NCBI GenBank assembly: GCA_963737265.1
Contig: CAVTRY010000013.1
Span: forward strand, 32,001-96,000
DNA length: 64,000 nucleotides
Origin: an uncultured delta proteobacterium
GTDB taxonomy: Bacteria > Myxococcota_A > Polyangia > Fen-1088
Direction: 5' to 3'
Made by a program: the position numbers and the translations under genes. Each line of letters opens with the position of its first letter. Position 1 is the first letter of the stretch. Below the pieces are notes generated by a model. It was given only the letters and a program-made list of their open reading frames with translations. It made no database searches and was not told the origin of the DNA. Shown one piece after another: positions 1 through 64,000 of this stretch.

Positions 1-1
1 G

Positions 2-361
2 GCGCTCGTTGCGCGATTTCACCGGCGCGCGCTACCGTATCCGGATCATGAAAAGCTGAGGTTTTACGAATTGCCGTTGCGGCAATCGCTTATACGGCTT
101 GCCGCCATCTTGCGTTTGGCCGATGGATTTCAAGCAAAGCCATACCGTGCCATTCGCCGCCTGCATGTTGAAAACGGACCGGGATTCCTCGTGATCCGCG
201 CGGAGGGGTTTCGCGACCGGGACCCCATCAATTCGAAACTTTCCGTCGCGCGGCGCTTCCTGGAATTTGTTTTTCAGAGGTCCGTGCACATCCTCGCGCC
301 GGGAACCAGGATGATGGCTCCTCGCATCGTGCGCCCGGCCAGGCGCAGGGATGCCGCGTAA
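2..361 (+). CDS. HD-domain protein, Ppx/GppA phosphatase-like C-terminus (5' end outside window)
   Basis: Frame open from the window edge: ALVARFHRRALP...LAAILRLADG, the typical tail of Ppx/GppA-type HD domains. Confidence 0.7.
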   Translation, partial: ALVARFHRRALPYPDHEKLRFYELPLRQSLIRLAAILRLADGFQAKPYRAIRRLHVENGPGFLVIRAEGFRDRDPINSKLSVARRFLEFVFQRSVHILAPGTRMMAPRIVRPARRRDAA

Positions 362-435
362 GTAGGACAGGCTTCAAGCCTGTCTGGTTTTAGTCCTTGC
401 AAGCTGAAAAATCCACAAGCTAAAGCATGTGCCAC
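362..435. repeat. Hybrid REPIN (GTAG-type REP facing a GTGG-type REP)
   Basis: GTAGGACAGGCTTCAAGCCTGTC at 362, then the reverse complement of GTGGCACATGCTTTAGCTTGTG ending at 435, between convergent genes. Confidence 0.85.
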
Positions 436-3400
436 TAAAACGCGAGTCGCAGCGAAAACTGCATGTCGCGCGGATCTTCGCGCTGGTGATTGAGCCGAAG
501 CTTGTGGAAGCGCTGAAGGTCCTGCCGGCCCCGACAGGGGCGTTGAAGTTGGGGTGATTGAAGAAATCGAAAACATCCAGGCGGAACTGCAGTCTCATAC
601 CCTCACGGATCAGAAATTCCTTCTGAATTGATGCATCGAAATCGTCGAGTCCCGGCCCAATCACGATGTCGCGGCCCGCGTTGCCGTAGGTGAAGGCGGC
701 GGGCACCGCGAAGCAAGAGGTATTAAACCATTCCCCCGTGGTTTTCGGGCCGCTGTTGGGATTGCAAGTCAGATTCGGCCTTTGCGATGGCGCGGACAAC
801 GGTTCGCCGTTATTGGCGACGTCGGTAGAGAGGTTCACCGTGAAGGGCGCGCCGCTTTGCAGGGTCCAAATCCCACCCACCTGCCACTCGCCGAACGCGG
901 TGTGGATCCAACCCTCCGAATGCTTCAGGAACGGAAGTTGATATAGGAAGTTTGTGACGAAACGGTTCCGGTGGTCGAAATCCGAAAGTCCCTTTTCCGC
1001 AGCCAAATTGGCGGGGTCCTGCGGGAAGTTGGGCTCGGCATTGTCCGCGCCGGGGTTGGAGGCGTCATCCAACGCCTTGGACCAGGTGTAGTTGGAATTG
1101 ACGGTCAGGCCGTGCCAGAGGCGCTGCGTCAGGGTCAGCGCCAGAGCGTTGTACTTTTCCCAGCCATCCCAAGTGACGCTCGGGAAACCGCTCATCTGTG
1201 GAGATGGGACGCACGTGAAGGGGATTCGGATTGGCGGTTGTGGAGACCAACTCGTTGTCCGGAAATAGATTCTGGTACGTCTCGTTGTCGGCATGGACGG
1301 TATAGGAGCCGATGTATTCCGCCTGGAACGATGTGGAAGAAGACAGGCTTCTCTGGATCGATAGATTCCAAACATTGTTGTATTCGATCTTGAAATCGTG
1401 ATTGATGTTATTTCCGCTGAACGAGCCGTTGGCGGTCAGGATGTTTTCCGTGTCGAAGCCGGGCATCCCCCCGGTCACTAAGGGATTGTTAACCGTCTTG
1501 GCGACATAGAAGGGCAGGTTTAGGGCTGCGTTTTGAATGATGTTGTATGCCGCTTGATTCGTATAAATTCCAAATCCCGAACGGATCACGGTCTTGTGGT
1601 CCGGCAGGGCCCAGGCTAATCCGATGCGCGGAGCCAGCCGAAGAGGACGCGCCGTGAGCAGACTATTGTTCCATCCGGCCTGCGCGGAAGTGATATAGCT
1701 GAGGCCTGCAGGAATGTTGGCGACCAAAGACGACGCGAGCGGCGAAAGTTGCCCGTTGCCGCCGCTGGCGATGACTATCTCCCCGCCCTTCACCAGGTTG
1801 TTGATGATGGATATATTGTTGTTCGCATCCGTGACGTTCTGATTGAATTCGTACCGCACGCCAATATCCAGTTTGAGGCTGGGAGTGATCTGCCAGGCGT
1901 CCTCGATGTACAGGTGCGCCCAATCGGTGCGGCCTTGAAGCGTTCCTCTCCCTTCCGACGACCCTGACCCTTGCGTCGGGTCACCCAAAAGAAAATTCCC
2001 AGAGCATTGCCGGTCGCAAAGCTGGCGCCGCTTGAGGTGGTGGGCGTAAATGAGAATGTCCCTCTTGCGTTGTTGGCGTTTACAGGTTCAACGTCGAGAT
2101 GGAAAAAATAACCGCCGAATTTGACCGTATGAGTTCCATGGTGCCAGATCACGTTGTCGTACAACTCGTAGTTGTTGTCCTTGCGTGAAACGTACTGCGT
2201 CGATTCACCCATGGACGAAAAACCGGTAATGGTCACGCTGGGATAGCCCGTGTCCAGTGGATCGGCGCTCACCCCTTGCAGCCCGGTTTGGCCGGAAAAA
2301 CCATTCCCCGCATTCAGGCTTGTCTCTCCGCCACCTACCCACATCCATCCGAACCGCAGCTCATTGAGCCAGGACGTGCTGAAGACATGACTCCAGGTCG
2401 CGGACAGATTGTCCGTATGAGTTCGCAAGTCGTACCCAAAAGCGGGGAAGAGCGCTTCATTTAGCGCGGAGGATCCGAAGGGAAGAAAACCGTTGGCGTC
2501 GAAGATCGAACCGCGAACGAAGACATTGTCGCTTGTGCTGAATGTATGGTCGATCCGGGCATTGTATTGGTTGACGTCGGTCGTGGAGAGGGCTGTTTCA
2601 CTTAGATTGTTGCTCCCAGTCAGGCCCGGCGTCGGCATCGGAATTTTTGCCAGTATGGCGGCGGCGACAGGGTCAATCGTCGGGATGGTGTCGTTTGGAA
2701 ACATGGTTGCTGTGCCCGGAATGTCGACGGTAATGCCCGACCCCGTAAAATTCCCGGTCCGTTGCAGGGCGGTCGGAACGTGGAACAGTTGGGTTTGAGA
2801 CTGGCGGATTCGCTCTCCTTCGTAGTCCGCGAAGAAAAAGGTTTTGTCTTTTTGAATCGGGCCGCCGATGGATGCCCCAAATTGATTTTGCTTGAAAGGA
2901 GGTTTCGTCGAACCCGGCGAGACAAAGAAGTTTTTCGCGTCAAAAATATCGTTGCGCACGAATTCAAACACGCTGCCGTGAAAATTGTTGTTGCCGGATT
3001 TCGTGATGACGTTGATTACGCCGCCTGACTTTCCGCCAAACTCCGCGTCATACGAAGTCTGATTGATATTCACTTCCTGGACGGCGTCCACGGAAGGGCT
3101 CAGAACCAGGTTATTAAACGCCTCGTCGGTGACAGAGACGCCATCCACGAGGTACAGATTATGCCCTCCGCGCTGTCCCAGAATTCCGTAGGTCTGTCCC
3201 GTCTGTTGCAGCGCCGATCCACGCGTGCCCGCCGGCGGGGTTGTCACACCGGGCGTCAATGCCACCAGGTCGATGAATTCGCGGCCCTTGAGCGGGAGGT
3301 CTATAACTTGTTGCTGCTGGATGGTGTCTTGAATGGCGGCCGATTCCACCTGCAGCAAACCGGGAGCGACGCTCACGGTTAATGTTTCGCTTTGCTCCCC

Positions 3401-3766
3401 GAGTTCCAGGTTGAATGATTGCCGAAGGTGGTCGCCGGCATGCAAGTCGACATTGGACTGAACGATCCGTTTGAATCCTTCCACGCTTACGGTGAGACTA
3501 TATTGCCCGACGGGAAGCCCGGCCAGCAGGTATTCGCCGGAAGCGTTCGTCTTGCTCGTGACCTTTTGCTGTGTGTCCGCCTCGACGGCCGTGACGGTGG
3601 CGTTGACGACGACGGAACCAGTAGGGTCACGGACGGTCCCGCCGATTTCCCCCGTGTTCATCTGGCTCAGCCCGGGCACCGTGGCTAGGGTGATCCAACC
3701 GATCACAAGCGCTGCCGTTCGGACAACGACTGTGAAATGCTTCAGCACGAGAAGGCCTCGATTCAT
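435..3766 (-). CDS. TonB-dependent receptor, Oar/CarboxypepD_reg type, with three apparent frameshifts (~2000, ~1200, ~480)
   Basis: Signal peptide, GEIGGTVRDPTG, YDAEFGGKSGGVINVITKSG and QNQFGASIGGPI motifs. ORFs 1790..3787, 1065..1988 and 374..1375 join into one protein; the corrected end is RDMQFSLRLAF* with a terminal Phe (TAG at 437-435). Confidence 0.9.
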
Positions 3767-3919
3767 GGGCAGAATTCCTGCCCGCAACGGCGCAGTTGAG
3801 ATGTCGAAACGGGATGGCCTCCGACAATGGTCAACACCCGAGGATTCAACCCACCATCCCGCCAGACGAGCAATCCGGCTCTGTGGTTCTGAAATTACAC
3901 TGGAATCGAAAAGGGCTGC

Positions 3920-3935
3920 TGTAAGGATGTTGTAA
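3920..3935 (-). promoter_or_regulatory. Putative OmpR/PhoB-family direct-repeat box (TTACA-N6-TTACA)
   Basis: 11-bp period TTACAacatccTTACA on the minus strand upstream of the receptor, with a TAATTT-like -10 about 20 nt further on; an OmpR-type regulator is adjacent. Confidence 0.5.
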
Positions 3936-3943
3936 AAGCTTTT

Positions 3944-4021
3944 GTAGGACGGGCTTCAGCCTGTCGGGTTTGGATTTGGCTCGGCGGGAAATCAAGGCAG
4001 ACAGGCTAAAGCCCGTCCTAC
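3944..4021. repeat. REPIN (inverted GTAG REP pair)
   Basis: GTAGGACGGGCTTCAGCCTGTC ... GACAGGCTAAAGCCCGTCCTAC. Confidence 0.9.
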
Positions 4022-4031
4022 GCTTAGGTTA

Positions 4032-5939
4032 TCAAGAAGAAACCGTCTCGGGAGTTTTGGCTTCGATGGGCCGCGAGGAGTGTTCCACACAGGGCAAATG
4101 CAGCGTAAATGTACTGCCCCGCCCGGGAGCGCTCTTTACACTGACTTGGCCATTCATCGCTTCCATGATGCTCTTGGCCAGAGGCAGGCCCAGGCCCGTG
4201 CCGTGAATTTGCGCGGCCGTCACGGAAGGGCTGCGGTAAAATGGCTCGAAGATGTGGCGCAATTCCTCGGGAGCGATTCCGATCCCGCGATCCGAGACGC
4301 TGATCTGAATCTCTTTTCCGGTCAAGCCATGTTCGGCGAGCCGCGCCTGAATTCCGATCCATTTCTGTTCGCTGCCATATTTCAGTGCGTTGGTAATTAA
4401 ATTCTGCACGCACTGGGAAAGGGCGGCGAGATCGCCCACGATCCGTGGCAAGCTTGGCTCGATCTGTTGTTCCACGTGGAACCCCGCCGATCGAATGAGT
4501 CCCGCCGTGCCGGACAGCGCGGAATCTAGAATTTCCGGAACCTCCAGCGGGCGCAGGCTGTAGCGCTGCTGGCCTTCGCGAATTGCCGCGAAGAGCAGAA
4601 TTTGCTCGACCATTTCGAACAGCTTGCGGGCCTGCGCGCCGATCACAGAACCGTATTGTTCGAGTTGCGGCTTTCCTTCCACGACGCCGTGGGCGATGTT
4701 TTCGGCCGCGGAGCTGATGACGGTCAGCGGAGTTCGTAATTCGTGGGAAACCGCGGTAACGAAATCCATCTGCAGCTTGGCGAGCCTCTGCGCGCGCGTG
4801 CTCGTGAAGATCAGGATGGCCATGCTGATCACCAGGAGGAAAAGCACCCCGAAGCTGATCGCCAGATCGCGGCGGCGCGAGTCCGCAATGAAGGCCCCGA
4901 GCGCGCCTCCTCGCCGATGCCTTACGATCAGGCGCCAGTCCTGGTCCACGCCTGCATCGTGCAGGAGCGGGAACCACGTGACCGCCACCGAAGCCGCGGG
5001 GCCATTTTCTTGCGAGGGCGTATGGAAAACTTGAATCGGAGATCCATTCTTGTCGCCGCGCAGGCGCACAAAGATGTTCATCGTCCCGTCCGCGTCGGCA
5101 ATTTCCGAAGCGCCGAAGCCCGCGTCGGAAGAATAGAGAGGGCTACGTGTGTTTTTGCCAGTGGTTACGGCAACCTGATAATCGAGTCCGTTCGTGCCGC
5201 TGAAGTATCGCTGCGCGAGGGCTGGGAGAATATTGTTCTGCACATCCGCACGGTCCAGCGCGATCACCACCCAATCGACCGGACCTTGCGTTGCGCCCAG
5301 GCGGCCCGAAGAGGCGGAAGGATTGCGCATCACGGGCTGGACCAGCGCGGGAATGCGCGGTTCGAACTCCCATCCGGCGAGCGGCCCGCCCGTATAAAAG
5401 CGGTTTGCGAATTCTGCGTTTGCGTCAAGCGCCGCAGCGGCATTCGCTCCCCCGGGTGAGCCGAAGGCCGCAGTGGCGCCGGGTTTCGTTGCGGATTGCT
5501 GAAGTTCTTCGCGCAGGCCCGCCAAAATTGCCGGCCAGTCGCTCGGCTCGAATCGCTGGCTAGCGGGGCTTAGACGAAGGACTTGTGCGTCAGGAGATTC
5601 GGCGAGCCGCAAAATATAGAGCCCGGAAACAAGATTGGGATTCGCGGTCGTTTTTTTCCAGTCCGCAAATCTTCGCGCGTACTGATCCCAATCCGCCGGC
5701 GTGCTGGAGTCCGGGTCCACGCGCAGGGCCACGCAAATCTCGGAGAAGACGCGGAAGAAATCGAGATGCCAGTTGATCATGGACATCTGCAAACTGTCGG
5801 CGAGGCGGATGCTGGTGGCTTCGCTGACCTGATTGCTCCAGCGGTATTGCAGGACGCCCAGAACGATCACCACGACTACGGCGAGGATGATGATGACCGT
5901 CGAGAACTCGCGCTCTTTGATGTGCAGTTTCATATGCAA
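4032..5939 (-). CDS. Membrane sensor histidine kinase
   Basis: Two TM segments, H-box VSHELRTPL, N-box NLITNALKY, G1 DRGIGI, G2 GTGLGL. Confidence 0.95.
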   Translation of the reverse strand: MHMKLHIKEREFSTVIIILAVVVVIVLGVLQYRWSNQVSEATSIRLADSLQMSMINWHLDFFRVFSEICVALRVDPDSSTPADWDQYARRFADWKKTTANPNLVSGLYILRLAESPDAQVLRLSPASQRFEPSDWPAILAGLREELQQSATKPGATAAFGSPGGANAAAALDANAEFANRFYTGGPLAGWEFEPRIPALVQPVMRNPSASSGRLGATQGPVDWVVIALDRADVQNNILPALAQRYFSGTNGLDYQVAVTTGKNTRSPLYSSDAGFGASEIADADGTMNIFVRLRGDKNGSPIQVFHTPSQENGPAASVAVTWFPLLHDAGVDQDWRLIVRHRRGGALGAFIADSRRRDLAISFGVLFLLVISMAILIFTSTRAQRLAKLQMDFVTAVSHELRTPLTVISSAAENIAHGVVEGKPQLEQYGSVIGAQARKLFEMVEQILLFAAIREGQQRYSLRPLEVPEILDSALSGTAGLIRSAGFHVEQQIEPSLPRIVGDLAALSQCVQNLITNALKYGSEQKWIGIQARLAEHGLTGKEIQISVSDRGIGIAPEELRHIFEPFYRSPSVTAAQIHGTGLGLPLAKSIMEAMNGQVSVKSAPGRGSTFTLHLPCVEHSSRPIEAKTPETVSS

Positions 5940-5943
5940 ATAA

Positions 5944-5968
5944 TGCCCGCCTGAAGGCGGGCGCTACA
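5944..5968 (-). repeat. Single REP
   Basis: Reverse complement of TGTAGCGCCCGCCTTCAGGCGGGCA, identical to the copy at 13944-13968. Confidence 0.85.
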
Positions 5969-5978
5969 TTACCTTCGG

Positions 5979-6665
5979 TTACGGTTTGAATTTGTAGCCG
6001 AAGCCTTGCACCGTCAGAATAAATTTCGGCTGCTTCGGGTCGTCTTCCAGTTTTTGGCGCAGGCTGGCGACGTGCACATCCACGGTGCGGGTGTACATGT
6101 CCGCGCTGTAGCCCCAGACTTGTTTCAACAGTTCCTCGCGTGAAAGAGTCGCGCCGCGATGCTCGATAAAATACCGCAGCAATTGAAATTCGCGCGCGGA
6201 AAGATTCACCGGTTTTCCGTCGCGGGTGGCTTCCGTTCCCGTAACGTCCACATGAATCGACCCGAAATCGATCCCGCCAGTATGGGCCGCCGGGCGAATG
6301 GGCGCGCGGCGCATCAGCGCCTCGACCCGCGCCATCAGTTCCAGCATGTTGAAGGGTTTCGTGACGTAATCGTCCGCGCCGATTTTCAGGCCGCTGACCT
6401 TGTCGCTGGTCTGCCCGCGCGCGGTAAGCATGAGGATGGGAGTGATGAGTCCTGCTTCACGAATTCCCTTGCACACGTCGAAGCCGTCCCGTTTGGGGAG
6501 CATGACGTCCAGGATGATCAGGTCAAAGGGAAGCTGCGTGGCCTTTTCGAAACCTTCATCGCCGTTTCCGGCGTAGTCAACGGCGTAGCCCTCGTTCCGC
6601 AGGCGGTCCCCAACCGTCATCTGCAGGGCCTGCTCATCCTCGATAAAAAGCACGTTTCCGCGCAT
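5979..6665 (-). CDS. OmpR/PhoB-family response regulator
   Basis: REC domain (IEDE, LDVMLP, LTA, GADDYVTKPF) plus winged helix (RTVDVHVASLRQKLE, TVQGFGY); ATG at 6665 preferred. Confidence 0.95.
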   Translation of the reverse strand: MRGNVLFIEDEQALQMTVGDRLRNEGYAVDYAGNGDEGFEKATQLPFDLIILDVMLPKRDGFDVCKGIREAGLITPILMLTARGQTSDKVSGLKIGADDYVTKPFNMLELMARVEALMRRAPIRPAAHTGGIDFGSIHVDVTGTEATRDGKPVNLSAREFQLLRYFIEHRGATLSREELLKQVWGYSADMYTRTVDVHVASLRQKLEDDPKQPKFILTVQGFGYKFKP

Positions 6666-6750
6666 CCAAACCCACCGCCATCGCGTCCAAGTTAATTGGG
6701 AGGACGCGTTTCGTGTACTCCAAAAAGGCACGTATATTCCAGTTGAATTC

Positions 6751-6780
6751 TTGACATGTTTTCTTGCTGGATGCTAGCCT
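6751..6780 (+). promoter_or_regulatory. sigma70-type promoter
   Basis: TTGACA (6751), 18 nt spacer, TAGCCT (6775) with an extended TG at 6772. Confidence 0.6.
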
Positions 6781-6823
6781 CGATAGATTAGCACAGCCTC
6801 CGCAGGGTACGCGGGGGCCACCG

Positions 6824-7169
6824 ATGAATTCCAAAACCCACCCCAAGCCGCCGATACCTTGCCAGCCTTCTCCTCTTATCGGGGATCCTGGTTCTCGGGA
6901 TTGTTCAATGGAGTTTTCTGCCCCTCCTGATTCAGAACGGGCCCGTGGCGAGCGCTGGCGTTCTGGAAATGTCGGCGAGCCATACTTCGAAATTTGCGGC
7001 TCCATTCAAATGTCTTTTCGGAGATGGGCTGAATCCGTGCCTCGTCCAATCGAGGATCACCGTGTGGAGAATGGCGTCCAGGATTGTTCGTCTGCCGGAT
7101 GCCCCGATTTCCGGGCAGGATGATTTTTCCCTCACGCACCGCCCCCTGCGCGCGCCGCCTTCCGCATAA
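6824..7169 (+). CDS. Small membrane-anchored upstream ORF with C-terminal RAPP motif (putative ribosome-arrest peptide); one apparent extra base near 6832-6844
   Basis: ATG at 6824. The frame of ORF 6945..7169 is open from 6828 and reads SRRYLASLLLLSGILVLGIVQWSFLPLLI...THRPLRAPPSA*. Confidence 0.65.
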
Positions 7170-7373
7170 GAACAAGCAGGGCCCGGTCCCTGCGGTGATT
7201 CCCGATAAAAATTAGGCGCGCGACGAATCGTTTAGGGCAGCGAATCCCATTTTCTTGCGGGTGCGAGTGACGGCTCGAGAGCAAGCGGCCCGTTCAAGAT
7301 ACAGCGATCCGCATAAAATAGAGCCCTGATTGCCCGCTGACATTCTGGAGAGATTTCTAATCTTGGAGATCCG

Positions 7374-8093
7374 ATGACCTCAAATCATATCGAGCCGGCA
7401 GTGCTGGAGGAATTGCGCCGATTGGATTCCTGCAATGTGGCCAACGCCATCGAGAAATTTGGCGTGCGCTTGCGCAATTCGGGATTTACTGATTCCACGG
7501 TTCGCTGCTTGTTTGAAGATTTTCCGCCCCTGGTGGGTTATGCGGCCACGGTCCGCGTCCGAACTTCCGAACCGCCCATGGAAGGGGATAGCTATTACTA
7601 CCGTCTTGACTGGCTCGACCATCTGTCCAATATTCCATCTCCCCGCGTGCTCGTCATGGAAGACCTGGACCCCCGCCCTGGCCTCGGTTCCTTCATCGGC
7701 GACGTCCACGCCAATATTTTGACGGCGCTCGGATTCGTTGGGGTGGTTACAAACGGCGCGGTCCGCAATGTCGAGGCGGCCCGGGCACTCAAATTTCAAA
7801 TGTTCGCCAGAAATCTGTCGGTTTCTCATGCGTTTGCCCACATTTTCGATTTCGGAGGCCCGGTCCAGGTGGGCAACATGCATGTGAAGCCGGGCGACCT
7901 GCTGCACGGGGACCGGCATGGAATCCAGACCGTTCCAGCCGAGATCGCACAAAAGGTTCCGGCTGTAGCAAAAAGAATGAACGGCGAGGAGCAGGAACTC
8001 ATTGAATTCTGCCAATCCGGCGGCTTTACGATGGAAAAACTGCATGCGAATGTGAATGCTCTTAGAATCAAAAGAAAGAATTTCAGGGATTAG
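7374..8093 (+). CDS. RraA-family / HMG-aldolase-like protein
   Basis: VANAIE, VGYAAT, GVVTNGAVRN and VKPGDLLHGDRHG motifs. Confidence 0.85.
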   Translation: MTSNHIEPAVLEELRRLDSCNVANAIEKFGVRLRNSGFTDSTVRCLFEDFPPLVGYAATVRVRTSEPPMEGDSYYYRLDWLDHLSNIPSPRVLVMEDLDPRPGLGSFIGDVHANILTALGFVGVVTNGAVRNVEAARALKFQMFARNLSVSHAFAHIFDFGGPVQVGNMHVKPGDLLHGDRHGIQTVPAEIAQKVPAVAKRMNGEEQELIEFCQSGGFTMEKLHANVNALRIKRKNFRD

Positions 8094-8097
8094 GGCG

Positions 8098-9346
8098 ATG
8101 ATGCGGGAAAGTGGAGGTCATCCAGTGCGGCGTATTCATGGAATCTTGAGTTTCATAATCTTCGTGATTTTTTGTGCCGCTTCCTTCGGGTGCGGCGAGG
8201 GACGCAAGGCGGCTGCTGACGATGCCTCAAACGCTCCCACGGCTGCCGTCGTGAAAGTGACGCGGGGAAACATCGCCGACAACCTGGAGATCGCCTCGGA
8301 ATTTCAGCCGTTCCAGGAAGTGGACGTGTACGCGAAGGTTTCCGGCTATATTCAAAAGCTCTACGTCGATTACGGAACGCACGTGAAGCAGGGGCAACTC
8401 CTCGCCGTGTTGGAAATCCCGGAACTCCAGCAACAGTTGCAGCAGGATGAGGCCTCCGTCCGCCGGAGCGACCAGGAGCTTACCCGATCTCGCGAAGATC
8501 TGAACCGGGCGCAATCGGCCTACACCGTCGCGAACCTCACCTACACGCGCCTCGCCGACGTACAAAAGTCGCGTCCGGAGCTTATCTCGCAAGAGGAAAT
8601 CGATGTCGCAAAAGGGAAGAACATGGAAGCGGATGCGGATGTGTCCGCGCAGAAGGCGGCGCTCTCCGCGGCGCAGGAAGCGTTAACCGCGGCAAAGGCC
8701 GCGCTCGGCAAGGATCAGGCCATGTTCGACTACGCGCGAATGACGGCGCCGTTCGACGGCGTGATCACGCAGATATACGCGTACACGGGAGCGCTGCTTC
8801 CGGCCGGAACTTCCTCGAACAAGGGCGATTCCGCGCTTTGCCGCTTGTCGCAAAACAGTCTCTTGCGGCTCGTGATTCCGGTTCCCGAAAGAGCTGTGCC
8901 CGATATTCGCACGGGGGAAGCAGTAGTTGTGATTGTTTCCGGCTTAAACCGGACATTCGAGGGCAAAATCATCCGATTCCTCGGACCAGATTGACACGGC
9001 GACTCGCACGATGCACACCGAAGTCGATGTGCCCAATCCCCGCTTTGAATTGGTTCCGGGAATGTACGCCTCCGTGAAAATTCCTCTTCATTCGGTCGCG
9101 AATACCTTGATGGTTCCTGTCCAGGCGGTACTGGCGACGGGAGAAGGGAAGGGAACAGTCCTGGTGGTGGATAAAAGCAATCGAATCGAAAAACGCGCCG
9201 TCACGCTGGGAATGCAATCCTCCGCGAACGACGAAATCGTTTCCGGGCTCCAGGAAAATGAAACCGTCATTTTTGGGTCCCAGGGACAGTATCAAGCGGG
9301 GCAAATCGTTTCACCAAAACTCATCGAGCCTTCCATGACTGAATAG
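8098..9346 (+). CDS. RND membrane fusion (periplasmic adaptor) protein, frameshift at ~8983
   Basis: AKVSGYI...GQLLA lipoyl half and APFDGVIT; continues as TRTMHTEVD...PGMY in ORF 9011..9346. Confidence 0.9.
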
Positions 9347-9358
9347 GAGTTTTTATCT

Positions 9359-12300
9359 ATGCCCTCCTTTGCCATTCGACATCCGTATTTGTTGATCGTT
9401 GTTTGTTTGTTCGTTTGCGTGCTCGGTCTGACCAGCGTCACGCGCATGCCCGTGGATATGTTTCCACCGATCAATCTTCCGGTGGTACTGGTCGCGACGT
9501 TTTATAGCGGAATGCCCCCGCAGCAGATCGAAGCCGACATTACCGACACGTTCGAGCGTTTTTTCACACTGGCCAGCGGAATCGACCACATGGAATCGCG
9601 GTCGATGACCGGCGTCAGCCTCATTAAGATCTACTTTCAACCGGGAACCGATGCGAATGCCGACGTGACCCAGGTCTCGAACCTCGCCATGGCGGACCTC
9701 CGAAGGCTGCCTCAGGGAACACTCCCCCCCGTCGTCATGAAGGTGGATGCCTCCAGTTTGCCGGTTTGCCTCTTGACCGTTTCGGGAGAGGGGTTGAACG
9801 AAACCCAGCTCCACGACTACCTGCAATACCAGATCCGAAACCAGGTCGCCGGCGTCCCTGGTGCGACGGTTCCACCCCCGTACGGCGGAAAATATCGGCA
9901 GATCATGGTCTATGTGGACCCGGTCAAACTGCAAGCCCACGAATTGAGTCCCATGGATGTGGTCCGCGCGACCAACTCTTCGAACTTGATTCTGCCTGCC
10001 GGGGACGTACGGATCGGGCCAATGGATTACAACATTTACACCAACGCCCAGGTCTCGGATGCAAAGGACCTTAACGGAGTCCCGATCAAAACCGAGGGCC
10101 AGAAATCCGTGTTTCTCTCCGACGTAGGCAGCGCTGTCGACGGCTCGGCCACGCAATACAACATTGTCCGTGTGGACGGCCAGAAATCGGTGTACGTCGC
10201 GGTGCAGAAGCAAGGCGGCGACACGAACACCATTGCCGTTGTGAACGGGATCAAGAACGCCATACAATTTCTGCGCGATATTCCGTCCCAGCTCAAGGCG
10301 CACGTCGTTTTCGACCAGTCTCTCTTCGTCAAGCAAGCCATTTCGACTGTACTTCGCGAGGGCAGCATCGGTCTTCTACTGACCGCAATCATGGTGCTGA
10401 TTTTTCTCGGGAGCGTTCGGGCCACGCTGGCCGTGCTTCTTTCGATTCCGCTTTCCGTCATGATCGTATTTTTCGTGCTCTATACCGGGAATCGCTCGAT
10501 CGACAGCATGGTTTTGAGCGGACTGGCCCTGGCGTTTTCCCGCTTGATCGACAACTCCGTGATCGTCCTCGAAAATATTTTTCGCCACATCGAGCACGGC
10601 GAGGACCCTCCGACTGCGGCGGAGAAGGGCGCCAATGAAGTGGTTCTCCCCGTGCTCGCGATCACGTTGATCGCGGTAGTAGTGTTCTTTCCGGTGACGT
10701 TTTTGTTCGGAGTCAGCAAGGACTTGTTCACCGCTCTCGCCCTCGCCGTTGTGATCGCTCTGTTTGCTTCTTACTTCGTTGCCGTCACGGTTGTGCCTCT
10801 TTACAGCGCGCGCTACCTCAAGCCGATGGAGGCGCATGGCGAACAGGAAGGGCGCTCCGCACTGGCCGGATTTCACACCTGGTTCAACGCCAAATTCGAG
10901 ATGCTTGCTGAACTTTTACGAACGATGGGTGCGAAGCGCCCTCGACCACCCCGCGAGAGTTCTCTATGGATTCGGCGCCTTGTTTCTCCTGAGCTTCCTT
11001 CTATTTCCCTTCGTGGGGCTTTCGTTTTTCCCCGAACCGATGCCGGGCAATTTGTGATCAACGTGAAGGCCCCGACGGGCACTCGAATCGAGCTGACGGA
11101 AAAATACGTGGAAAAGGTGGAAGACATCGTGCGGCAAATCGTTCCCGCCTCCGAGCTGAATACCATTGTTTCCAACATTGGCCTCACGCCTGACCTGTCC
11201 TCGCTGTTCACGCCGAATTCCGGAATGCACACGGCTTTCGTTCAAGTGGGACTGAAGGAGGACCATCAAGTGAATAGTTACGTCTACATGGGCCGGGTCC
11301 GCAATCGCGTAGCGAGGGAACTTCCGGAGTTGCGGACGTTCTTCCAGTCCGGCGGATTGGTCGATGCGGTCTTGAACCAGGGCGCCCCTGCGCCAATCGA
11401 CGTTCAAGTCAGCGGAATGGATTTGGAGGGAGATGACCGCGTTGCCGAGGAGCTCGCTCGCAAATTCCGTGCGGTACCGGGAGTTTCCGACGTGTACGTT
11501 CCGCAGGACATGGACTATCCGGCGTTGCAAGTGAACGTGGATCGCGAGCGCGCCAGCGAATTGGGACTGGACTCGAAGGAAGTGATCGACAACGTGATTA
11601 CGTCGCTGACCTCGGACGCGATGATTGCGCCGAGCTACTGGGTCGATCCCAAAAGCGGTAATAACTATTTCGTAACTGTCCAATATCCCGAAAATCAGGT
11701 GAAGTCCATCGAGGATCTGAAGGCCATGCCGTTGCACGCTCCCAATCTGAAACTTCCGACGTATTTGAATCAAGTCGCCGACGTGCGCCTGATCCGTTCT
11801 CCCACCGAAGTAGACCACTACCAACTGCAAAGAAGCATTGACGTGTATGTCTCCCCCTCCGGCGAGGATCTCGGGAAAGTCGCGAAAGCTGTTACAAAGA
11901 TTATCGCGGACACGCAACTTCCTCCGAACCTTCGCATTAACCTGCGGGGATTAGTGGTCACCATGCAGTCTTCGTTCCGGAGCTTCGGGTTTGGGCTTCT
12001 GCTCGCCGTGCTGCTGGCCTATTTGGTTTTGGTCGCGCAGTTCACATCCTTTGCCGATCCCTTTTTGATTGTTCTGGCGGTTCCGACCGGCATCATCGGA
12101 GTCCTGTTCACTCTCGCTCTGACCGGAACCACGCTGAACATCCAATCGCTGATGGGGGTGGTGATGCTGCAGGGAATGGTGGTCTCGAACAGTATCCTCA
12201 TCGTGGATTTCGCCAATGTGCTCCGCAGCGAGGGACATTCCGTCCTGGAAGCGATCGCGGACGCTTGCCGAATCCGTTTGCGTCCGATCCTGATGACTTC

Positions 12301-12505
12301 CTTGGCAACCATTGTCGGACTCCTGCCAATGGCCCTTAAACTGGAAACCGGCAGCGAAGCGTATGCACCGCTGGCGCTGGTCATTATCGGAGGATTGATC
12401 TCGTCCATCCTCCTGACGATCTTCGTCGTGCCGGCGGCCTACCTGTTGATCTACCGGCGTCGCGAAGCATCGGCGCGCGCCCCGGTCTTAGGGGAGGCGC
12501 ATTAA
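9359..12505 (+). CDS. RND efflux permease (AcrB/NolG-like), with compensating frameshifts at ~10905 and ~11025
   Basis: DMFPPINLP, LIDNSVIVLENI, RLRPILMT; the missing TM helix VLYGFGALFLLSFLLFPFVGLSFF lies in the alternate frame (10764..11057). Confidence 0.95.
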   Translation: MPSFAIRHPYLLIVVCLFVCVLGLTSVTRMPVDMFPPINLPVVLVATFYSGMPPQQIEADITDTFERFFTLASGIDHMESRSMTGVSLIKIYFQPGTDANADVTQVSNLAMADLRRLPQGTLPPVVMKVDASSLPVCLLTVSGEGLNETQLHDYLQYQIRNQVAGVPGATVPPPYGGKYRQIMVYVDPVKLQAHELSPMDVVRATNSSNLILPAGDVRIGPMDYNIYTNAQVSDAKDLNGVPIKTEGQKSVFLSDVGSAVDGSATQYNIVRVDGQKSVYVAVQKQGGDTNTIAVVNGIKNAIQFLRDIPSQLKAHVVFDQSLFVKQAISTVLREGSIGLLLTAIMVLIFLGSVRATLAVLLSIPLSVMIVFFVLYTGNRSIDSMVLSGLALAFSRLIDNSVIVLENIFRHIEHGEDPPTAAEKGANEVVLPVLAITLIAVVVFFPVTFLFGVSKDLFTALALAVVIALFASYFVAVTVVPLYSARYLKPMEAHGEQEGRSALAGFHTWFNAKFEMLAELLRTMGAKRPRPPRESSLWIRRLVSPELPSISLRGAFVFPRTDAGQFVINVKAPTGTRIELTEKYVEKVEDIVRQIVPASELNTIVSNIGLTPDLSSLFTPNSGMHTAFVQVGLKEDHQVNSYVYMGRVRNRVARELPELRTFFQSGGLVDAVLNQGAPAPIDVQVSGMDLEGDDRVAEELARKFRAVPGVSDVYVPQDMDYPALQVNVDRERASELGLDSKEVIDNVITSLTSDAMIAPSYWVDPKSGNNYFVTVQYPENQVKSIEDLKAMPLHAPNLKLPTYLNQVADVRLIRSPTEVDHYQLQRSIDVYVSPSGEDLGKVAKAVTKIIADTQLPPNLRINLRGLVVTMQSSFRSFGFGLLLAVLLAYLVLVAQFTSFADPFLIVLAVPTGIIGVLFTLALTGTTLNIQSLMGVVMLQGMVVSNSILIVDFANVLRSEGHSVLEAIADACRIRLRPILMTSLATIVGLLPMALKLETGSEAYAPLALVIIGGLISSILLTIFVVPAAYLLIYRRREASARAPVLGEAH

Positions 12506-13851
12506 TGCGTAGTTCTTGTGGCTCGTTGCTTTTTCTTATTTTCACCGGCGTCCTTTTCGCTGCCGGCCCATCTGGAGCGCAAACTCCGCCGCAGAATTCC
12601 GCTCTAGGTCCATCGCAAACCCCCAATCAAAATGCGCAGCGCCTGACGATGCAGGACGCGGAAAAGATTGCCATCCAAAACCATCCGCAGATTCAAGCGG
12701 CGACGGAATTAGCTTCGGCCGCCGCGGCTCAGGTGAAGGAGATTCAATCCGCCTATTATCCGCAATCGAGCGGGGCTTTCACGGGCGCCAAGGCGGAATC
12801 GAACAGCCGCATCGCCGCGGGGTTCTTGAACAGCCCGTCCTTGTTCGACAAGTTTGCCGAAGGGATTTCCGTTAGCCAGCTCGTGACCGACTTCGGCCGG
12901 ACGCACGAGCTCTCGAAGAGTTCGCATTTTCACGCGCAGGCGCAGCAGGAAAATGTTGTTACCACGCGCGCCGATGTGCTTTTGCGCGTCAACCTGTCCT
13001 ACTTCGCCGTGATGAAGGCGCAATCAGTCCTTCAAGTCGCTGAGGAGACGGTAAAGGCGCGCCAGTTGGTCGTCGATCAAGTGAGCGCCCTCGCGAAGAG
13101 CAGCCTCAAGTCCGGCCTGGACGTGAGTTTTGCGAATGTGGACCTGGCTCGAGCGCAGCTCTTGCTGGTGCAGGCGCAAAACGACTTGCAATCCTCCTAT
13201 GCGCAACTTTCCGACGCGCTCGGTTATTCGGACCAGCGGACGTTTCAGCTGGTCGACGAGCCTTCGCCGGGTTCTCCTCCGCCGGATGTGGCGCCGCTGA
13301 TTGCCGAAGCGTTGCAGAACCGGCCCGAAATCATAAGTCAGGGGTTTGACCTGCGGTCGGCGCAAAGCTACGCCACAGCGGAACGCGATCTCTGGTTTCC
13401 CACGATCTCGGCCGCCGGAGTAACCGGCCTTGTCCCCTACCGGCAAGACACATTGCCCAGCCGCTACGCCGCGGCGGGATTCAACGTCAATGTCCCGATC
13501 TTTAACGGACGACTTTTTAACGCCGAGCACACGGAGGCGACGGCGCGTGCACGCGCGCAGGAGCAATTTCTTCGCGATCTTCAGAACCGCGTCGCCCAGG
13601 ACGTCCGCACGTCCTGGCTCAATGTCATCTCCGCCTACCAGCGCCTATCCCTCACCCAACAATTGCTCGATCAGACCACCCAGGCTTTCGATCTGGCCAA
13701 GGGGCGGTACCAATTGGGCTTGAGCTCGATCATCGAACTCAGCCAGGCGCAATTGAATTTGACCGAGGCGCAAGTCGAGCAAGTCAGCGCGCAGTACGAT
13801 TACGAAAGCCAGACAGCCAATTTGAATTACCAGTTGGGACGCGTGAAGTGA
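12505..13851 (+). CDS. TolC-family outer membrane factor
   Basis: Signal peptide, two OEP repeats, RYQLGLSSIIELSQAQ; TAATG overlap with the RND gene. Confidence 0.9.
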   Translation: MRSSCGSLLFLIFTGVLFAAGPSGAQTPPQNSALGPSQTPNQNAQRLTMQDAEKIAIQNHPQIQAATELASAAAAQVKEIQSAYYPQSSGAFTGAKAESNSRIAAGFLNSPSLFDKFAEGISVSQLVTDFGRTHELSKSSHFHAQAQQENVVTTRADVLLRVNLSYFAVMKAQSVLQVAEETVKARQLVVDQVSALAKSSLKSGLDVSFANVDLARAQLLLVQAQNDLQSSYAQLSDALGYSDQRTFQLVDEPSPGSPPPDVAPLIAEALQNRPEIISQGFDLRSAQSYATAERDLWFPTISAAGVTGLVPYRQDTLPSRYAAAGFNVNVPIFNGRLFNAEHTEATARARAQEQFLRDLQNRVAQDVRTSWLNVISAYQRLSLTQQLLDQTTQAFDLAKGRYQLGLSSIIELSQAQLNLTEAQVEQVSAQYDYESQTANLNYQLGRVK

Positions 13852-13901
13852 ACAATCGCGGATTTCTGCATGCCTGCGTGCCCGGTGCAATTCGCGGGGA
13901 T

Positions 13902-13967
13902 GTAGCGCCAACCTTTAGGTTGGCATTTTTGATCGCCGGCAAATGCCCGCCTGAAGGCGGGCGCTAC
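13902..13967. repeat. REPIN (GTAGCGCC type)
   Basis: GTAGCGCCAACCTTTAGGTTGGC ... GCCCGCCTGAAGGCGGGCGCTAC. Confidence 0.85.
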
Positions 13968-14009
13968 ACAACCCCCGGACATTTGAATGCCGGTGCGCCA
14001 TCTCCGCGC

Positions 14010-14039
14010 TTGACAACTTAATTTCTTGCGCCCTATGCT
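14010..14039 (+). promoter_or_regulatory. sigma70 promoter, probably giving a leaderless rpiB mRNA
   Basis: TTGACA-18-TATGCT; GTG start 7 nt after the -10 box. Confidence 0.6.
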
Positions 14040-14046
14040 GAGGCCC

Positions 14047-14475
14047 GTGAAAATCTCCATTGGTTCCGATCACGCCGGATTTGAATACAAGGAAAAAATA
14101 CGGGCACTTCTGTCCTCGCTCGGCCATGAAGTGAAGGACTTCGGCACGTACAGCGCCGAGCCGCCCGTGGACTATCCGCTCTTCATCCGCCCCACGGCGG
14201 AGGCCGTCGCCTGCGGCGAGTTCGAGCGCGGCATCGTGCTCGGCGGTTCGGGAAACGGGGAAGCGATGGTCGCCAACAAGGTGCATGGCATCCGCTGCGC
14301 GCTTTGCTGGAGCCTGGAGACAGCCCGCCTCGGGCGAGCCCACAACGACAGCAACGTCCTTTCAATCGGCCAGAGAATGATTCCCGAGGATCTGGCGCTG
14401 GAAATTGTGAAGGTTTGGCTCGTCACGCCTTTCGAGGGCGGTCGTCACATCCGCCGCATCGCCGAGATCGAATAA
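14047..14475 (+). CDS. rpiB: Ribose-5-phosphate isomerase B
   Basis: IGSDHAG, DYP, GGSGNGE, ANKV, RAHND, FEGGRHIRR. Confidence 0.95.
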   Translation: MKISIGSDHAGFEYKEKIRALLSSLGHEVKDFGTYSAEPPVDYPLFIRPTAEAVACGEFERGIVLGGSGNGEAMVANKVHGIRCALCWSLETARLGRAHNDSNVLSIGQRMIPEDLALEIVKVWLVTPFEGGRHIRRIAEIE

Positions 14476-14502
14476 TATTCATTGGGCCTTCCCGAGGTGA
14501 TC

Positions 14503-15531
14503 ATGAAGCGGCTTTTGAAAGTGTCCGTTGTAATTGTGCTGTGCCTCGTCGTCTTGCTTGCAGCGGGAATTACGGCGACGATTGGCTGGCGTCCGTTCAT
14601 TGGCCCGCGCATGCGCCCCCTGACCAATCGAGTGTTCGAAAAGACCCCGGAGCGATGGTCGCGCGGACAATACATTGTCGAAAACGAAGCCGCGTGCATG
14701 GATTGCCATTCGCCGCACGATTGGACCAAGCACGACGCCCCAATGATTCCCGGCATGGAAGGGGCTGGCCAGGATTTTTCGATCTTGCAGGGCTTGCCGG
14801 GCCATGTGGTGGTGCCCAATATTACGCCCGATCCCGAGACCGGGGCCGGTACGTGGAGCGATGACGCCCTGGCCAGGGCGATTCGCGAGGGGATCGGGCA
14901 CGACGGCCGAACGTTATTTCCTCTGATGCCCTACGAAAACTACCGGCACATGCCGGATGAGGATCTGGCATCGGTGATTGTGTATTTGCGTTCACTGCCG
15001 CCCGTTCGGAACGCCATGCCGAAAACGGAAATCATTTTTCCCGTGAAATATCTCATGCGAAGCACGCCTCAGCCGGTCACGGAGCCAGTGTCCGCTCCCG
15101 ATGTTTCCGACCCGGTGAAGCGCGGCGCCTTCCTGATGACCATCGCGAGTTGCAGGGACTGCCACACACCGATGGATAAGGGCGCGCCACTCCCGAACAT
15201 GGATCTGGCGGGCGGACAGATTTTCGAGGGCCCGTGGGGAAGAGTCGCCACACCTAACCTGACTCCCGATCCGTCGGGCATTCCGTACTACGACGAAATT
15301 CTGTTTTTGCAGGCGATTCGAACCGGATACGTCAAGGCCCGGCCTTTGAATCAGATGATGCCCTGGCACATTTACCGCGGCATGACGGACGACGATTTGA
15401 AGGCCATTTTTGCCTATTTGAAGACGGTCAAGCCTGTCCATCATGTTGTGGATAATGCGGAGCCGCCGACGATGTGCGTGTTATGCGGGGCGATGCACGG
15501 CGGCGGGGATAAGAATCAGAAAGCGCAGTAG
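14503..15531 (+). CDS. Membrane-anchored dihaem cytochrome c
   Basis: N-terminal TM, CMDCH and CRDCH, duplicated PN(I/L)TPD...MP...D.DL motifs. Confidence 0.9.
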   Translation: MKRLLKVSVVIVLCLVVLLAAGITATIGWRPFIGPRMRPLTNRVFEKTPERWSRGQYIVENEAACMDCHSPHDWTKHDAPMIPGMEGAGQDFSILQGLPGHVVVPNITPDPETGAGTWSDDALARAIREGIGHDGRTLFPLMPYENYRHMPDEDLASVIVYLRSLPPVRNAMPKTEIIFPVKYLMRSTPQPVTEPVSAPDVSDPVKRGAFLMTIASCRDCHTPMDKGAPLPNMDLAGGQIFEGPWGRVATPNLTPDPSGIPYYDEILFLQAIRTGYVKARPLNQMMPWHIYRGMTDDDLKAIFAYLKTVKPVHHVVDNAEPPTMCVLCGAMHGGGDKNQKAQ

Positions 15532-15607
15532 GACGGGCTTCAGCCTGTCTGGGTTTGAATTTTGCGGACTCTGCGTCCAAAGCAGACAGGCTTGAAGCCT
15601 GTCCTAC
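15528..15607. repeat. REPIN whose terminal GTAGs contain the stop codons of both flanking genes
   Basis: GTAGGACGGGCTTCAGCCTGTC ... GACAGGCTTGAAGCCTGTCCTAC; TAG at 15529-31 (+) and 15606-04 (-). Confidence 0.9.
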
Positions 15608-16656
15608 TGTTTCCCAATCACCAGTACTCCAAATGTGCCGGGGAGAACCGGGGGTCTCGCCCTCGGATTCTCGGGAGTCGGAGCTGGGCGGGGGCCAAGT
15701 TCCGCGGCTGCGACATACACCCTGCCGGTTTTTCGATCGACAGCCATCGTGCGCGCGCCTGCTTGCGTGGGCACGTTTTCGACAAGCTCATACTGGTCCG
15801 GCGTTTTTTCATGGAAAATCGAGAGAACGCCGTCCGCGCCCGTGGAAAAATAGGCCAGCCCCGATTTCGGATCGAACTCCGCAGCGTCCACGCCTCCGCC
15901 GATTTTGTTGCTGGCGACGATCTTGCCCGAGGTCGCGTCCACAACGATCATCATTCCGGCGCCGCGGCAGCCGATGAAAATGCGCGCGTGGGCGCGGTCC
16001 ATGTCCATACTGCTGGGCGCTTCGCACGGGGCCGTGGACCAGGTTTCCATCACTTTCAATTCCTTCGCGTCGAGTTTCAAGAGGGTGTTGCGATCCTGCA
16101 TGTTCAGGAAGACGTGCCCGGCTTCGTCGGAGGCGAGGTGTTCCGTTCTGCCGCCCAGATTTTCGATTGTTCCGGCGATTTTGCCGGTCTTCGCATCGAT
16201 GGCGGTGACGCGTTTGCTGCCGCGGTCCGCGGTAAAGATGCGCTTCGTCAAATGGTCGTAGATGATTCCATTCGGGTCGTCTCCCACCCTCACTTCGCCG
16301 ATCTTCGCCAGGTTTTTGAGATCGAAGATCACGACGGAGCCGGGATTGCTCTGGGTGATGAATCCGCGTCCAAATTCGGAAGCGATTGCGGCGCCGTGCA
16401 TGTCCGGGCCGCCCGTGATTTTTCCGATGATGGCTCCGGTATCGAGATCGAGGACAACAATCTCTTTGTCGTGCGAAACGTACAACCTGCGGCCATCGCT
16501 GTCCGCCGCGACATAATCCCATCCTCCGTCGCCGGGGATGGGAATCTTTTTGATTAGATGGTAAGCGCCTGCGGCCGCCGCTGCGATTGCAATCAATGTG
16601 GAAAAAACTAATGTGAAAGCTGCGAGCCGCAGGATTCCAGTTTCAGTTTTCTTCAT
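15604..16656 (-). CDS. Secreted YncE/YVTN-type beta-propeller protein
   Basis: Signal peptide, GGWDY, repeated blades, GARTMAVD. Confidence 0.85.
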   Translation of the reverse strand: MKKTETGILRLAAFTLVFSTLIAIAAAAAGAYHLIKKIPIPGDGGWDYVAADSDGRRLYVSHDKEIVVLDLDTGAIIGKITGGPDMHGAAIASEFGRGFITQSNPGSVVIFDLKNLAKIGEVRVGDDPNGIIYDHLTKRIFTADRGSKRVTAIDAKTGKIAGTIENLGGRTEHLASDEAGHVFLNMQDRNTLLKLDAKELKVMETWSTAPCEAPSSMDMDRAHARIFIGCRGAGMMIVVDATSGKIVASNKIGGGVDAAEFDPKSGLAYFSTGADGVLSIFHEKTPDQYELVENVPTQAGARTMAVDRKTGRVYVAAAELGPRPAPTPENPRARPPVLPGTFGVLVIGKQ

Positions 16657-16778
16657 CGTATTCTTCCTCGATTGCGCGTCGACAACGGCTACTCAAGTGA
16701 AGGCATTCTATCCCGGATTTTCACCATTGGTTTCAGAATCTGCACCTATGCCGTGGATGGGACTTGGCCTGCAGCATT

Positions 16779-16807
16779 CGTGGCGCCGGCGGGACGCCGG
16801 CGCCACG
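16779..16807. repeat. GTGG-type REP palindrome
   Basis: CGTGGCGCCGGCG GGA CGCCGGCGCCACG; related to the copy at 28774-28796. Confidence 0.75.
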
Positions 16808-16851
16808 AAAGGTTTGTGTTCCTCCGAATAGGATTTGGCGCGAAATAAATG

Positions 16852-18480
16852 CTAATCCACGGCGGGAAGCTTGGAAACATCCCAGCCGCCGCCGAGGGCT
16901 TCCACAAGGAGAACGGTGGACGTCAAACGGCGAGTCAGGAGACTGACGGCCGCCCGTTCGTTTGACAGCGCGGCGCTCTGCGCGGTAATCACGGTCAGGT
17001 AGGTGTCAAGCCCGCCCTTGTACCGGTTCGTGGATTGCTCGAGAGCGCGATTCGCGGCTCCAACCGCCGCGTCCTGCGTCTTCGCTTCTTCCTCGAGGAC
17101 TCGAAGGTCGGACAAGGAATCCTCCACCTGCTGGAACGAGGTGAGCACCGTCTGCTGATAATCCGCAATCATTTCGTCGTAGCTGGCGATGGCCTGATCG
17201 GATACGGCGCGCCTGCGCCCGGCATCGAAAACAGTTTCCGCCGCGGTCGCGCCAATGGACCAGAGTGCGCTCGGCCCCGTCAGCCAATTTGGAAACCGGC
17301 CGCTCTCGAATCCTCCCACGAGCCCCAGGGTGATCGTCGGGAAAAAAGCCGCCCTCGCGATTCCAACCTGCTCGTTGGCGGAGGCGACTCGTCTTTCCGC
17401 GCCGGCAATGTCGGGGCGCCTTTCGACGAGTTCAGACGGAAGCCCGGGAGGAGGCACCGGCGGAGTGGCGGGCAGCGGAGCGGGATCCAGACTGAAAGTG
17501 GAAGCCGGCTGCCCGATGAGTACGGCGACGGCGTGTTCAAATTGGTCCCGCGCGGAAGTAATGTCAATATCCTGGGCGCGCGTTTGCTCGAGTTGCGTGT
17601 CGGCCAACTCCACGTCTTCCCGCGAAGCGACGCCGCCCTTGAAACGGTCCTCGGTGAGTTGCACCGCTTTTTGAAAGGCATCGACGTTGGTATCGAAGAG
17701 CTGCTTCTGCGCATCGAGTCCGCGGAGCGTCAAGTAATCCAGCGCCAGTTCCGCATGTAGGCTGAGACGCAGCGTTTCGAGATCTGCGGCCGAGGCCTGC
17801 GCCAGCGAGCGGCTTGATTGCACGCTTCGACGGACACTCCCCCAGACGTCCGCCTCATAGGAAAAATCTCCCGCGAGCGTCAGGTCCGAATAATTGACCG
17901 GAGCGGTCCCGCCGAAAAGGGCTTTATGCTGGGATTGCCGGTCTTGCGACGGCGTTACGCTGGCGGTGACGAGCGGATACAGGGCGGATCGCGTCTCCCG
18001 CAGCACGTCGCGCGCTTCCTGAAACCGGTCCACGGCGGCTCGCAGGGATTGGTTGGAGACGTCGACTTTTTCTTCCAGGGCATTCAGCTGGGGGTCCTGA
18101 AAAATCTCCCACCATTTTCCCTTTTGCGCCTGGTCGCCCGGCTGCGCCGGTTTCCAGTTTGCATTTTCCTTGTATGCAGGCGGAATTTGCGTCGTGGGTT
18201 TTGAATACTTCGGGCCCACGGAGCAGCCGCCGGCGAGGAGAATGCCCAGGGAAAGAATCGGAAATATTCGCAGGCGAAACGCGCTTCGACAGAAGCGCCC
18301 CGCATTTTTGTCATTCCGAGCGGAGCGAGGAATCTCTCTTTCTTTTCTTAAACGTAAACCGAGGAGAGATTCCTCGCTCCGCTCGGAATGACAAAATTGA
18401 TTATTGTTTCCGCAGCCGGAAAAGTAACTTCCAGGCTGGCCATGTTGGAATGACCGGGAATCTCCAGTCCGCCGAAACAT
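16852..18480 (-). CDS. NodT/OprM-type outer membrane efflux lipoprotein
   Basis: Lipobox-like LAGGC-SVGPKY, WW.IFQDPQLN, LPSELVERRPDIAGAER; ATG at 18480 overlaps the upstream TGA. Confidence 0.9.
   Translation of the reverse strand: MFRRTGDSRSFQHGQPGSYFSGCGNNNQFCHSERSEESLLGLRLRKEREIPRSARNDKNAGRFCRSAFRLRIFPILSLGILLAGGCSVGPKYSKPTTQIPPAYKENANWKPAQPGDQAQKGKWWEIFQDPQLNALEEKVDVSNQSLRAAVDRFQEARDVLRETRSALYPLVTASVTPSQDRQSQHKALFGGTAPVNYSDLTLAGDFSYEADVWGSVRRSVQSSRSLAQASAADLETLRLSLHAELALDYLTLRGLDAQKQLFDTNVDAFQKAVQLTEDRFKGGVASREDVELADTQLEQTRAQDIDITSARDQFEHAVAVLIGQPASTFSLDPAPLPATPPVPPPGLPSELVERRPDIAGAERRVASANEQVGIARAAFFPTITLGLVGGFESGRFPNWLTGPSALWSIGATAAETVFDAGRRRAVSDQAIASYDEMIADYQQTVLTSFQQVEDSLSDLRVLEEEAKTQDAAVGAANRALEQSTNRYKGGLDTYLTVITAQSAALSNERAAVSLLTRRLTSTVLLVEALGGGWDVSKLPAVD
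18306..18396. repeat. 33-bp perfect inverted repeat (TGTCATTCCG-type palindromic element)
   Basis: TTTTGTCATTCCGAGCGGAGCGAGGAATCTCTC, 25 nt loop, then the exact reverse complement. Confidence 0.9.
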
Positions 18481-19716
18481 CACGGTTTCCTCTGTGCGGG
18501 AGCCTGCGGTTCGGCGACACGGACTGGCGTGCCTTCGGCGAGAGAGTCGGAGGGATTCAACACCACCCATTCGTCGCCTTTGAGCCCGGCGACAATTTCA
18601 ATTTCCGTTCCGAAGTCCCGGCCCGGCGTAACCGGGATCAGGGAAATAGTCTTCCCGTCTTTTACAACCGCTACTTGCAGGCCCGCGGATTTGAAAATCG
18701 TCGTATTCACGGGAAGCGTAAACGTGTTCACAGGGGAGGGCATTTTGAGATGGACTTCCACGTAGCCTCCCGGTTTGAGCAGGTGCGCGGAATTTTCCAC
18801 ATCCACTTCGGTGAGCAAGGTTCGCGACGTGTTGTCAATCGCTCCGGAGCTCCTGGACGACGGTTCCCTGGAATTTACGGCCGGGGAATTCGGTGAGAAC
18901 CAGGTCCGCGTGCAGCCCCGGCCTGATCTCCGGAGAATTGAGCTGCGGGACGTTGACGTAGACGCGCAAAGGGTTCAAGGCCGCGATGTGAAACAGTTCA
19001 CGCGCCGTTCCGCCGCCGCTGCCGGAATCGATCAGCTGGCCAATGTCGGTATTGCGCGCCGTGATTACGCCGTCAAAGGGAGCGTACACTTTCTCGAACG
19101 ATTGCATGTCCTGCAGCCGCTTCACATTGGCCTGAGCTGATTCGACGGCGCTCCTGCGAGCATCGTAATTTCCCGTGGCGTTGTCGACGTCCTGTTGCGC
19201 GACCGAATCCGTTTTCAGCAATTCCTTGTAGCGGGTGGCCGTGATTTCCGCAAGGCTCATGTTTGCCTGGGCTGTTGTGAGATCGGCCCGCGCCTGCTGC
19301 AATTGCTGGTCTACTTCCGGCGAATCGATTTCGGCAAGGAGTTGTCCGGCTTTCACATTCGCGCCGATATCGGCGTACCACTTTTTCAGATAACCGTTGG
19401 TGCGCGCGAAAATGGGCGCATCGGTATAGGGCTGCATATCGCCGGGGATGACGATTTCCTCTTGAGGCGCCCCTGCCTTGGGATGAACGACGGAAACGGT
19501 CGGGATCGCGAGGTCGCGCGTCTCCAGGGACAGCTGCGCATTGGCCTTGCGGCGGCTCGAGATTCCCCAAATGACGACCATGGCGACGACAACCACGATG
19601 AGCAAGAGCATTACCGTGCGGGTCACCTTGCTGCCGGGAGAAGGTGAACCGCCGTACTGCTCATGCTCGCCGGCCGGCGCGTCCGCGCGGCCCCGCTGAT
19701 TGGTAACAACCTCCAT
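18480..19716 (-). CDS. RND membrane fusion protein, frameshift at ~18850
   Basis: TM anchor, ARTNGYL...GQLLAEID, APFDGVIT; continues as LLTEVDVEN...PGGY in ORF 18480..18818. Confidence 0.9.
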
Positions 19717-19783
19717 CTGATCCTCCGAAATTCGGGTGCGGGCTGTCGCCGCGGCGACGAGCGCGCATGAAAACTGGTCCAGA

Positions 19784-22984
<3,201 letters not shown>

Positions 22985-23267
22985 ACCGTGCTCTTAACTC
23001 CCAGGACTGCCCGCGCCGGGCTTTGCCGACACACGGGCGAAAATCATCGTAAACGCTTCCAGCGATTGCATTATCGGTCCGATTTCCCGCGCATGAAATC
23101 CGGTCTTCGCTGGCGAATCTGAAGTTTATCTACGACTTGCGTTTTCTTTCCCCAACTCGCGACTCCCGAAGGATTTGCCGGGGCGCGCAAACCACACAAT
23201 CTTCAGATGCAAGAGCCCAAAACCGCGTTACAAACTCATTTCCCAGAGTTGTCATCAAGCCTGCCGC

Positions 23268-23948
23268 CTACTCCACAGGGACGCAGCTCGAAAAAATGGA
23301 ATCGAAAAAAATGCCCATCACTTTGCGCACGTCTCCATCGGACAGCGTCTTGGGGTCGAGCAGGTGTTCGAGCAGCAATCCTTGCGAGAGCGCCCCGAGG
23401 CAAGCCGAGGCCGCCGGGTACTCGATGGGAACGGTCTTGCCCAGCGTGCGCATGGTTTCGGCGAACAGCCTTCCCACCGAGGCGCGGATGCGGCGGTGCC
23501 GGCTGCGCAGCCGGGCGTGCGACTCGGGGTGGCGCATGGCGAACAATTTGAATTCCATGGAGATCAGGACCAGGGGGCGGTCCTTGGCGTGTTCGGCGTA
23601 ATGGCTTCGCAGCGCCACGAGTTTTTCGGCGGGATCGGAGTGTCTCCGGACGGCGTCCGTTAGGGATTCGATCCTCTCCCGCACCCACTCCTCGAACAGG
23701 GCAAAGAAGATATCTTCCTTGCTTTTGAAGTTGGCGTAAAAAGCGCCTCGAGTGTATCCGGCGCCCGCCGCAATGTCTTCGAGGCGGGCCGCTTCAAAGC
23801 CGACCTTGGCGAAAATGCGCTTGGCGGCGTCCAGCAATTTCCGGCGGGTGGCCCGGGTGCGTTCGGCCTGGCGGGTGCGGGACGCGACGGGCAGGGAGGC
23901 TCGTCCCCGGCTGGTCTTGCCGCGTGCCGTTAGTGACATGGGCTTCAT
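23268..23948 (-). CDS. TetR/AcrR-family repressor
   Basis: HTH LEDIAAGAGYTRGAFYANFKSKEDIF. Confidence 0.95.
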   Translation of the reverse strand: MKPMSLTARGKTSRGRASLPVASRTRQAERTRATRRKLLDAAKRIFAKVGFEAARLEDIAAGAGYTRGAFYANFKSKEDIFFALFEEWVRERIESLTDAVRRHSDPAEKLVALRSHYAEHAKDRPLVLISMEFKLFAMRHPESHARLRSRHRRIRASVGRLFAETMRTLGKTVPIEYPAASACLGALSQGLLLEHLLDPKTLSDGDVRKVMGIFFDSIFSSCVPVE

Positions 23949-23966
23949 TGCTTCGGCGCGCTTCGC

Positions 23967-23995
23967 TTGACAGGATACATACGTGTATGTATCTT
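23967..23995 (+). promoter_or_regulatory. sigma70 promoter containing a TetR-type palindromic operator
   Basis: TTGACA-17-TATCTT; GATACATAC-GT-GTATGTATC at 23974-23993. Confidence 0.8.
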
Positions 23996-24123
23996 ACTAG
24001 GGCGTGTCCGGCCATGCAAGTCTTAATTGCAAAATCGGACGACCCGCCTTGCCTCCCCCTTGGATCGTGAACTCCGAGCGTTGCGGGCGCGGCTGGTCAA
24101 TCCTGAAGAATCGAGCGGTCTTC

Positions 24124-25524
24124 ATGAGAATTTCGAGGTTTTATTTCGTCCTTCTGATTTTTGGCATTCTCGCTCCCGTGGTCACCGGCCTGGCGCAAAC
24201 GGGGGCTTATCAGGGCAGCGCGAGTTCGGGCCCTCCCTCCGACCAGCCGGTCGCGCTGTCCCTCGATCAGGCCCTGAAGATGGGGCTGCGCTACAACCTG
24301 GGGGGAATTACCGCGGAGCAGTCCTCGGAACGCGCGAAAGGGCAGAACATTGTTGTGCGCAGCGCGCTGTATCCCGATATTTCCGGCGGCCTTCGCGAAA
24401 ACGTGCAACAAATCGATTTGCAGTCCTTTGGTTTCAATTTCAAATTTCCTGCGAGCACGGGGATAAATTTTCCGACCGTTGTGGGCCCGTTCAATTATTT
24501 CGACTTGCGCGCCTTCGTGACGCAGCGCGTCGCCGATGTGAATGCCATTCGCTCCTTCCAATCCTCCCGCGAAGCGCAACGGGCGGCCGAGCTTTCCGCG
24601 ATGGACTCGCGCGAAATCGTGGTCTACGTGGTGACCGCGGCCTATCTCCAGGTGCTTGCCGAATCGGCGCGCGTCGATTCGGCCAGGGTGCAGGTGGATA
24701 GCGCGCAGACGATTTTCCAGCAGGCGTCGGATCGCTTCACGTCGGGCCTGAGCGCGAAAATTGACATGACCAGAAGCCAGGTCGAGCTGCAGACCCAGCA
24801 GCAGCGGCTGACGGCGGAAGAGGCGGATTACGCGAAGCAGAAAATCGCGCTGGCGCGTTTGATCGGATTATCGCCCGCGCAATCTTTCAATTTGACGGAC
24901 AAACTGCCCTACGCGCCGCTCGAAAACATCACACTTGAGCAGGCGCTCACCCTGGCCGCGCAAAACCGCTCCGACCTGAAAGCGGCGGAAGCCCAGGTGC
25001 ACGCCGCCGAATTCACACGCAAAGCGGCCGTGGCCGAGCACTTTCCCACGCTTAATGTTTTGGCGGATTATGGCGTAATTGGCATGAATCCGGCGAATTC
25101 CCACGGGACCTTCGACGTGAGCGCACAGCTCCTGTTTCCCATCTGGGCGGGAGGACACACGCACGGCGACATCGTCGAAGCGGAGGCGACGCTGAAGCAG
25201 CGCCGAGCCGAATACGAAAACACGCGCGCCCGCGTGGAAGCGGACGTACGAAACGCATATCTGGATCTTAACGCGGCGGCGGAGTTGGTGCGCGTCGCGC
25301 AAAGCCGCCGTGACCTGGCGCGGGACGAACTGACCCAGTCGACGGATCGGTTTGCGTCCGGGGTTGCGGATACGGTTGAAGTGACGCAGGCCCAGGAAGT
25401 TGTGGCCAGCGCGGAGTCCGACTACATCGCCAATTTGAATGCCCACAACCTTGCAAAGGCCAGCGTGGCCCGGGCCATCGGCCAGGCCGAAAAAATCATG
25501 CGCGATCTCTTGAGGAGCCAATAA
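24124..25524 (+). CDS. TolC-family outer membrane factor
   Basis: Signal peptide from ATG 24124, OEP repeats, [17 protein letters not shown]. Confidence 0.9.
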
Positions 25525-25526
25525 CC

Positions 25527-26786
25527 ATGGCGGTTGACCAAATACAGCAGTCGAGTGCGTCCCGGCCTGCCGAACCCGCGGGAAAATTCAATGAACCAGG
25601 CGGGCCCGGCAGCAACGCCGAGGGCCGGCGGAAGACGCTCCTGTTTGCGGCCATCATCGGCTGCGTGATTGTCGTGGGCGCGGGTGCTTTCTGGCTGTAT
25701 TCCCGCGGATATGAATCCACCGACGACGCTCAAGTGGACGGGCACCTCAACGGGATCACGGCGAGGATCGATGGCGACGTGCAAGCTGTTCATGTGGAGG
25801 AGAACCAGTCCGTCAAAGCCGGAGACTTGCTCGTGGAGCTGGACCCGCGCGATTACGAAGTTGCCGTCGAGCAGGCGCAGGCGCAGCTGCTGAAAGCGCA
25901 GGCCGGTGAGCGCGCGGAAAATCCGAACCTGCCCATCACGCAGAGCACTTCGCAAACCAGCGTGTCGACGACCAAGTCCGAAGTGGCGAACGCCGAAGCC
26001 GCGGTCGCAGCCGCCGAACGGGACCAGCTGGCCGCGCAGTCTCATGTGCTGGAGGTGGAGGCGAATAACGCCAAAGCCCAGGCCGACGTTGCACGCTACA
26101 AGGCCCTCGTGGACAAAAACGAAGTGTCGCGCATGGAGTACGACCAGGCGGTGGGCGCAGCCAAAGCTTTCGCCGCTTCCGTCGATTCGGCGCGCGCCTC
26201 GGCCGAAGCCGCGCAAAAAGTGGTGGACCAGCGCAAGGCGCAACTTGAGCAGGCTCTTAGCATGATGCGGTCCGCCCAGGTGAATGCCCCCAATCAGGTG
26301 GCAATTTCCCGGGCGAATTTACAATCCAAACAAGCCGACGTGCAAGCCATGAAAGCAGCGCTCGACCGCGCGCAACTCGATCTCAGCTATTGCAAGATCA
26401 TCGCGCCGGTGTCCGGCGTCATCAGCAAGCGCACGGTGGAAGTTGGCGAACACGTCAGCAAGGGCCAGCGCCTGGTCACGCTGGCCGACCTGGGCGATTT
26501 GTGGGTGACGGCCAATTTCAAGGAAAGCCAGTTGAAGCAAATGCACGCCGGCCAGTCGGTGACGATTTCCGTGGACGCCTTCGACCAGGATTTCGACGGA
26601 ATGGTCGAAGCCATGCCCGGCTCGACTGGCTCGGTCACGAGCTTGCTGCCTCCAGAGAACGCCACAGGCAACTACGTGAAGGTTGTCCAGCGCCTCCCCG
26701 TCCGCATCCGCTTCAAGCCCGGCCAGCAAGGCCTGGACCGCCTCCGCCCAGGAATGTCGGTCGTCCCGAAAGTTATGTTGAAGTAG
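25527..26786 (+). CDS. EmrA/HlyD-family adaptor
   Basis: [39 protein letters not shown]. Confidence 0.95.
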
Positions 26787-26880
26787 CGCACGCTTCAGCT
26801 TGTGCGGGTTTCTTTCTGACCTTGGCAAACACACACGGCGACTCAGTTTTGGTTTATGTAGCGCCCGCCTTCAAGCGGGC
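26783..26880 (+). repeat. Two GTAG REPs inside the emrA-emrB operon
   Basis: GTAGCGCACGCTTCAGCTTGTGCG (includes the adaptor stop TAG) and GTAGCGCCCGCCTTCAAGCGGGC at 26858. Confidence 0.8.
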
Positions 26881-26940
26881 ATTTTGGATTCGAGCGCATG
26901 TCTGTCCGCCACGGCGGACGGGCGCCACCGGAAGAACACT

Positions 26941-28530
26941 GTGACGGACGCATTAGACGCCGCCTGGAAGCCGAAATATAATCCCTGGCTGATCGCCCTG
27001 ACGGTCACGCTGGCCACTTTCATGGAGGTGCTTGATACCTCCATCGCCAACGTCTCCTTGCCTCACATCGCGGGAAACCTCTCCGCCAGCCAGGTGGAAT
27101 CCGCGTGGGTCCTCACAAGCTATCTGGTTTCCAACGCCATTATCCTCCCGATCAGCGCGTGGCTCTCGACCATCATTGGCCGCAAGCGCTTCTATATGTC
27201 GTGCGTCGCGTTGTTCACCGTCAGCAGTTTCTTGTGCGGACTTGCTCCGAGCCTGGGGATGTTGATTTTCTTTCGAATTTTGCAGGGTGTGGGCGGGGGA
27301 GGGTTGCAGCCGAGCGAGCAGGCCATTCTTGCCGACACGTTTCCTGCGTCCAAGCGCGGCATGGCCTTTGCCGTTTATGCCATGGCTGTGGTGCTCGCGC
27401 CGGCAATCGGTCCGACGCTCGGCGGATACATCACGGACAACTACAATTGGCGCTGGATTTTCTACATCAACGTTCCGATCGGGTTGCTGTCGCTGTTCCT
27501 GACCAACCGCATGGTCGAAGACCCGCCGTTTTTGAAACGCGAGCAGGAAAGACGAAGAGGCATTCGCGCCGATTATGTGGGCCTCGGACTGATTACTCTC
27601 GCCATCGCCAGCCTGCAGATCGCGCTCGACAAGGGGCAGGAGTCCGACTGGTTTTCCTCGCGGTGGATTACTTCGCTGGTGATTCTCGCTGCTTATGCGT
27701 TCGTGATCTGGATCGTTTGGGAATGGCATCATCCGAATCCGGTGGTGGATGTCCGCTTGTTTCAGAGGCGCAATTTTGCCACGGCGATGTTTTTCAGTTT
27801 TATAGTGGGGATCGTGCTTTACGGCACCACGTTCATGATTCCGCAATTTTTGCAGGTGCAACTCGGATATCCGGCGGTGGTGGCCGGGGAGGCGCTGGCC
27901 GGGGGCGGCTTCATCATGATCATGGTGTTGCCGTTTGTGGGGACGATGGTCTCGCATGTGGACCCGCGCAAAATGATGGCGTTCGGTTTCGTATCGATTT
28001 CCGCCGCGATGTATTACATGTCGAGCTTATTCAGCCTGACCATGGACTTCCGCGCCGCGTTTTTGATGCGCACACTGCAGATGTTCGGCTTGGCTTTCGT
28101 CTTCGTGCCGCAGAATGTCCTGGCCTATGTGGGAATTCCGCGCGAGAAGAACAACCAGATTTCTTCGATGAACAGCTTCATGCGCAACGTCGGGGGAAGC
28201 ATCGGAATCGCGCTCATCTCGACGTCGATCGCGCGCATCGCCCAGCACCGCCGTTACTCGATGGTCGCGCAAACAACGCCGGGATCGCCGCCGTACGAAG
28301 GCATGGTGTCCGGGCTGACAGAGACTCTCAAAGGAAAAGGATCGGACACGGTCGAAGCCGCGCGCCAGGCTCACGGAATCGTGTCGTTCCTGATCGACAG
28401 GCAGGCGACGACGCTCGCCTACGTCGAGGTGATTTCCATTCTCGCGGTCATCATCCTTTCCCTCGTCCCCTTCCTCCTCATCATGCGGAGAAACAAGCCC
28501 GCGCTCGGCGAGCAGACCGCAATTCACTGA
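26941..28530 (+). CDS. DHA2 (EmrB-type) MFS efflux permease
   Basis: FMEVLDTSIANVSLP, APAIGPTLGG, WRWIFYINVPIG; GTG 26941 preferred because the longer N-terminus is translated REP. Confidence 0.95.
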   Translation: MTDALDAAWKPKYNPWLIALTVTLATFMEVLDTSIANVSLPHIAGNLSASQVESAWVLTSYLVSNAIILPISAWLSTIIGRKRFYMSCVALFTVSSFLCGLAPSLGMLIFFRILQGVGGGGLQPSEQAILADTFPASKRGMAFAVYAMAVVLAPAIGPTLGGYITDNYNWRWIFYINVPIGLLSLFLTNRMVEDPPFLKREQERRRGIRADYVGLGLITLAIASLQIALDKGQESDWFSSRWITSLVILAAYAFVIWIVWEWHHPNPVVDVRLFQRRNFATAMFFSFIVGIVLYGTTFMIPQFLQVQLGYPAVVAGEALAGGGFIMIMVLPFVGTMVSHVDPRKMMAFGFVSISAAMYYMSSLFSLTMDFRAAFLMRTLQMFGLAFVFVPQNVLAYVGIPREKNNQISSMNSFMRNVGGSIGIALISTSIARIAQHRRYSMVAQTTPGSPPYEGMVSGLTETLKGKGSDTVEAARQAHGIVSFLIDRQATTLAYVEVISILAVIILSLVPFLLIMRRNKPALGEQTAIH

Positions 28531-28542
28531 ACCGCAGCCCAA

Positions 28543-28614
28543 GTGGCGCATGCTTTAGCTTGTGAGGTTTGGTCTTTAGCAAGACCAAACCTCACAAGCT
28601 AAAGCATGCGCCAC
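28543..28614. repeat. REPIN, perfect 34-bp hairpin with a 4-nt loop
   Basis: GTGGCGCATGCTTTAGCTTGTGAGGTTTGGTCTT-TAGC-exact reverse complement. Confidence 0.9.
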
Positions 28615-28721
28615 CTGAACCACTCCATCTCGGCTATACTGTCGCGGCCAGCCTAACTTTCTGGCAAATGAATCTGGAATTGGCATCTGTGCTGCCCAAC
28701 GAATTTTGCACGCGACGTTTT

Positions 28722-28796
28722 GTGGCAACGGCGTCTCACCGGCGATTTCGCGATGAGAAGTAACCGCAAAATCCGCCGGCGGGACGCCGGCGCGAC
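28722..28796. repeat. Degenerate REPIN (GTGGCGCCGGCGTCCCGCCGGCG type)
   Basis: GTGGCAACGGCGTCTCACCGGCG ... CGCCGGCGGGACGCCGGCGCGAC. Confidence 0.7.
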
Positions 28797-28823
28797 GAAA
28801 TCTGCGCGAGGACTGGAGTTTGG

Positions 28824-29591
28824 TTGTATCCCTTCATTCACATTGGCCCATTGACGCTCGGCTCGTACGGTCTGATGGTGGCGATCGGCCTGATCTGTGC
28901 GTTCTTCATCTTGCGCGCGGATTTTGCGCGCCGCGGGGTTTCCGCCGACGCCGAGGGGATCATCGGCATTACGGGCCTCTCCGGACTCGTTGGTTCGCGC
29001 CTTTACCATCTGCTGGAAAGTCCCGCCGAATTTTTCGCTGATCCGTGGCCGCAGCTTTTCAGCACGATGGGTTTCGCGTTTGTGGGCGCGATCATCGGCG
29101 GATTCCTCGCCCTCGTGATTTTAGCCAAACGATTCCGATTGCCGGTGCTGCTCATGCTGGATGCGGCCTCCCCGGCGGCGGCCATAGGTTACGGTATCGG
29201 GCGCATCGGCTGCCTGATATCCGGCGACGGCGATTACGGCATTCCCACGTCGCTGCCCTGGGGAATGAGTTTTCCGAACGGCATCGTGCCCACCACGGAA
29301 AAAGTTCACCCCACGCCGATTTACGAATTCCTCGTGGCGATTTTAATTTTCTGGATTCTCTGGCGCCTTGGCTCGCGCGGCTTGAAAACGCACGCGCCGA
29401 ACGGAATTATTTTTGCGGCGTATCTGGTGCTCACCGGAATCGCCCGGTTTCTTGTCGAAATTATCCGGATCAATCCGCGTTCGTTTTACGGCCTCACGAA
29501 CGCGCAGGCGGCGAGCTTGGTTTCAGTTCTTGCGGGTATAGGCTTGTTTGTTTATTGCCGCAAGGCGCCCCGGCAATCGAACCGCGCTTGA
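28824..29591 (+). CDS. lgt: Prolipoprotein diacylglyceryl transferase family protein
   Basis: SYGLM, GAIIGG, GRIGC..GDGDYG, LPW, HPTPIYE, RFLVE. Confidence 0.85.
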   Translation: MYPFIHIGPLTLGSYGLMVAIGLICAFFILRADFARRGVSADAEGIIGITGLSGLVGSRLYHLLESPAEFFADPWPQLFSTMGFAFVGAIIGGFLALVILAKRFRLPVLLMLDAASPAAAIGYGIGRIGCLISGDGDYGIPTSLPWGMSFPNGIVPTTEKVHPTPIYEFLVAILIFWILWRLGSRGLKTHAPNGIIFAAYLVLTGIARFLVEIIRINPRSFYGLTNAQAASLVSVLAGIGLFVYCRKAPRQSNRA

Positions 29592-29620
29592 CGGTTCAGC
29601 CCCGCTCGCTTACCGTCCCA

Positions 29621-29643
29621 GTAGGACAGGCTTCAAGCCTGTC
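29621..29643 (+). repeat. Single REP
   Basis: GTAGGACAGGCTTCAAGCCTGTC, identical to 362-384. Confidence 0.85.
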
Positions 29644-29736
29644 GCTTTTTGGTGGTCGCGAAGACGATCACCCACAGACTGCCCTTCATTTTATGCAGGG
29701 TAAAAAGTCTGTGCTACTTTTTCGGAGACACGCTCA

Positions 29737-30162
29737 ATGCCACGCCCGCTCGGAGTCACGATTCTCGGCGCAGGGATGATTCTCGCCGGGCTGGGATTTG
29801 CGGCCGCGGGAATCATCTTCTTTCTTATGGGGTCAACCGGGGCGACCGCGGCTTCCCCGGGGAACGGCGTCGTGGCGACTCTGTTGATCGCGCTCGGCGC
29901 CGCCGCGGGAATCATTTTTTTGCTCTTCGGGGCGCTGCACGTCATCCTGGCGATTGCAATTTTTAGATTGCGAAATATCGCGCGCGTCCTGACGATTTTT
30001 TTATTCTTGCTGATTGCCGCGGGAGCGTGCCTCGGATTGATCGCCACGCTGGTGAGCTACAGCCATGCCGGCTTGCTGTGGAACGTGTTCATACTCGCGC
30101 TGGATTTGCTGGGGCTATGGTATTTGTTGCGCCCGGCTACCAAGGAAGCTTTCCACGCATAA
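29737..30162 (+). CDS. Hypothetical 4-TM membrane protein
   Basis: RPLGVTIL start, four hydrophobic segments, WYLLRPATKEAF end. Confidence 0.75.
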   Translation: MPRPLGVTILGAGMILAGLGFAAAGIIFFLMGSTGATAASPGNGVVATLLIALGAAAGIIFLLFGALHVILAIAIFRLRNIARVLTIFLFLLIAAGACLGLIATLVSYSHAGLLWNVFILALDLLGLWYLLRPATKEAFHA

Positions 30163-30176
30163 CTTGCGTCCGTCGA

Positions 30177-31703
30177 TTAATTTCCAGCGCCCGCCGCCTT
30201 GCTTGCCGCGACCGGCGGCTTGCCGGAGGCGTCCACCATTTCCACGGAGCCGTATTTCTCCAGCACTGTCTTAATTTTGCTCGCGTCTCCGACCGCCACC
30301 ACCTGCATCGTCGCCGGATTGATGTATTTCTTCGCCACGCGCTGGACGTCGTCCGCCTTAATGGCCACAATCTGCGCGGGATACTTGTCCCAATAATCGG
30401 CGGGGAAGTTATACGCCTTGCGCGTGATGGCATAGCCGATCAGCTGCTGAGGCGATTCGAGCGAGAGCGCAAAACGCGCCACGACCGAGCGGCGGGCCGC
30501 GTCAAGCTCCTCCTCGGGCACCTTTTCGTCGCGAATCCGATTCAATTCGCGAAGAAATTCCGTCATGGCTCCGTCCGTCACTTCCGTGCGCAAGTCGCCG
30601 CCCGCCGTCCACGGCCCGGCATATTTCCGCGCGATTACGTTGCTGTACACGCCGTAGGTGTAGCCCTTTTCCTCGCGCAGATTCAAGAACAGGCGGCTCG
30701 CCGATCCGGCGCCGAGGACTTCATTCAATACCACCAGCGCCGGATAATCCGGATTCGTGCGGTCGATCGCCAGGTTGCCCATCAGCAGCGTGGTTTGCAC
30801 CGATCCGGGGCGGTCAATGAGAAATATTTTTTCCTTGCCGGCGGGCGCGGGTCCCTTGGGGAAATCCACCGGGACTTTCGAACGCTGCCACTCCGCGAGC
30901 CACAGGCGCAGCTTCGGAATAAGCGTTTCCGCATGGACATCGCCTGAAATGGCCAGGATCGTGTTCTGCGGCGCGTAGCGCTTGTCGTGCCACTCCGCGA
31001 GCATCGCCGGCGTCAGGGCATCGAGAGACTCGGGCGTGGCCGAGACGACCGCCGCAGGATAGGTTCCGTACAGGGCGCGGCTCATCGTCTGATTCGCTAA
31101 AAAGCCGGGTTGCGAGCGCTGCTGCAACAGAGCGGACTTTGCGCGGGACTGGTATTGCGCCAGTTCATCGGCGGGAAAACTGGGATGGAGCAGGACGTCC
31201 GCGGTCAGCGCGAACCATTGTTCGAACGTGTCGGACAGTCCCGATGCGCCCACGACGGCTGAGCCGGAACCGAACCCGGCCGACGCGGAAAGCGATGCGC
31301 CCAGGGAATCGATTTGCTCGGCAATTTGCTTGCTCGTGCGCGTCTTCGTCCCGTCGGTCAAGAGACGCGCTGTGGCGCCCGCCAGGCCCGGTTGGCCGGC
31401 TGGTTCGTACATCGGGCCCGCGCCGTTGACGTCGAATTGCACGGTGACGAGCGGAAACCGGTGGTCTTCGAGAATCATCAGGTTGATGCCGTTGGGAAGC
31501 ACGGTTTCGATCGGACGAGGCAGCTTCACCTTCAGGATGTCTTTCGAAACGGGGGCGCGATTCAGCCGCTCGACCTTGCTCGTGGGGATCGACTTGTCAT
31601 GGGCGGCGTCGCCCTGGCTCCAGCCCGTTGCCGCTAATGCGGCCGCCAGAAGTACAGCTGCCGATGCCCGCATGGAAAACGTGAAGCTCACTTTGCGTCT
31701 CAT
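30177..31703 (-). CDS. M16 (pitrilysin) peptidase, non-catalytic subunit
   Basis: LPNG..., GLAGATARLLTDGT (no HxxEH), SRLFLNLREEKGYTY. Confidence 0.9.
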   Translation of the reverse strand: MRRKVSFTFSMRASAAVLLAAALAATGWSQGDAAHDKSIPTSKVERLNRAPVSKDILKVKLPRPIETVLPNGINLMILEDHRFPLVTVQFDVNGAGPMYEPAGQPGLAGATARLLTDGTKTRTSKQIAEQIDSLGASLSASAGFGSGSAVVGASGLSDTFEQWFALTADVLLHPSFPADELAQYQSRAKSALLQQRSQPGFLANQTMSRALYGTYPAAVVSATPESLDALTPAMLAEWHDKRYAPQNTILAISGDVHAETLIPKLRLWLAEWQRSKVPVDFPKGPAPAGKEKIFLIDRPGSVQTTLLMGNLAIDRTNPDYPALVVLNEVLGAGSASRLFLNLREEKGYTYGVYSNVIARKYAGPWTAGGDLRTEVTDGAMTEFLRELNRIRDEKVPEEELDAARRSVVARFALSLESPQQLIGYAITRKAYNFPADYWDKYPAQIVAIKADDVQRVAKKYINPATMQVVAVGDASKIKTVLEKYGSVEMVDASGKPPVAASKAAGAGN

Positions 31704-31746
31704 TGAAATTCCCCTGCGCCCTCACCGGGCGCATTTCTCTTCCCAA

Positions 31747-33105
31747 TTAACGAGCCGGTCCGGCCTGCGCTTGCGCTTTGGATTTGTCAAAACGACGGTT
31801 CTCTCGATTTGCGCCGAGATACTGCCGGGCCACGCGCTGAATATCGGCGGGGGTAATCTCGCTGTATTTTGCGAGAACGGTGTTGATCAGATCGGGATCG
31901 TTGAAGTACACGGCATACCGGCCGATCGTTCGCGCACGGCTCATCGTGCTGGTCATGGACTCGGCCTGCTGCAATCGGTCCTGAATGAGGACCTTCTGCA
32001 TTTCCGCGGGGGTCACGCCATCCGTCTTGACGCGCTCGAATTCCTCGTAGATCAGCTTCTCGACCTCGCCCTCATCCTGTCCCGGCTTGAGCAAAGCAAA
32101 GGCCTGAAACAGAGCCGGGCCGCGCCGGAAGTCAATTCCACCGGCCACTTGCAGAGCCACGGTTTTTTCCTTCACGAGCTTTTGATAGAGGCGCGAGGAT
32201 GGGCCGCCAAACAAAATATCGCCCAGCATGTCCAGCGCGTAGAAATCAGGCGTATTCGCCGGAACTGTTTTGTAGACGATGTCCAGCCGCGGCAGGCGGG
32301 CGAAAGAATCCTCGACCACGGTTCTGCGTTCGGCGGTTTGCGCGGGTTCGGTCATGTCCACGGAGGGAGCGGCGGGCTGGCGCGGGATGTCTTCAAAATA
32401 TTTCTTTATTTTCTCTAGGGTTTCCGCGGATTTGAAATCGCCGACGAGGGCCAGGACGGCATTGTCGGGCGCGTAATACGTCTTGAAAAACCGCGCAACA
32501 TCCTCGACGCTTGCCGCGTTCAAGTCCTCCATCGAGCCCATCGTGGAGTGCTTATAGGCGAAATTGTCGTAGGCCAGATTTTCGAGAATTTCATCCGTCT
32601 TTCCGTAGGGCTGATTATCCATGCGCAGGCGGCGCTCTTCCTGGACGGCGTTGCGCTGGTTATCGAGATTGGCCTGCGTGATTTTCAAGGCGCGCATGCG
32701 GTCGGACTCGAGGAACAGCGCCATGTCCAGCTGGTTGGCCGGCACGCGCTCGTAATAATTGGTCGAGTCATCGTTCGTTGTGCCGTTCACGTCGCCGCCG
32801 TTCACGCGCACGAGGATCAGGTGCTCGCCCTTGCCCACGTTTTGCGAGCCCTGGAACATCATGTGTTCAAAAAGGTGCGCGAATCCGGTGTGGCCCGGCA
32901 GTTCGTTCCGCGATCCGACGTCATAGGTGACGCAAAGCGATACCGTCGGCGCCGCATGGTCTTCCGAGAGCACGACTCGCAAGCCGTTCTTCAGGGTGTA
33001 CTGTTCGATGGGAATTTTTACTTCCTGGGCCGCCGCGATCGTTACCGCCGCGATTCCCAGCGCCAGTGCGAGCCCGGCGATGGAACGCATTCTGAAGCGC
33101 TTCAT
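31747..33105 (-). CDS. M16 peptidase, catalytic subunit (probable indel near ~31800)
   Basis: HLFEH zinc motif, NGTT, VQEERR, YYAPDNA. Confidence 0.95.
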   Translation of the reverse strand: MKRFRMRSIAGLALALGIAAVTIAAAQEVKIPIEQYTLKNGLRVVLSEDHAAPTVSLCVTYDVGSRNELPGHTGFAHLFEHMMFQGSQNVGKGEHLILVRVNGGDVNGTTNDDSTNYYERVPANQLDMALFLESDRMRALKITQANLDNQRNAVQEERRLRMDNQPYGKTDEILENLAYDNFAYKHSTMGSMEDLNAASVEDVARFFKTYYAPDNAVLALVGDFKSAETLEKIKKYFEDIPRQPAAPSVDMTEPAQTAERRTVVEDSFARLPRLDIVYKTVPANTPDFYALDMLGDILFGGPSSRLYQKLVKEKTVALQVAGGIDFRRGPALFQAFALLKPGQDEGEVEKLIYEEFERVKTDGVTPAEMQKVLIQDRLQQAESMTSTMSRARTIGRYAVYFNDPDLINTVLAKYSEITPADIQRVARQYLGANRENRRFDKSKAQAQAGPAR

Positions 33106-33257
33106 GGTGAACTCCGGCCAAAAGTCTTTCTGGCAGACACTCTATCCTACGTTCAATAGACGTTTGCCGGCAGCAATAGTTTCCTCCCGTGTCGCAAAGT
33201 GCGCCTCGGAGTCGTGGTATCGCATCAAACTCTCCTCCGAGGTAAACTCTAGCGTCC

Positions 33258-34070
33258 ATGGAAACCACCCCCGGCACGAATGTCATCGAGGTTCTTTCCC
33301 TTACTCGGCGGTACGGCTCGCTTGTTGCGGTCGATCACCTGACGTTTTCCGTTGCATCCGGTGCGACCTTCGGATTGCTCGGACCGAACGGCGCGGGGAA
33401 GAGCACGCTCATCAAAATGCTGACGACGCTGCTTCCCGTCACGGAAGGCAATGCGAAAATCGCCGGCTTTGATCTGGTGAAGCATCCCGAGCTCGTGCGA
33501 AAGAAGATCGGGTACGTCTCCCAGATGCTGTCCGCGGATGGCGACCTGACCGGCTACGAGAACCTGCTGATTTCCGCGAAGCTTTACGGGATGCCGAGAG
33601 CGGAGCGTTCGCGCCGGATCGCGCAAGCCCTGGAATTTATGGACCTCGCGCATGTCGGCGGAAAACTCGTGCGCCAATATTCCGGCGGCATGATTCGCCG
33701 CCTCGAAATCGCGCAATCCATGCTGCACCGGCCCGCTGTTCTATTCATGGATGAGCCTTCCGTCGGCCTCGATCCTTCCGCAAAACGCTCCGTGTGGGAA
33801 CGGATCCGCGAACTGCGGCGCGAGTTCGGCACGACCATCCTGATGACCACGCACGACATGGAAGAGGCGGATCAGCTGTGCGAAACGGTGGCCGTCATGC
33901 ACCGCGGCGTGCTCGCCGCCATGGACACGCCGGCGGCGCTCAAGGCGCAAGTCGGAGCGGATGCCTCGCTCGACGATGTATTCATCCATTTCACGGGAGC
34001 CGCGATTTCCGAGGGAGGCGAACTGAAAGATGTCGCTCGCACAAGAATCACATCTCAGCGAATGGGCTGA
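33258..34070 (+). CDS. ABC exporter ATP-binding protein (DrrA-like)
   Basis: GPNGAGKST, YSGGM, DEPSVGLD, TTHDM. Confidence 0.95.
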   Translation: METTPGTNVIEVLSLTRRYGSLVAVDHLTFSVASGATFGLLGPNGAGKSTLIKMLTTLLPVTEGNAKIAGFDLVKHPELVRKKIGYVSQMLSADGDLTGYENLLISAKLYGMPRAERSRRIAQALEFMDLAHVGGKLVRQYSGGMIRRLEIAQSMLHRPAVLFMDEPSVGLDPSAKRSVWERIRELRREFGTTILMTTHDMEEADQLCETVAVMHRGVLAAMDTPAALKAQVGADASLDDVFIHFTGAAISEGGELKDVARTRITSQRMG

Positions 34071-34853
34071 GCCGTTTCCCGGCGCGAATTATTTGCGCCA
34101 GACCTTGGCCGTCGCCGAAGCCGACGTCCGCAAACTCGTTCACGATCCCATCGAGCTTTTTACGCGCATGGTTCAGCCGGTCTTATGGCTGCTGATTTTC
34201 GGCCAGGTGTTCAACCGCACGCGCGCCATCCCCACCGGCGGCATCAGCTATCTGGATTTCATGGCGCCCGGAATTCTCGCGCAGAGCGTTCTGTTCGGAG
34301 CGATTTTTTACGGCATCTCGCTTGATTTGGGAGCGCGACCTGGGCATCGTCCAGAAATTTCTGGTGAGCCCCGCGCCGCGGAGCACGCTGGTGCTCGGGC
34401 GTGCAATTTCCTCGACCGTTCGCAGCCTGTGCCAGATGGTATTTGTGTATCTCCTGTCCTATCTCCTGCACATCCAGCTTCGATTCGGAGTACTTGCGCT
34501 GGCGGGCGTCGCGCTGGCCGTGATGCTCGGATCGGCGATTTTCTCGACGTTCTCCCTGATCGTCGCGTGCATCGTGAAGTCGCGCGAACGCTTCATGGGG
34601 ATTGGACAGGTGCTGACGATGCCGCTCTTCTTCGCGAGCAACGCCATCTATCCGTTGATCCTGATGCCGTCGTGGCTGCAGCGCCGTGTCCAAATTGAAT
34701 CCGCTCTCCTACCAGGTGGACGCGCTGCGAACGCTGATGATCATGGGCAGCACGACTTCCTTCGGCCTGGGCAAGGATTTCCTGATGCTGTTTGTCGCGT
34801 TTGCGGTTCTGGTGGCCGTGGCTACGAAGCTCTATCCGACGATTGTTACTTGA
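34030..34853 (+). CDS. ABC-2 type permease, apparent frameshifts at ~34320 and ~34690
   Basis: QPVLWLLIFG, YLDFMAPG, WERDLG, PLFFASNAIYP; corrected end KLYPTIVT*. Confidence 0.9.
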
Positions 34854-34858
34854 ACTCA

Positions 34859-34933
34859 GTGGCGCACGCTTTAGCTTGTGGGGTTTTGATTTTCACGAGA
34901 ACTGCAAAAGCCACAGGCTAAAGCCTGCGCTAC
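34859..34933. repeat. REPIN (GTGG/GTAG pair)
   Basis: GTGGCGCACGCTTTAGCTTGTG ... CACAGGCTAAAGCCTGCGCTAC. Confidence 0.85.
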
Positions 34934-34942
34934 TCGGATTCC

Positions 34943-37080
34943 TCACCACAATAATTTCAGGCCGAATTGCACTTGTCTTGAGGTTGTGGAGGTTTGAGTA
35001 AACGTTCCGGCCACGGGAGAAGGCGTGCCGGTGGCGGATGTGTATACGATCAAATTGGGCGTATCCAGGTTCGTCCGATTCAGGATGTTGAAAATCTCCG
35101 CGCGGAACTGCAGGTCGAGTCTTTCGAAGAGGTGCGTATCCTTCAGAACGGAAAAGTCCCATGTGCCGAGCCCTGGACCCGTCAGCACATCTCTCCCCAC
35201 GTTTCCAAATGTTCCTGAAGGCGGGACCGCGAAAAAGGCCGGATTAAACCACTGAGCTGCAGTGCCTAGAATTACATTGCCCGCGGGGGGATTCGGATTC
35301 CAGGACGGCCGCACTGGATTTTTCGAATCCCCGTCGTTCGAAGGATTGAAGCTCAGTTGCGGCGTGAAGGGGAATCCGGACTGGATCGTGACGATGCTGT
35401 TCAACGTCCATCCGCCGACGATGCCGTTCGCCCAGCCGCTCATGCCGTTCATGAATTGCCTGCCGTTCCCGATGGGCAGGTCATAGCTGACGTTCATCAC
35501 GCCCGCGTTTCGAACGTCGTAGGTGGCCGGGCCCCAGTCCGCCTTTATATTCAGCGGATTTGCTACGAGCGCGGGTGCATTCGCCGCTGCGGTGGCATTC
35601 AGGGAATCTCCATCGTCTTCGGCCTTGGACCATGTATAGGCGCCGCGGAACGTCAGGCCTTTGCTGAAGCGATGTCGCACGTCCACGGTCATGGCGTTGT
35701 ACATGCTGTCGCCCTCGGAAAACCAGCTGTAGGTGTTGGCCAGCGAGGGGTTCGCCCTGGTTGTCGTGGGTGTGTAAATCGTCCCGGCGGGCAGGGTTCC
35801 GGGGCACGGGGACGCGGGGCAAATGATTTGGGCGGGTACGTTCGTATCCACGCTGAGGAGCTCATGGTCGCCATGCGCGCCGACGTAACCCACGCTGATC
35901 GAAGTATTCGGCGTGATTTCCTGCTCGATTTTCAAGCTGTAGGAATACACGGTCGGAGTTTTCATGTTCGGATCCACTCCTCCCGGCGCGAGCTTTGTCC
36001 CGGCGGGCGACGCGACGCCCGCGGAAATCGGAACGATATTCTGCGAGAGGGGAAACTTGTCGAGCGTAAGGTTGGGAATGGAGTAGGTCGGGTTAAACGG
36101 CGCGTTCTGATCGGTGCGGTAGCCGAGCGCGTCCTCCAAATCATTGTAAATTCCGGCTCCGGCGCGCACGACGGTCTTGCTCCCGATGGGGCTCCATGCA
36201 ATGGCGATCCGCGGTTGCGGCAGGAACCACGCGTTATTGGTGACGAAAGAATTGTTTCCGATCGTCGGCTGCGTGTTGATCACGCCATTCGTGAACTGGT
36301 AATTCGAGGCTCGCCCATACGCTTCGTTCCAACCGGTGGAGAACTCATCGCGGAAGCCCAGGGAGAGCGTCAGGGACGGGGTCACGCGGATGACGTCCTC
36401 TACATAAAATGCGCCGAACAGTGAGCGCCAGCTCAGAGGCGCCGATGCCGGATCGATAAGGAAACTCCCAGTGCTGAAGCTTCCACCCAGGAAAGCGCTC
36501 AAGCTTGGAAACGTGGCCTGTCCGTATTGGCTGAGCGCAATGTTTTCGTTGGACTGGAAACGTTGGAACCACGCTCCGAATTTGAACTGGTGCCGTCCCA
36601 TGGTGTACGCCGCTTGATCTTCGTACGTGAACAAATTTCTGTGCAGGTCAAGATTGCTTCCATTGTTGCTGCCGGCCAGTGCGATCTGGGCTGCCGGGTT
36701 GGACGCGGCGCTACCTCCTACCACAACCGCGCCAACAAACGGAATCCCGGGCAAGAACGGCGAGACAGCGGCAGCCGGGGTGCCCGGCGTAGGCTCCCCT
36801 GTAAAATAGTACCCTGCGCGGGAGAAACCGATTCGCGCGGTGTTGAGCAGCGTGGGCGAGAAGATATGCGTTTCCTCGATGCTCACAACCTGCTCACGCA
36901 AACTTGTCGCGTCCGCCATGAAGGGATTGATCGCGGTAGCGGTCTGGTCCGCGCTGTCGTCCACGGTGTAGACGACACCGACGGAATCCTTGTCCGAAAA
37001 GATATGGTCGACTCGCGCGGTGCCGAAATCTTCCCGGATCGTTTGTAGTGGATTGGCAAAATTTTCGGCAATGCCGGTGT
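34943..37080 (-). CDS. TonB-dependent receptor, C-terminal barrel portion only (5' part lost at the junction)
   Basis: QTIREDFGTARVDH, PQPRIAIAWSP, FGNVGRD, FRAEIFNILN, RQVQFGLKLLW; paralogous to the receptor at 435-3766. Confidence 0.9.
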
Positions 37081-37426
37081 GCAAATCCTGCACGCCTTCG
37101 AGGTCGTGAAATGCGCGGTCGTCCACAACGACATGGTTTTTGAAAACCGTACCCCCGTGAACCATGCGATGTCCGATGGCATCCGGAACGAGATTCGGAT
37201 CGCGTTCGAGCAACTTCATAACCGCGGCGAATGCGGCCGCGTGGTCCTGCATGTCGAGGGTGTGCGTTTCCTCGATGCCGGCCGCGTGATGGTGGATGCG
37301 CGCCGGCAGGGCGGTCTTGGGCCCCACGCGTTCGGCCTCCCCGGCGGCGAGCTCAATCTCGCCGGGCATTTCGAGCAGGCGGTATTTGAGCGACGAGCTT
37401 CCGCAATTGAACACAATGATGCGCAT
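37081..37426 (-). CDS. ackA: Acetate/propionate kinase, N-terminal ~115 aa only
   Basis: NCGSSSLKY and AIGHRMVHGG motifs; stops just before the expected LAPLHN motif. Confidence 0.9.
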
Positions 37427-37453
37427 AACGACCTCGCGAAGGGTGCTTCGGTA

Positions 37454-38671
37454 CTAGATGCTGTCGGGAATCCAGCCAAACACGGGAATGCCGACCAGAC
37501 CGTGGGCCATTGCCGCCGTGCCGTAGGTGCAGGTCACGAGCTTGGAAATGGCAACGGATTCGCCTTCGCGATGGGCCTGCTCTTCGTGGCCGGGGCCGTA
37601 GCCGACGGTGGGGATGTTGTAGTCGTTCACCAGCAGGCTGCCTGCGGTGCCCATTCCGAGGCGCGCCAACTTCCAGCGGCCCGGCTTGGCATCGCAGCCG
37701 GCGGCGGTAAGGGCTTGTCGTGCGCGCGCAAGCAGTGGGCTGAAGGGATCGGTGGTCCACGCGTGCGAAACCTTCTTGGCCTTGATCACGAGACCGCTGG
37801 CGATGGTTTCGCTGCGCTCGCGAACCGCGACTTCGACCTCCATAGTTCCGGCCATCTTGGCCACGCGCACGGCCTCGCCGCGCATGCGGCTGATCAGGTT
37901 GTCGACGCTGTCGCCGGTGCCGAGACGGCGTTGCAGGCTAATCACCGCCTGGCGATAACCGGGCCCATCTTCGTACTGCGTGCTTCCGAGCGCGATGTCC
38001 TCGACGCTGGTGTCGGCGCCCGGCTCGCCGAGCGCGCGCGCCACCAATTCGGCCGCGTCGGAGACGCGGAATGGGTTCGCGCCCCGCAACGTGACTTCCA
38101 TCTCGGCGCGGCCGTCGTGACCGTAGTAAAGACCGAGATCGGTGGGTTCGCCGAGAATGGCGTAGCTGGGACGCAGACCCATTTCCTTGAGGGTGTAGTC
38201 GAGCAGGCCGCGCATTCCGATCGAGATGCCGTTTTCCTCGGCGACCGTCGCCGCCACCACCAGGGTTCCGCGCAACGGCAGAAGGCTGCGCTTGAGCAAG
38301 CCGGCCGCAAAAACCTGGGCGGCGAGTCCGCCCTTGCAGTCGGCGGCGCCGAGTCCGTGCAAGCGTCCGCCTTCGATGCGCCCGCTCCAGGGTGAATCGT
38401 CCCAGGTGCCGAGGTCGCCAGTGCCGACGGTGTCCATGTGACTTGACAGGAGCAGTGTCGGGCCTTCCTCGATTCCATGCATGATGCCCACGACGTTGCC
38501 GAAATCGTCGGCGGTGGCTTGGTCGAAACCGAGGAGGCGCATCTGATCGAGGACGACGGCGCCCGCCTTGGCCTCATCATGGGTTGGGCTTTTCGTGCGC
38601 AGCAACTCCTGGGTGAAAGCAACGAGTTCGGTTTGAAGTCCTTCGAGTTTTGTCTTGAGCAGATCGTACAT
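37454..38671 (-). CDS. M20 metallohydrolase (YgeY/ArgE/DapE-like)
   Basis: SHMDTV, GAADCKGG, EENG, GEPT, C-terminal QAH; ATG 38671 with a purine-rich RBS. Confidence 0.9.
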   Translation of the reverse strand: MYDLLKTKLEGLQTELVAFTQELLRTKSPTHDEAKAGAVVLDQMRLLGFDQATADDFGNVVGIMHGIEEGPTLLLSSHMDTVGTGDLGTWDDSPWSGRIEGGRLHGLGAADCKGGLAAQVFAAGLLKRSLLPLRGTLVVAATVAEENGISIGMRGLLDYTLKEMGLRPSYAILGEPTDLGLYYGHDGRAEMEVTLRGANPFRVSDAAELVARALGEPGADTSVEDIALGSTQYEDGPGYRQAVISLQRRLGTGDSVDNLISRMRGEAVRVAKMAGTMEVEVAVRERSETIASGLVIKAKKVSHAWTTDPFSPLLARARQALTAAGCDAKPGRWKLARLGMGTAGSLLVNDYNIPTVGYGPGHEEQAHREGESVAISKLVTCTYGTAAMAHGLVGIPVFGWIPDSI

Positions 38672-38720
38672 TGGGATTCCCTTCCATTGCCCGGGCACTT
38701 GCCGGTTGCCCCTAACCTCA

Positions 38721-38735
38721 GCAAGCGGCGTGCCG
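38721..38735 (-). promoter_or_regulatory. sigma54 -24/-12 promoter
   Basis: CGGCACGCCGCTTGC: GG-N10-GC, about 50 nt upstream of the M20 start. Confidence 0.85.
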
Positions 38736-38821
38736 GGATTTCCGCCAGACGTGTTTGCTCGGGATCTCGGCGAAAAGGGCCGGCTGGGCGCAGTTGGCGC
38801 GGCGCGAGCGTTCACGCCGGC

Positions 38822-38856
38822 GTTGCACAATGAAATAGTGTGTTTCATAGTGAAAC
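38822..38856. promoter_or_regulatory. Tandem upstream activator sites
   Basis: GTTGCA-CAA-TGAAAT (38822) and GTTTCA-TAG-TGAAAC (38842), 20 bp apart, about 100 nt upstream of the sigma54 promoter. Confidence 0.7.
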
Positions 38857-38860
38857 TGCC

Positions 38861-40480
38861 ATGCGCGCCGCCGATCTTCGCCTCGACGAGCTCCTTACCT
38901 TTCGCGAGGGCTCCATCGATTTTCAAGGCCGCCGGCTCGTCCTGCACAGCACGGACGCGTTCGCGAGCCTGCGCAAAGATCTCTTTGAAATGGTGGGAGC
39001 GCGCCAAGCGCGTCGCATTCTTACGCGATACGCGTACTTCTGGGGACAGGCCGACGCGGCTGCCATGCGCCGAGTGTTCAAGTGGGACACTCTTCTCGAT
39101 CTGGTGAAGGCCGGGCCACGCCTGCACGCCTTGCAGGGTGTGGCTCGTTGGGTAACCAAGCGTCTGGATCTCGACGAAAAGACCGGCCATTTCTTCATGG
39201 ATGTGACTTGGCACGGTTCGGGCGAGGCGGACGAACATCTCGCCCATCTCGGCAAGGGCGATCACCCGGTGTGCTGGATGCTCGCCGGCTACGCGAGCGG
39301 GTTCATGTCCTACGTGCTCAACAATAATATCTACTTCATCGAGCAGAGTTGTAGAGCCCAGGGCGGACGGGTGTGCACCGCCATCGGGAAAGACGTCGAT
39401 TCGTGGAGGGGCGAGCTTGCCCCGCACCAGGCGTACTTTTCCGCCGACGACATCAAGGGGAAGATTCGCAATCTCAGCGAAGCGCTGCGCCGTGTCTCGC
39501 GCGAGCTGGCGGCCAACGAGCGCCAGTTGTCCACGCTCACCAAGCCGCCTCTGGTCGAGGTGCGCAGCCCGTCGTTCACGCGGGTGATCGATCTGGCAAC
39601 GCGCATCGCCCCCTTCGATTCTTCCGTGCTCATCACCGGCGAAAGCGGCGTCGGCAAGGAGGTCGTCGCGCGCCTTGTGCACGCGCGTTCGTTGCGGACC
39701 AAGGGACCGTTCCTGGCCATCAATTGTGGCGCGCTTCCCGAGACGCTGCTCGACTCGGAGCTGTTCGGGCACAAGGCCGGTGCGTTCACCGGCGCCATCG
39801 CGGATCGCGCCGGCCTGTTCGAAGCGGCCGCGGGCGGAACCATCTTTCTCGACGAGATCGGCGATATTTCCCAGGCCATGCAGGTCAAACTGCTGCGCGT
39901 GTTGCAAGAACGAGAAATCCGTCGCGTGGGGGGAAGCCGGACGCGCGCCATCGACGTGCGCGTACTGGCCGCCACCAACCGCGATTTGGTCGCGGACATG
40001 CGTTCAGGGCGCTTCCGCGAAGATCTCTACTATCGCTTGCGCGTGGTCGAGATTGTCGTTCCGCCCTTGCGCGAAAGGCCCGAGGACATTCTGCCCTTGG
40101 CCCGGTTCTTCACCGAGCGCCTGCGGACCAAGCTCAAGATTCCGAATCTGCGGTTGGACGCGCCCTGTATCGACTTCCTATGCGCCTACTCTTGGCCGGG
40201 CAATGTGCGCGAGCTGGAGAACGCGATTGAGCGCGCTGCGATCTTGTCGCGCGATGGAAACATGACGCCAGACCTGCTGCCGTCCGGGGTCGTGCATGGC
40301 CAAGAACCGGCAACGGCAAAGCCCGCCAGCAAGAACCGCACCCTGGCCGAGCTGGAAACCCAGCAGGTGGAGGCCGTGCTGCGCCAGACCAACGGCAACC
40401 GCAAACGTGCCGCTGCGATTTTGGGCATCAGCACCGCGACCCTGTGGCGGAAGCTGAAGCGACGGGCCGCACTAGACTAG
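38861..40480 (+). CDS. sigma54 enhancer-binding protein with XylR_N + V4R sensor
   Basis: SLRKDL...GPRLHALQG...VCWMLAGYASG, GESGVGKE, GAFTGA, FLDEIG, WPGNVRELEN, Fis HTH. Confidence 0.95.
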   Translation: MRAADLRLDELLTFREGSIDFQGRRLVLHSTDAFASLRKDLFEMVGARQARRILTRYAYFWGQADAAAMRRVFKWDTLLDLVKAGPRLHALQGVARWVTKRLDLDEKTGHFFMDVTWHGSGEADEHLAHLGKGDHPVCWMLAGYASGFMSYVLNNNIYFIEQSCRAQGGRVCTAIGKDVDSWRGELAPHQAYFSADDIKGKIRNLSEALRRVSRELAANERQLSTLTKPPLVEVRSPSFTRVIDLATRIAPFDSSVLITGESGVGKEVVARLVHARSLRTKGPFLAINCGALPETLLDSELFGHKAGAFTGAIADRAGLFEAAAGGTIFLDEIGDISQAMQVKLLRVLQEREIRRVGGSRTRAIDVRVLAATNRDLVADMRSGRFREDLYYRLRVVEIVVPPLRERPEDILPLARFFTERLRTKLKIPNLRLDAPCIDFLCAYSWPGNVRELENAIERAAILSRDGNMTPDLLPSGVVHGQEPATAKPASKNRTLAELETQQVEAVLRQTNGNRKRAAAILGISTATLWRKLKRRAALD

Positions 40481-40555
40481 TCTAGTCGTGCGAGGCGTGA
40501 TGTACCTGCGCTCGCTTCATTAGACCAGACCTACTGATCGCTGCTCGCGTCGCGG

Positions 40556-42142
40556 TCAGAAATCAGATGGCGATAGCTTCCCCGCGCGCAGCGCGGAGTG
40601 TGCGTTTGGTCTGGCGGCCCGGCGCGGCCGGTGGGCCGCGGCCTCGTTGCGCGTGGCTTGCTCGGCAGAAGGGGGCGCGACCGTGCGCAGCGGCGGGTAG
40701 GCGGCGACTCTGGGCGCACTTGCTGGTGGCGCCGTTGCGCCGCCCGGCGACGGCGTAGGCTGGCGATTGGCCTGCTTGTCTTCGCTCGGGACCACGACTT
40801 CACTGATGCTACCGGCAACGAGTGCGGTCGGCGGGGCCGGGCTGTTGGGGCTTGGAAGAGGCGTGACCTGCGGGACCTGCGATGGAAACTCCGAAGGAAT
40901 CGACGATTGCTCCTTGCCCGGGCTGCTGGAATTGGATGAGGTGGAAAACGCGAGCCACGCCACCGCCACCAGGAAGGCGGCGAGTGCGGCGCCGAGTGCG
41001 GCCCTTCGGTTGAGGAGCCGCGCTGCGACGGCTGGTTTCCCTCCTGGGGCGCCGGCGGGTTGGCCGGACGCGTGCGTGGCGTCACCCGCCATCGAGTAGA
41101 GCGCCACGGTCTCACTGCTGTGGACGCGCGCCAACGGTTCCTGCCCTTTCGCCGCCTTCCCCTCTCGGATTGCGGCACTTTGAGTGGCCTCGAGGAGCTT
41201 GAATATGGAAATGCCCGAAATCGGACTCAGTTTACGTGCCACCGGCGGCAGCGGAAGCAGCTGGTCCTCGACGGCGCGGATCAGGTGGTCCACGTCGGGA
41301 AAGCGGTTGTCGGCCTTCTTGGCCAACGCGCAATCGATGATGTCCGCTACCTCGGACGGCAGATCGGGCCGATAGACCGTCACCCTGGCAGGAAGATCGG
41401 TCAGGATGCGAGCGAACAGGTCCGGCCCTGGCTCGCCCAAAAAGGGCAGCGTGCCGGTCAATGTTTCAAAGAAAAGAACGCCGAATCCGTAGACATCCGT
41501 GCGCCCGTCGACGATGGGGGAGCATTCGATGGCTTCAGGCGCCATATAGGCCGGTGTGCCGAACTTGGCCACCAGATTCGTTTCGGCCGATCGTTCGCCG
41601 ACCGGTTCCATGATGACCGAAATGCCAAAATCGAGAACCTTGGTGGTGAGCAGGCGCCCATCGGCCTCGCTGCAAAGGAAAATATTCCCGGGCTTGAGAT
41701 CGCGGTGGACGACGCCCATGGCATTGGCGGCAGCCACGCCGCGCATGGCGGGTAACAACAAAGCCACCGCTTCATCCAGGCTGAGCGGGCCATTCCTCGT
41801 CAAATAGCGGCTGAGGTTTTCGCCATCGAGCAACTCCATCACGATGCAGGTCATGCCTTCGTGGTCGATGACGTCGAAGATGCTGACGACGTTGGGATGG
41901 TTGATCTTGCTGGCGGCCAGCGCCTCACGGCGAAAAAGCTCGGCGGCCTCTTGGTTGGCGGCGAACGAGCGAAGAATGACCTTGAGAGCGACGCGTTTGC
42001 CCGTGCGCACGTTGACTCCCGCCCAAACCGCCGCCATGCCGCCCTCTGCGATAAGCCGCTCGATGCGATAGCCGCCGGCCAGGATCTGGCCAGGCCGCAG
42101 GATCGTTTCCAGGTTGGCTTGCCTCTCCATCTCTCCGCTCAT
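40556..42142 (-). CDS. Pkn-type Ser/Thr protein kinase with TM segment and Pro-rich tail
   Basis: EGGMAAV, VALK, HRDLKPGN, DFG, GTPAYMAPE, DVYGFG. Confidence 0.95.
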   Translation of the reverse strand: MSGEMERQANLETILRPGQILAGGYRIERLIAEGGMAAVWAGVNVRTGKRVALKVILRSFAANQEAAELFRREALAASKINHPNVVSIFDVIDHEGMTCIVMELLDGENLSRYLTRNGPLSLDEAVALLLPAMRGVAAANAMGVVHRDLKPGNIFLCSEADGRLLTTKVLDFGISVIMEPVGERSAETNLVAKFGTPAYMAPEAIECSPIVDGRTDVYGFGVLFFETLTGTLPFLGEPGPDLFARILTDLPARVTVYRPDLPSEVADIIDCALAKKADNRFPDVDHLIRAVEDQLLPLPPVARKLSPISGISIFKLLEATQSAAIREGKAAKGQEPLARVHSSETVALYSMAGDATHASGQPAGAPGGKPAVAARLLNRRAALGAALAAFLVAVAWLAFSTSSNSSSPGKEQSSIPSEFPSQVPQVTPLPSPNSPAPPTALVAGSISEVVVPSEDKQANRQPTPSPGGATAPPASAPRVAAYPPLRTVAPPSAEQATRNEAAAHRPRRAARPNAHSALRAGKLSPSDF

Positions 42143-42497
42143 CGGCACTTGTTGGGAACATTGCCGCGCCGAAACCGGGACCGCAATAGCCAAGTGGGAT
42201 CGATCTGAAACGCTACAAAAACGCTACCTGACGCGATTGCTTCCCGTCGCAGGGTTTGACATCATCGAAGCGTAATGGCCAATACTGTCGAAATGATCAT
42301 GTTAGTCAAACGTGAGATCATTTTGCTTGGATTCGTGAGCCCCACCACTCGGCGCCGCGTCGCAGCGACGCGGTTCCTGATGGAATTGTCCGATAGACCC
42401 TGCCGCTGCCAAATGTGTGTGCGAGCGAACGACAGGTGATGTAGGAAGGGCGATTGCCGGCGCACGGTCAGAGAAGTTTCAGCACGAAGGGAATCGA

Positions 42498-44018
42498 ATG
42501 AGAAACAAGGTCGCAGCGTTCTTCGGGGTCTCAGCGCTTCTTCTTGCTGCGTGCGATGATGGGGGGACAGCGGGCGCGACGGCGACGGGCGGCTCGTCGT
42601 CGACCGGTGGCCTGGCGGCTGCGGGCGGCGTACGGGCGACGGGCGGCTCGACGACAGGCGGCGGCGCCGCGGCAACGGGCGGAGCCCAAGCCTCTGGCGG
42701 GACGACGGCGGGCGGGACAACGACGGCGGATGCCGGGTCCTCGGCGGACGGCTCAACCAGAACGGATGCGGGCACGGCAACGGGCGGAAGGACGGCAATC
42801 GGCGGTGCGACCATAACTGGCGGCGCGACAGCAACCGGTGGCGCCCCGGGAACGGGCGGAGGCACTTCGAGCTGCGGCCCGGCTGCGCAAGCGCAGGCGC
42901 CGGCGGGGGTCACGCCCTTGCGAGCCATCGACGGATTCGTCACCCGCAACGGCGCGGATCTCATGCTGTGTGGCCAGCAATTCCATGGCTTGGGCACCAA
43001 CGTCTATTACGCACAGTCTTACTCGGCCTACGGACCCAGCGGACTTGTCCAAGTGACCGACGCCTTCGACGATGCGGTTCGCATGTCGTTGCAAGTCGTG
43101 CGCATGTGGGCGTTTTACGACGGCAACGCCAGCGACTCGGCCAGCATTCGCCCAACGCCTGGCACGTACTTGGAACCTGGGCTGGTGGCGCTCGATACCG
43201 CAATTGCCGAGGCCAAGAAGCGTGGCATTCGCTTGATACTTGTTCTCTCCAATTACTGGACTGCCTACGGTGGATTGCCGCAATTTGCGACTTGGGCTGG
43301 CGCCTCCGGTCCCAACGACTTCTATACCAACGCCACCATGCAGGGGTACTTCACGGACTACGCAACCAAGCTGTCGCAACGGACAAACACTGTCACCGGC
43401 GTGGCCTACAAGGACGAGCCCACCATCCTTTCCTGGGAGTTGGCCAACGAGCTCCGCTGCCCGAGCTGTCCGGTGAGCCGTATGCTGGATTCGACCGCCG
43501 CGCTCGCCAAGGTCCTCAAAGGGCTTTTTCCCAACCACCTCATCGCCGATGGCGGCGAGGGCATGGACGATGACGTCACGGCGTACGCCGGGCTCAGCAA
43601 CACCTACCCGGCCAGCGGCTTCGAGGGCGCGAGTTACCACGGTCTGGTCCAGATTCCCGAGCTCGACATGGCAAGCTATCACTTCTATCCGACTGACTGG
43701 GGACTGACCAATCCCACCACCGATGGAACGATCTGGGTGAACGCGCACCAATCCCTCGCGCGCGCGGCGGGCAAGGTCGCGTACTGGGGTGAGTTCGGCT
43801 TCCAAAAGAACGCCACCGACGCCCAGCGCGCGCCCATCTACGACGCATGGCTGGCGGCGTTCTTCAGCGCCACTGCCGATGGTTCGGCCGCGCTCTTCTG
43901 GCAGCTCATTCCGGCCAGTCGTTCCGGCGGCGACGATGGCTACGGGGTCTACGTGGCCAAGGACACGGCCACGGTCGCGGTGTTCGAAAAGTATTCGGCT
44001 TCCCGCGCGCTCCGCTGA
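42498..44018 (+). CDS. GH5 glycoside hydrolase (endo-beta-mannanase-like) lipoprotein
   Basis: Lipobox LLLAAC, G/T/A-rich linker, RMWAF, WELANE (acid/base), HFYP, GEFG (nucleophile). Confidence 0.9.
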   Translation: MRNKVAAFFGVSALLLAACDDGGTAGATATGGSSSTGGLAAAGGVRATGGSTTGGGAAATGGAQASGGTTAGGTTTADAGSSADGSTRTDAGTATGGRTAIGGATITGGATATGGAPGTGGGTSSCGPAAQAQAPAGVTPLRAIDGFVTRNGADLMLCGQQFHGLGTNVYYAQSYSAYGPSGLVQVTDAFDDAVRMSLQVVRMWAFYDGNASDSASIRPTPGTYLEPGLVALDTAIAEAKKRGIRLILVLSNYWTAYGGLPQFATWAGASGPNDFYTNATMQGYFTDYATKLSQRTNTVTGVAYKDEPTILSWELANELRCPSCPVSRMLDSTAALAKVLKGLFPNHLIADGGEGMDDDVTAYAGLSNTYPASGFEGASYHGLVQIPELDMASYHFYPTDWGLTNPTTDGTIWVNAHQSLARAAGKVAYWGEFGFQKNATDAQRAPIYDAWLAAFFSATADGSAALFWQLIPASRSGGDDGYGVYVAKDTATVAVFEKYSASRALR

Positions 44019-44072
44019 ACAGCCATTCGCATCGTCGCGATATTCGCCGCGTTTTGGGCTAGAATCGCCATC

Positions 44073-45185
44073 GTGCCAACACGCGATCCACAAAGCGACC
44101 CCAACGCGCCCCCGCCGGGCCACGGACTGCCCACATTCATGGGGCCGATGATGCTTCCCCAAACCCCGCACCGGCGGCGGTGGGGCCGGTTTCTGGCGTG
44201 GACGCTGCTGGTGTTCGCGGGCGGTGTCGCCGCCGGTCCGACGCTGACGGATCACGCGGTGAGGCTGGTGGAACGTGCTTGCGCGATGGCCGGGATCTCG
44301 CCGCCAAGCTTCGTGACCAACCTCCAGCGGACGGCGACTACTGCGGAGCCGAGCGTGGGCACGCCCGCACCTTCGCTTCGGTCTGTGGCCGAGATATCGC
44401 CAACCGGCGAGGACAACGCCGCGAGACCCGTGGTGGCGCCGGTCGTGAAACCCGCCGAGCCGGAGCAAGCAGTAGTGGCCGTCGTCCCGCAAAGTCCGCC
44501 GCCGCCGAGCGCCGAGGCCCCTGCGGCCGAACCCGCCGAAGTCGCAAAGTCGGACAAGCCGGCCGCGCACGCTTCGCATGCAAAAAACGATGGCAAAGCG
44601 CCACCCGCCAAGGCCGTGCCCGCCCGGACGCCCGCGGGCACGCATGCGGCCCGGGAAGCCGCCGGCTCTGACAACCCATTCGAAAGGTCTGAGCGCGGGA
44701 GCGAGCCCAAGTCCGCCGCGATTCGCAAGCCGAAGACGGCGTTCGACGAACCCGCTGCCAAACCTGCCGCTTCTGACTCGCACGGCTCGCTCAACAGCCT
44801 GATGGCGGATGGCACCGCCGACGCCAAAGACAAAAAGCGCGGCAGTAAGACCATCGATGCCCTATTGAAAGACGTGCAGAAGACCGACGCCGAACCGACG
44901 AAGCATGAAGCCGCGCCGGCGGCTCCGCCGTTGTCGCAGGCCGATATCTCAAGGGTCATGGCTGGCGTCAAGACGCGCGGCAAGGACTGCGCCCAGCGCG
45001 TGGGTCAGGCAGGTGTCGTGGATCTCAAGATCGTCGTGAGCAAGGACGGCGGTGTCACCGACGCCAACGTCGGCGGAAAACTGGCGAACACACCCCTCGC
45101 CGCGTGCATCGAAAAGGTCATGCGGGCCTCGTCGTTTCCACGCTCGACCGGGCTGCGCTTCGACTACCGCCTCGACGTTCGCTAG
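44073..45185 (+). CDS. Hypothetical TM protein with Pro/Ala linker and TonB-C/AgmX-like C-terminal domain
   Basis: Single TM, low-complexity middle, LSQADISRV...C...G.V...ACIE....SFP. Confidence 0.7.
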   Translation: MPTRDPQSDPNAPPPGHGLPTFMGPMMLPQTPHRRRWGRFLAWTLLVFAGGVAAGPTLTDHAVRLVERACAMAGISPPSFVTNLQRTATTAEPSVGTPAPSLRSVAEISPTGEDNAARPVVAPVVKPAEPEQAVVAVVPQSPPPPSAEAPAAEPAEVAKSDKPAAHASHAKNDGKAPPAKAVPARTPAGTHAAREAAGSDNPFERSERGSEPKSAAIRKPKTAFDEPAAKPAASDSHGSLNSLMADGTADAKDKKRGSKTIDALLKDVQKTDAEPTKHEAAPAAPPLSQADISRVMAGVKTRGKDCAQRVGQAGVVDLKIVVSKDGGVTDANVGGKLANTPLAACIEKVMRASSFPRSTGLRFDYRLDVR

Positions 45186-45243
45186 CGATCCGGCGGTGGT
45201 AGCTGGTGCCCCGATGGAACCCAGGTCCTTGGATTCGACGAGC

Positions 45244-46893
45244 TTACTTCTTCGCGCCCTGGACCGATGCAGACGGCGCAGGTCCCCTCGGCTTGGTCAG
45301 GAGATAGTCATACGCGCCGCGGTTGAACCGCCAGATCGCCTTCAGCCGTTCCCAGCTAAGAATTGGCCCGCGCGTAAGTAGCGACAAATGGTCGTAGTAT
45401 TCGCCGATGCCCTTGTCCTCGATCTTATTTTTCGCCGTTTCCAGAGTTTCGAGATAGCCCTTGGGTACCGCGCGTGCCGCGTGTCCGACGCGCCAACTGT
45501 TCGGATCGGCGGCGGGCATCCGCGCCAACAATGGATCGGTCAAGGCCCACTGATCCACGATGATGGCGTCGGAAGGCGCGGCGTAGCCGAAGAAGCCAAC
45601 GGTCATATGAACCGATGCCTTGCCGGGGACGAGGCGCATGCCCTCCTGGCTGAACCAGCCACCCACCATCGAGGCAAAATCTCGCCAGAGCAACGAGCTT
45701 TCCTTGAGATACCAAAGACGCTCGTCGGCGACGCCACGGGCATCCAGCCGCTTTTCCCCCTCGCTGTCGGCCCTGATTTCCGCTGTCAGCACCGGTTTGG
45801 GCGTGAGCAAGAGGCCCAAACCCAGAACCACCAAGGCGGGCGATGCCGTGAACCTTTCCACCTGCCGAACGAGGAGGGGCGCGCACCACAGGATCAAGAA
45901 GACGCCGCCCACAACCAGGAGTGAAAAAAAGCGCCCTGCCATGAAATCGCCGCCAACGCGAACGATGTAAAGCGCGTAGATTGCCAAGCCCACGCTCACC
46001 GGCACCAGACGACGTTCCCGGGCCAAGAAAGGAGCGACCGTGGCCAGGGTTAAGATCACCAGCGCCAAGGGATCGAAGACCAGCTCGCTCACAAAATAGG
46101 CCACGCCCTGCTCGACCATCATGCCAGTCGGAATGCCTGCGCCCAGCTTCGCATAAGCCGTGTTGGGGAATGGAAAGCCGAAGTACACGATCGCAATCAA
46201 CTCCCACGCCAGGAAAGGCATGAAGGCTTTGGCAAGCAACCACCACGATCGCCATGTCTTCCAGCCGGGAAGTAACTCCATCGCGAGGACGGGAAGGGTG
46301 AGCAGAAGTGTGTCGGGTCGATTGAGTGTCATTAGCCCCGACAAGAACGCCAGGCGAAAGAGATTGGGCTTCGTCGTGTCGGGACGATTCCAGCGCTGAA
46401 AAGGCCAACGTCCGACGACCTCGAGAAGAAAAAGGAGAAAAAGGAAGTGCGACAGCGGATTTTCCAGTCCGCTGGTGCTGAAGTCGACGAACGACTTACT
46501 GGAAACCAGGAGGGCCAGTCCCAGAAGGCCGAGGGTTTTGAATTCGGTCACCCGCAGTGCCACCAAGGTCGCGCTGGCCAGCGACAGAAGCACCGACGCA
46601 AACATGGTCGACGCGTAGAAATCACGCGATACCAGGGTCACCGCGCTCATGAGAAAGAACCACAGCGGATGGGTGAAGGTCTGCACGCGCTCGAAGTGGT
46701 TCCAGCGCATGCCTTTGCCGGCGATGAAGTTCTTCGCCACCCGGAAGGTGATGAACGCATCGTCACAGACCCAGGCGGTCCGCAACAGGACAACTAGGAC
46801 ACATGCCAGCGCAACCACGATCAGCACCGACTCCGCGGGCCACAGGCCCTGTTTCGTCTCGCAACCGGCGGGCTTTTCGTTGAGCAGGCTCAT
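45244..46893 (-). CDS. GT-C membrane glycosyltransferase, AftB arabinofuranosyltransferase-like
   Basis: DDAFITFR, ERVQTFTHPLW, SGLENPL, RPD, PNTAYAK, GGDFMAGRF, LTDPLLAR, RVGH. Confidence 0.8.
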   Translation of the reverse strand: MSLLNEKPAGCETKQGLWPAESVLIVVALACVLVVLLRTAWVCDDAFITFRVAKNFIAGKGMRWNHFERVQTFTHPLWFFLMSAVTLVSRDFYASTMFASVLLSLASATLVALRVTEFKTLGLLGLALLVSSKSFVDFSTSGLENPLSHFLFLLFLLEVVGRWPFQRWNRPDTTKPNLFRLAFLSGLMTLNRPDTLLLTLPVLAMELLPGWKTWRSWWLLAKAFMPFLAWELIAIVYFGFPFPNTAYAKLGAGIPTGMMVEQGVAYFVSELVFDPLALVILTLATVAPFLARERRLVPVSVGLAIYALYIVRVGGDFMAGRFFSLLVVGGVFLILWCAPLLVRQVERFTASPALVVLGLGLLLTPKPVLTAEIRADSEGEKRLDARGVADERLWYLKESSLLWRDFASMVGGWFSQEGMRLVPGKASVHMTVGFFGYAAPSDAIIVDQWALTDPLLARMPAADPNSWRVGHAARAVPKGYLETLETAKNKIEDKGIGEYYDHLSLLTRGPILSWERLKAIWRFNRGAYDYLLTKPRGPAPSASVQGAKK

Positions 46894-47074
46894 GATGGGT
46901 GCCAGCGGCGGCCATGATAGCCGATTATTCGGCACGCCGCAGAACCTCACGGCGACGCCCGTGAGCGGTAGCGGTAGCGTGGGCGGCCTTGGGGTGAGCG
47001 GCCTGGGTGGGCGTCCCGCGTGAGCGTGCGCGGCCCGCGGCCCGCGGCGCGCTCACGCCTGTGCAAGCGGGAAC

Positions 47075-47286
47075 ATGGGTGACGTTTTAGACCGGGCTCG
47101 CAATGTCGCCGTCTTCTACGGGCACATCCATCAAGAGAACCACCACATGACCGACCACATTGCCCATCACTCGGCTAAATCGCTGGTGTCCCGCTTCCGG
47201 CGCCTGGGAGCGTGGCCAAGAAACAGCCCGTCCCATGGCATCCTGCCCACCCGTTCAAGGGGCTGGTCGGCCTCCCGGAGACATGA
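47075..47286 (+). pseudogene. 3' remnant of a calcineurin-like metallophosphoesterase
   Basis: VFYGHIHQENHH...HHSAKSL, then after a 1-nt shift PLPAPGS...PW...PFKGL; stop overlaps the next ATG (ATGA). Confidence 0.7.
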
Positions 47287-47453
47287 CCATGCGCCTCCGC
47301 CATTCGCACCTCGCCGGTTTTGTCGCCTGGTCCGCGGGGCTGCTGATGTTCGGCTGCCCCGAATCGAGTCTGGCGCCCAAGAGATCGGCGTCGGCCGCCG
47401 AACAGCAACCAGCCGCGCCCCAAGCCGCCGTCACCGCACGATCCTCTTGTTGA
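47283..47453 (+). pseudogene. Short, probably truncated lipoprotein ORF
   Basis: ATGA coupling to the upstream remnant, signal-like FVAWSAGLLMFGC, only 56 aa. Confidence 0.4.
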
Positions 47454-47524
47454 TCGATCACCTACCACCGTAGCGGGCGCGCGTCCGTTTGCTTGCGCCT
47501 AAAGCGGGAGGGTAAAATGGATCC

Positions 47525-47905
47525 ATGACCGCCGGCGCCCGTTTCACAGTTCGGTTCGATGCCTGGTACAGCGTCCTGTCCAGCGTACTGCTCATGCCTC
47601 CGGCGGCCAGCTACGTGGAGATTCAGGGCGACCAGGTTCATGCGCGCATGAGCTGGGGGTTTCGCGCAACGTTCCCACGCTCGGCGGTCGTCGCGACTTC
47701 ACGACTGGCGAAGCGACCGATGAGTCGCGGCGTGCACGGCCTGGCGGGGCGCTGGTTGGTCAACGGATCCGGACAGGGCATCCTGACCATCGACCTGCGG
47801 CCCGACCAGCGCGCTTATGTCATAGGCATTCCTGTGCGCCTGCGCCAGCTCTTGGTCAGCGTCGACGATCCCGACGGGCTGCAAGCACGGCTTGCGCAAG
47901 GGTGA
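47525..47905 (+). CDS. Conserved hypothetical protein (PH-like fold suspected), probably leaderless
   Basis: GVHG..GRWLVNGS, LLVSVDDPD; TAAAAT 6 nt before the ATG. Confidence 0.75.
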   Translation: MTAGARFTVRFDAWYSVLSSVLLMPPAASYVEIQGDQVHARMSWGFRATFPRSAVVATSRLAKRPMSRGVHGLAGRWLVNGSGQGILTIDLRPDQRAYVIGIPVRLRQLLVSVDDPDGLQARLAQG

Positions 47906-48048
47906 AGTGGGATGGACCCGGGATGGCCCAGGGATGGGGTGGAGGATGGGGACGGTGGGGAGGGACTTCCGCAAACTCCTCGTGTCGGACCTGGACCGTG
48001 CGGATCTTGCCAAGCTCGCTTCAAGGCTCGTCGCGCCCTAACTTCGAT

Positions 48049-48074
48049 GGAACCAATCGGCTGCGTGCTTCGTT
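48049..48074 (+). promoter_or_regulatory. ECF sigma-factor promoter
   Basis: GGAACC-N16-CGTT followed by AAGGAGG RBS and ATG 48097. Confidence 0.7.
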
Positions 48075-48096
48075 GCTACTTGCAAGGAGGTGCGAA

Positions 48097-48287
48097 ATGC
48101 CGATTCAACCTAGTCGAAGACAAATTCTCAAACTCATGGGCGTGGGCGGGGTCGTGTTTGCGTCGGGCCTAGCCGGCGCGGGTGATCCGGGTAAGCGCAA
48201 GGGTCGCGGCCAGGCGTCCGGGAACAAGGGGGACTTCTTCTTTCTCCAGCTCTCGGATACGCACTGGGGCTTTCAGGGGCCACCCTG
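48097..48287 (+). pseudogene. 5' remnant of a Tat-exported metallophosphoesterase
   Basis: SRRQILK twin-arginine signal and FFFLQLSDTHWG (DxH motif); similarity ends at ~48285. Confidence 0.75.
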
Positions 48288-49588
48288 CGGATCGAGGCGA
48301 ATGCCATCCCCACCAGGACGAAAAGGAGCGGACGCAGGGGGTGTCGTTCAGCGTGTCGCCCGATAGCGCAAGCGCAACCGTTTGCATTGCCGGCCTTGCC
48401 GACGCCCCCACCAGGATTGCTGCCTCCGACGGCTCCACCGGCTGGAGCGCCACCACGGCCCAGCGTCGTTCCGGCGGCGTCACCCGCACCTGCGATGGTT
48501 GTTCCACCGCCGCCCGAATTGCCACCCGTGGACGGGATGGCGCTGGTACCGCCCATGCTCAACGCGCCGCCGCTGCTCGGCGTGCTGCCTCCGACGGTAT
48601 TGCCTCCGGCCGATGAGCCTCCGGTGCGCGCCGTGCTGGTGGCACCTTCAACTGATGCTCCACCGGTGCTCGCCAAACCGGTGGCGCCGCCTTGGGCCGC
48701 AATGCCCCCCGTGCCTGCGTTCCCGCCTCTTCCGCCGGTGGCTTGCGTTCCCCCTCCTCCCGTCGTGCCCGCGCCGCCGCCGCTCCCGCCGCTGCTGCCG
48801 TTCGCGCCCCCAGCCCCGCCGACGAGCGCATCGGGTGCGCCGCCGTCTCCGCTGCCGGCTCCGATGGCATATTTCTTCATCAGAGCGTTTTCGATGCTCA
48901 CCCTGGTCGCATCGTCCAGGGCTTTGCTGTAGATGATCAATTCGGAAATGTTGCCCTGCCAGGAGCGATCCTGGAAGTTGCGATCCCTGGCGATGGTGTC
49001 GGCCGTGACGTTGGCCAGCGCCACGATGGACAACAAGCCCAGTTGGAATGGGAATGATGTCGTCCTTCCATCCACCGACACCCCGTTCACGTAAGTCTTC
49101 CCGTTGACCAGATTGGGAGAAACCTCGCTGAGGTTCGCGTTGTAGATGTCGCAGCCGTGCTCTGGATGAAAGAAGGTCGGGTCGGTGTTACCGCCAAGCC
49201 AAAATTTCGCCGAGGTTCCATAGTTCGGCAGAGTAGGCAGGCAGGATGTCGAGTCTTTCGACAGCACGGCGAAGACCGTTCGAATGGTCGTGATCTGGGT
49301 GAAGTGAAATCCAGTATAGATGCCGCTGAACCTCAAAGACGGCTGGCCATTGACGGTGGCGAGTGTCGGCGTTGCCTGGCCAAAGGCATCGTGGATGGCG
49401 TTGTTGGCCTTCGCGCTCTTGTCGGTCCATTCGGTGATCTGATTGTTGGCCGTCTTCATCGGACCGTCCGCTGAGACCCAAAGCTCGAGACCGTCGGTGG
49501 CAATCGCATTGTCCTGTGCAATCACAGGCGAAGTGCTTGCCCAAAGCAGCAGCAGTCCCACGCAAACCACGCGACGCATTGATTCCAT
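48134..49588 (-). CDS. Secreted ConA/LamG-like protein with Gly-rich linker and MYXO-CTERM-like tail
   Basis: Signal peptide, GLELWVSAD...WTDKS...GNISELIIYSKAL, G/T-rich linker, GCACAIG + hydrophobic stretch + RR. Confidence 0.8.
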   Translation of the reverse strand: MESMRRVVCVGLLLLWASTSPVIAQDNAIATDGLELWVSADGPMKTANNQITEWTDKSAKANNAIHDAFGQATPTLATVNGQPSLRFSGIYTGFHFTQITTIRTVFAVLSKDSTSCLPTLPNYGTSAKFWLGGNTDPTFFHPEHGCDIYNANLSEVSPNLVNGKTYVNGVSVDGRTTSFPFQLGLLSIVALANVTADTIARDRNFQDRSWQGNISELIIYSKALDDATRVSIENALMKKYAIGAGSGDGGAPDALVGGAGGANGSSGGSGGGAGTTGGGGTQATGGRGGNAGTGGIAAQGGATGLASTGGASVEGATSTARTGGSSAGGNTVGGSTPSSGGALSMGGTSAIPSTGGNSGGGGTTIAGAGDAAGTTLGRGGAPAGGAVGGSNPGGGVGKAGNANGCACAIGRHAERHPLRPLLFVLVGMAFASIRRVAPESPSAYPRAGERRSPPCSRTPGRDPCAYPDHPRRLGPTQTRPRPRP

Positions 49589-49674
49589 GGCCACAGGGTA
49601 TCTCAGACTTTGCTTGCGGGCAACGATGGAAGGGGAGCCAGGGGAGCCAGGGAGCCCCGCGCGGCATCGCCAAT

Positions 49675-51057
49675 TCAGGCGGCGCGCAGGCGCTCGAGAA
49701 CGGACGGATGCGCGCGCACGTCGAAGATGACGGCATCTTCCTGATAGCGTTCGCCGAGCACCTCGCACGAGGCGAAGATTTCGCCGCGCAGCTGCTGGCG
49801 ATCGTAGGGAACGCGGACTTCTCCGCTGACTAGCCCTTGCGAGAAAAACGCAATCAAGCGCAGCCGCAGCCTCGCCACGTCGTCGGGCCGGCGCGCCGAC
49901 ATGACGAAGGACTCGGGCCAGCGCTCGGCGAGGGCGCGCGCAGTCGCCGCTTCGGCCGCAGCCTCGCCCACGCGATCCATTTTGTTGAAGATGACGAGGC
50001 GCGGAATGGCGTCTGCCCCAATGTCGGTTAGGACCTCCGCCGTGACCTCAAGCTGACGCTCGAAGCTGGCATCCGATGCATCCACCACTTGCGCCAGCAG
50101 GCCCGCCTCCAGCGCTTCGTCGAGGGTGCTCTTGAACGAAGCCACCAACCCGTGCGGTAGCTTGTCGATGAATCCGACCGTGTCGGACAACAAAATGCGT
50201 GGATGCGATTCGGGCGCGAGGGTTCGTACCGTCGTATCGAGCGTCGCGAACAATTTGTCGGCGACATACACCTCGCTGCCCGTGAGCGCGCGCATCAGTG
50301 TGGATTTCCCCGCGTTGGTGTAGCCCACCAGCGCGACCCGATTCATGTCGCGGCGGCGCGCCCGCTGCGTGTCTTGCTCGGCCGCGAGCGCCGTCAACTC
50401 GCCCGTCAGCTCGGCGATGCGATCGCGAATCTTGCGCCGGTCTAGCTCCAGGCTGGATTCGCCCGCGCCCTTGCCGCCGATACCGCCGCGCTGCCGATCC
50501 TTGCCCGCGCCCGATTCGCGCAGCCGGGGCGCCAGATATTGCAGGCGCACGATTTCGACCTGCGCCTTGGCGACGCGTGAACGGGCGTGCCGGCGGAAAA
50601 TTTCTAGAATCACGGCCGTGCGATCCATCACCTCGGCGCCTGTCGCCTTTTCCAAGTTGCGCGCCTGCGAAGGACCGATGTCGTGATCGACCAAGACAAT
50701 CTTGATGGGCTCAGCACCAACCTTGTTGGTGGCGATCTCGTTCCTGGCCGCCGTCACCTCGCTCTCACCGCCATCTTCGCGTTCATCTTCGTGTTCATCG
50801 GCGTCGCCGGCGGCCGCATCGCCAGCGCCGGTGAGCACCTGTAGCTCCTTGAGCTTGCCGCTGCCGAGGACCGTTCCCGCGTGAAACGAGCTCCGCCGCT
50901 GCGTGATGGTGGCCGCGACCGACAGGCCGAGCGTGCGCGCCAGCCGATGGAGCTCGGCGACCGACGAGGCAAACGCACCGTCCTCGACGCCGTGCAATTG
51001 TACTGCGACCACCACGGCCCGTCGCGGACCGGATTCTTGTTCGGATAACCTCGCCAT
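49675..51057 (-). CDS. hflX: GTPase HflX
   Basis: DRTAVILEIF, VGYTNAGKST, LFATLDTT, SDTVGF, NKMD. Confidence 0.95.
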   Translation of the reverse strand: MARLSEQESGPRRAVVVAVQLHGVEDGAFASSVAELHRLARTLGLSVAATITQRRSSFHAGTVLGSGKLKELQVLTGAGDAAAGDADEHEDEREDGGESEVTAARNEIATNKVGAEPIKIVLVDHDIGPSQARNLEKATGAEVMDRTAVILEIFRRHARSRVAKAQVEIVRLQYLAPRLRESGAGKDRQRGGIGGKGAGESSLELDRRKIRDRIAELTGELTALAAEQDTQRARRRDMNRVALVGYTNAGKSTLMRALTGSEVYVADKLFATLDTTVRTLAPESHPRILLSDTVGFIDKLPHGLVASFKSTLDEALEAGLLAQVVDASDASFERQLEVTAEVLTDIGADAIPRLVIFNKMDRVGEAAAEAATARALAERWPESFVMSARRPDDVARLRLRLIAFFSQGLVSGEVRVPYDRQQLRGEIFASCEVLGERYQEDAVIFDVRAHPSVLERLRAA

Positions 51058-51113
51058 AGGTGGCGGAGTATAGGCGACGCAGGCGCCGAAGCACGGCTGG
51101 CGACGTCAGGCCG

Positions 51114-53213
51114 CTACCTCGGTGTCGCGTCGGGCAAGCCGCCGTCGACGGGGATGGTGGCGCCGGTGGTGGGGGTTTGGCGGGTGAGAAAGAAGAGCAC
51201 GGCGCGCGCCACGTGCTCGGCGGTGACGGGGGCTTTGAGCAAGTTGCGCGAACGGTAGTATTCTTCCAGGCCGCGTTCGTCGAGGCCGCGCGCCTTCATG
51301 CGGTTGGGGCCGACGGCGGCCCACAGCCCCGAGCGCTTTTCTCCATGCGAGAAAACGGCGTCGGGGGCGACCATGTTGACCCGCACGCCGAGCGGTGCGA
51401 ATTCAAGGCTGGCGATGCGCGCGAGCTGATGGGCGGCGGCTTTGGTGGCGCTGTAGGCGCCGAAGCCGGCACCGGGAGCGAACACGTTTTTCGTCGATAC
51501 CAGCACCACGTCGCCGCCCGTGCCTTGCACCGCGAAGTGGCGGCCCGCTTGGGCGAGCACGAGCAGCGCGCCTTCCACGTTGACGCTTTCGAGCTTGCGA
51601 AAGGCATCGAGGCTCAGCTCGGTGATGGGCGCCACGTGGGCGATGCCGGCGCTGACGATCACGCCGTCGATACCGCCCCAGGCGCGAATGACCTTGGCAT
51701 AGCCCGCGGCGACCGAGGCTGGCAGGGTCACGTCCATGGCGACGGCCATCACCCGCGACGGGTAGCGCCGGCCAAGCTCACTGACGAGCCCATCGAGCGC
51801 GGGTCCGGGAAGATCGGTCGCGGCCACGTGGCAACCTAGGGCGAGCAAGGCCTCGCAGATGCCCGAGCCAATGGCACCCGCGGCGCCAGTCACCAGGGTG
51901 ACGCTGCCACCGAGACTGTGCTCCCTGTCGCCGGGCTTTTCCTTGGTCTTGGCCAGTTGGTAGCCACGGAATTCCATGTCGAACAAATGCTCATCGTCGA
52001 GGGGAAGGTAGTCGGCGCCGCTTTCAAAAATGGCGGTCTTCACGCGCAGCCCTTGCAAGGTGATGTCGCGGATCATCGCCGCATCCGCAGCGTTGTGGCC
52101 GACGCACACCACGCCGAGTCCTGGAATCATGAGCACGCGAGGTGGAAAATCGCGGGGCTCGCTCGCGGCCGTCGTCGCGTGCGCTTCCACGTAGCCTTGA
52201 TATTCCGACTTGTAGGAAGCGACCGCCTTCACGAGCTGGTCCTTGAAGGCCTTCGTATCTTCGAGTGTCGCACCGTCGAGCCACAGCGGAAGCCGGCGCG
52301 TGCGGATGAGATAGTCTGGCGTCAGCGGCGCCGAAAGGGCCAGCTTCTTGCCCTCCGGGGCGTCGAGGAGTTGCACGATCTCGGGATCGAGCAAGGCCTC
52401 CAGGACAACTCGGTCGGCAAGATTGTCGGGCGTAGTCGGCCCCAGGGCGCCCCGAATGACCGGGGCGAGCTCGACGTATTTCTTTTCGCGCTCGGCAGCG
52501 GCCGCGGTCGGCGTCCCCAAGGTGCGAGCGCGCTCATTCCGCACGTAGGCTTCGGCGCGGCTGACAAGATCGATGGTCGCGTCGTATGCCGCGCGCGCCG
52601 TCGCACCCCAGGTCACAAGTCCGTGGTGCATCAGCACGATGGCGTGCGCGCCAGGAGCACGAGCCATGGTGTCGCGCACGGCATGAGCGAGATCCAGCCC
52701 GGCCCGCGCGTAGGCAACGATTCCAACTTCCTCGTCGAGTGCCGCAGCCACAGCCTCGGCGCCGCCGGTCCGATTGGTGAGGGCGAGGATCGCGCTCGGG
52801 TGCGTATGCACCACGAATTCGGCCGGAAGAACCGCATGAGCCAGGGTTTCCACCGAGGCTCGCCGCGCAGATGCGCGCAGGCCGTGGCAGGCAAATTCGC
52901 CTGCCATCGCTTCATCCGACAGCGCGGCGAGGTCGAGTAGCCGGGTCAGGTACGCGAGATCGAGGGCGACGAAATCGGCCGGCTCGATGGTCGCGAGATT
53001 GACTCCGGACGCCTTGATGAAGAGCGCGGATTGCTTTTCGCCGAGCACATTCGCCAGGGCACTCTTGCACGAGGTATTGCCGCCGCCGTGGAGGGCGAGG
53101 TCAGGCTCGGCGCCCAGCAATCGCGTGGTGTAGGTGAGAAGCGCCAGATCGCGCTCTACGCCTTGGTCGGCCGCCAAGGCCGCGGCGTCCGTCTCGGACC
53201 AACGGTTTTGCAT
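51114..53213 (-). CDS. Bifunctional class II aldolase / short-chain dehydrogenase (RhaD/YuxG-like)
   Basis: HGGGNTSCK, SVET.AH, HTH, HHGL; TGAAGAIG, YSATK. Confidence 0.9.
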   Translation of the reverse strand: MQNRWSETDAAALAADQGVERDLALLTYTTRLLGAEPDLALHGGGNTSCKSALANVLGEKQSALFIKASGVNLATIEPADFVALDLAYLTRLLDLAALSDEAMAGEFACHGLRASARRASVETLAHAVLPAEFVVHTHPSAILALTNRTGGAEAVAAALDEEVGIVAYARAGLDLAHAVRDTMARAPGAHAIVLMHHGLVTWGATARAAYDATIDLVSRAEAYVRNERARTLGTPTAAAAEREKKYVELAPVIRGALGPTTPDNLADRVVLEALLDPEIVQLLDAPEGKKLALSAPLTPDYLIRTRRLPLWLDGATLEDTKAFKDQLVKAVASYKSEYQGYVEAHATTAASEPRDFPPRVLMIPGLGVVCVGHNAADAAMIRDITLQGLRVKTAIFESGADYLPLDDEHLFDMEFRGYQLAKTKEKPGDREHSLGGSVTLVTGAAGAIGSGICEALLALGCHVAATDLPGPALDGLVSELGRRYPSRVMAVAMDVTLPASVAAGYAKVIRAWGGIDGVIVSAGIAHVAPITELSLDAFRKLESVNVEGALLVLAQAGRHFAVQGTGGDVVLVSTKNVFAPGAGFGAYSATKAAAHQLARIASLEFAPLGVRVNMVAPDAVFSHGEKRSGLWAAVGPNRMKARGLDERGLEEYYRSRNLLKAPVTAEHVARAVLFFLTRQTPTTGATIPVDGGLPDATPR

Positions 53214-53226
53214 GCGCGGTCGTCCG

Positions 53227-54111
53227 CTAACGCTTCTGGTTCTTGGTGGTGCGGTAGAGTTCGAGGGCGTGCTCCGGGCTCATGCCCTCGTGAACCACCT
53301 TGCGCACGGCTTGAATCATGGCGACGGGTGCTTCGGCCTGGAAAATGTTGCGTCCCATGTCGACGCCGGCCGCGCCTTGTGAGATAGCGGCGTGGGCCAT
53401 GCGCAGCGCTTCGAGCTCGGGCAGCTTCTTGCCGCCCGCGATGACGATGGGCACCGGGCAGGAGGCGGTCACAGTCTCGAAGTCCTCGGGCACGTAGTAG
53501 GTCTTCACGAATGCCGCACCCAGCTCGGCGCAGATGCGGCTGGCCAGGCGCATGTACTTCGCGTCGCGCGCCAGATCCTTGCCGACAGCGGTTACTGCCA
53601 GTACTGGAATGCCGTAGCGATTGCCCTCGTCCACCAGGCGGGTCATGTTGGCGACCGACTGAGATTCGAATTCGCCGCCGATGAAGACCTGCACCGCGAC
53701 CGCCGAGACGTTCATGCGGACGGCGTCCTCCATGCTGACGGCGATCTGTTCGTTGGAGAGCTCCTTCAAGATGCTGGGGCCGCCGCTGGCACGCATGACG
53801 ATGGCGTTGGGCGAGGCGGGCGGAATCACGCTGCGCAGGATTCCGCGCGTCAGCATCAAGGCGTCGGCGTATGGAGCCAGCGGCAAGATGGTGACGTCGA
53901 CGCGCTCGAGGCCGGTGGTGGGGCCCTGGAAATAGCCGTGGTCGAAGGCCAGCATCACGGCCTTGCCGGACTTCGGGTTGAAGATGCGGGCCAGCCGATT
54001 GTTCATGCCCCAGTCGTGCGCGTTCGAGCCCTTGAGGAAGAAGCTCTCGCTTTTCTGTGGGACGTCTACGTAGAATTCCTTGTCCGTCTTGGTGACGTCA
54101 GGTTCCGGCAT
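53227..54111 (-). CDS. lsrF: LsrF-type thiolase / class I aldolase
   Basis: [44 protein letters not shown]. Confidence 0.9.
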
Positions 54112-54229
54112 GGTCATCTCCTTGGCGCATTGAAACAGTCCGAGCGGGCGGCGAAAACGTAACACAAACGGCGCCCACCGATGCGGCGATTGCGATCGTC
54201 GCCCGTAGAGCACCGCGCTCAAGGTTTCG

Positions 54230-55042
54230 TTAGTTGTTCAATGCGCCATCGGCAATCCAGCCGACGATGGCAGCGATCTCGCTCGTGGTGAGTTTCGGCG
54301 TTTGGTATGGCATCGGATTTTTGAGACTCGCCGGCAGGGTCGCGCCCGACACTTTCTGATAGAGCACGCTGTGGTCCGGATCGCCGGGGATGACACGCGT
54401 GCCCCCAACCAGCGCGGCTATGTTGACCACCCCGCGCGTCGTATCGAAGGGATTGGCAAGGTTGGGCGGGTTCAGCGACTGGGCAGAGTGGCAATACGAA
54501 CACTGGCCTGCCTTAGCACCCACCGACACGCCGTCACCGAAGATGGGTGCGACGTTGGCTTGGTAGTCGGCATCGTTGTTGGCGCCGTTCTGAATCCAGG
54601 TCCGAATAGCGGCTAGCTCGGTGGACGTGACGAGCGACGTGTCGAGAGGCATGCTGGCGCCCTCGGTGTCGGGATTGAGGTCGGTGGCTTGGACCTTGTC
54701 GACGAGGAAGCTTTGCTCAGGGTGCTCCGGCTTGATCAGAATCGTATTGCGCGCAGAGGTCCAGTCCGTAGCTCGGTTGACCATGCCCGTGCTGGTGTCG
54801 AACGGGTTCTGCAGCTGGAACCCGATGGGCGTTCCTTGCCAGTGGCAATTTACGCACTTGGCTTCAAAAATGGGGAACACTGTGGCGAGATAGCCCGAGG
54901 CTCCCCCACCCGAGCCTCCCGCGCCCGAGCCTCCCGTGCCCGTGCCTCCCCCGCCCGTGCCGTTGCTGCCGCACGCAGCAACCCCCATGGCCAGGCAGAC
55001 CACGGCTGCGCAACCCAGAGTTCTTTCTTTTCCACCGTTCAT
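54230..55042 (-). CDS. Lipoprotein with two tandem cytochrome c domains
   Basis: VAAC lipobox; repeats PIF...CVNCH...PEQS...MP...WIQNGANN and PIF...CSYCH...PDHS...MP...WIADGALNN. Confidence 0.8.
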
Positions 55043-55128
55043 TTCCGTTCTGATGCAGTCAACATCGAGAAAGGAGCGTGTTCCGGAGCAGATACGTCGC
55101 TGGCGCGCGGGCCGGTCGCTATCGACCG

Positions 55129-56466
55129 TCAAGATTCGCTGGAATCTTCGCCGGTGTCTTCGCCAGCCTGGCGGGGCAGGGGGTCACCACGCAGACGGCG
55201 AATGCGGCCGTCGCGGATTTCGATGGTGGTGAAGCGGAAGCCGGCCAACTCCACGCTGCGACCGGGGCGCAGCGGCGGCCCGAGGTGCGACTGCACGTAG
55301 GCGCCGAGCGTCTCGATGTCGGGCGGCATGGGCGGCAGCTCGACGCCGAGCTCTCGCTCCGCCACGTCGAGGGTCAGTCGCCCGTCGACCTCGAAGCGGC
55401 CTTCCGTCCCGCGCACGATGGGCTGGATTTCGCCCACATCCTGTTCGTCTTGAATTTCGCCCACGAATTCTTCCAACAAATCTTCGAGGGTCACCACGCC
55501 GACGAAGCGATTGCTTGCACCGAGCACGATGGACATGTGCACGCGTCGGCGCTGGAACTCGCGGCGCAGCCATTCGCTCGGGGTTTCCTCGGAGCAGTAG
55601 ATGGGTTCGCGCGCGAGCTCGCGCATGCGCTTGGGTTCCTGTCCCGAGGCCAGAGCGGCCATCATGTCTTTCATGTGAACGTAGCCGATGACCTTGTCGG
55701 TGCCAGGTTCGACCAGGGGATAGCGCGTGTACTGATTGGCCAACGCGATCTCGATGTTCTCGCGCCAGGTGCGGCCTTCCTCAAGAACCGAAACGTCGCG
55801 CCGCAAGGTCATCACGTGACGGGCGACTCGATGGGTGTAATCGAACACGCGGTCGATAAGCTTGCGTGCCCCAGGATCTAGCTCAACGTGTTGGAGAACC
55901 AGGCGGAGCTCGTCCGACGAATGCAGCATCTCGGCGCCGGAAGCGGGATGCAGCCGGAGCGTCCGCAGAAGGAGATTGGCCGCCGCGGTCAGAGCCCAAA
56001 CGAAGGGAAAGGTGATGAGCGAAAAAACGCGCAGGGGAGCCGCGGCCCACAGCGCGACGGGCTCCGCTTTTTGCAAGGCGATGGCCTTGGGCACGAGCTC
56101 ACCCAGCACCGCGTGCAAAAAGGTGATGACCGCGAAGCTGCAACCCAAGGCCAGCGACGTCGTGGCGGCTCCGGTCATGCGGCCGAGACTGGTCATGTAG
56201 GGATGAATGAGGTGCGCGAACGCGGGCTCGCCCACCCAGCCCAGCGCCAGCGAGGCGAGGGTGACGCCGAGCTGGTTGGCCGAAAGGTACTTGTCGAGAT
56301 GCCGGGTGACGCCGTAGAGAATCGCGGCGCGCCGCCCGCCGCCAGAGGCGAGCTCCTTCACCCGTGTCGGGCGAATTTTCACGATGGCGAACTCGGAGGC
56401 CACGAAGAAGGCGTTGGCCACGACCATCACGGCGGCCAGGAGCAAAGCTGTGCTCGGATTCAACAT
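55129..56466 (-). CDS. Hemolysin/CNNM-family protein (DUF21 + CBS + CorC)
   Basis: NAFFVASEFAIV, QLGVTLASL, GELVPK, YTRYP, LEDLLEEFVGEIQDE. Confidence 0.95.
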   Translation of the reverse strand: MLNPSTALLLAAVMVVANAFFVASEFAIVKIRPTRVKELASGGGRRAAILYGVTRHLDKYLSANQLGVTLASLALGWVGEPAFAHLIHPYMTSLGRMTGAATTSLALGCSFAVITFLHAVLGELVPKAIALQKAEPVALWAAAPLRVFSLITFPFVWALTAAANLLLRTLRLHPASGAEMLHSSDELRLVLQHVELDPGARKLIDRVFDYTHRVARHVMTLRRDVSVLEEGRTWRENIEIALANQYTRYPLVEPGTDKVIGYVHMKDMMAALASGQEPKRMRELAREPIYCSEETPSEWLRREFQRRRVHMSIVLGASNRFVGVVTLEDLLEEFVGEIQDEQDVGEIQPIVRGTEGRFEVDGRLTLDVAERELGVELPPMPPDIETLGAYVQSHLGPPLRPGRSVELAGFRFTTIEIRDGRIRRLRGDPLPRQAGEDTGEDSSES

Positions 56467-56532
56467 GCCCTAAGAGTACAGGCAGAAGGTGGGGATCGGC
56501 CAATCCGCCGCGCATTCGTGGTATCAAGGGGC

Positions 56533-57117
56533 ATGGGCGCATCCATCGGGAATGACCTTCGGACCCTCCCCAATATCATCACGTTGCTGCGGATCGTTCT
56601 CCTTTGGCTTGGCGCGCTGGTGTATTTCTATGTGTCCGCTGGCGCTGGCATCGCGCTCACGGTTGTCGCGGGAGTCACCGACTACCTCGACGGCTACATC
56701 GCCCGCCGATTGAAGCAGGTGACGCGTCTTGGCGAGATCCTCGATCAGTTTTGCGATCTTTGCTTCGAGGCATTCATAATCATCATCGCTACAACGCAGC
56801 GCTTTTTTCCTCCATACATCATTCTGCTTTATCTCTTCCGCGAGTTCTGGGTGCTGTGCTTGCGCCGCTTCATGGCGCAGGTACGAATGAACATTCCGAG
56901 CAGCCTGGCAGGCAAGGCCAAGACCAACCTCATCATGTGGAGTTTTCTGCCCACGTTTCTATCGCTCGCCAGGATCGTTCCTTCCTGGGAGCCCTATGTT
57001 GGCTACGCTGGGCTGGCCATGGTCGGCACCGGGCTGGCGGCGGGCTACTTCAGTGCGCTGGGTTACACGAAGGCGTTCGCGCTAGGCTATGCCGAAGCGA
57101 CGAGCAGGCTAGACTGA
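56533..57117 (+). CDS. CDP-alcohol phosphatidyltransferase
   Basis: PNIITLLR and DYLDGYIARR...LGEILD...D signature; GKAK. Confidence 0.9.
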   Translation: MGASIGNDLRTLPNIITLLRIVLLWLGALVYFYVSAGAGIALTVVAGVTDYLDGYIARRLKQVTRLGEILDQFCDLCFEAFIIIIATTQRFFPPYIILLYLFREFWVLCLRRFMAQVRMNIPSSLAGKAKTNLIMWSFLPTFLSLARIVPSWEPYVGYAGLAMVGTGLAAGYFSALGYTKAFALGYAEATSRLD

Positions 57118-57123
57118 GCGGCC

Positions 57124-59454
57124 ATGCGACGGTATGTCTCGGGCGCGCTGCCCTTGCTGTTCAGCCTGTGGCTGTCCTTTCAAGCTCGGGCGCAGAATCT
57201 GTCGCCTGTTCCCGCCTGCCCGGAAGGCAACCTGCTGGCTCACAAGATGCCGGTGACCTGGCAGGAAGTGCGTCGCGATCTCGGCTTGCTGACCGATGAG
57301 AGCGTCGCGCCCGAGGGCGCGATGTGGGATTCGCAACCTGCGGTCATCTTCGACACGGCCGCCGCGACGGTTACTTGGGATCTGGGCGCGGTCACCTTGC
57401 TGCGCTCGTTCGCCATTCAAGCGGACGCCAACGATACCTACACCGTGTGGGGCTCGCTCGACGGCAGGGATTTCAAGGTGCTAGGTCAGCTCGATCCGGT
57501 ATCCAACCACGGCCTGCGCATGCGCGTGCTCAACGTGGGCGGCATGCCGGCGCGCTTCGTGCGCGTCGGTGAAGGCGTCGGCGACAGCTTCTACTCGATT
57601 TCGGAAGTGGCGGCGTATTGCCAGGTGCCCACGCCGTTCCCACCCACTATGAAGGTCGTGGACGCGCCGGCCGCCACGGTTCCGCCCAAGCACCTGCTGG
57701 ACTACTGGGACAACGATACCAGCGCGCGTTGGCAACTGATTCTCGCCGGGCTTGGCCTCGCCTTCCTGTGGTGGGAACGCAAGCTGAGCGACACGGGCCG
57801 GGCGGCGGTGAAGCGGCGTCTGCGCACGGCCATCGTTGCAGTGATGGGAGTGTTGGCGTTTTTCACCTATTTCAACTTCGGTTCGTTCCACTTCCCCAAC
57901 TTCATTCACGGCTGGGACACCTTTCACTATTACATCGGGTCCAAGTACTTCAAAGAGCTGCGCTACGAGCGCCTTTACGAGTGCGTAGCCGTCGCCGACA
58001 GCGAGGAGCCGGGTCTGCGCCGCCGGGTCGAGCTGCGCAAGATGACCAATCTGCGCAACAACGTCGTGGAAACCACGGCGGATATTTTGGCCCACCCCGA
58101 TCGTTGCAAGCAGCACTTCACCGAGGCGCGCTGGCAATCACTCAAGCACGACCTGCGCTACTTCCGTACGCTGGAAAACGCGCGGCGCTGGGATGACGCC
58201 CAAACCGATCACGGCTACAACGGCACGCCGGTGTGGAATATCGCGGGCACGTTCCTGGCCAACCTTACGCCCGCGAGCAGGACGCAGATTCTGATCTTGG
58301 ACAGCATCGACGTCGGATTGGTGTTCTTGCTGTCGCTCATGATCTGGTGGGCGTTCGGCTGGCGGGTTCTCACCGTCGCGCTCATCGCCTTCGCGACAAA
58401 CTTCCCCTCGCGCTGGTACTGGACCGGCGGATCGCTTTTGCGCTGGGACTGGCTCTTTTGGATGACCGCCGCCGTCTGTCTACTCAAGAAGGAACGGTTC
58501 TTCTACGCTGGCATGGCGCTGGCGTATTCGACGTTGCTGCGTATTTTTCCAGGCTTCCTGTTCGTCGCGCCAGTGATGGCGGCAGTCTATCACTACATTA
58601 AGCACCGCGAGATCGAACGGCGGTTCCTGCGGTTCTTCGCGGGTGCGGCGGTCGCGGTGGCCGTTCTCGTTCCCCTTAGCGTGGTGGTTGCGGGAGGCGC
58701 CGATGCCTATCCGCAATTCGTGCGCAACACCGTCAAGCATTCGGAAACGCCGCTGACCAATTACATGGGACTGCGTACGGTGGTGAACTACCGGCCGTCC
58801 GAAGTTGGCCGCCTTCTGCGCAACGACCAGCTCGTCGATCCGTGGAAACCCTGGAAGGATGCCCGGCTCAAGAGCTTCCGCGAAGCGCGGCCGCTTTACT
58901 TCGCGATCATCATTGCCTATCTGGTGATTGTCGGCTTCGCCGTTCGCGGGGTCGATCCGTGGGTCGCCGCCGCCTTGTCGGCGACCTTGATTGCGTTCGG
59001 TGCGGAGCTGACTTGTTACTACTATTCGTTCATCCTGGTGGTCGCTCTGCTTTACGCCAAGCACGAGGTGGCCGGTCGATGGGTGCTGGGCGTAACGGCG
59101 TTCACTCAGTTCATTGGCTGGGCCCCTATTCAGGGGCTTCCGCCGTGGTTGGGAAGGATCCTACCAGCTTCGATCCGTGGTGCGGCGGGCATGAGAGACT
59201 TCGGCATGCCGACCGGGCTTGATGAACAGTACACCTGGATGGCGCTGGCATCGCTCTTCGGGTTTGTGATGATTGCCTGGACCATGATGGCGGCTCGCCG
59301 GGTCGCATTGGCCAATGCCGGCGATCTGGCACTAGGGGTCGCGGGCCTCGACGAGAGGGCCAAGGCCAACATCGAACCCAAGGAAGCGCAGCCAGTGTGG
59401 CGCGAGCGTCTCGAACGACGCGCGCACGGTGGGCGAAGAAAGAAGCGGAGGTAG
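57124..59454 (+). CDS. Polytopic GT-C (GT87-like) membrane protein with N-terminal discoidin-like domain
   Basis: Signal peptide; WDLG...ARFVRV...SISEV discoidin-like pattern; HYYIGSKY, DHGYNGTP, LLRIFP, multiple TMs. Confidence 0.65.
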   Translation: MRRYVSGALPLLFSLWLSFQARAQNLSPVPACPEGNLLAHKMPVTWQEVRRDLGLLTDESVAPEGAMWDSQPAVIFDTAAATVTWDLGAVTLLRSFAIQADANDTYTVWGSLDGRDFKVLGQLDPVSNHGLRMRVLNVGGMPARFVRVGEGVGDSFYSISEVAAYCQVPTPFPPTMKVVDAPAATVPPKHLLDYWDNDTSARWQLILAGLGLAFLWWERKLSDTGRAAVKRRLRTAIVAVMGVLAFFTYFNFGSFHFPNFIHGWDTFHYYIGSKYFKELRYERLYECVAVADSEEPGLRRRVELRKMTNLRNNVVETTADILAHPDRCKQHFTEARWQSLKHDLRYFRTLENARRWDDAQTDHGYNGTPVWNIAGTFLANLTPASRTQILILDSIDVGLVFLLSLMIWWAFGWRVLTVALIAFATNFPSRWYWTGGSLLRWDWLFWMTAAVCLLKKERFFYAGMALAYSTLLRIFPGFLFVAPVMAAVYHYIKHREIERRFLRFFAGAAVAVAVLVPLSVVVAGGADAYPQFVRNTVKHSETPLTNYMGLRTVVNYRPSEVGRLLRNDQLVDPWKPWKDARLKSFREARPLYFAIIIAYLVIVGFAVRGVDPWVAAALSATLIAFGAELTCYYYSFILVVALLYAKHEVAGRWVLGVTAFTQFIGWAPIQGLPPWLGRILPASIRGAAGMRDFGMPTGLDEQYTWMALASLFGFVMIAWTMMAARRVALANAGDLALGVAGLDERAKANIEPKEAQPVWRERLERRAHGGRRKKRR

Positions 59455-59486
59455 CGACGTCTGCACTTCGCAGCGAGGGAAATTGG

Positions 59487-59518
59487 CGGCGATGATTGCC
59501 CGGCGATGATTGCCCGGC
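59487..59518. repeat. 14-bp tandem duplication
   Basis: CGGCGATGATTGCC x2 in a convergent intergenic region. Confidence 0.8.
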
Positions 59519-59542
59519 CAATGCCGGGCGACCGCGAGCTAG

Positions 59543-59881
59543 CTAGCGCCGCTTCTTCTTGGCCGGCTTTTTGGCGACCTTCTTCTTGGTCGGCTTCTTG
59601 GCGACCTTCTTCTTGGCGACCTTGCCGACGGCCTTCTTGACGACCTTCTTCTTCCGCTTTTGGCCGCCGACGGCGCGCTTGGCACGAGACACATCGCCGT
59701 CCTTGTCGACGAAGTAGATGTAGTTGTTATCCATTTCGACACCGCCGTCGGCAACCTTTTCAGGCTTGCCCTTGGGCAGCCCCGGCTGTTTGCGACGGAC
59801 CTGCCATACGTCTCCGTCCTTCACATACAGCATGAAGTCCCTGCTGCGAGCTATCCCTAGCTTCTTGACTTTCTCGGCCAT
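59543..59881 (-). CDS. Small basic protein: tandem Cc1-like domain plus Lys/Ala/Pro-rich tail
   Basis: GGAG RBS, ATG 59881; two EKV...G...Y.V.(D)KDGDV repeats and a KKVAKK repeat tail. Confidence 0.85.
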   Translation of the reverse strand: MAEKVKKLGIARSRDFMLYVKDGDVWQVRRKQPGLPKGKPEKVADGGVEMDNNYIYFVDKDGDVSRAKRAVGGQKRKKKVVKKAVGKVAKKKVAKKPTKKKVAKKPAKKKRR

Positions 59882-59924
59882 TACTCCGCCCTCCGTCTGT
59901 GTTGTGGCGAAAGAGATTACTCGC

Positions 59925-59952
59925 ATGGTAGCCGGGGGCCTAGTACTGTCAA
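59925..59952 (-). promoter_or_regulatory. sigma70 promoter
   Basis: TTGACA-16-TACCAT on the minus strand upstream of the basic protein. Confidence 0.65.
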
Positions 59953-60071
59953 GCGGTTTCCGTCGACGATTCCAACCGACACCCGTCCGACCTCCGTCCG
60001 ACCAAAGCGCGGGCTTCGCCCGCAACCCAAGGCTTCAGGCTCTAGACTCCAGGCTTCCCCCAATTGACCAT

Positions 60072-60947
60072 CTATTTAGCCACCGCGACGTACACATGCT
60101 CGTCCGCCGCCTCGGGCTCCTCGGCGAGCAGGCGGCCGTCGAAGCCACCGAAGATTTCAGTGGGGCGGAAGCCGGCGAGCCTCAACATGCGTTCGACGTC
60201 GCTTGGCCATAATTGGCGGTGGCAAAGCCGAAGCACGCTCTCCTGACCGGCTGGCCGACCTTTCTCGTCGACCGGCTGATAATAGAGCCGCATGTGCAGA
60301 AGACGGCGATCGGCATCGAAGGTATGGTTGGTGGTGTAAACGAATCGCTGTCTTGTCGTCGGGTGGCGGAGCAAGGTGCGACCCCACCGACGGTTGGAAT
60401 CGCGTCCAAGCCACGCCGGATCGGGCGGAAGAACGTCGAACGCCAGCCAGGCGCCCCGAACCAGGCTGGCGCGGGTCCGGCGTAGAAAACGCACGAAATC
60501 TTCGTCCTCGGCAAGATGCTGGACGCTGTGGAAGGCCGCGATGGCCAGGGTTGCCTTGCGGCCAATCGCATAGTCGCGAATGTCCGCGCGCACCAGCGTG
60601 CAGCGTCGTCTGCGGGTGAGGGGCAGGCGCCCGATTCGGCGGGCCGCTGCCGCAAGCATCTCCGCCGAGCGGTCGAGTCCCACCACCTCGTGGCCGTCGC
60701 GGAGCAGGGGCACGAGAAGGCGTCCGCTGCCACAGGCGAGATCCAGAATCGGGCCCGCGGCGAACTCCATGCGGTTGCGGGCGAGGTGCCGGTAGAAGGT
60801 GACATCCGCCCGGCGGTGGCGGTACTCGTAGTCGTAGAGGTCGGCATCGACGAACGGCTCGCGGCTGCCCGCCTCGACATCGACGTCGACCTCCTTGCCG
60901 GCGCGCGAGAATTGGGCGCTCGAGAACGGATCCTGGCCCTTCGTCAT
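60072..60947 (-). CDS. Class I SAM-dependent methyltransferase
   Basis: ILDLACGSGRL, GLDRSAEML, ADIRD. Confidence 0.9.
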   Translation of the reverse strand: MTKGQDPFSSAQFSRAGKEVDVDVEAGSREPFVDADLYDYEYRHRRADVTFYRHLARNRMEFAAGPILDLACGSGRLLVPLLRDGHEVVGLDRSAEMLAAAARRIGRLPLTRRRRCTLVRADIRDYAIGRKATLAIAAFHSVQHLAEDEDFVRFLRRTRASLVRGAWLAFDVLPPDPAWLGRDSNRRWGRTLLRHPTTRQRFVYTTNHTFDADRRLLHMRLYYQPVDEKGRPAGQESVLRLCHRQLWPSDVERMLRLAGFRPTEIFGGFDGRLLAEEPEAADEHVYVAVAK

Positions 60948-60974
60948 GGGCGCGAGTATGCAATAACTTGGGTC

Positions 60975-61655
60975 ATGCAGACGATCGTGTTGCTTTCGGG
61001 CGGGCTCGATTCGGCAACGGTGCTGGCCATGTGCCGCGCCGACGGCAAGGTGTGCCACGCGCTCAGTTTTCGCTACGGCCAACGCCACGCGGTCGAACTC
61101 GCGGCCGCCGCGCGGGTCGCCCAAATGCTGGGCGCGGCTTCGCAGACAATCTGCACCATCGATGTTCAGTGCCTTGCCGGCTCGACCTTAACCGGTCAGG
61201 GCGAGGTGCCCAAGGGTCGCAGCGAGCGCGAGATGGGCGAAGGTATCCCGTCGACCTACGTGCCCGCCCGCAACACCCTGTTTGTCGCCCACGCACTCGC
61301 CCTGGCCGAGTCGATGGGGGCGGGCGAGATTGCGCTTGGAATCAATGCGCTCGACTACTCGGGCTACCCTGATTGCCGTCCCGAATGGGTCGCGGCCATG
61401 CAGGTGGTGGCGCGCCTTGGCACCAAGGCAGGCGTCACGGGGCAGCCGGTGAAACTGGTCGCGCCGCTGGTGTCGATGAGCAAGGCGGATATCATTCGCG
61501 CCGGGCTCGCGCTCGGCGTGGACTACGCCATCACGCATTCGTGCTACGACCCCACCCCCGAGGGCGCAGCCTGCGGTGCTTGCGATTCGTGTATCTTGCG
61601 CCGCCGCGGCTTTGAGCAGGCCGGCGTCCGGGATCCGACCCGGTACCGGCTCTGA
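60975..61655 (+). CDS. queC: 7-cyano-7-deazaguanine synthase
   Basis: LSGGLDS, YGQRH, TYVPARN, YSGYPDCR, SCY...CGACDSC. Confidence 0.97.
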   Translation: MQTIVLLSGGLDSATVLAMCRADGKVCHALSFRYGQRHAVELAAAARVAQMLGAASQTICTIDVQCLAGSTLTGQGEVPKGRSEREMGEGIPSTYVPARNTLFVAHALALAESMGAGEIALGINALDYSGYPDCRPEWVAAMQVVARLGTKAGVTGQPVKLVAPLVSMSKADIIRAGLALGVDYAITHSCYDPTPEGAACGACDSCILRRRGFEQAGVRDPTRYRL

Positions 61656-61676
61656 TTCGCCCGGAGCTCTCGGTCG

Positions 61677-63266
61677 CTAGTCGATGCGTGCGGCCCAGCG
61701 CCCGCCAAAGCTGCCACGGCCAAGAAAGGCCGGCCGCAAGAGCGGCAGAAGCCCCAGCTCCGCCAGGTCGGGGATGGGCGTGCGAACCACCGGGCCGGGC
61801 TGCCAAGGGCGAAGACTCTCGGCACGGGCAGCCGGGCCTGTAACCGGTGCCGCCACCTGTCCCGGAGCCGGTCCGCGCCCCTCGGCCGGGGCTGGCGCTT
61901 CCGGCCGAGCTTCCGACCGACCTTGGCGCCCGCGCCGGCCGTGCCGATCTCGCCTGTCGCGGCCGCCATCTCCGTCGGCCTCGACAAGAAGCTCAGGCGG
62001 CAATTCTTCCTCGGGGGAGCCGATCGGCGCGGTCGCCGGGGCCGTCGTTTGGGCCAGGCTCCCTGCCTCGATGGGCGCCCAGCCCTCGGCTCGCGCCACG
62101 ATGGTACTGAGCCACAGGGCGTCCTGATAAAACGGACGACCGGCAAGCCGCGACGGCGAACGCTGCGGACGCGTGGACGGAAGCATGTAGCGCACGGTAA
62201 GAAGAATCTGACGGCACAGCTCGGAATCGCGGCGCGAGGCCTTGAGACGATCCAGGACCGGCTGCACCGACTGGGTAACGACCTGGCCGACGTTTTTCGT
62301 CGCCACACCATCGGGCGCCAGGATGTCGCGCAGCGGCGGCAGAAGCAAGGTGGCCAGGATCATGGCATCGGACGGAGGCTCGCCCTTGGTGGCGATGGAC
62401 TCGTCGAGTGCGCGCAGATAGGACCAGAAGCGCTCGATGCGCGTCTTGACCTCGGGGTTGTCGCTCTCGTTGCGCCACGCCTGCGCCATCTCGGGCAGGA
62501 GGAATTCAAGCAGGCCCGTCTCAACCAGAAGCTCGAACGAACGCCGGGCGGCGCCCGCGCGAAGCAGGCGATAAAACTCCTCGGTGACGCGCGCCTGGGC
62601 ACACTTGGCCAGCTCCGCCTTGTGCTCCATCATCAGGCGGTAAGTTTCCGGTTCGATGGCAAGGTCGCACCGGGCGGCGAATTTTACCGCGCGCAGAATC
62701 CGAACCGGGTCTTCGCGAAATCGGATGTCCGGATCGCCGATGGTACGCACCAGCCGCGCCTCGAGGTCGGGAAGTCCGGCCACATGGTCGATGACCTGCG
62801 CGGTGTCGACGTCGAAAAATAGACCGTTGATGGTAAAATCCCGGCGGCGAGCATCTTCCTCCTCGGTGCCGAAGACATTGTCGTGCCGGATGAGCAGGTC
62901 GGCGTTTTCAGCCTTGATTTCCGGCTTGTTGTCGACCTCGATCGCGGCATCGCCGGGTTCATCTTCGAGCGTGCGCGGGTTGGCGCGGAAGGTAGCCGTC
63001 TCGATGATCTTGCGGCCGAAAAAGACGTGGGCTAGGCGGAAGCGTCGACCGATGATGCGACAGTTGCGAAAGCAGCGGCGGATTTCGTTGGGCGTCGCCG
63101 AGGTGGCAACATCGAAGTCCTTCGGCTTGCGACCGAGCAAAAGGTCGCGCACGCAACCACCAACCAAATACGCCTTGTGCTGATAGCGACGCAAGCGCTG
63201 CACGACGCGCAGGGCATCGGGATCGATCTGATCCAAACGAATTTCCATGTCTGCATGCCGTACCAC
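61677..63266 (-). CDS. pcnB: Poly(A) polymerase I
   Basis: VGGCVRD, DFD, PAP-specific IIGRRFRLAHV, RRDFTING, EDPVRILRA. Confidence 0.95.
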   Translation of the reverse strand: MVRHADMEIRLDQIDPDALRVVQRLRRYQHKAYLVGGCVRDLLLGRKPKDFDVATSATPNEIRRCFRNCRIIGRRFRLAHVFFGRKIIETATFRANPRTLEDEPGDAAIEVDNKPEIKAENADLLIRHDNVFGTEEEDARRRDFTINGLFFDVDTAQVIDHVAGLPDLEARLVRTIGDPDIRFREDPVRILRAVKFAARCDLAIEPETYRLMMEHKAELAKCAQARVTEEFYRLLRAGAARRSFELLVETGLLEFLLPEMAQAWRNESDNPEVKTRIERFWSYLRALDESIATKGEPPSDAMILATLLLPPLRDILAPDGVATKNVGQVVTQSVQPVLDRLKASRRDSELCRQILLTVRYMLPSTRPQRSPSRLAGRPFYQDALWLSTIVARAEGWAPIEAGSLAQTTAPATAPIGSPEEELPPELLVEADGDGGRDRRDRHGRRGRQGRSEARPEAPAPAEGRGPAPGQVAAPVTGPAARAESLRPWQPGPVVRTPIPDLAELGLLPLLRPAFLGRGSFGGRWAARID

Positions 63267-63308
63267 GTCGGTCAGGCATCGGCAAGCAGAGCCGAGCCGC
63301 GGGGCGCG

Positions 63309-63812
63309 CTACCGCGCCGAGGGTATGTCCGCCCCCCGGGCGAAATGCTCGTGTACTTTCACAGCCGTCACGGTGAGCAGGAAGGTCAGCAATGCGACGG
63401 CCAGAACCACAAGAATGTACCGCCCCATGGGATCGCGCGGAAGATCGACGTCATCCCGATCATTAGGGGTGGAGTCGCCCATGCCGCCGCCCGAAACGAA
63501 TCGCCCGCTGTCGGTCCAGCGCCCGATGAACCGCGCCAGCCGACTTTTCTGAGGTCGCGTGGGCCGGCGCGCCGCAATCTCCTCGGTGATTCCCGAGACA
63601 ATGGGCGCTGGGACGGCTGTGCGTGGTGTCGGGAACGCGGGTGACGGGGGCACGGGCGTTGGTGAGCCTGGCGTCTTGGGCGGCACGAAACCAGCCGGCA
63701 ATTTCAGGTGAAGATCGTGCCCCATGACCGTGCGCGCAGCCCGCGACCCATTCGAATCCGGGGGTTCTGAGCCGTCGCCAGCGAAGCCAAACCTGGTTTT
63801 GGAGCCCGCCAT
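63309..63812 (-). CDS. Hypothetical Pro-rich protein with C-terminal TM
   Basis: GAGG RBS before ATG 63812; YILVVLAVALLTFLLTVTAV. Confidence 0.65.
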   Translation of the reverse strand: MAGSKTRFGFAGDGSEPPDSNGSRAARTVMGHDLHLKLPAGFVPPKTPGSPTPVPPSPAFPTPRTAVPAPIVSGITEEIAARRPTRPQKSRLARFIGRWTDSGRFVSGGGMGDSTPNDRDDVDLPRDPMGRYILVVLAVALLTFLLTVTAVKVHEHFARGADIPSAR

Positions 63813-63855
63813 TTCCTCTTTCCAGAATACCAGGAGCCGCACGCAGGGGCTACGG

Positions 63856-63886
63856 GCCTGATGGTAAACAGCCTGATGGTAAACAG
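63856..63886. repeat. 15-bp tandem duplication in a divergent promoter region
   Basis: GCCTGATGGTAAACA x2. Confidence 0.8.
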
Positions 63887-63961
63887 TTGCGCGTCTGCGC
63901 AGGTCAAGCCAATCTGACCCTGGGGCGCGAGGCTCTTTGCCGGCTCGCGATTCACCAACGC

Positions 63962-64000
63962 ATGCGCGTGCTCTTCGTCGTCAACAGCCTGAAAAACCTC
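63962..64000 (+). CDS. Start of an unidentified CDS (runs off the window)
   Basis: ATG then MRVLFVVNSLKNL, a beta-strand start like that of glutathione synthase or GT-B enzymes; too short to assign. Confidence 0.45.
   Translation, partial: MRVLFVVNSLKNL

Follow-up and report, generated by a model that had tools for sequence, protein, structure and literature searches.

Ribosome arrest at C-terminal RAPP-like motifs has been described for small proteins with diverse downstream genes. These arrest peptides are a kind and not a homology family. ApdA, ApdP, ApcA and SecM (RAPP, RAPG or RAGP) combine an N-terminal signal or TM segment with the C-terminal motif (PMC12992588). In ApdA and ApdP, glycine at the second motif position keeps full arrest, serine keeps partial arrest and the arginine is irreplaceable (PMC12992588). 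The same source describes in vitro stalling by all seven small proteins of S. lividans ending in RAPP or RGPP, and by CruR, with arrest by RAPP depending on the ribosome species and the residues preceding the motif. RAPP is depleted in Acidobacteriota proteomes, with a mean bias of 0.117 (PMC12992588 supplement). Fujiwara et al. 2025 also list RAPP uORFs before RND adaptor genes and count this arrangement as enriched in silico (PMC12992588, Fig. 4B source table). CruR (Bp2923) of Bordetella pertussis is encoded by a DUF2946 uORF of bfrG, and its control of this TonB-dependent copper importer was shown to depend on Rho (PMC9426467). The nascent leader CutF of Rhodobacter capsulatus is exported and stalls at a proline motif in its C-terminus; this stall signals a condition beyond the membrane and regulates the gene that follows (10.1101/2025.02.05.636593).

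The leader described here is encoded on the plus strand of the window, i.e. the whole stretch of 64,000 nucleotides that was analysed. The open reading frame list yields just a GTG-initiated frame of 74 aa (6945..7169), and the same frame is open back to 6828, with a TGA (6825-6827) immediately 5' of it. The full leader ORF (P0001; 6828..7169) has 113 codons without a start, relatives being 114 aa long, and its translation reads IPKPTPSRRYLASLLLLSGILVLGIVQWSFLPLLI...HRPLRAPPSA* up to the stop codon at 7167-7169. The preliminary description had proposed such a hidden ORF with a TM helix and RAPP codons at 7149-7160, and this is borne out beyond chance by 301 database proteins that match the leader at E<=0.01. 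Among the best 120 of these 301 matches, 107 are 114 aa long. Family proteins start with MNPK or MNSK and end in PLRAPPSA. The leader belongs to a genuine family without a name, which occurs in soil Acidobacteria. Its proteins have ~114 residues, comprising a single membrane helix, a middle block that is conserved, a linker of variable sequence and an invariant L-R-A-P-P followed by 2-3 residues. A profile search of 1.84 billion representatives recovered 24 at E<=0.001 (50% identity representatives) and no distant named relatives. Pfam, NCBIfam and Rfam contain no family for the leader protein or its RNA.

Purifying selection acts along the entire leader protein and is strongest on the TM core. 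Mean pairwise differences by codon position are 0.21/0.16/0.38 across 58 distinct ORFs and 0.12/0.12/0.41 for residues 100-112. The membrane helix (family residues 13-36; 6861..6932) has basic residues on its N side, an invariant core of G-I/L-x-Q-W-S-x-L-P-x-L and a Kyte-Doolittle maximum of 2.1 at residues 14-32. AF2 places a predicted helix at residues 9-37 with a pLDDT of ~90, in a model with a mean pLDDT of 60.7 and low confidence beyond the helix. The TM core has the least entropy of all leader regions (0.79). The middle block H-x-S-K-F-A-A-P-F-K... (residues 45-78; 6957..7058) has an entropy of 1.28, and conservation among 47 sequences is 90% or more at H53, K56, F57, A59, P60 and K62. 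With a ribosome on RAPP, this block would lie outside the ribosome tunnel. The linker (residues 79-99; 7059..7121; entropy 2.18) is variable in sequence and fixed in length. The distance from QWS to the motif arginine is 81 residues in 127/130 family proteins despite the variable linker sequence, although this constancy is weaker evidence than it appears in a family as narrow as this one, with its 24 representatives at 50% identity. Two specific sensing ideas of the preliminary description fare poorly. A Cys-bound ligand is disfavoured since neither cysteine is invariant (Cys63 is kept in ~50-59% and Cys72 in ~70-79% of 47 sequences) and distant members lack both. Sensing of membrane-insertion capacity in general does not fit a TM core that is the most conserved part of the protein, nor downstream genes other than Sec/YidC.

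The arrest-type C-terminus [FL]-[ST]-x-x-x-L-R-A-P-P-S-A-stop spans 7122..7169. R[A/G]PP followed by 2-3 aa and a stop is retained in 92 of 93 complete loci, and the combination of a TM segment with a C-terminal RAPP, which had been expected upstream of homologous operons, belongs to a conserved protein that always heads an efflux operon. One locus has RGPP, and the distant representatives have RSPP (five) or RAPP (eight). Hence R and PP are invariant and A varies to G or S, which are substitutions that keep arrest in ApdA and ApdP (PMC12992588). Synonymous variation is found at all four RAPP codons. Based on the toeprints of ApdA, ApdP and CruR (PMC12992588), the stall is predicted with the proline at 7155-7157 in the P site and the proline at 7158-7160 in the A site.

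The leader promoter (6751..6780) consists of a -35 TTGACA (6751-6756), an 18-nt spacer and TG-C-TAGCCT (6772-6780; TG 6772-6773, TAGCCT 6775-6780). Its recognition in the preliminary description is corroborated by conservation across loci. TTGACA and TGCTAGCCT are invariant in 14/14 aligned loci, and TTGACA-N17-19-TA[GA]C[CT]T occurs in 62 of 75 distinct upstream sequences. Support for the promoter stems from this conservation, as a simple consensus promoter scan did not call TAGCCT. In the 5' UTR, a predicted hairpin (6796..6818) would pair CCUCC with the leader's own Shine-Dalgarno sequence (GGGGG 6813-6817; GGAGG in relatives). At least four of ten bases of the SD window are paired in the MFE fold of 73/75 distinct 5' UTRs. 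Compensatory variants of the hairpin include GCUUCC/GGAAGC and GCCCC/GGGGC.

The genes around the leader encode an efflux pump and a two-component system. An MFP gene lies downstream in 64/64 loci, and an RraA-like gene in 58/64 loci with enough downstream DNA. In the window, the plus strand encodes the RraA-like protein, an optional operon member (7374..8093; PF03737, 2.9e-20), the RND periplasmic adaptor (MFP; 8098..9346; TIGR01730 on the homologue at locus L018), the RND permease (9359..12505; PF00873, 2.8e-201) and a TolC-family outer membrane factor (OMF; 12505..13851). Multidrug-type models match the permease most closely, and its L018 homologue scores 460 bits for RND_permease_2 versus 270 bits for CusA/CzcA. 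The divergent two-component system (4032..6665, minus strand) comprises an OmpR-type response regulator (5979-6665) and a histidine kinase (4032-5939). The response regulator adjoins the leader upstream in 60/64 loci with >900 nt of upstream sequence.

Beyond the leader stop, a C>G bubble, a hairpin and a long spacer precede the pump genes. The bubble covers the ORF end and the stop codon (7090..7190, plus strand; C ~0.38-0.42, G ~0.20-0.27). C exceeds G in 98-100% of 84 distinct loci in 78-nt windows centred -60 to +10 from the stop, and the flanks have G>=C. The C-richness stems partly from Pro, Ala, Ser, His and Arg codons, and by comparison with CruR (PMC9426467) the bubble is a candidate Rho loading site. 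Six nucleotides past the stop, the GCAGGG-N6-CCCTGC hairpin (7176..7193; arms 7176-7181 and 7188-7193) is present as previously noted and is conserved with covariation. Model R1 of the hairpin finds it in 79/81 sources. Pairing reaches 94.1% of cells in an alignment that had been fitted to this model (slid controls 37-58%), with compensatory changes in 4/6 pairs and 0/500 shuffles as high. In the following flank, GGTGATTCCCG(A/T)T(A/G)AAAA (7194..7211), each position is conserved in 52-70 of the 76 distinct sequences, save one with 44. The pause consensus is G(-10)...Y(-1)G(+1), and the flank might represent a pause element 10-11 nt after the hairpin. Pairing of the flank motif with the RraA Shine-Dalgarno sequence was rejected, as the motif is kept in loci without the RraA gene and its SD. 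The untranslated spacer (7170..7373) is 204 nt long, carries the SD GGAG at 7365-7368 and is little conserved save at both ends. Gaps between the leader and the next gene range from 112 to 295 nt and are mostly ~200 nt. The preliminary description had favoured Rho or RNA-structure control over simple SD unmasking from the length of this gap, and the gap indeed fits CruR-like control by Rho.

We suggest that the leader is a cis-acting RAPP arrest-peptide leader of the CruR/ApdP type that probably works through Rho, and we assign this sequence-based reading a probability of roughly 0.6. It would most likely switch the pump genes through a stall in its own translation. The sequences show a family with an invariant motif and fixed geometry that holds a constant position ahead of the pump, together with the hairpin and the C>G bubble; the stall, the signal, the part played by Rho and the direction of regulation are inferred. 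The leader would be transcribed from its own conserved promoter. Its N-terminal helix would enter the membrane with the N-terminus inside, and residues 45-78 would emerge on the outer side. The ribosome would then stall, Pro111 occupying the P site and Pro112 the A site, for a duration set by the state of the helix and loop, for instance by a membrane or periplasmic ligand bound there or by contact with parts of the pump. Stalled and queued ribosomes would cover the C-rich ORF end and keep Rho off the transcript. RNA polymerase, paused at the hairpin just past the stop, would then read through the 200-nt spacer into the (RraA-like)-MFP-RND-OMF genes. Upon release of the stall, the ribosome would terminate, the C-rich RNA would become exposed and transcription would stop within the spacer. 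The hairpin and its flank are not needed by the Rho model, and their role in it is a guess.

The first ~37 kb of the window appear to be chimerically joined to the rest of the contig. Searches for the leader and the RraA-like protein in 40 GTDB relatives of the assembly genome (G000) returned nothing significant, which is explained if the leader and operon stretch comes, as it seems, from another lineage. Rho (PF07497) was not found in the assembly genome nor in 18 genomes of its family. This would matter only if the first 37 kb truly belonged to the assembly genome, and the evidence argues otherwise. The Rho RNA-binding domain is encoded in 5/5 genomes holding homologous loci.

In the window, the start codon ATG 6824 is one base out of register with the leader frame and the leader has no in-frame start. 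If this frameshift were real, the leader and perhaps the whole operon would be a decaying pseudogene. The MFP gene (frameshift near 8975-8994) and the RND permease gene (compensated frameshift pair at ~10890-11060) are likewise out of frame, and no short-read contig is identical to the window across 6806-6854, a stretch covered only by short Logan contigs. We nevertheless consider such decay very improbable. The four single-base indels fall within ~6 kb that otherwise show no decay, and one pair compensates inside ~170 nt, with another frame restoring the homologous TM7 stretch of the permease. The MFP gene is uninterrupted in relatives, and in the metagenome contig set each of the 76 complete ORFs begins with an in-frame M. 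Frameshifts in the long-read MAG loci L017, L026, L030, L032 and L033 each fall in different genes. The preliminary description had linked ATG 6824 to the leader by removing one base from nearby A or C runs. Such a removal also restores a family-like N-terminus, but a DNA alignment of 14 loci locates the additional base in the TT doublet 6829/6830 (within 6824..6830), where relatives have ATGAATCC. The suggested check for an indel in the reads points the same way, as one short-read Logan contig from the same study (run X1) is one base shorter at 6829 and in frame with the consensus N-terminus. Its remaining two differences, at 6815 and 6838, each agree with the family consensus. The sequencing runs listed with this stretch include no RNA run. 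Given three further indels in the same operon, the extra base is probably an assembly error, and the cell itself probably has an intact copy of the window's leader. Annotation misses or truncates the leader gene where assemblies have indels, as here.

An intact leader could still act in ways other than through Rho. An arrest leader might work via RNA structure or translation, with the post-stop hairpin folded during the RAPP stall, when the ribosome edge would lie at ~7167-7170 and the stem starts at 7176, and melted by the ribosome at the stop. The hairpin could thereby act on a pause, on a terminator-like element or on a remote pairing that governs initiation at the next gene, as in CutF or SecM. 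The covariation of the hairpin and its conserved 3' flank would suit such a role, and CutF melts a stem-loop shielding the next RBS (10.1101/2025.02.05.636593). At locus L104, the same hairpin is followed by eight T and forms a canonical intrinsic terminator, but most loci have no T run behind the stem and the hairpin was rejected as an intrinsic terminator in general. The distance from stop to stem also varies (3, 6 or 10 nt). RNAalifold on 48 leaders found no consensus structure beyond the first hairpin and none at the downstream SD, and accessibility folds gave the SD no consistent partner, with predicted partners changing between loci. A local anti-SD helix before the RraA-like gene (GAUUUUC/GGAGAUC) was rejected, being 80.1% paired with 219/500 shuffles as high. 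Control by RNA structure is hence unlikely in our assessment. We give even less credence to a stable small membrane protein acting in trans, either as an RND accessory like AcrZ or as a sensor-kinase modulator like MzrA or MgrB, in which RAPP would merely slow or tune the protein's own synthesis. The TM core with its polar Q-W-S and P is the most conserved region, and selection over the full length would also suit a stable functional membrane protein. The gene is moreover fixed beside the pump and the two-component system. However, the C-terminal 75 residues are predicted to be disordered by AF2, and the long untranslated spacer, the own promoter and the SD-masking 5' hairpin are typical of leaders. 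Ordinary proteins strongly avoid RAPP (PMC12992588), yet it is invariant here, with a tail of 2-3 residues. The arrest-leader and trans-protein roles are compatible with each other.

Control of RND pumps is usually attributed to repressors and two-component systems. If the arrest-leader reading is true, a non-metal RND operon headed by a stalling leader would gain an extra, rapid post-initiation control that takes its reading straight from the envelope. More tentatively, the leader could be a nascent-chain sensor, in which the near-invariant helix (G-I-V-Q-W-S-F-L-P-x-L) and the outer loop detect membrane-active pump substrates, or RND pump occupancy or abundance, while the ribosome waits on RAPP. 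We see this as a possible but doubtful refinement. If true, sensing would occur within the membrane, not by a metal site or the Sec machinery, and the leader would be the first arrest peptide shown to govern multidrug-type (non-metal) RND efflux. The class of control is already known from other genes. To our knowledge, hundreds of pump-linked RAPP leaders have been catalogued and none tested. The family is a convenient model for what such leaders sense, being compact and of fixed geometry with one TM helix, an invariant motif and an adjoining two-component system.

The preliminary description knew of no arrest peptide for an RND efflux target. This needs qualification, as RAPP uORFs before RND adaptors were already listed by Fujiwara et al. 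2025, but in silico only (PMC12992588). In the portion of that source covered here, the pump-linked entries form an annotation catalogue without experiments, and the examples in it are rich in His and Cys. Ahead of TolC genes, two of the ORFs have the ending ...PPLRAPP plus 3-4 residues, much like ...PLRAPPSA in the leader, and the covered part of the supplement did not contain QWSFLP, SKFAAPFK or 'RraA' (PMC12992588). A literature search joining arrest peptide, RND, efflux and upstream found no paper.

Among the described systems, the leader shares with RAPP-like arrest peptides the C-terminal R-[A/G]-P-P, an N-terminal signal or TM segment and a same-strand gene directly downstream. The allowed variants G and S at the second place, and the invariant R and P, also match ApdA, ApdP, ApcA and SecM (PMC12992588). 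However, these precede Sec/YidC genes and have generic TM sequences, whereas the TM sequence of the leader is highly conserved and its downstream genes do not encode protein-localisation factors. The RraA-like, MFP, RND and OMF genes set the leader apart from the Sec/YidC-monitoring class in general (SecM, MifM, VemP, ApdA/P, ApcA). CutF resembles the leader as a nascent exported sensor, but has a DUF2946 domain, a Cu-binding Cys motif and a PPP-type motif responding to EF-P (10.1101/2025.02.05.636593). The stem-loop over the next RBS that CutF melts has no supported counterpart here. The suggested kinship with DUF2946 leaders could not be upheld, as the leader does not match PF11162 at E<=0.1 and just 1/25 family members gives a match, at E=0.43. 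The two cysteines of the leader are 8 residues apart and form no CXXC or CXXXC, and the permease scores argue against a metal-homeostasis target. Separately, an atlas neighbour named DUF2946/DUF6769 has a score of 0.93 with only 82 shared features and is a weak lead. CruR, too, is small, is exported or membrane-bound and has RAPP within a few residues of its end; its product is predicted to be poorly structured, and the spacing between sensor motif and RAPP matters (PMC9426467). A C>G bubble across the 3' part of the ORF is common to both and maps to the rut site in cruR, and the spacer to the next gene is 162 bp in CruR versus ~200 here (PMC9426467). Rho dependence, shown for CruR (PMC9426467), would extend to the leader by this likeness. 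The target differs, being a multidrug-type RND operon instead of a copper importer, and the leader has no CXXC and no metal theme. Its conserved part, unlike that of CruR, is a TM helix with the H-x-S-K-F-A-A-P-F-K block.

The leader frame in the window is open from 6828 to its stop at 7167-7169 (+) and runs from a basic stretch through a 24-residue hydrophobic segment and about 75 more residues to the ending HRPLRAPPSA*. The sole in-frame start in the ORF listing of the window is the GTG at 6945; an ATG at 6824 lies one base off the leader frame, and its own frame reaches a stop at 7123. A promoter (TTGACA at 6751-6756, an 18-nt spacer, TG-C-TAGCCT at 6772-6780, +) precedes the frame. The preliminary description had reported a hydrophobic helix followed by a C-terminal RAPP in an ORF heading the operon, together with the TTGACA-18-TAGCCT promoter and a hairpin at 7176-7193, and all of these were confirmed. 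The leader translation matches 301 proteins at E<=0.01 from 337 candidates, and among the 120 matches listed 107 have 114 aa, with identities of 69-90%, no names and no Pfam domains. Relatives begin with MNPK or MNSK and end in PLRAPPS[A]. No match of the family to the PF11162 model was found. The family is narrow, as only 24 of 1.84 billion representatives reach E<=0.001 in a profile search; full-length proteins among the 18 fetched include eight ending in RAPP and five in RSPP. Two proteins, P0135 and P0138, start with the first ~80 leader residues and continue into the C-terminal portion of a TolC-family protein; they are either operon deletion variants or assembly artefacts.

A membrane-segment ORF with terminal RAPP recurs before homologous operons. 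Around relatives, 96 loci were collected (16 from species genomes, 80 from metagenome contigs, near-duplicates included), and contig ends cut three ORFs. R[AG]PP followed by two to three residues and a stop occurs in 92/93 complete loci, with the endings RAPPSA (67), RAPPSV (6), RAPPSAS (5), RAPPSS (4), RAPPAA (4), RAPPTA (3) and RAPPHA, RAPPAI and RGPPTC (1 each). The single exception, L017 from a long-read MAG, carries a frameshift, with RAPPSAS readable in the adjoining frame. Across 74 distinct 3' ends all four motif codons vary synonymously, with R as CGC (67), CGG (4), CGT (2) or CGA (1), A as GCA (35), GCG (33) or GCC (5), the first P as CCG (31), CCA (29), CCT (10) or CCC (4) and the second as CCT (58) or CCC (16). 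Mean pairwise differences at codon positions 1/2/3 are 0.21/0.16/0.38 over 58 distinct 114-codon ORFs, and 0.12/0.12/0.41 for residues 100-112. Constraint therefore acts on the peptide.

The window copy carries one extra base at 6829/6830 in a 14-locus DNA alignment, reading ATGAATTCC versus ATGAATCC or ATGAATTC-A in relatives. If this frameshift were real, the gene would be a pseudogene, which we consider very improbable. A 94-nt short-read contig from sequencing run X1 has one base fewer at 6829, and its two other differences (6815 and 6838) turn window letters into the family consensus; the contig may stem from the window's own strain or from a near relative. No window-identical contigs spanning 6806-6854 were found, and identical contigs cover both sides. 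Further frameshifts affect the same operon. A one-base frameshift near 8975-8994 breaks the adaptor gene in two, and a compensated pair at ~10890-11060 garbles TM7 of the RND permease, with a second frame restoring the homologous TM7 stretch; both genes are intact in relatives. Loci from other long-read MAGs have frameshifts in different genes, and in the metagenome contig set each of the 76 complete ORFs reads in frame. The extra base in the leader is taken as a probable assembly error.

The leader is followed by genes for an RraA-like protein (PF03737), an RND adaptor, an RND permease and a TolC-family protein, and an OmpR-type regulator with a histidine kinase lies upstream in divergent orientation. 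For the permease homologue, multidrug-type models score best (460 bits) and CusA/CzcA lower (270 bits), with no model's cut-off reached. Of the 64 loci with >1700 nt downstream, all have the adaptor after the leader and 58 have the RraA-like gene, and therefore the constant partner is the pump, not RraA. The other six still have a spacer of ~190 nt and what is left of the RraA start. Loss of the RraA-like gene was recorded at L055, L082, L084, L091, L092, L098, L101, L102 and L108, and such variants keep leader, hairpin, spacer and remnant before the adaptor gene. The regulator adjoins the leader in 60/64 loci with >900 nt upstream. Two motifs ahead of the -35 element, GGACG and GTACG (window ~6700-6745), lie about two helical turns apart. 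They belong to the small number of conserved bases in the divergent promoter region and may be a binding site of the neighboring OmpR-type regulator.

The hairpin after the stop was recovered by a covariance model in 79/81 sources, with 94.1% of cells paired and compensatory change in 4/6 pairs; 0/500 shuffles scored as high and slid controls reached 37-58%, the alignment having been fitted to the model. The 3' flank of the hairpin, GGTGATTCCCGTTGAAAA, recurs in most of 76 distinct sequences and fits the consensus of a putative hairpin-linked pause element. A ribosome on RAPP would have its leading edge ~6 nt before the stem and at the stop codon would enter it. At L104:2572-2638 the hairpin precedes an eight-T run, forming a canonical intrinsic terminator; such a run is missing from most loci. 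No consensus structure emerged elsewhere in the spacer, predicted Shine-Dalgarno partners were inconsistent, and a local anti-Shine-Dalgarno helix was unsupported. A C>G bubble (C ~0.38, G ~0.20), flanked by G>=C, spans the final ~100 nt of the ORF in 98-100% of 84 distinct loci. Upstream, a conserved hairpin at 6796-6818, with compensatory variants in relatives, pairs the leader's own Shine-Dalgarno with an upstream CCUCC, and leader translation may therefore be weak or conditional.

Whether Rho could act on such a leader depends on which genome the stretch comes from. Searches for the Rho RNA-binding domain (PF07497) found nothing in the source assembly (99.5% complete) or in 18 genomes of its family, several of the 19 being 94-100% complete, and TIGR00767 gave only weak ATPase-like matches on the source assembly. 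The domain is present in 10/12 genomes from the class's other families and in 5/5 genomes with homologous loci. The taxonomic family of the source assembly may be a lineage without canonical Rho. The first ~68 kb of contig CAVTRY010000013.1 (window 1 to ~37,000) have a G+C of 56-60% versus 63.4% +/- 2.6 for the genome. Positions 14000-33999 are collinear, at 80-85% identity, with genomes holding homologous loci, and 40000-59999 show no similarity to them. Collinearity with four compared genomes (G041-G044) stops at ~36,500-37,500, where G+C steps from ~0.58 to ~0.64. An ORF at the break (34943-37426, -) begins as an acetate-kinase N-terminus (residues 3-115) and continues as an outer-membrane beta-barrel without its first 140 profile positions. 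A chimeric assembly join at ~36,500-37,500 is probable, and the leader's true host would then be a Rho-bearing lineage. A stretch of ~110 nt at ~18,306-18,417 looks like a small dispersed repeat, since G041-G044 contain dozens of scattered copies of it with 78-92% identity.

In 47 sequences with identities as low as 33%, M1, L22, G25, Q28, W29, S30, P33, L35, R109, P111 and P112 are invariant, and H53, K56, F57, A59, P60 and K62 are conserved at >=90%. Entropy is 0.79 in the TM, 1.28 in block 45-78, 2.18 in the linker (79-99) and 1.18 in residues 100-112, and QWS lies 81 residues from the motif R in 127/130 proteins. In the AF2 model (mean pLDDT 60.7), the helix at 9-37 is the only confident element. 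With a tunnel of ~35-40 residues, a ribosome on Pro111/Pro112 would enclose the variable linker and conserved C-terminus, and the conserved block would sit just outside. By sequence comparison, the reading of the leader as a putative stalling-type regulator is well supported. The sensors suggested in the preliminary description did not hold up: a Cys-bound ligand is unsupported, the cysteines not being family-wide, and so is insertion capacity as the sensed signal.

The family is new and unnamed, and the kind of regulator is already known. A full-text literature search found no paper linking an arrest peptide to the upstream region of RND efflux genes. The claim that no arrest peptide had been described for this target stands only in part, since PMC12992588 already catalogues the arrangement, RND pumps as a target class of RAPP leaders included, and tests no pump-linked case; the searched part of its supplement text contains neither "RraA" nor the family signature strings. 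According to that study, proteomes are depleted of RAPP, the motif is enriched close to the C-terminus of small proteins that are exported or sit in the membrane, and 7/7 S. lividans cases and CruR stalled in vitro (Fujiwara et al. 2025, PMC12992588). In CruR, RAPP stalling is described as coupled to termination by Rho within a spacer of 162 bp, with the rut site within a C>G bubble at the ORF end (PMC9426467). CutF, unlike CruR, is reported to melt a stem-loop over the next RBS (10.1101/2025.02.05.636593). In ApdA/ApdP, no other residue can replace R, A>G leaves arrest intact or makes it stronger, and A>S retains part of it (PMC12992588), the same spectrum of permitted substitutions as the natural motif variants in the leader family.
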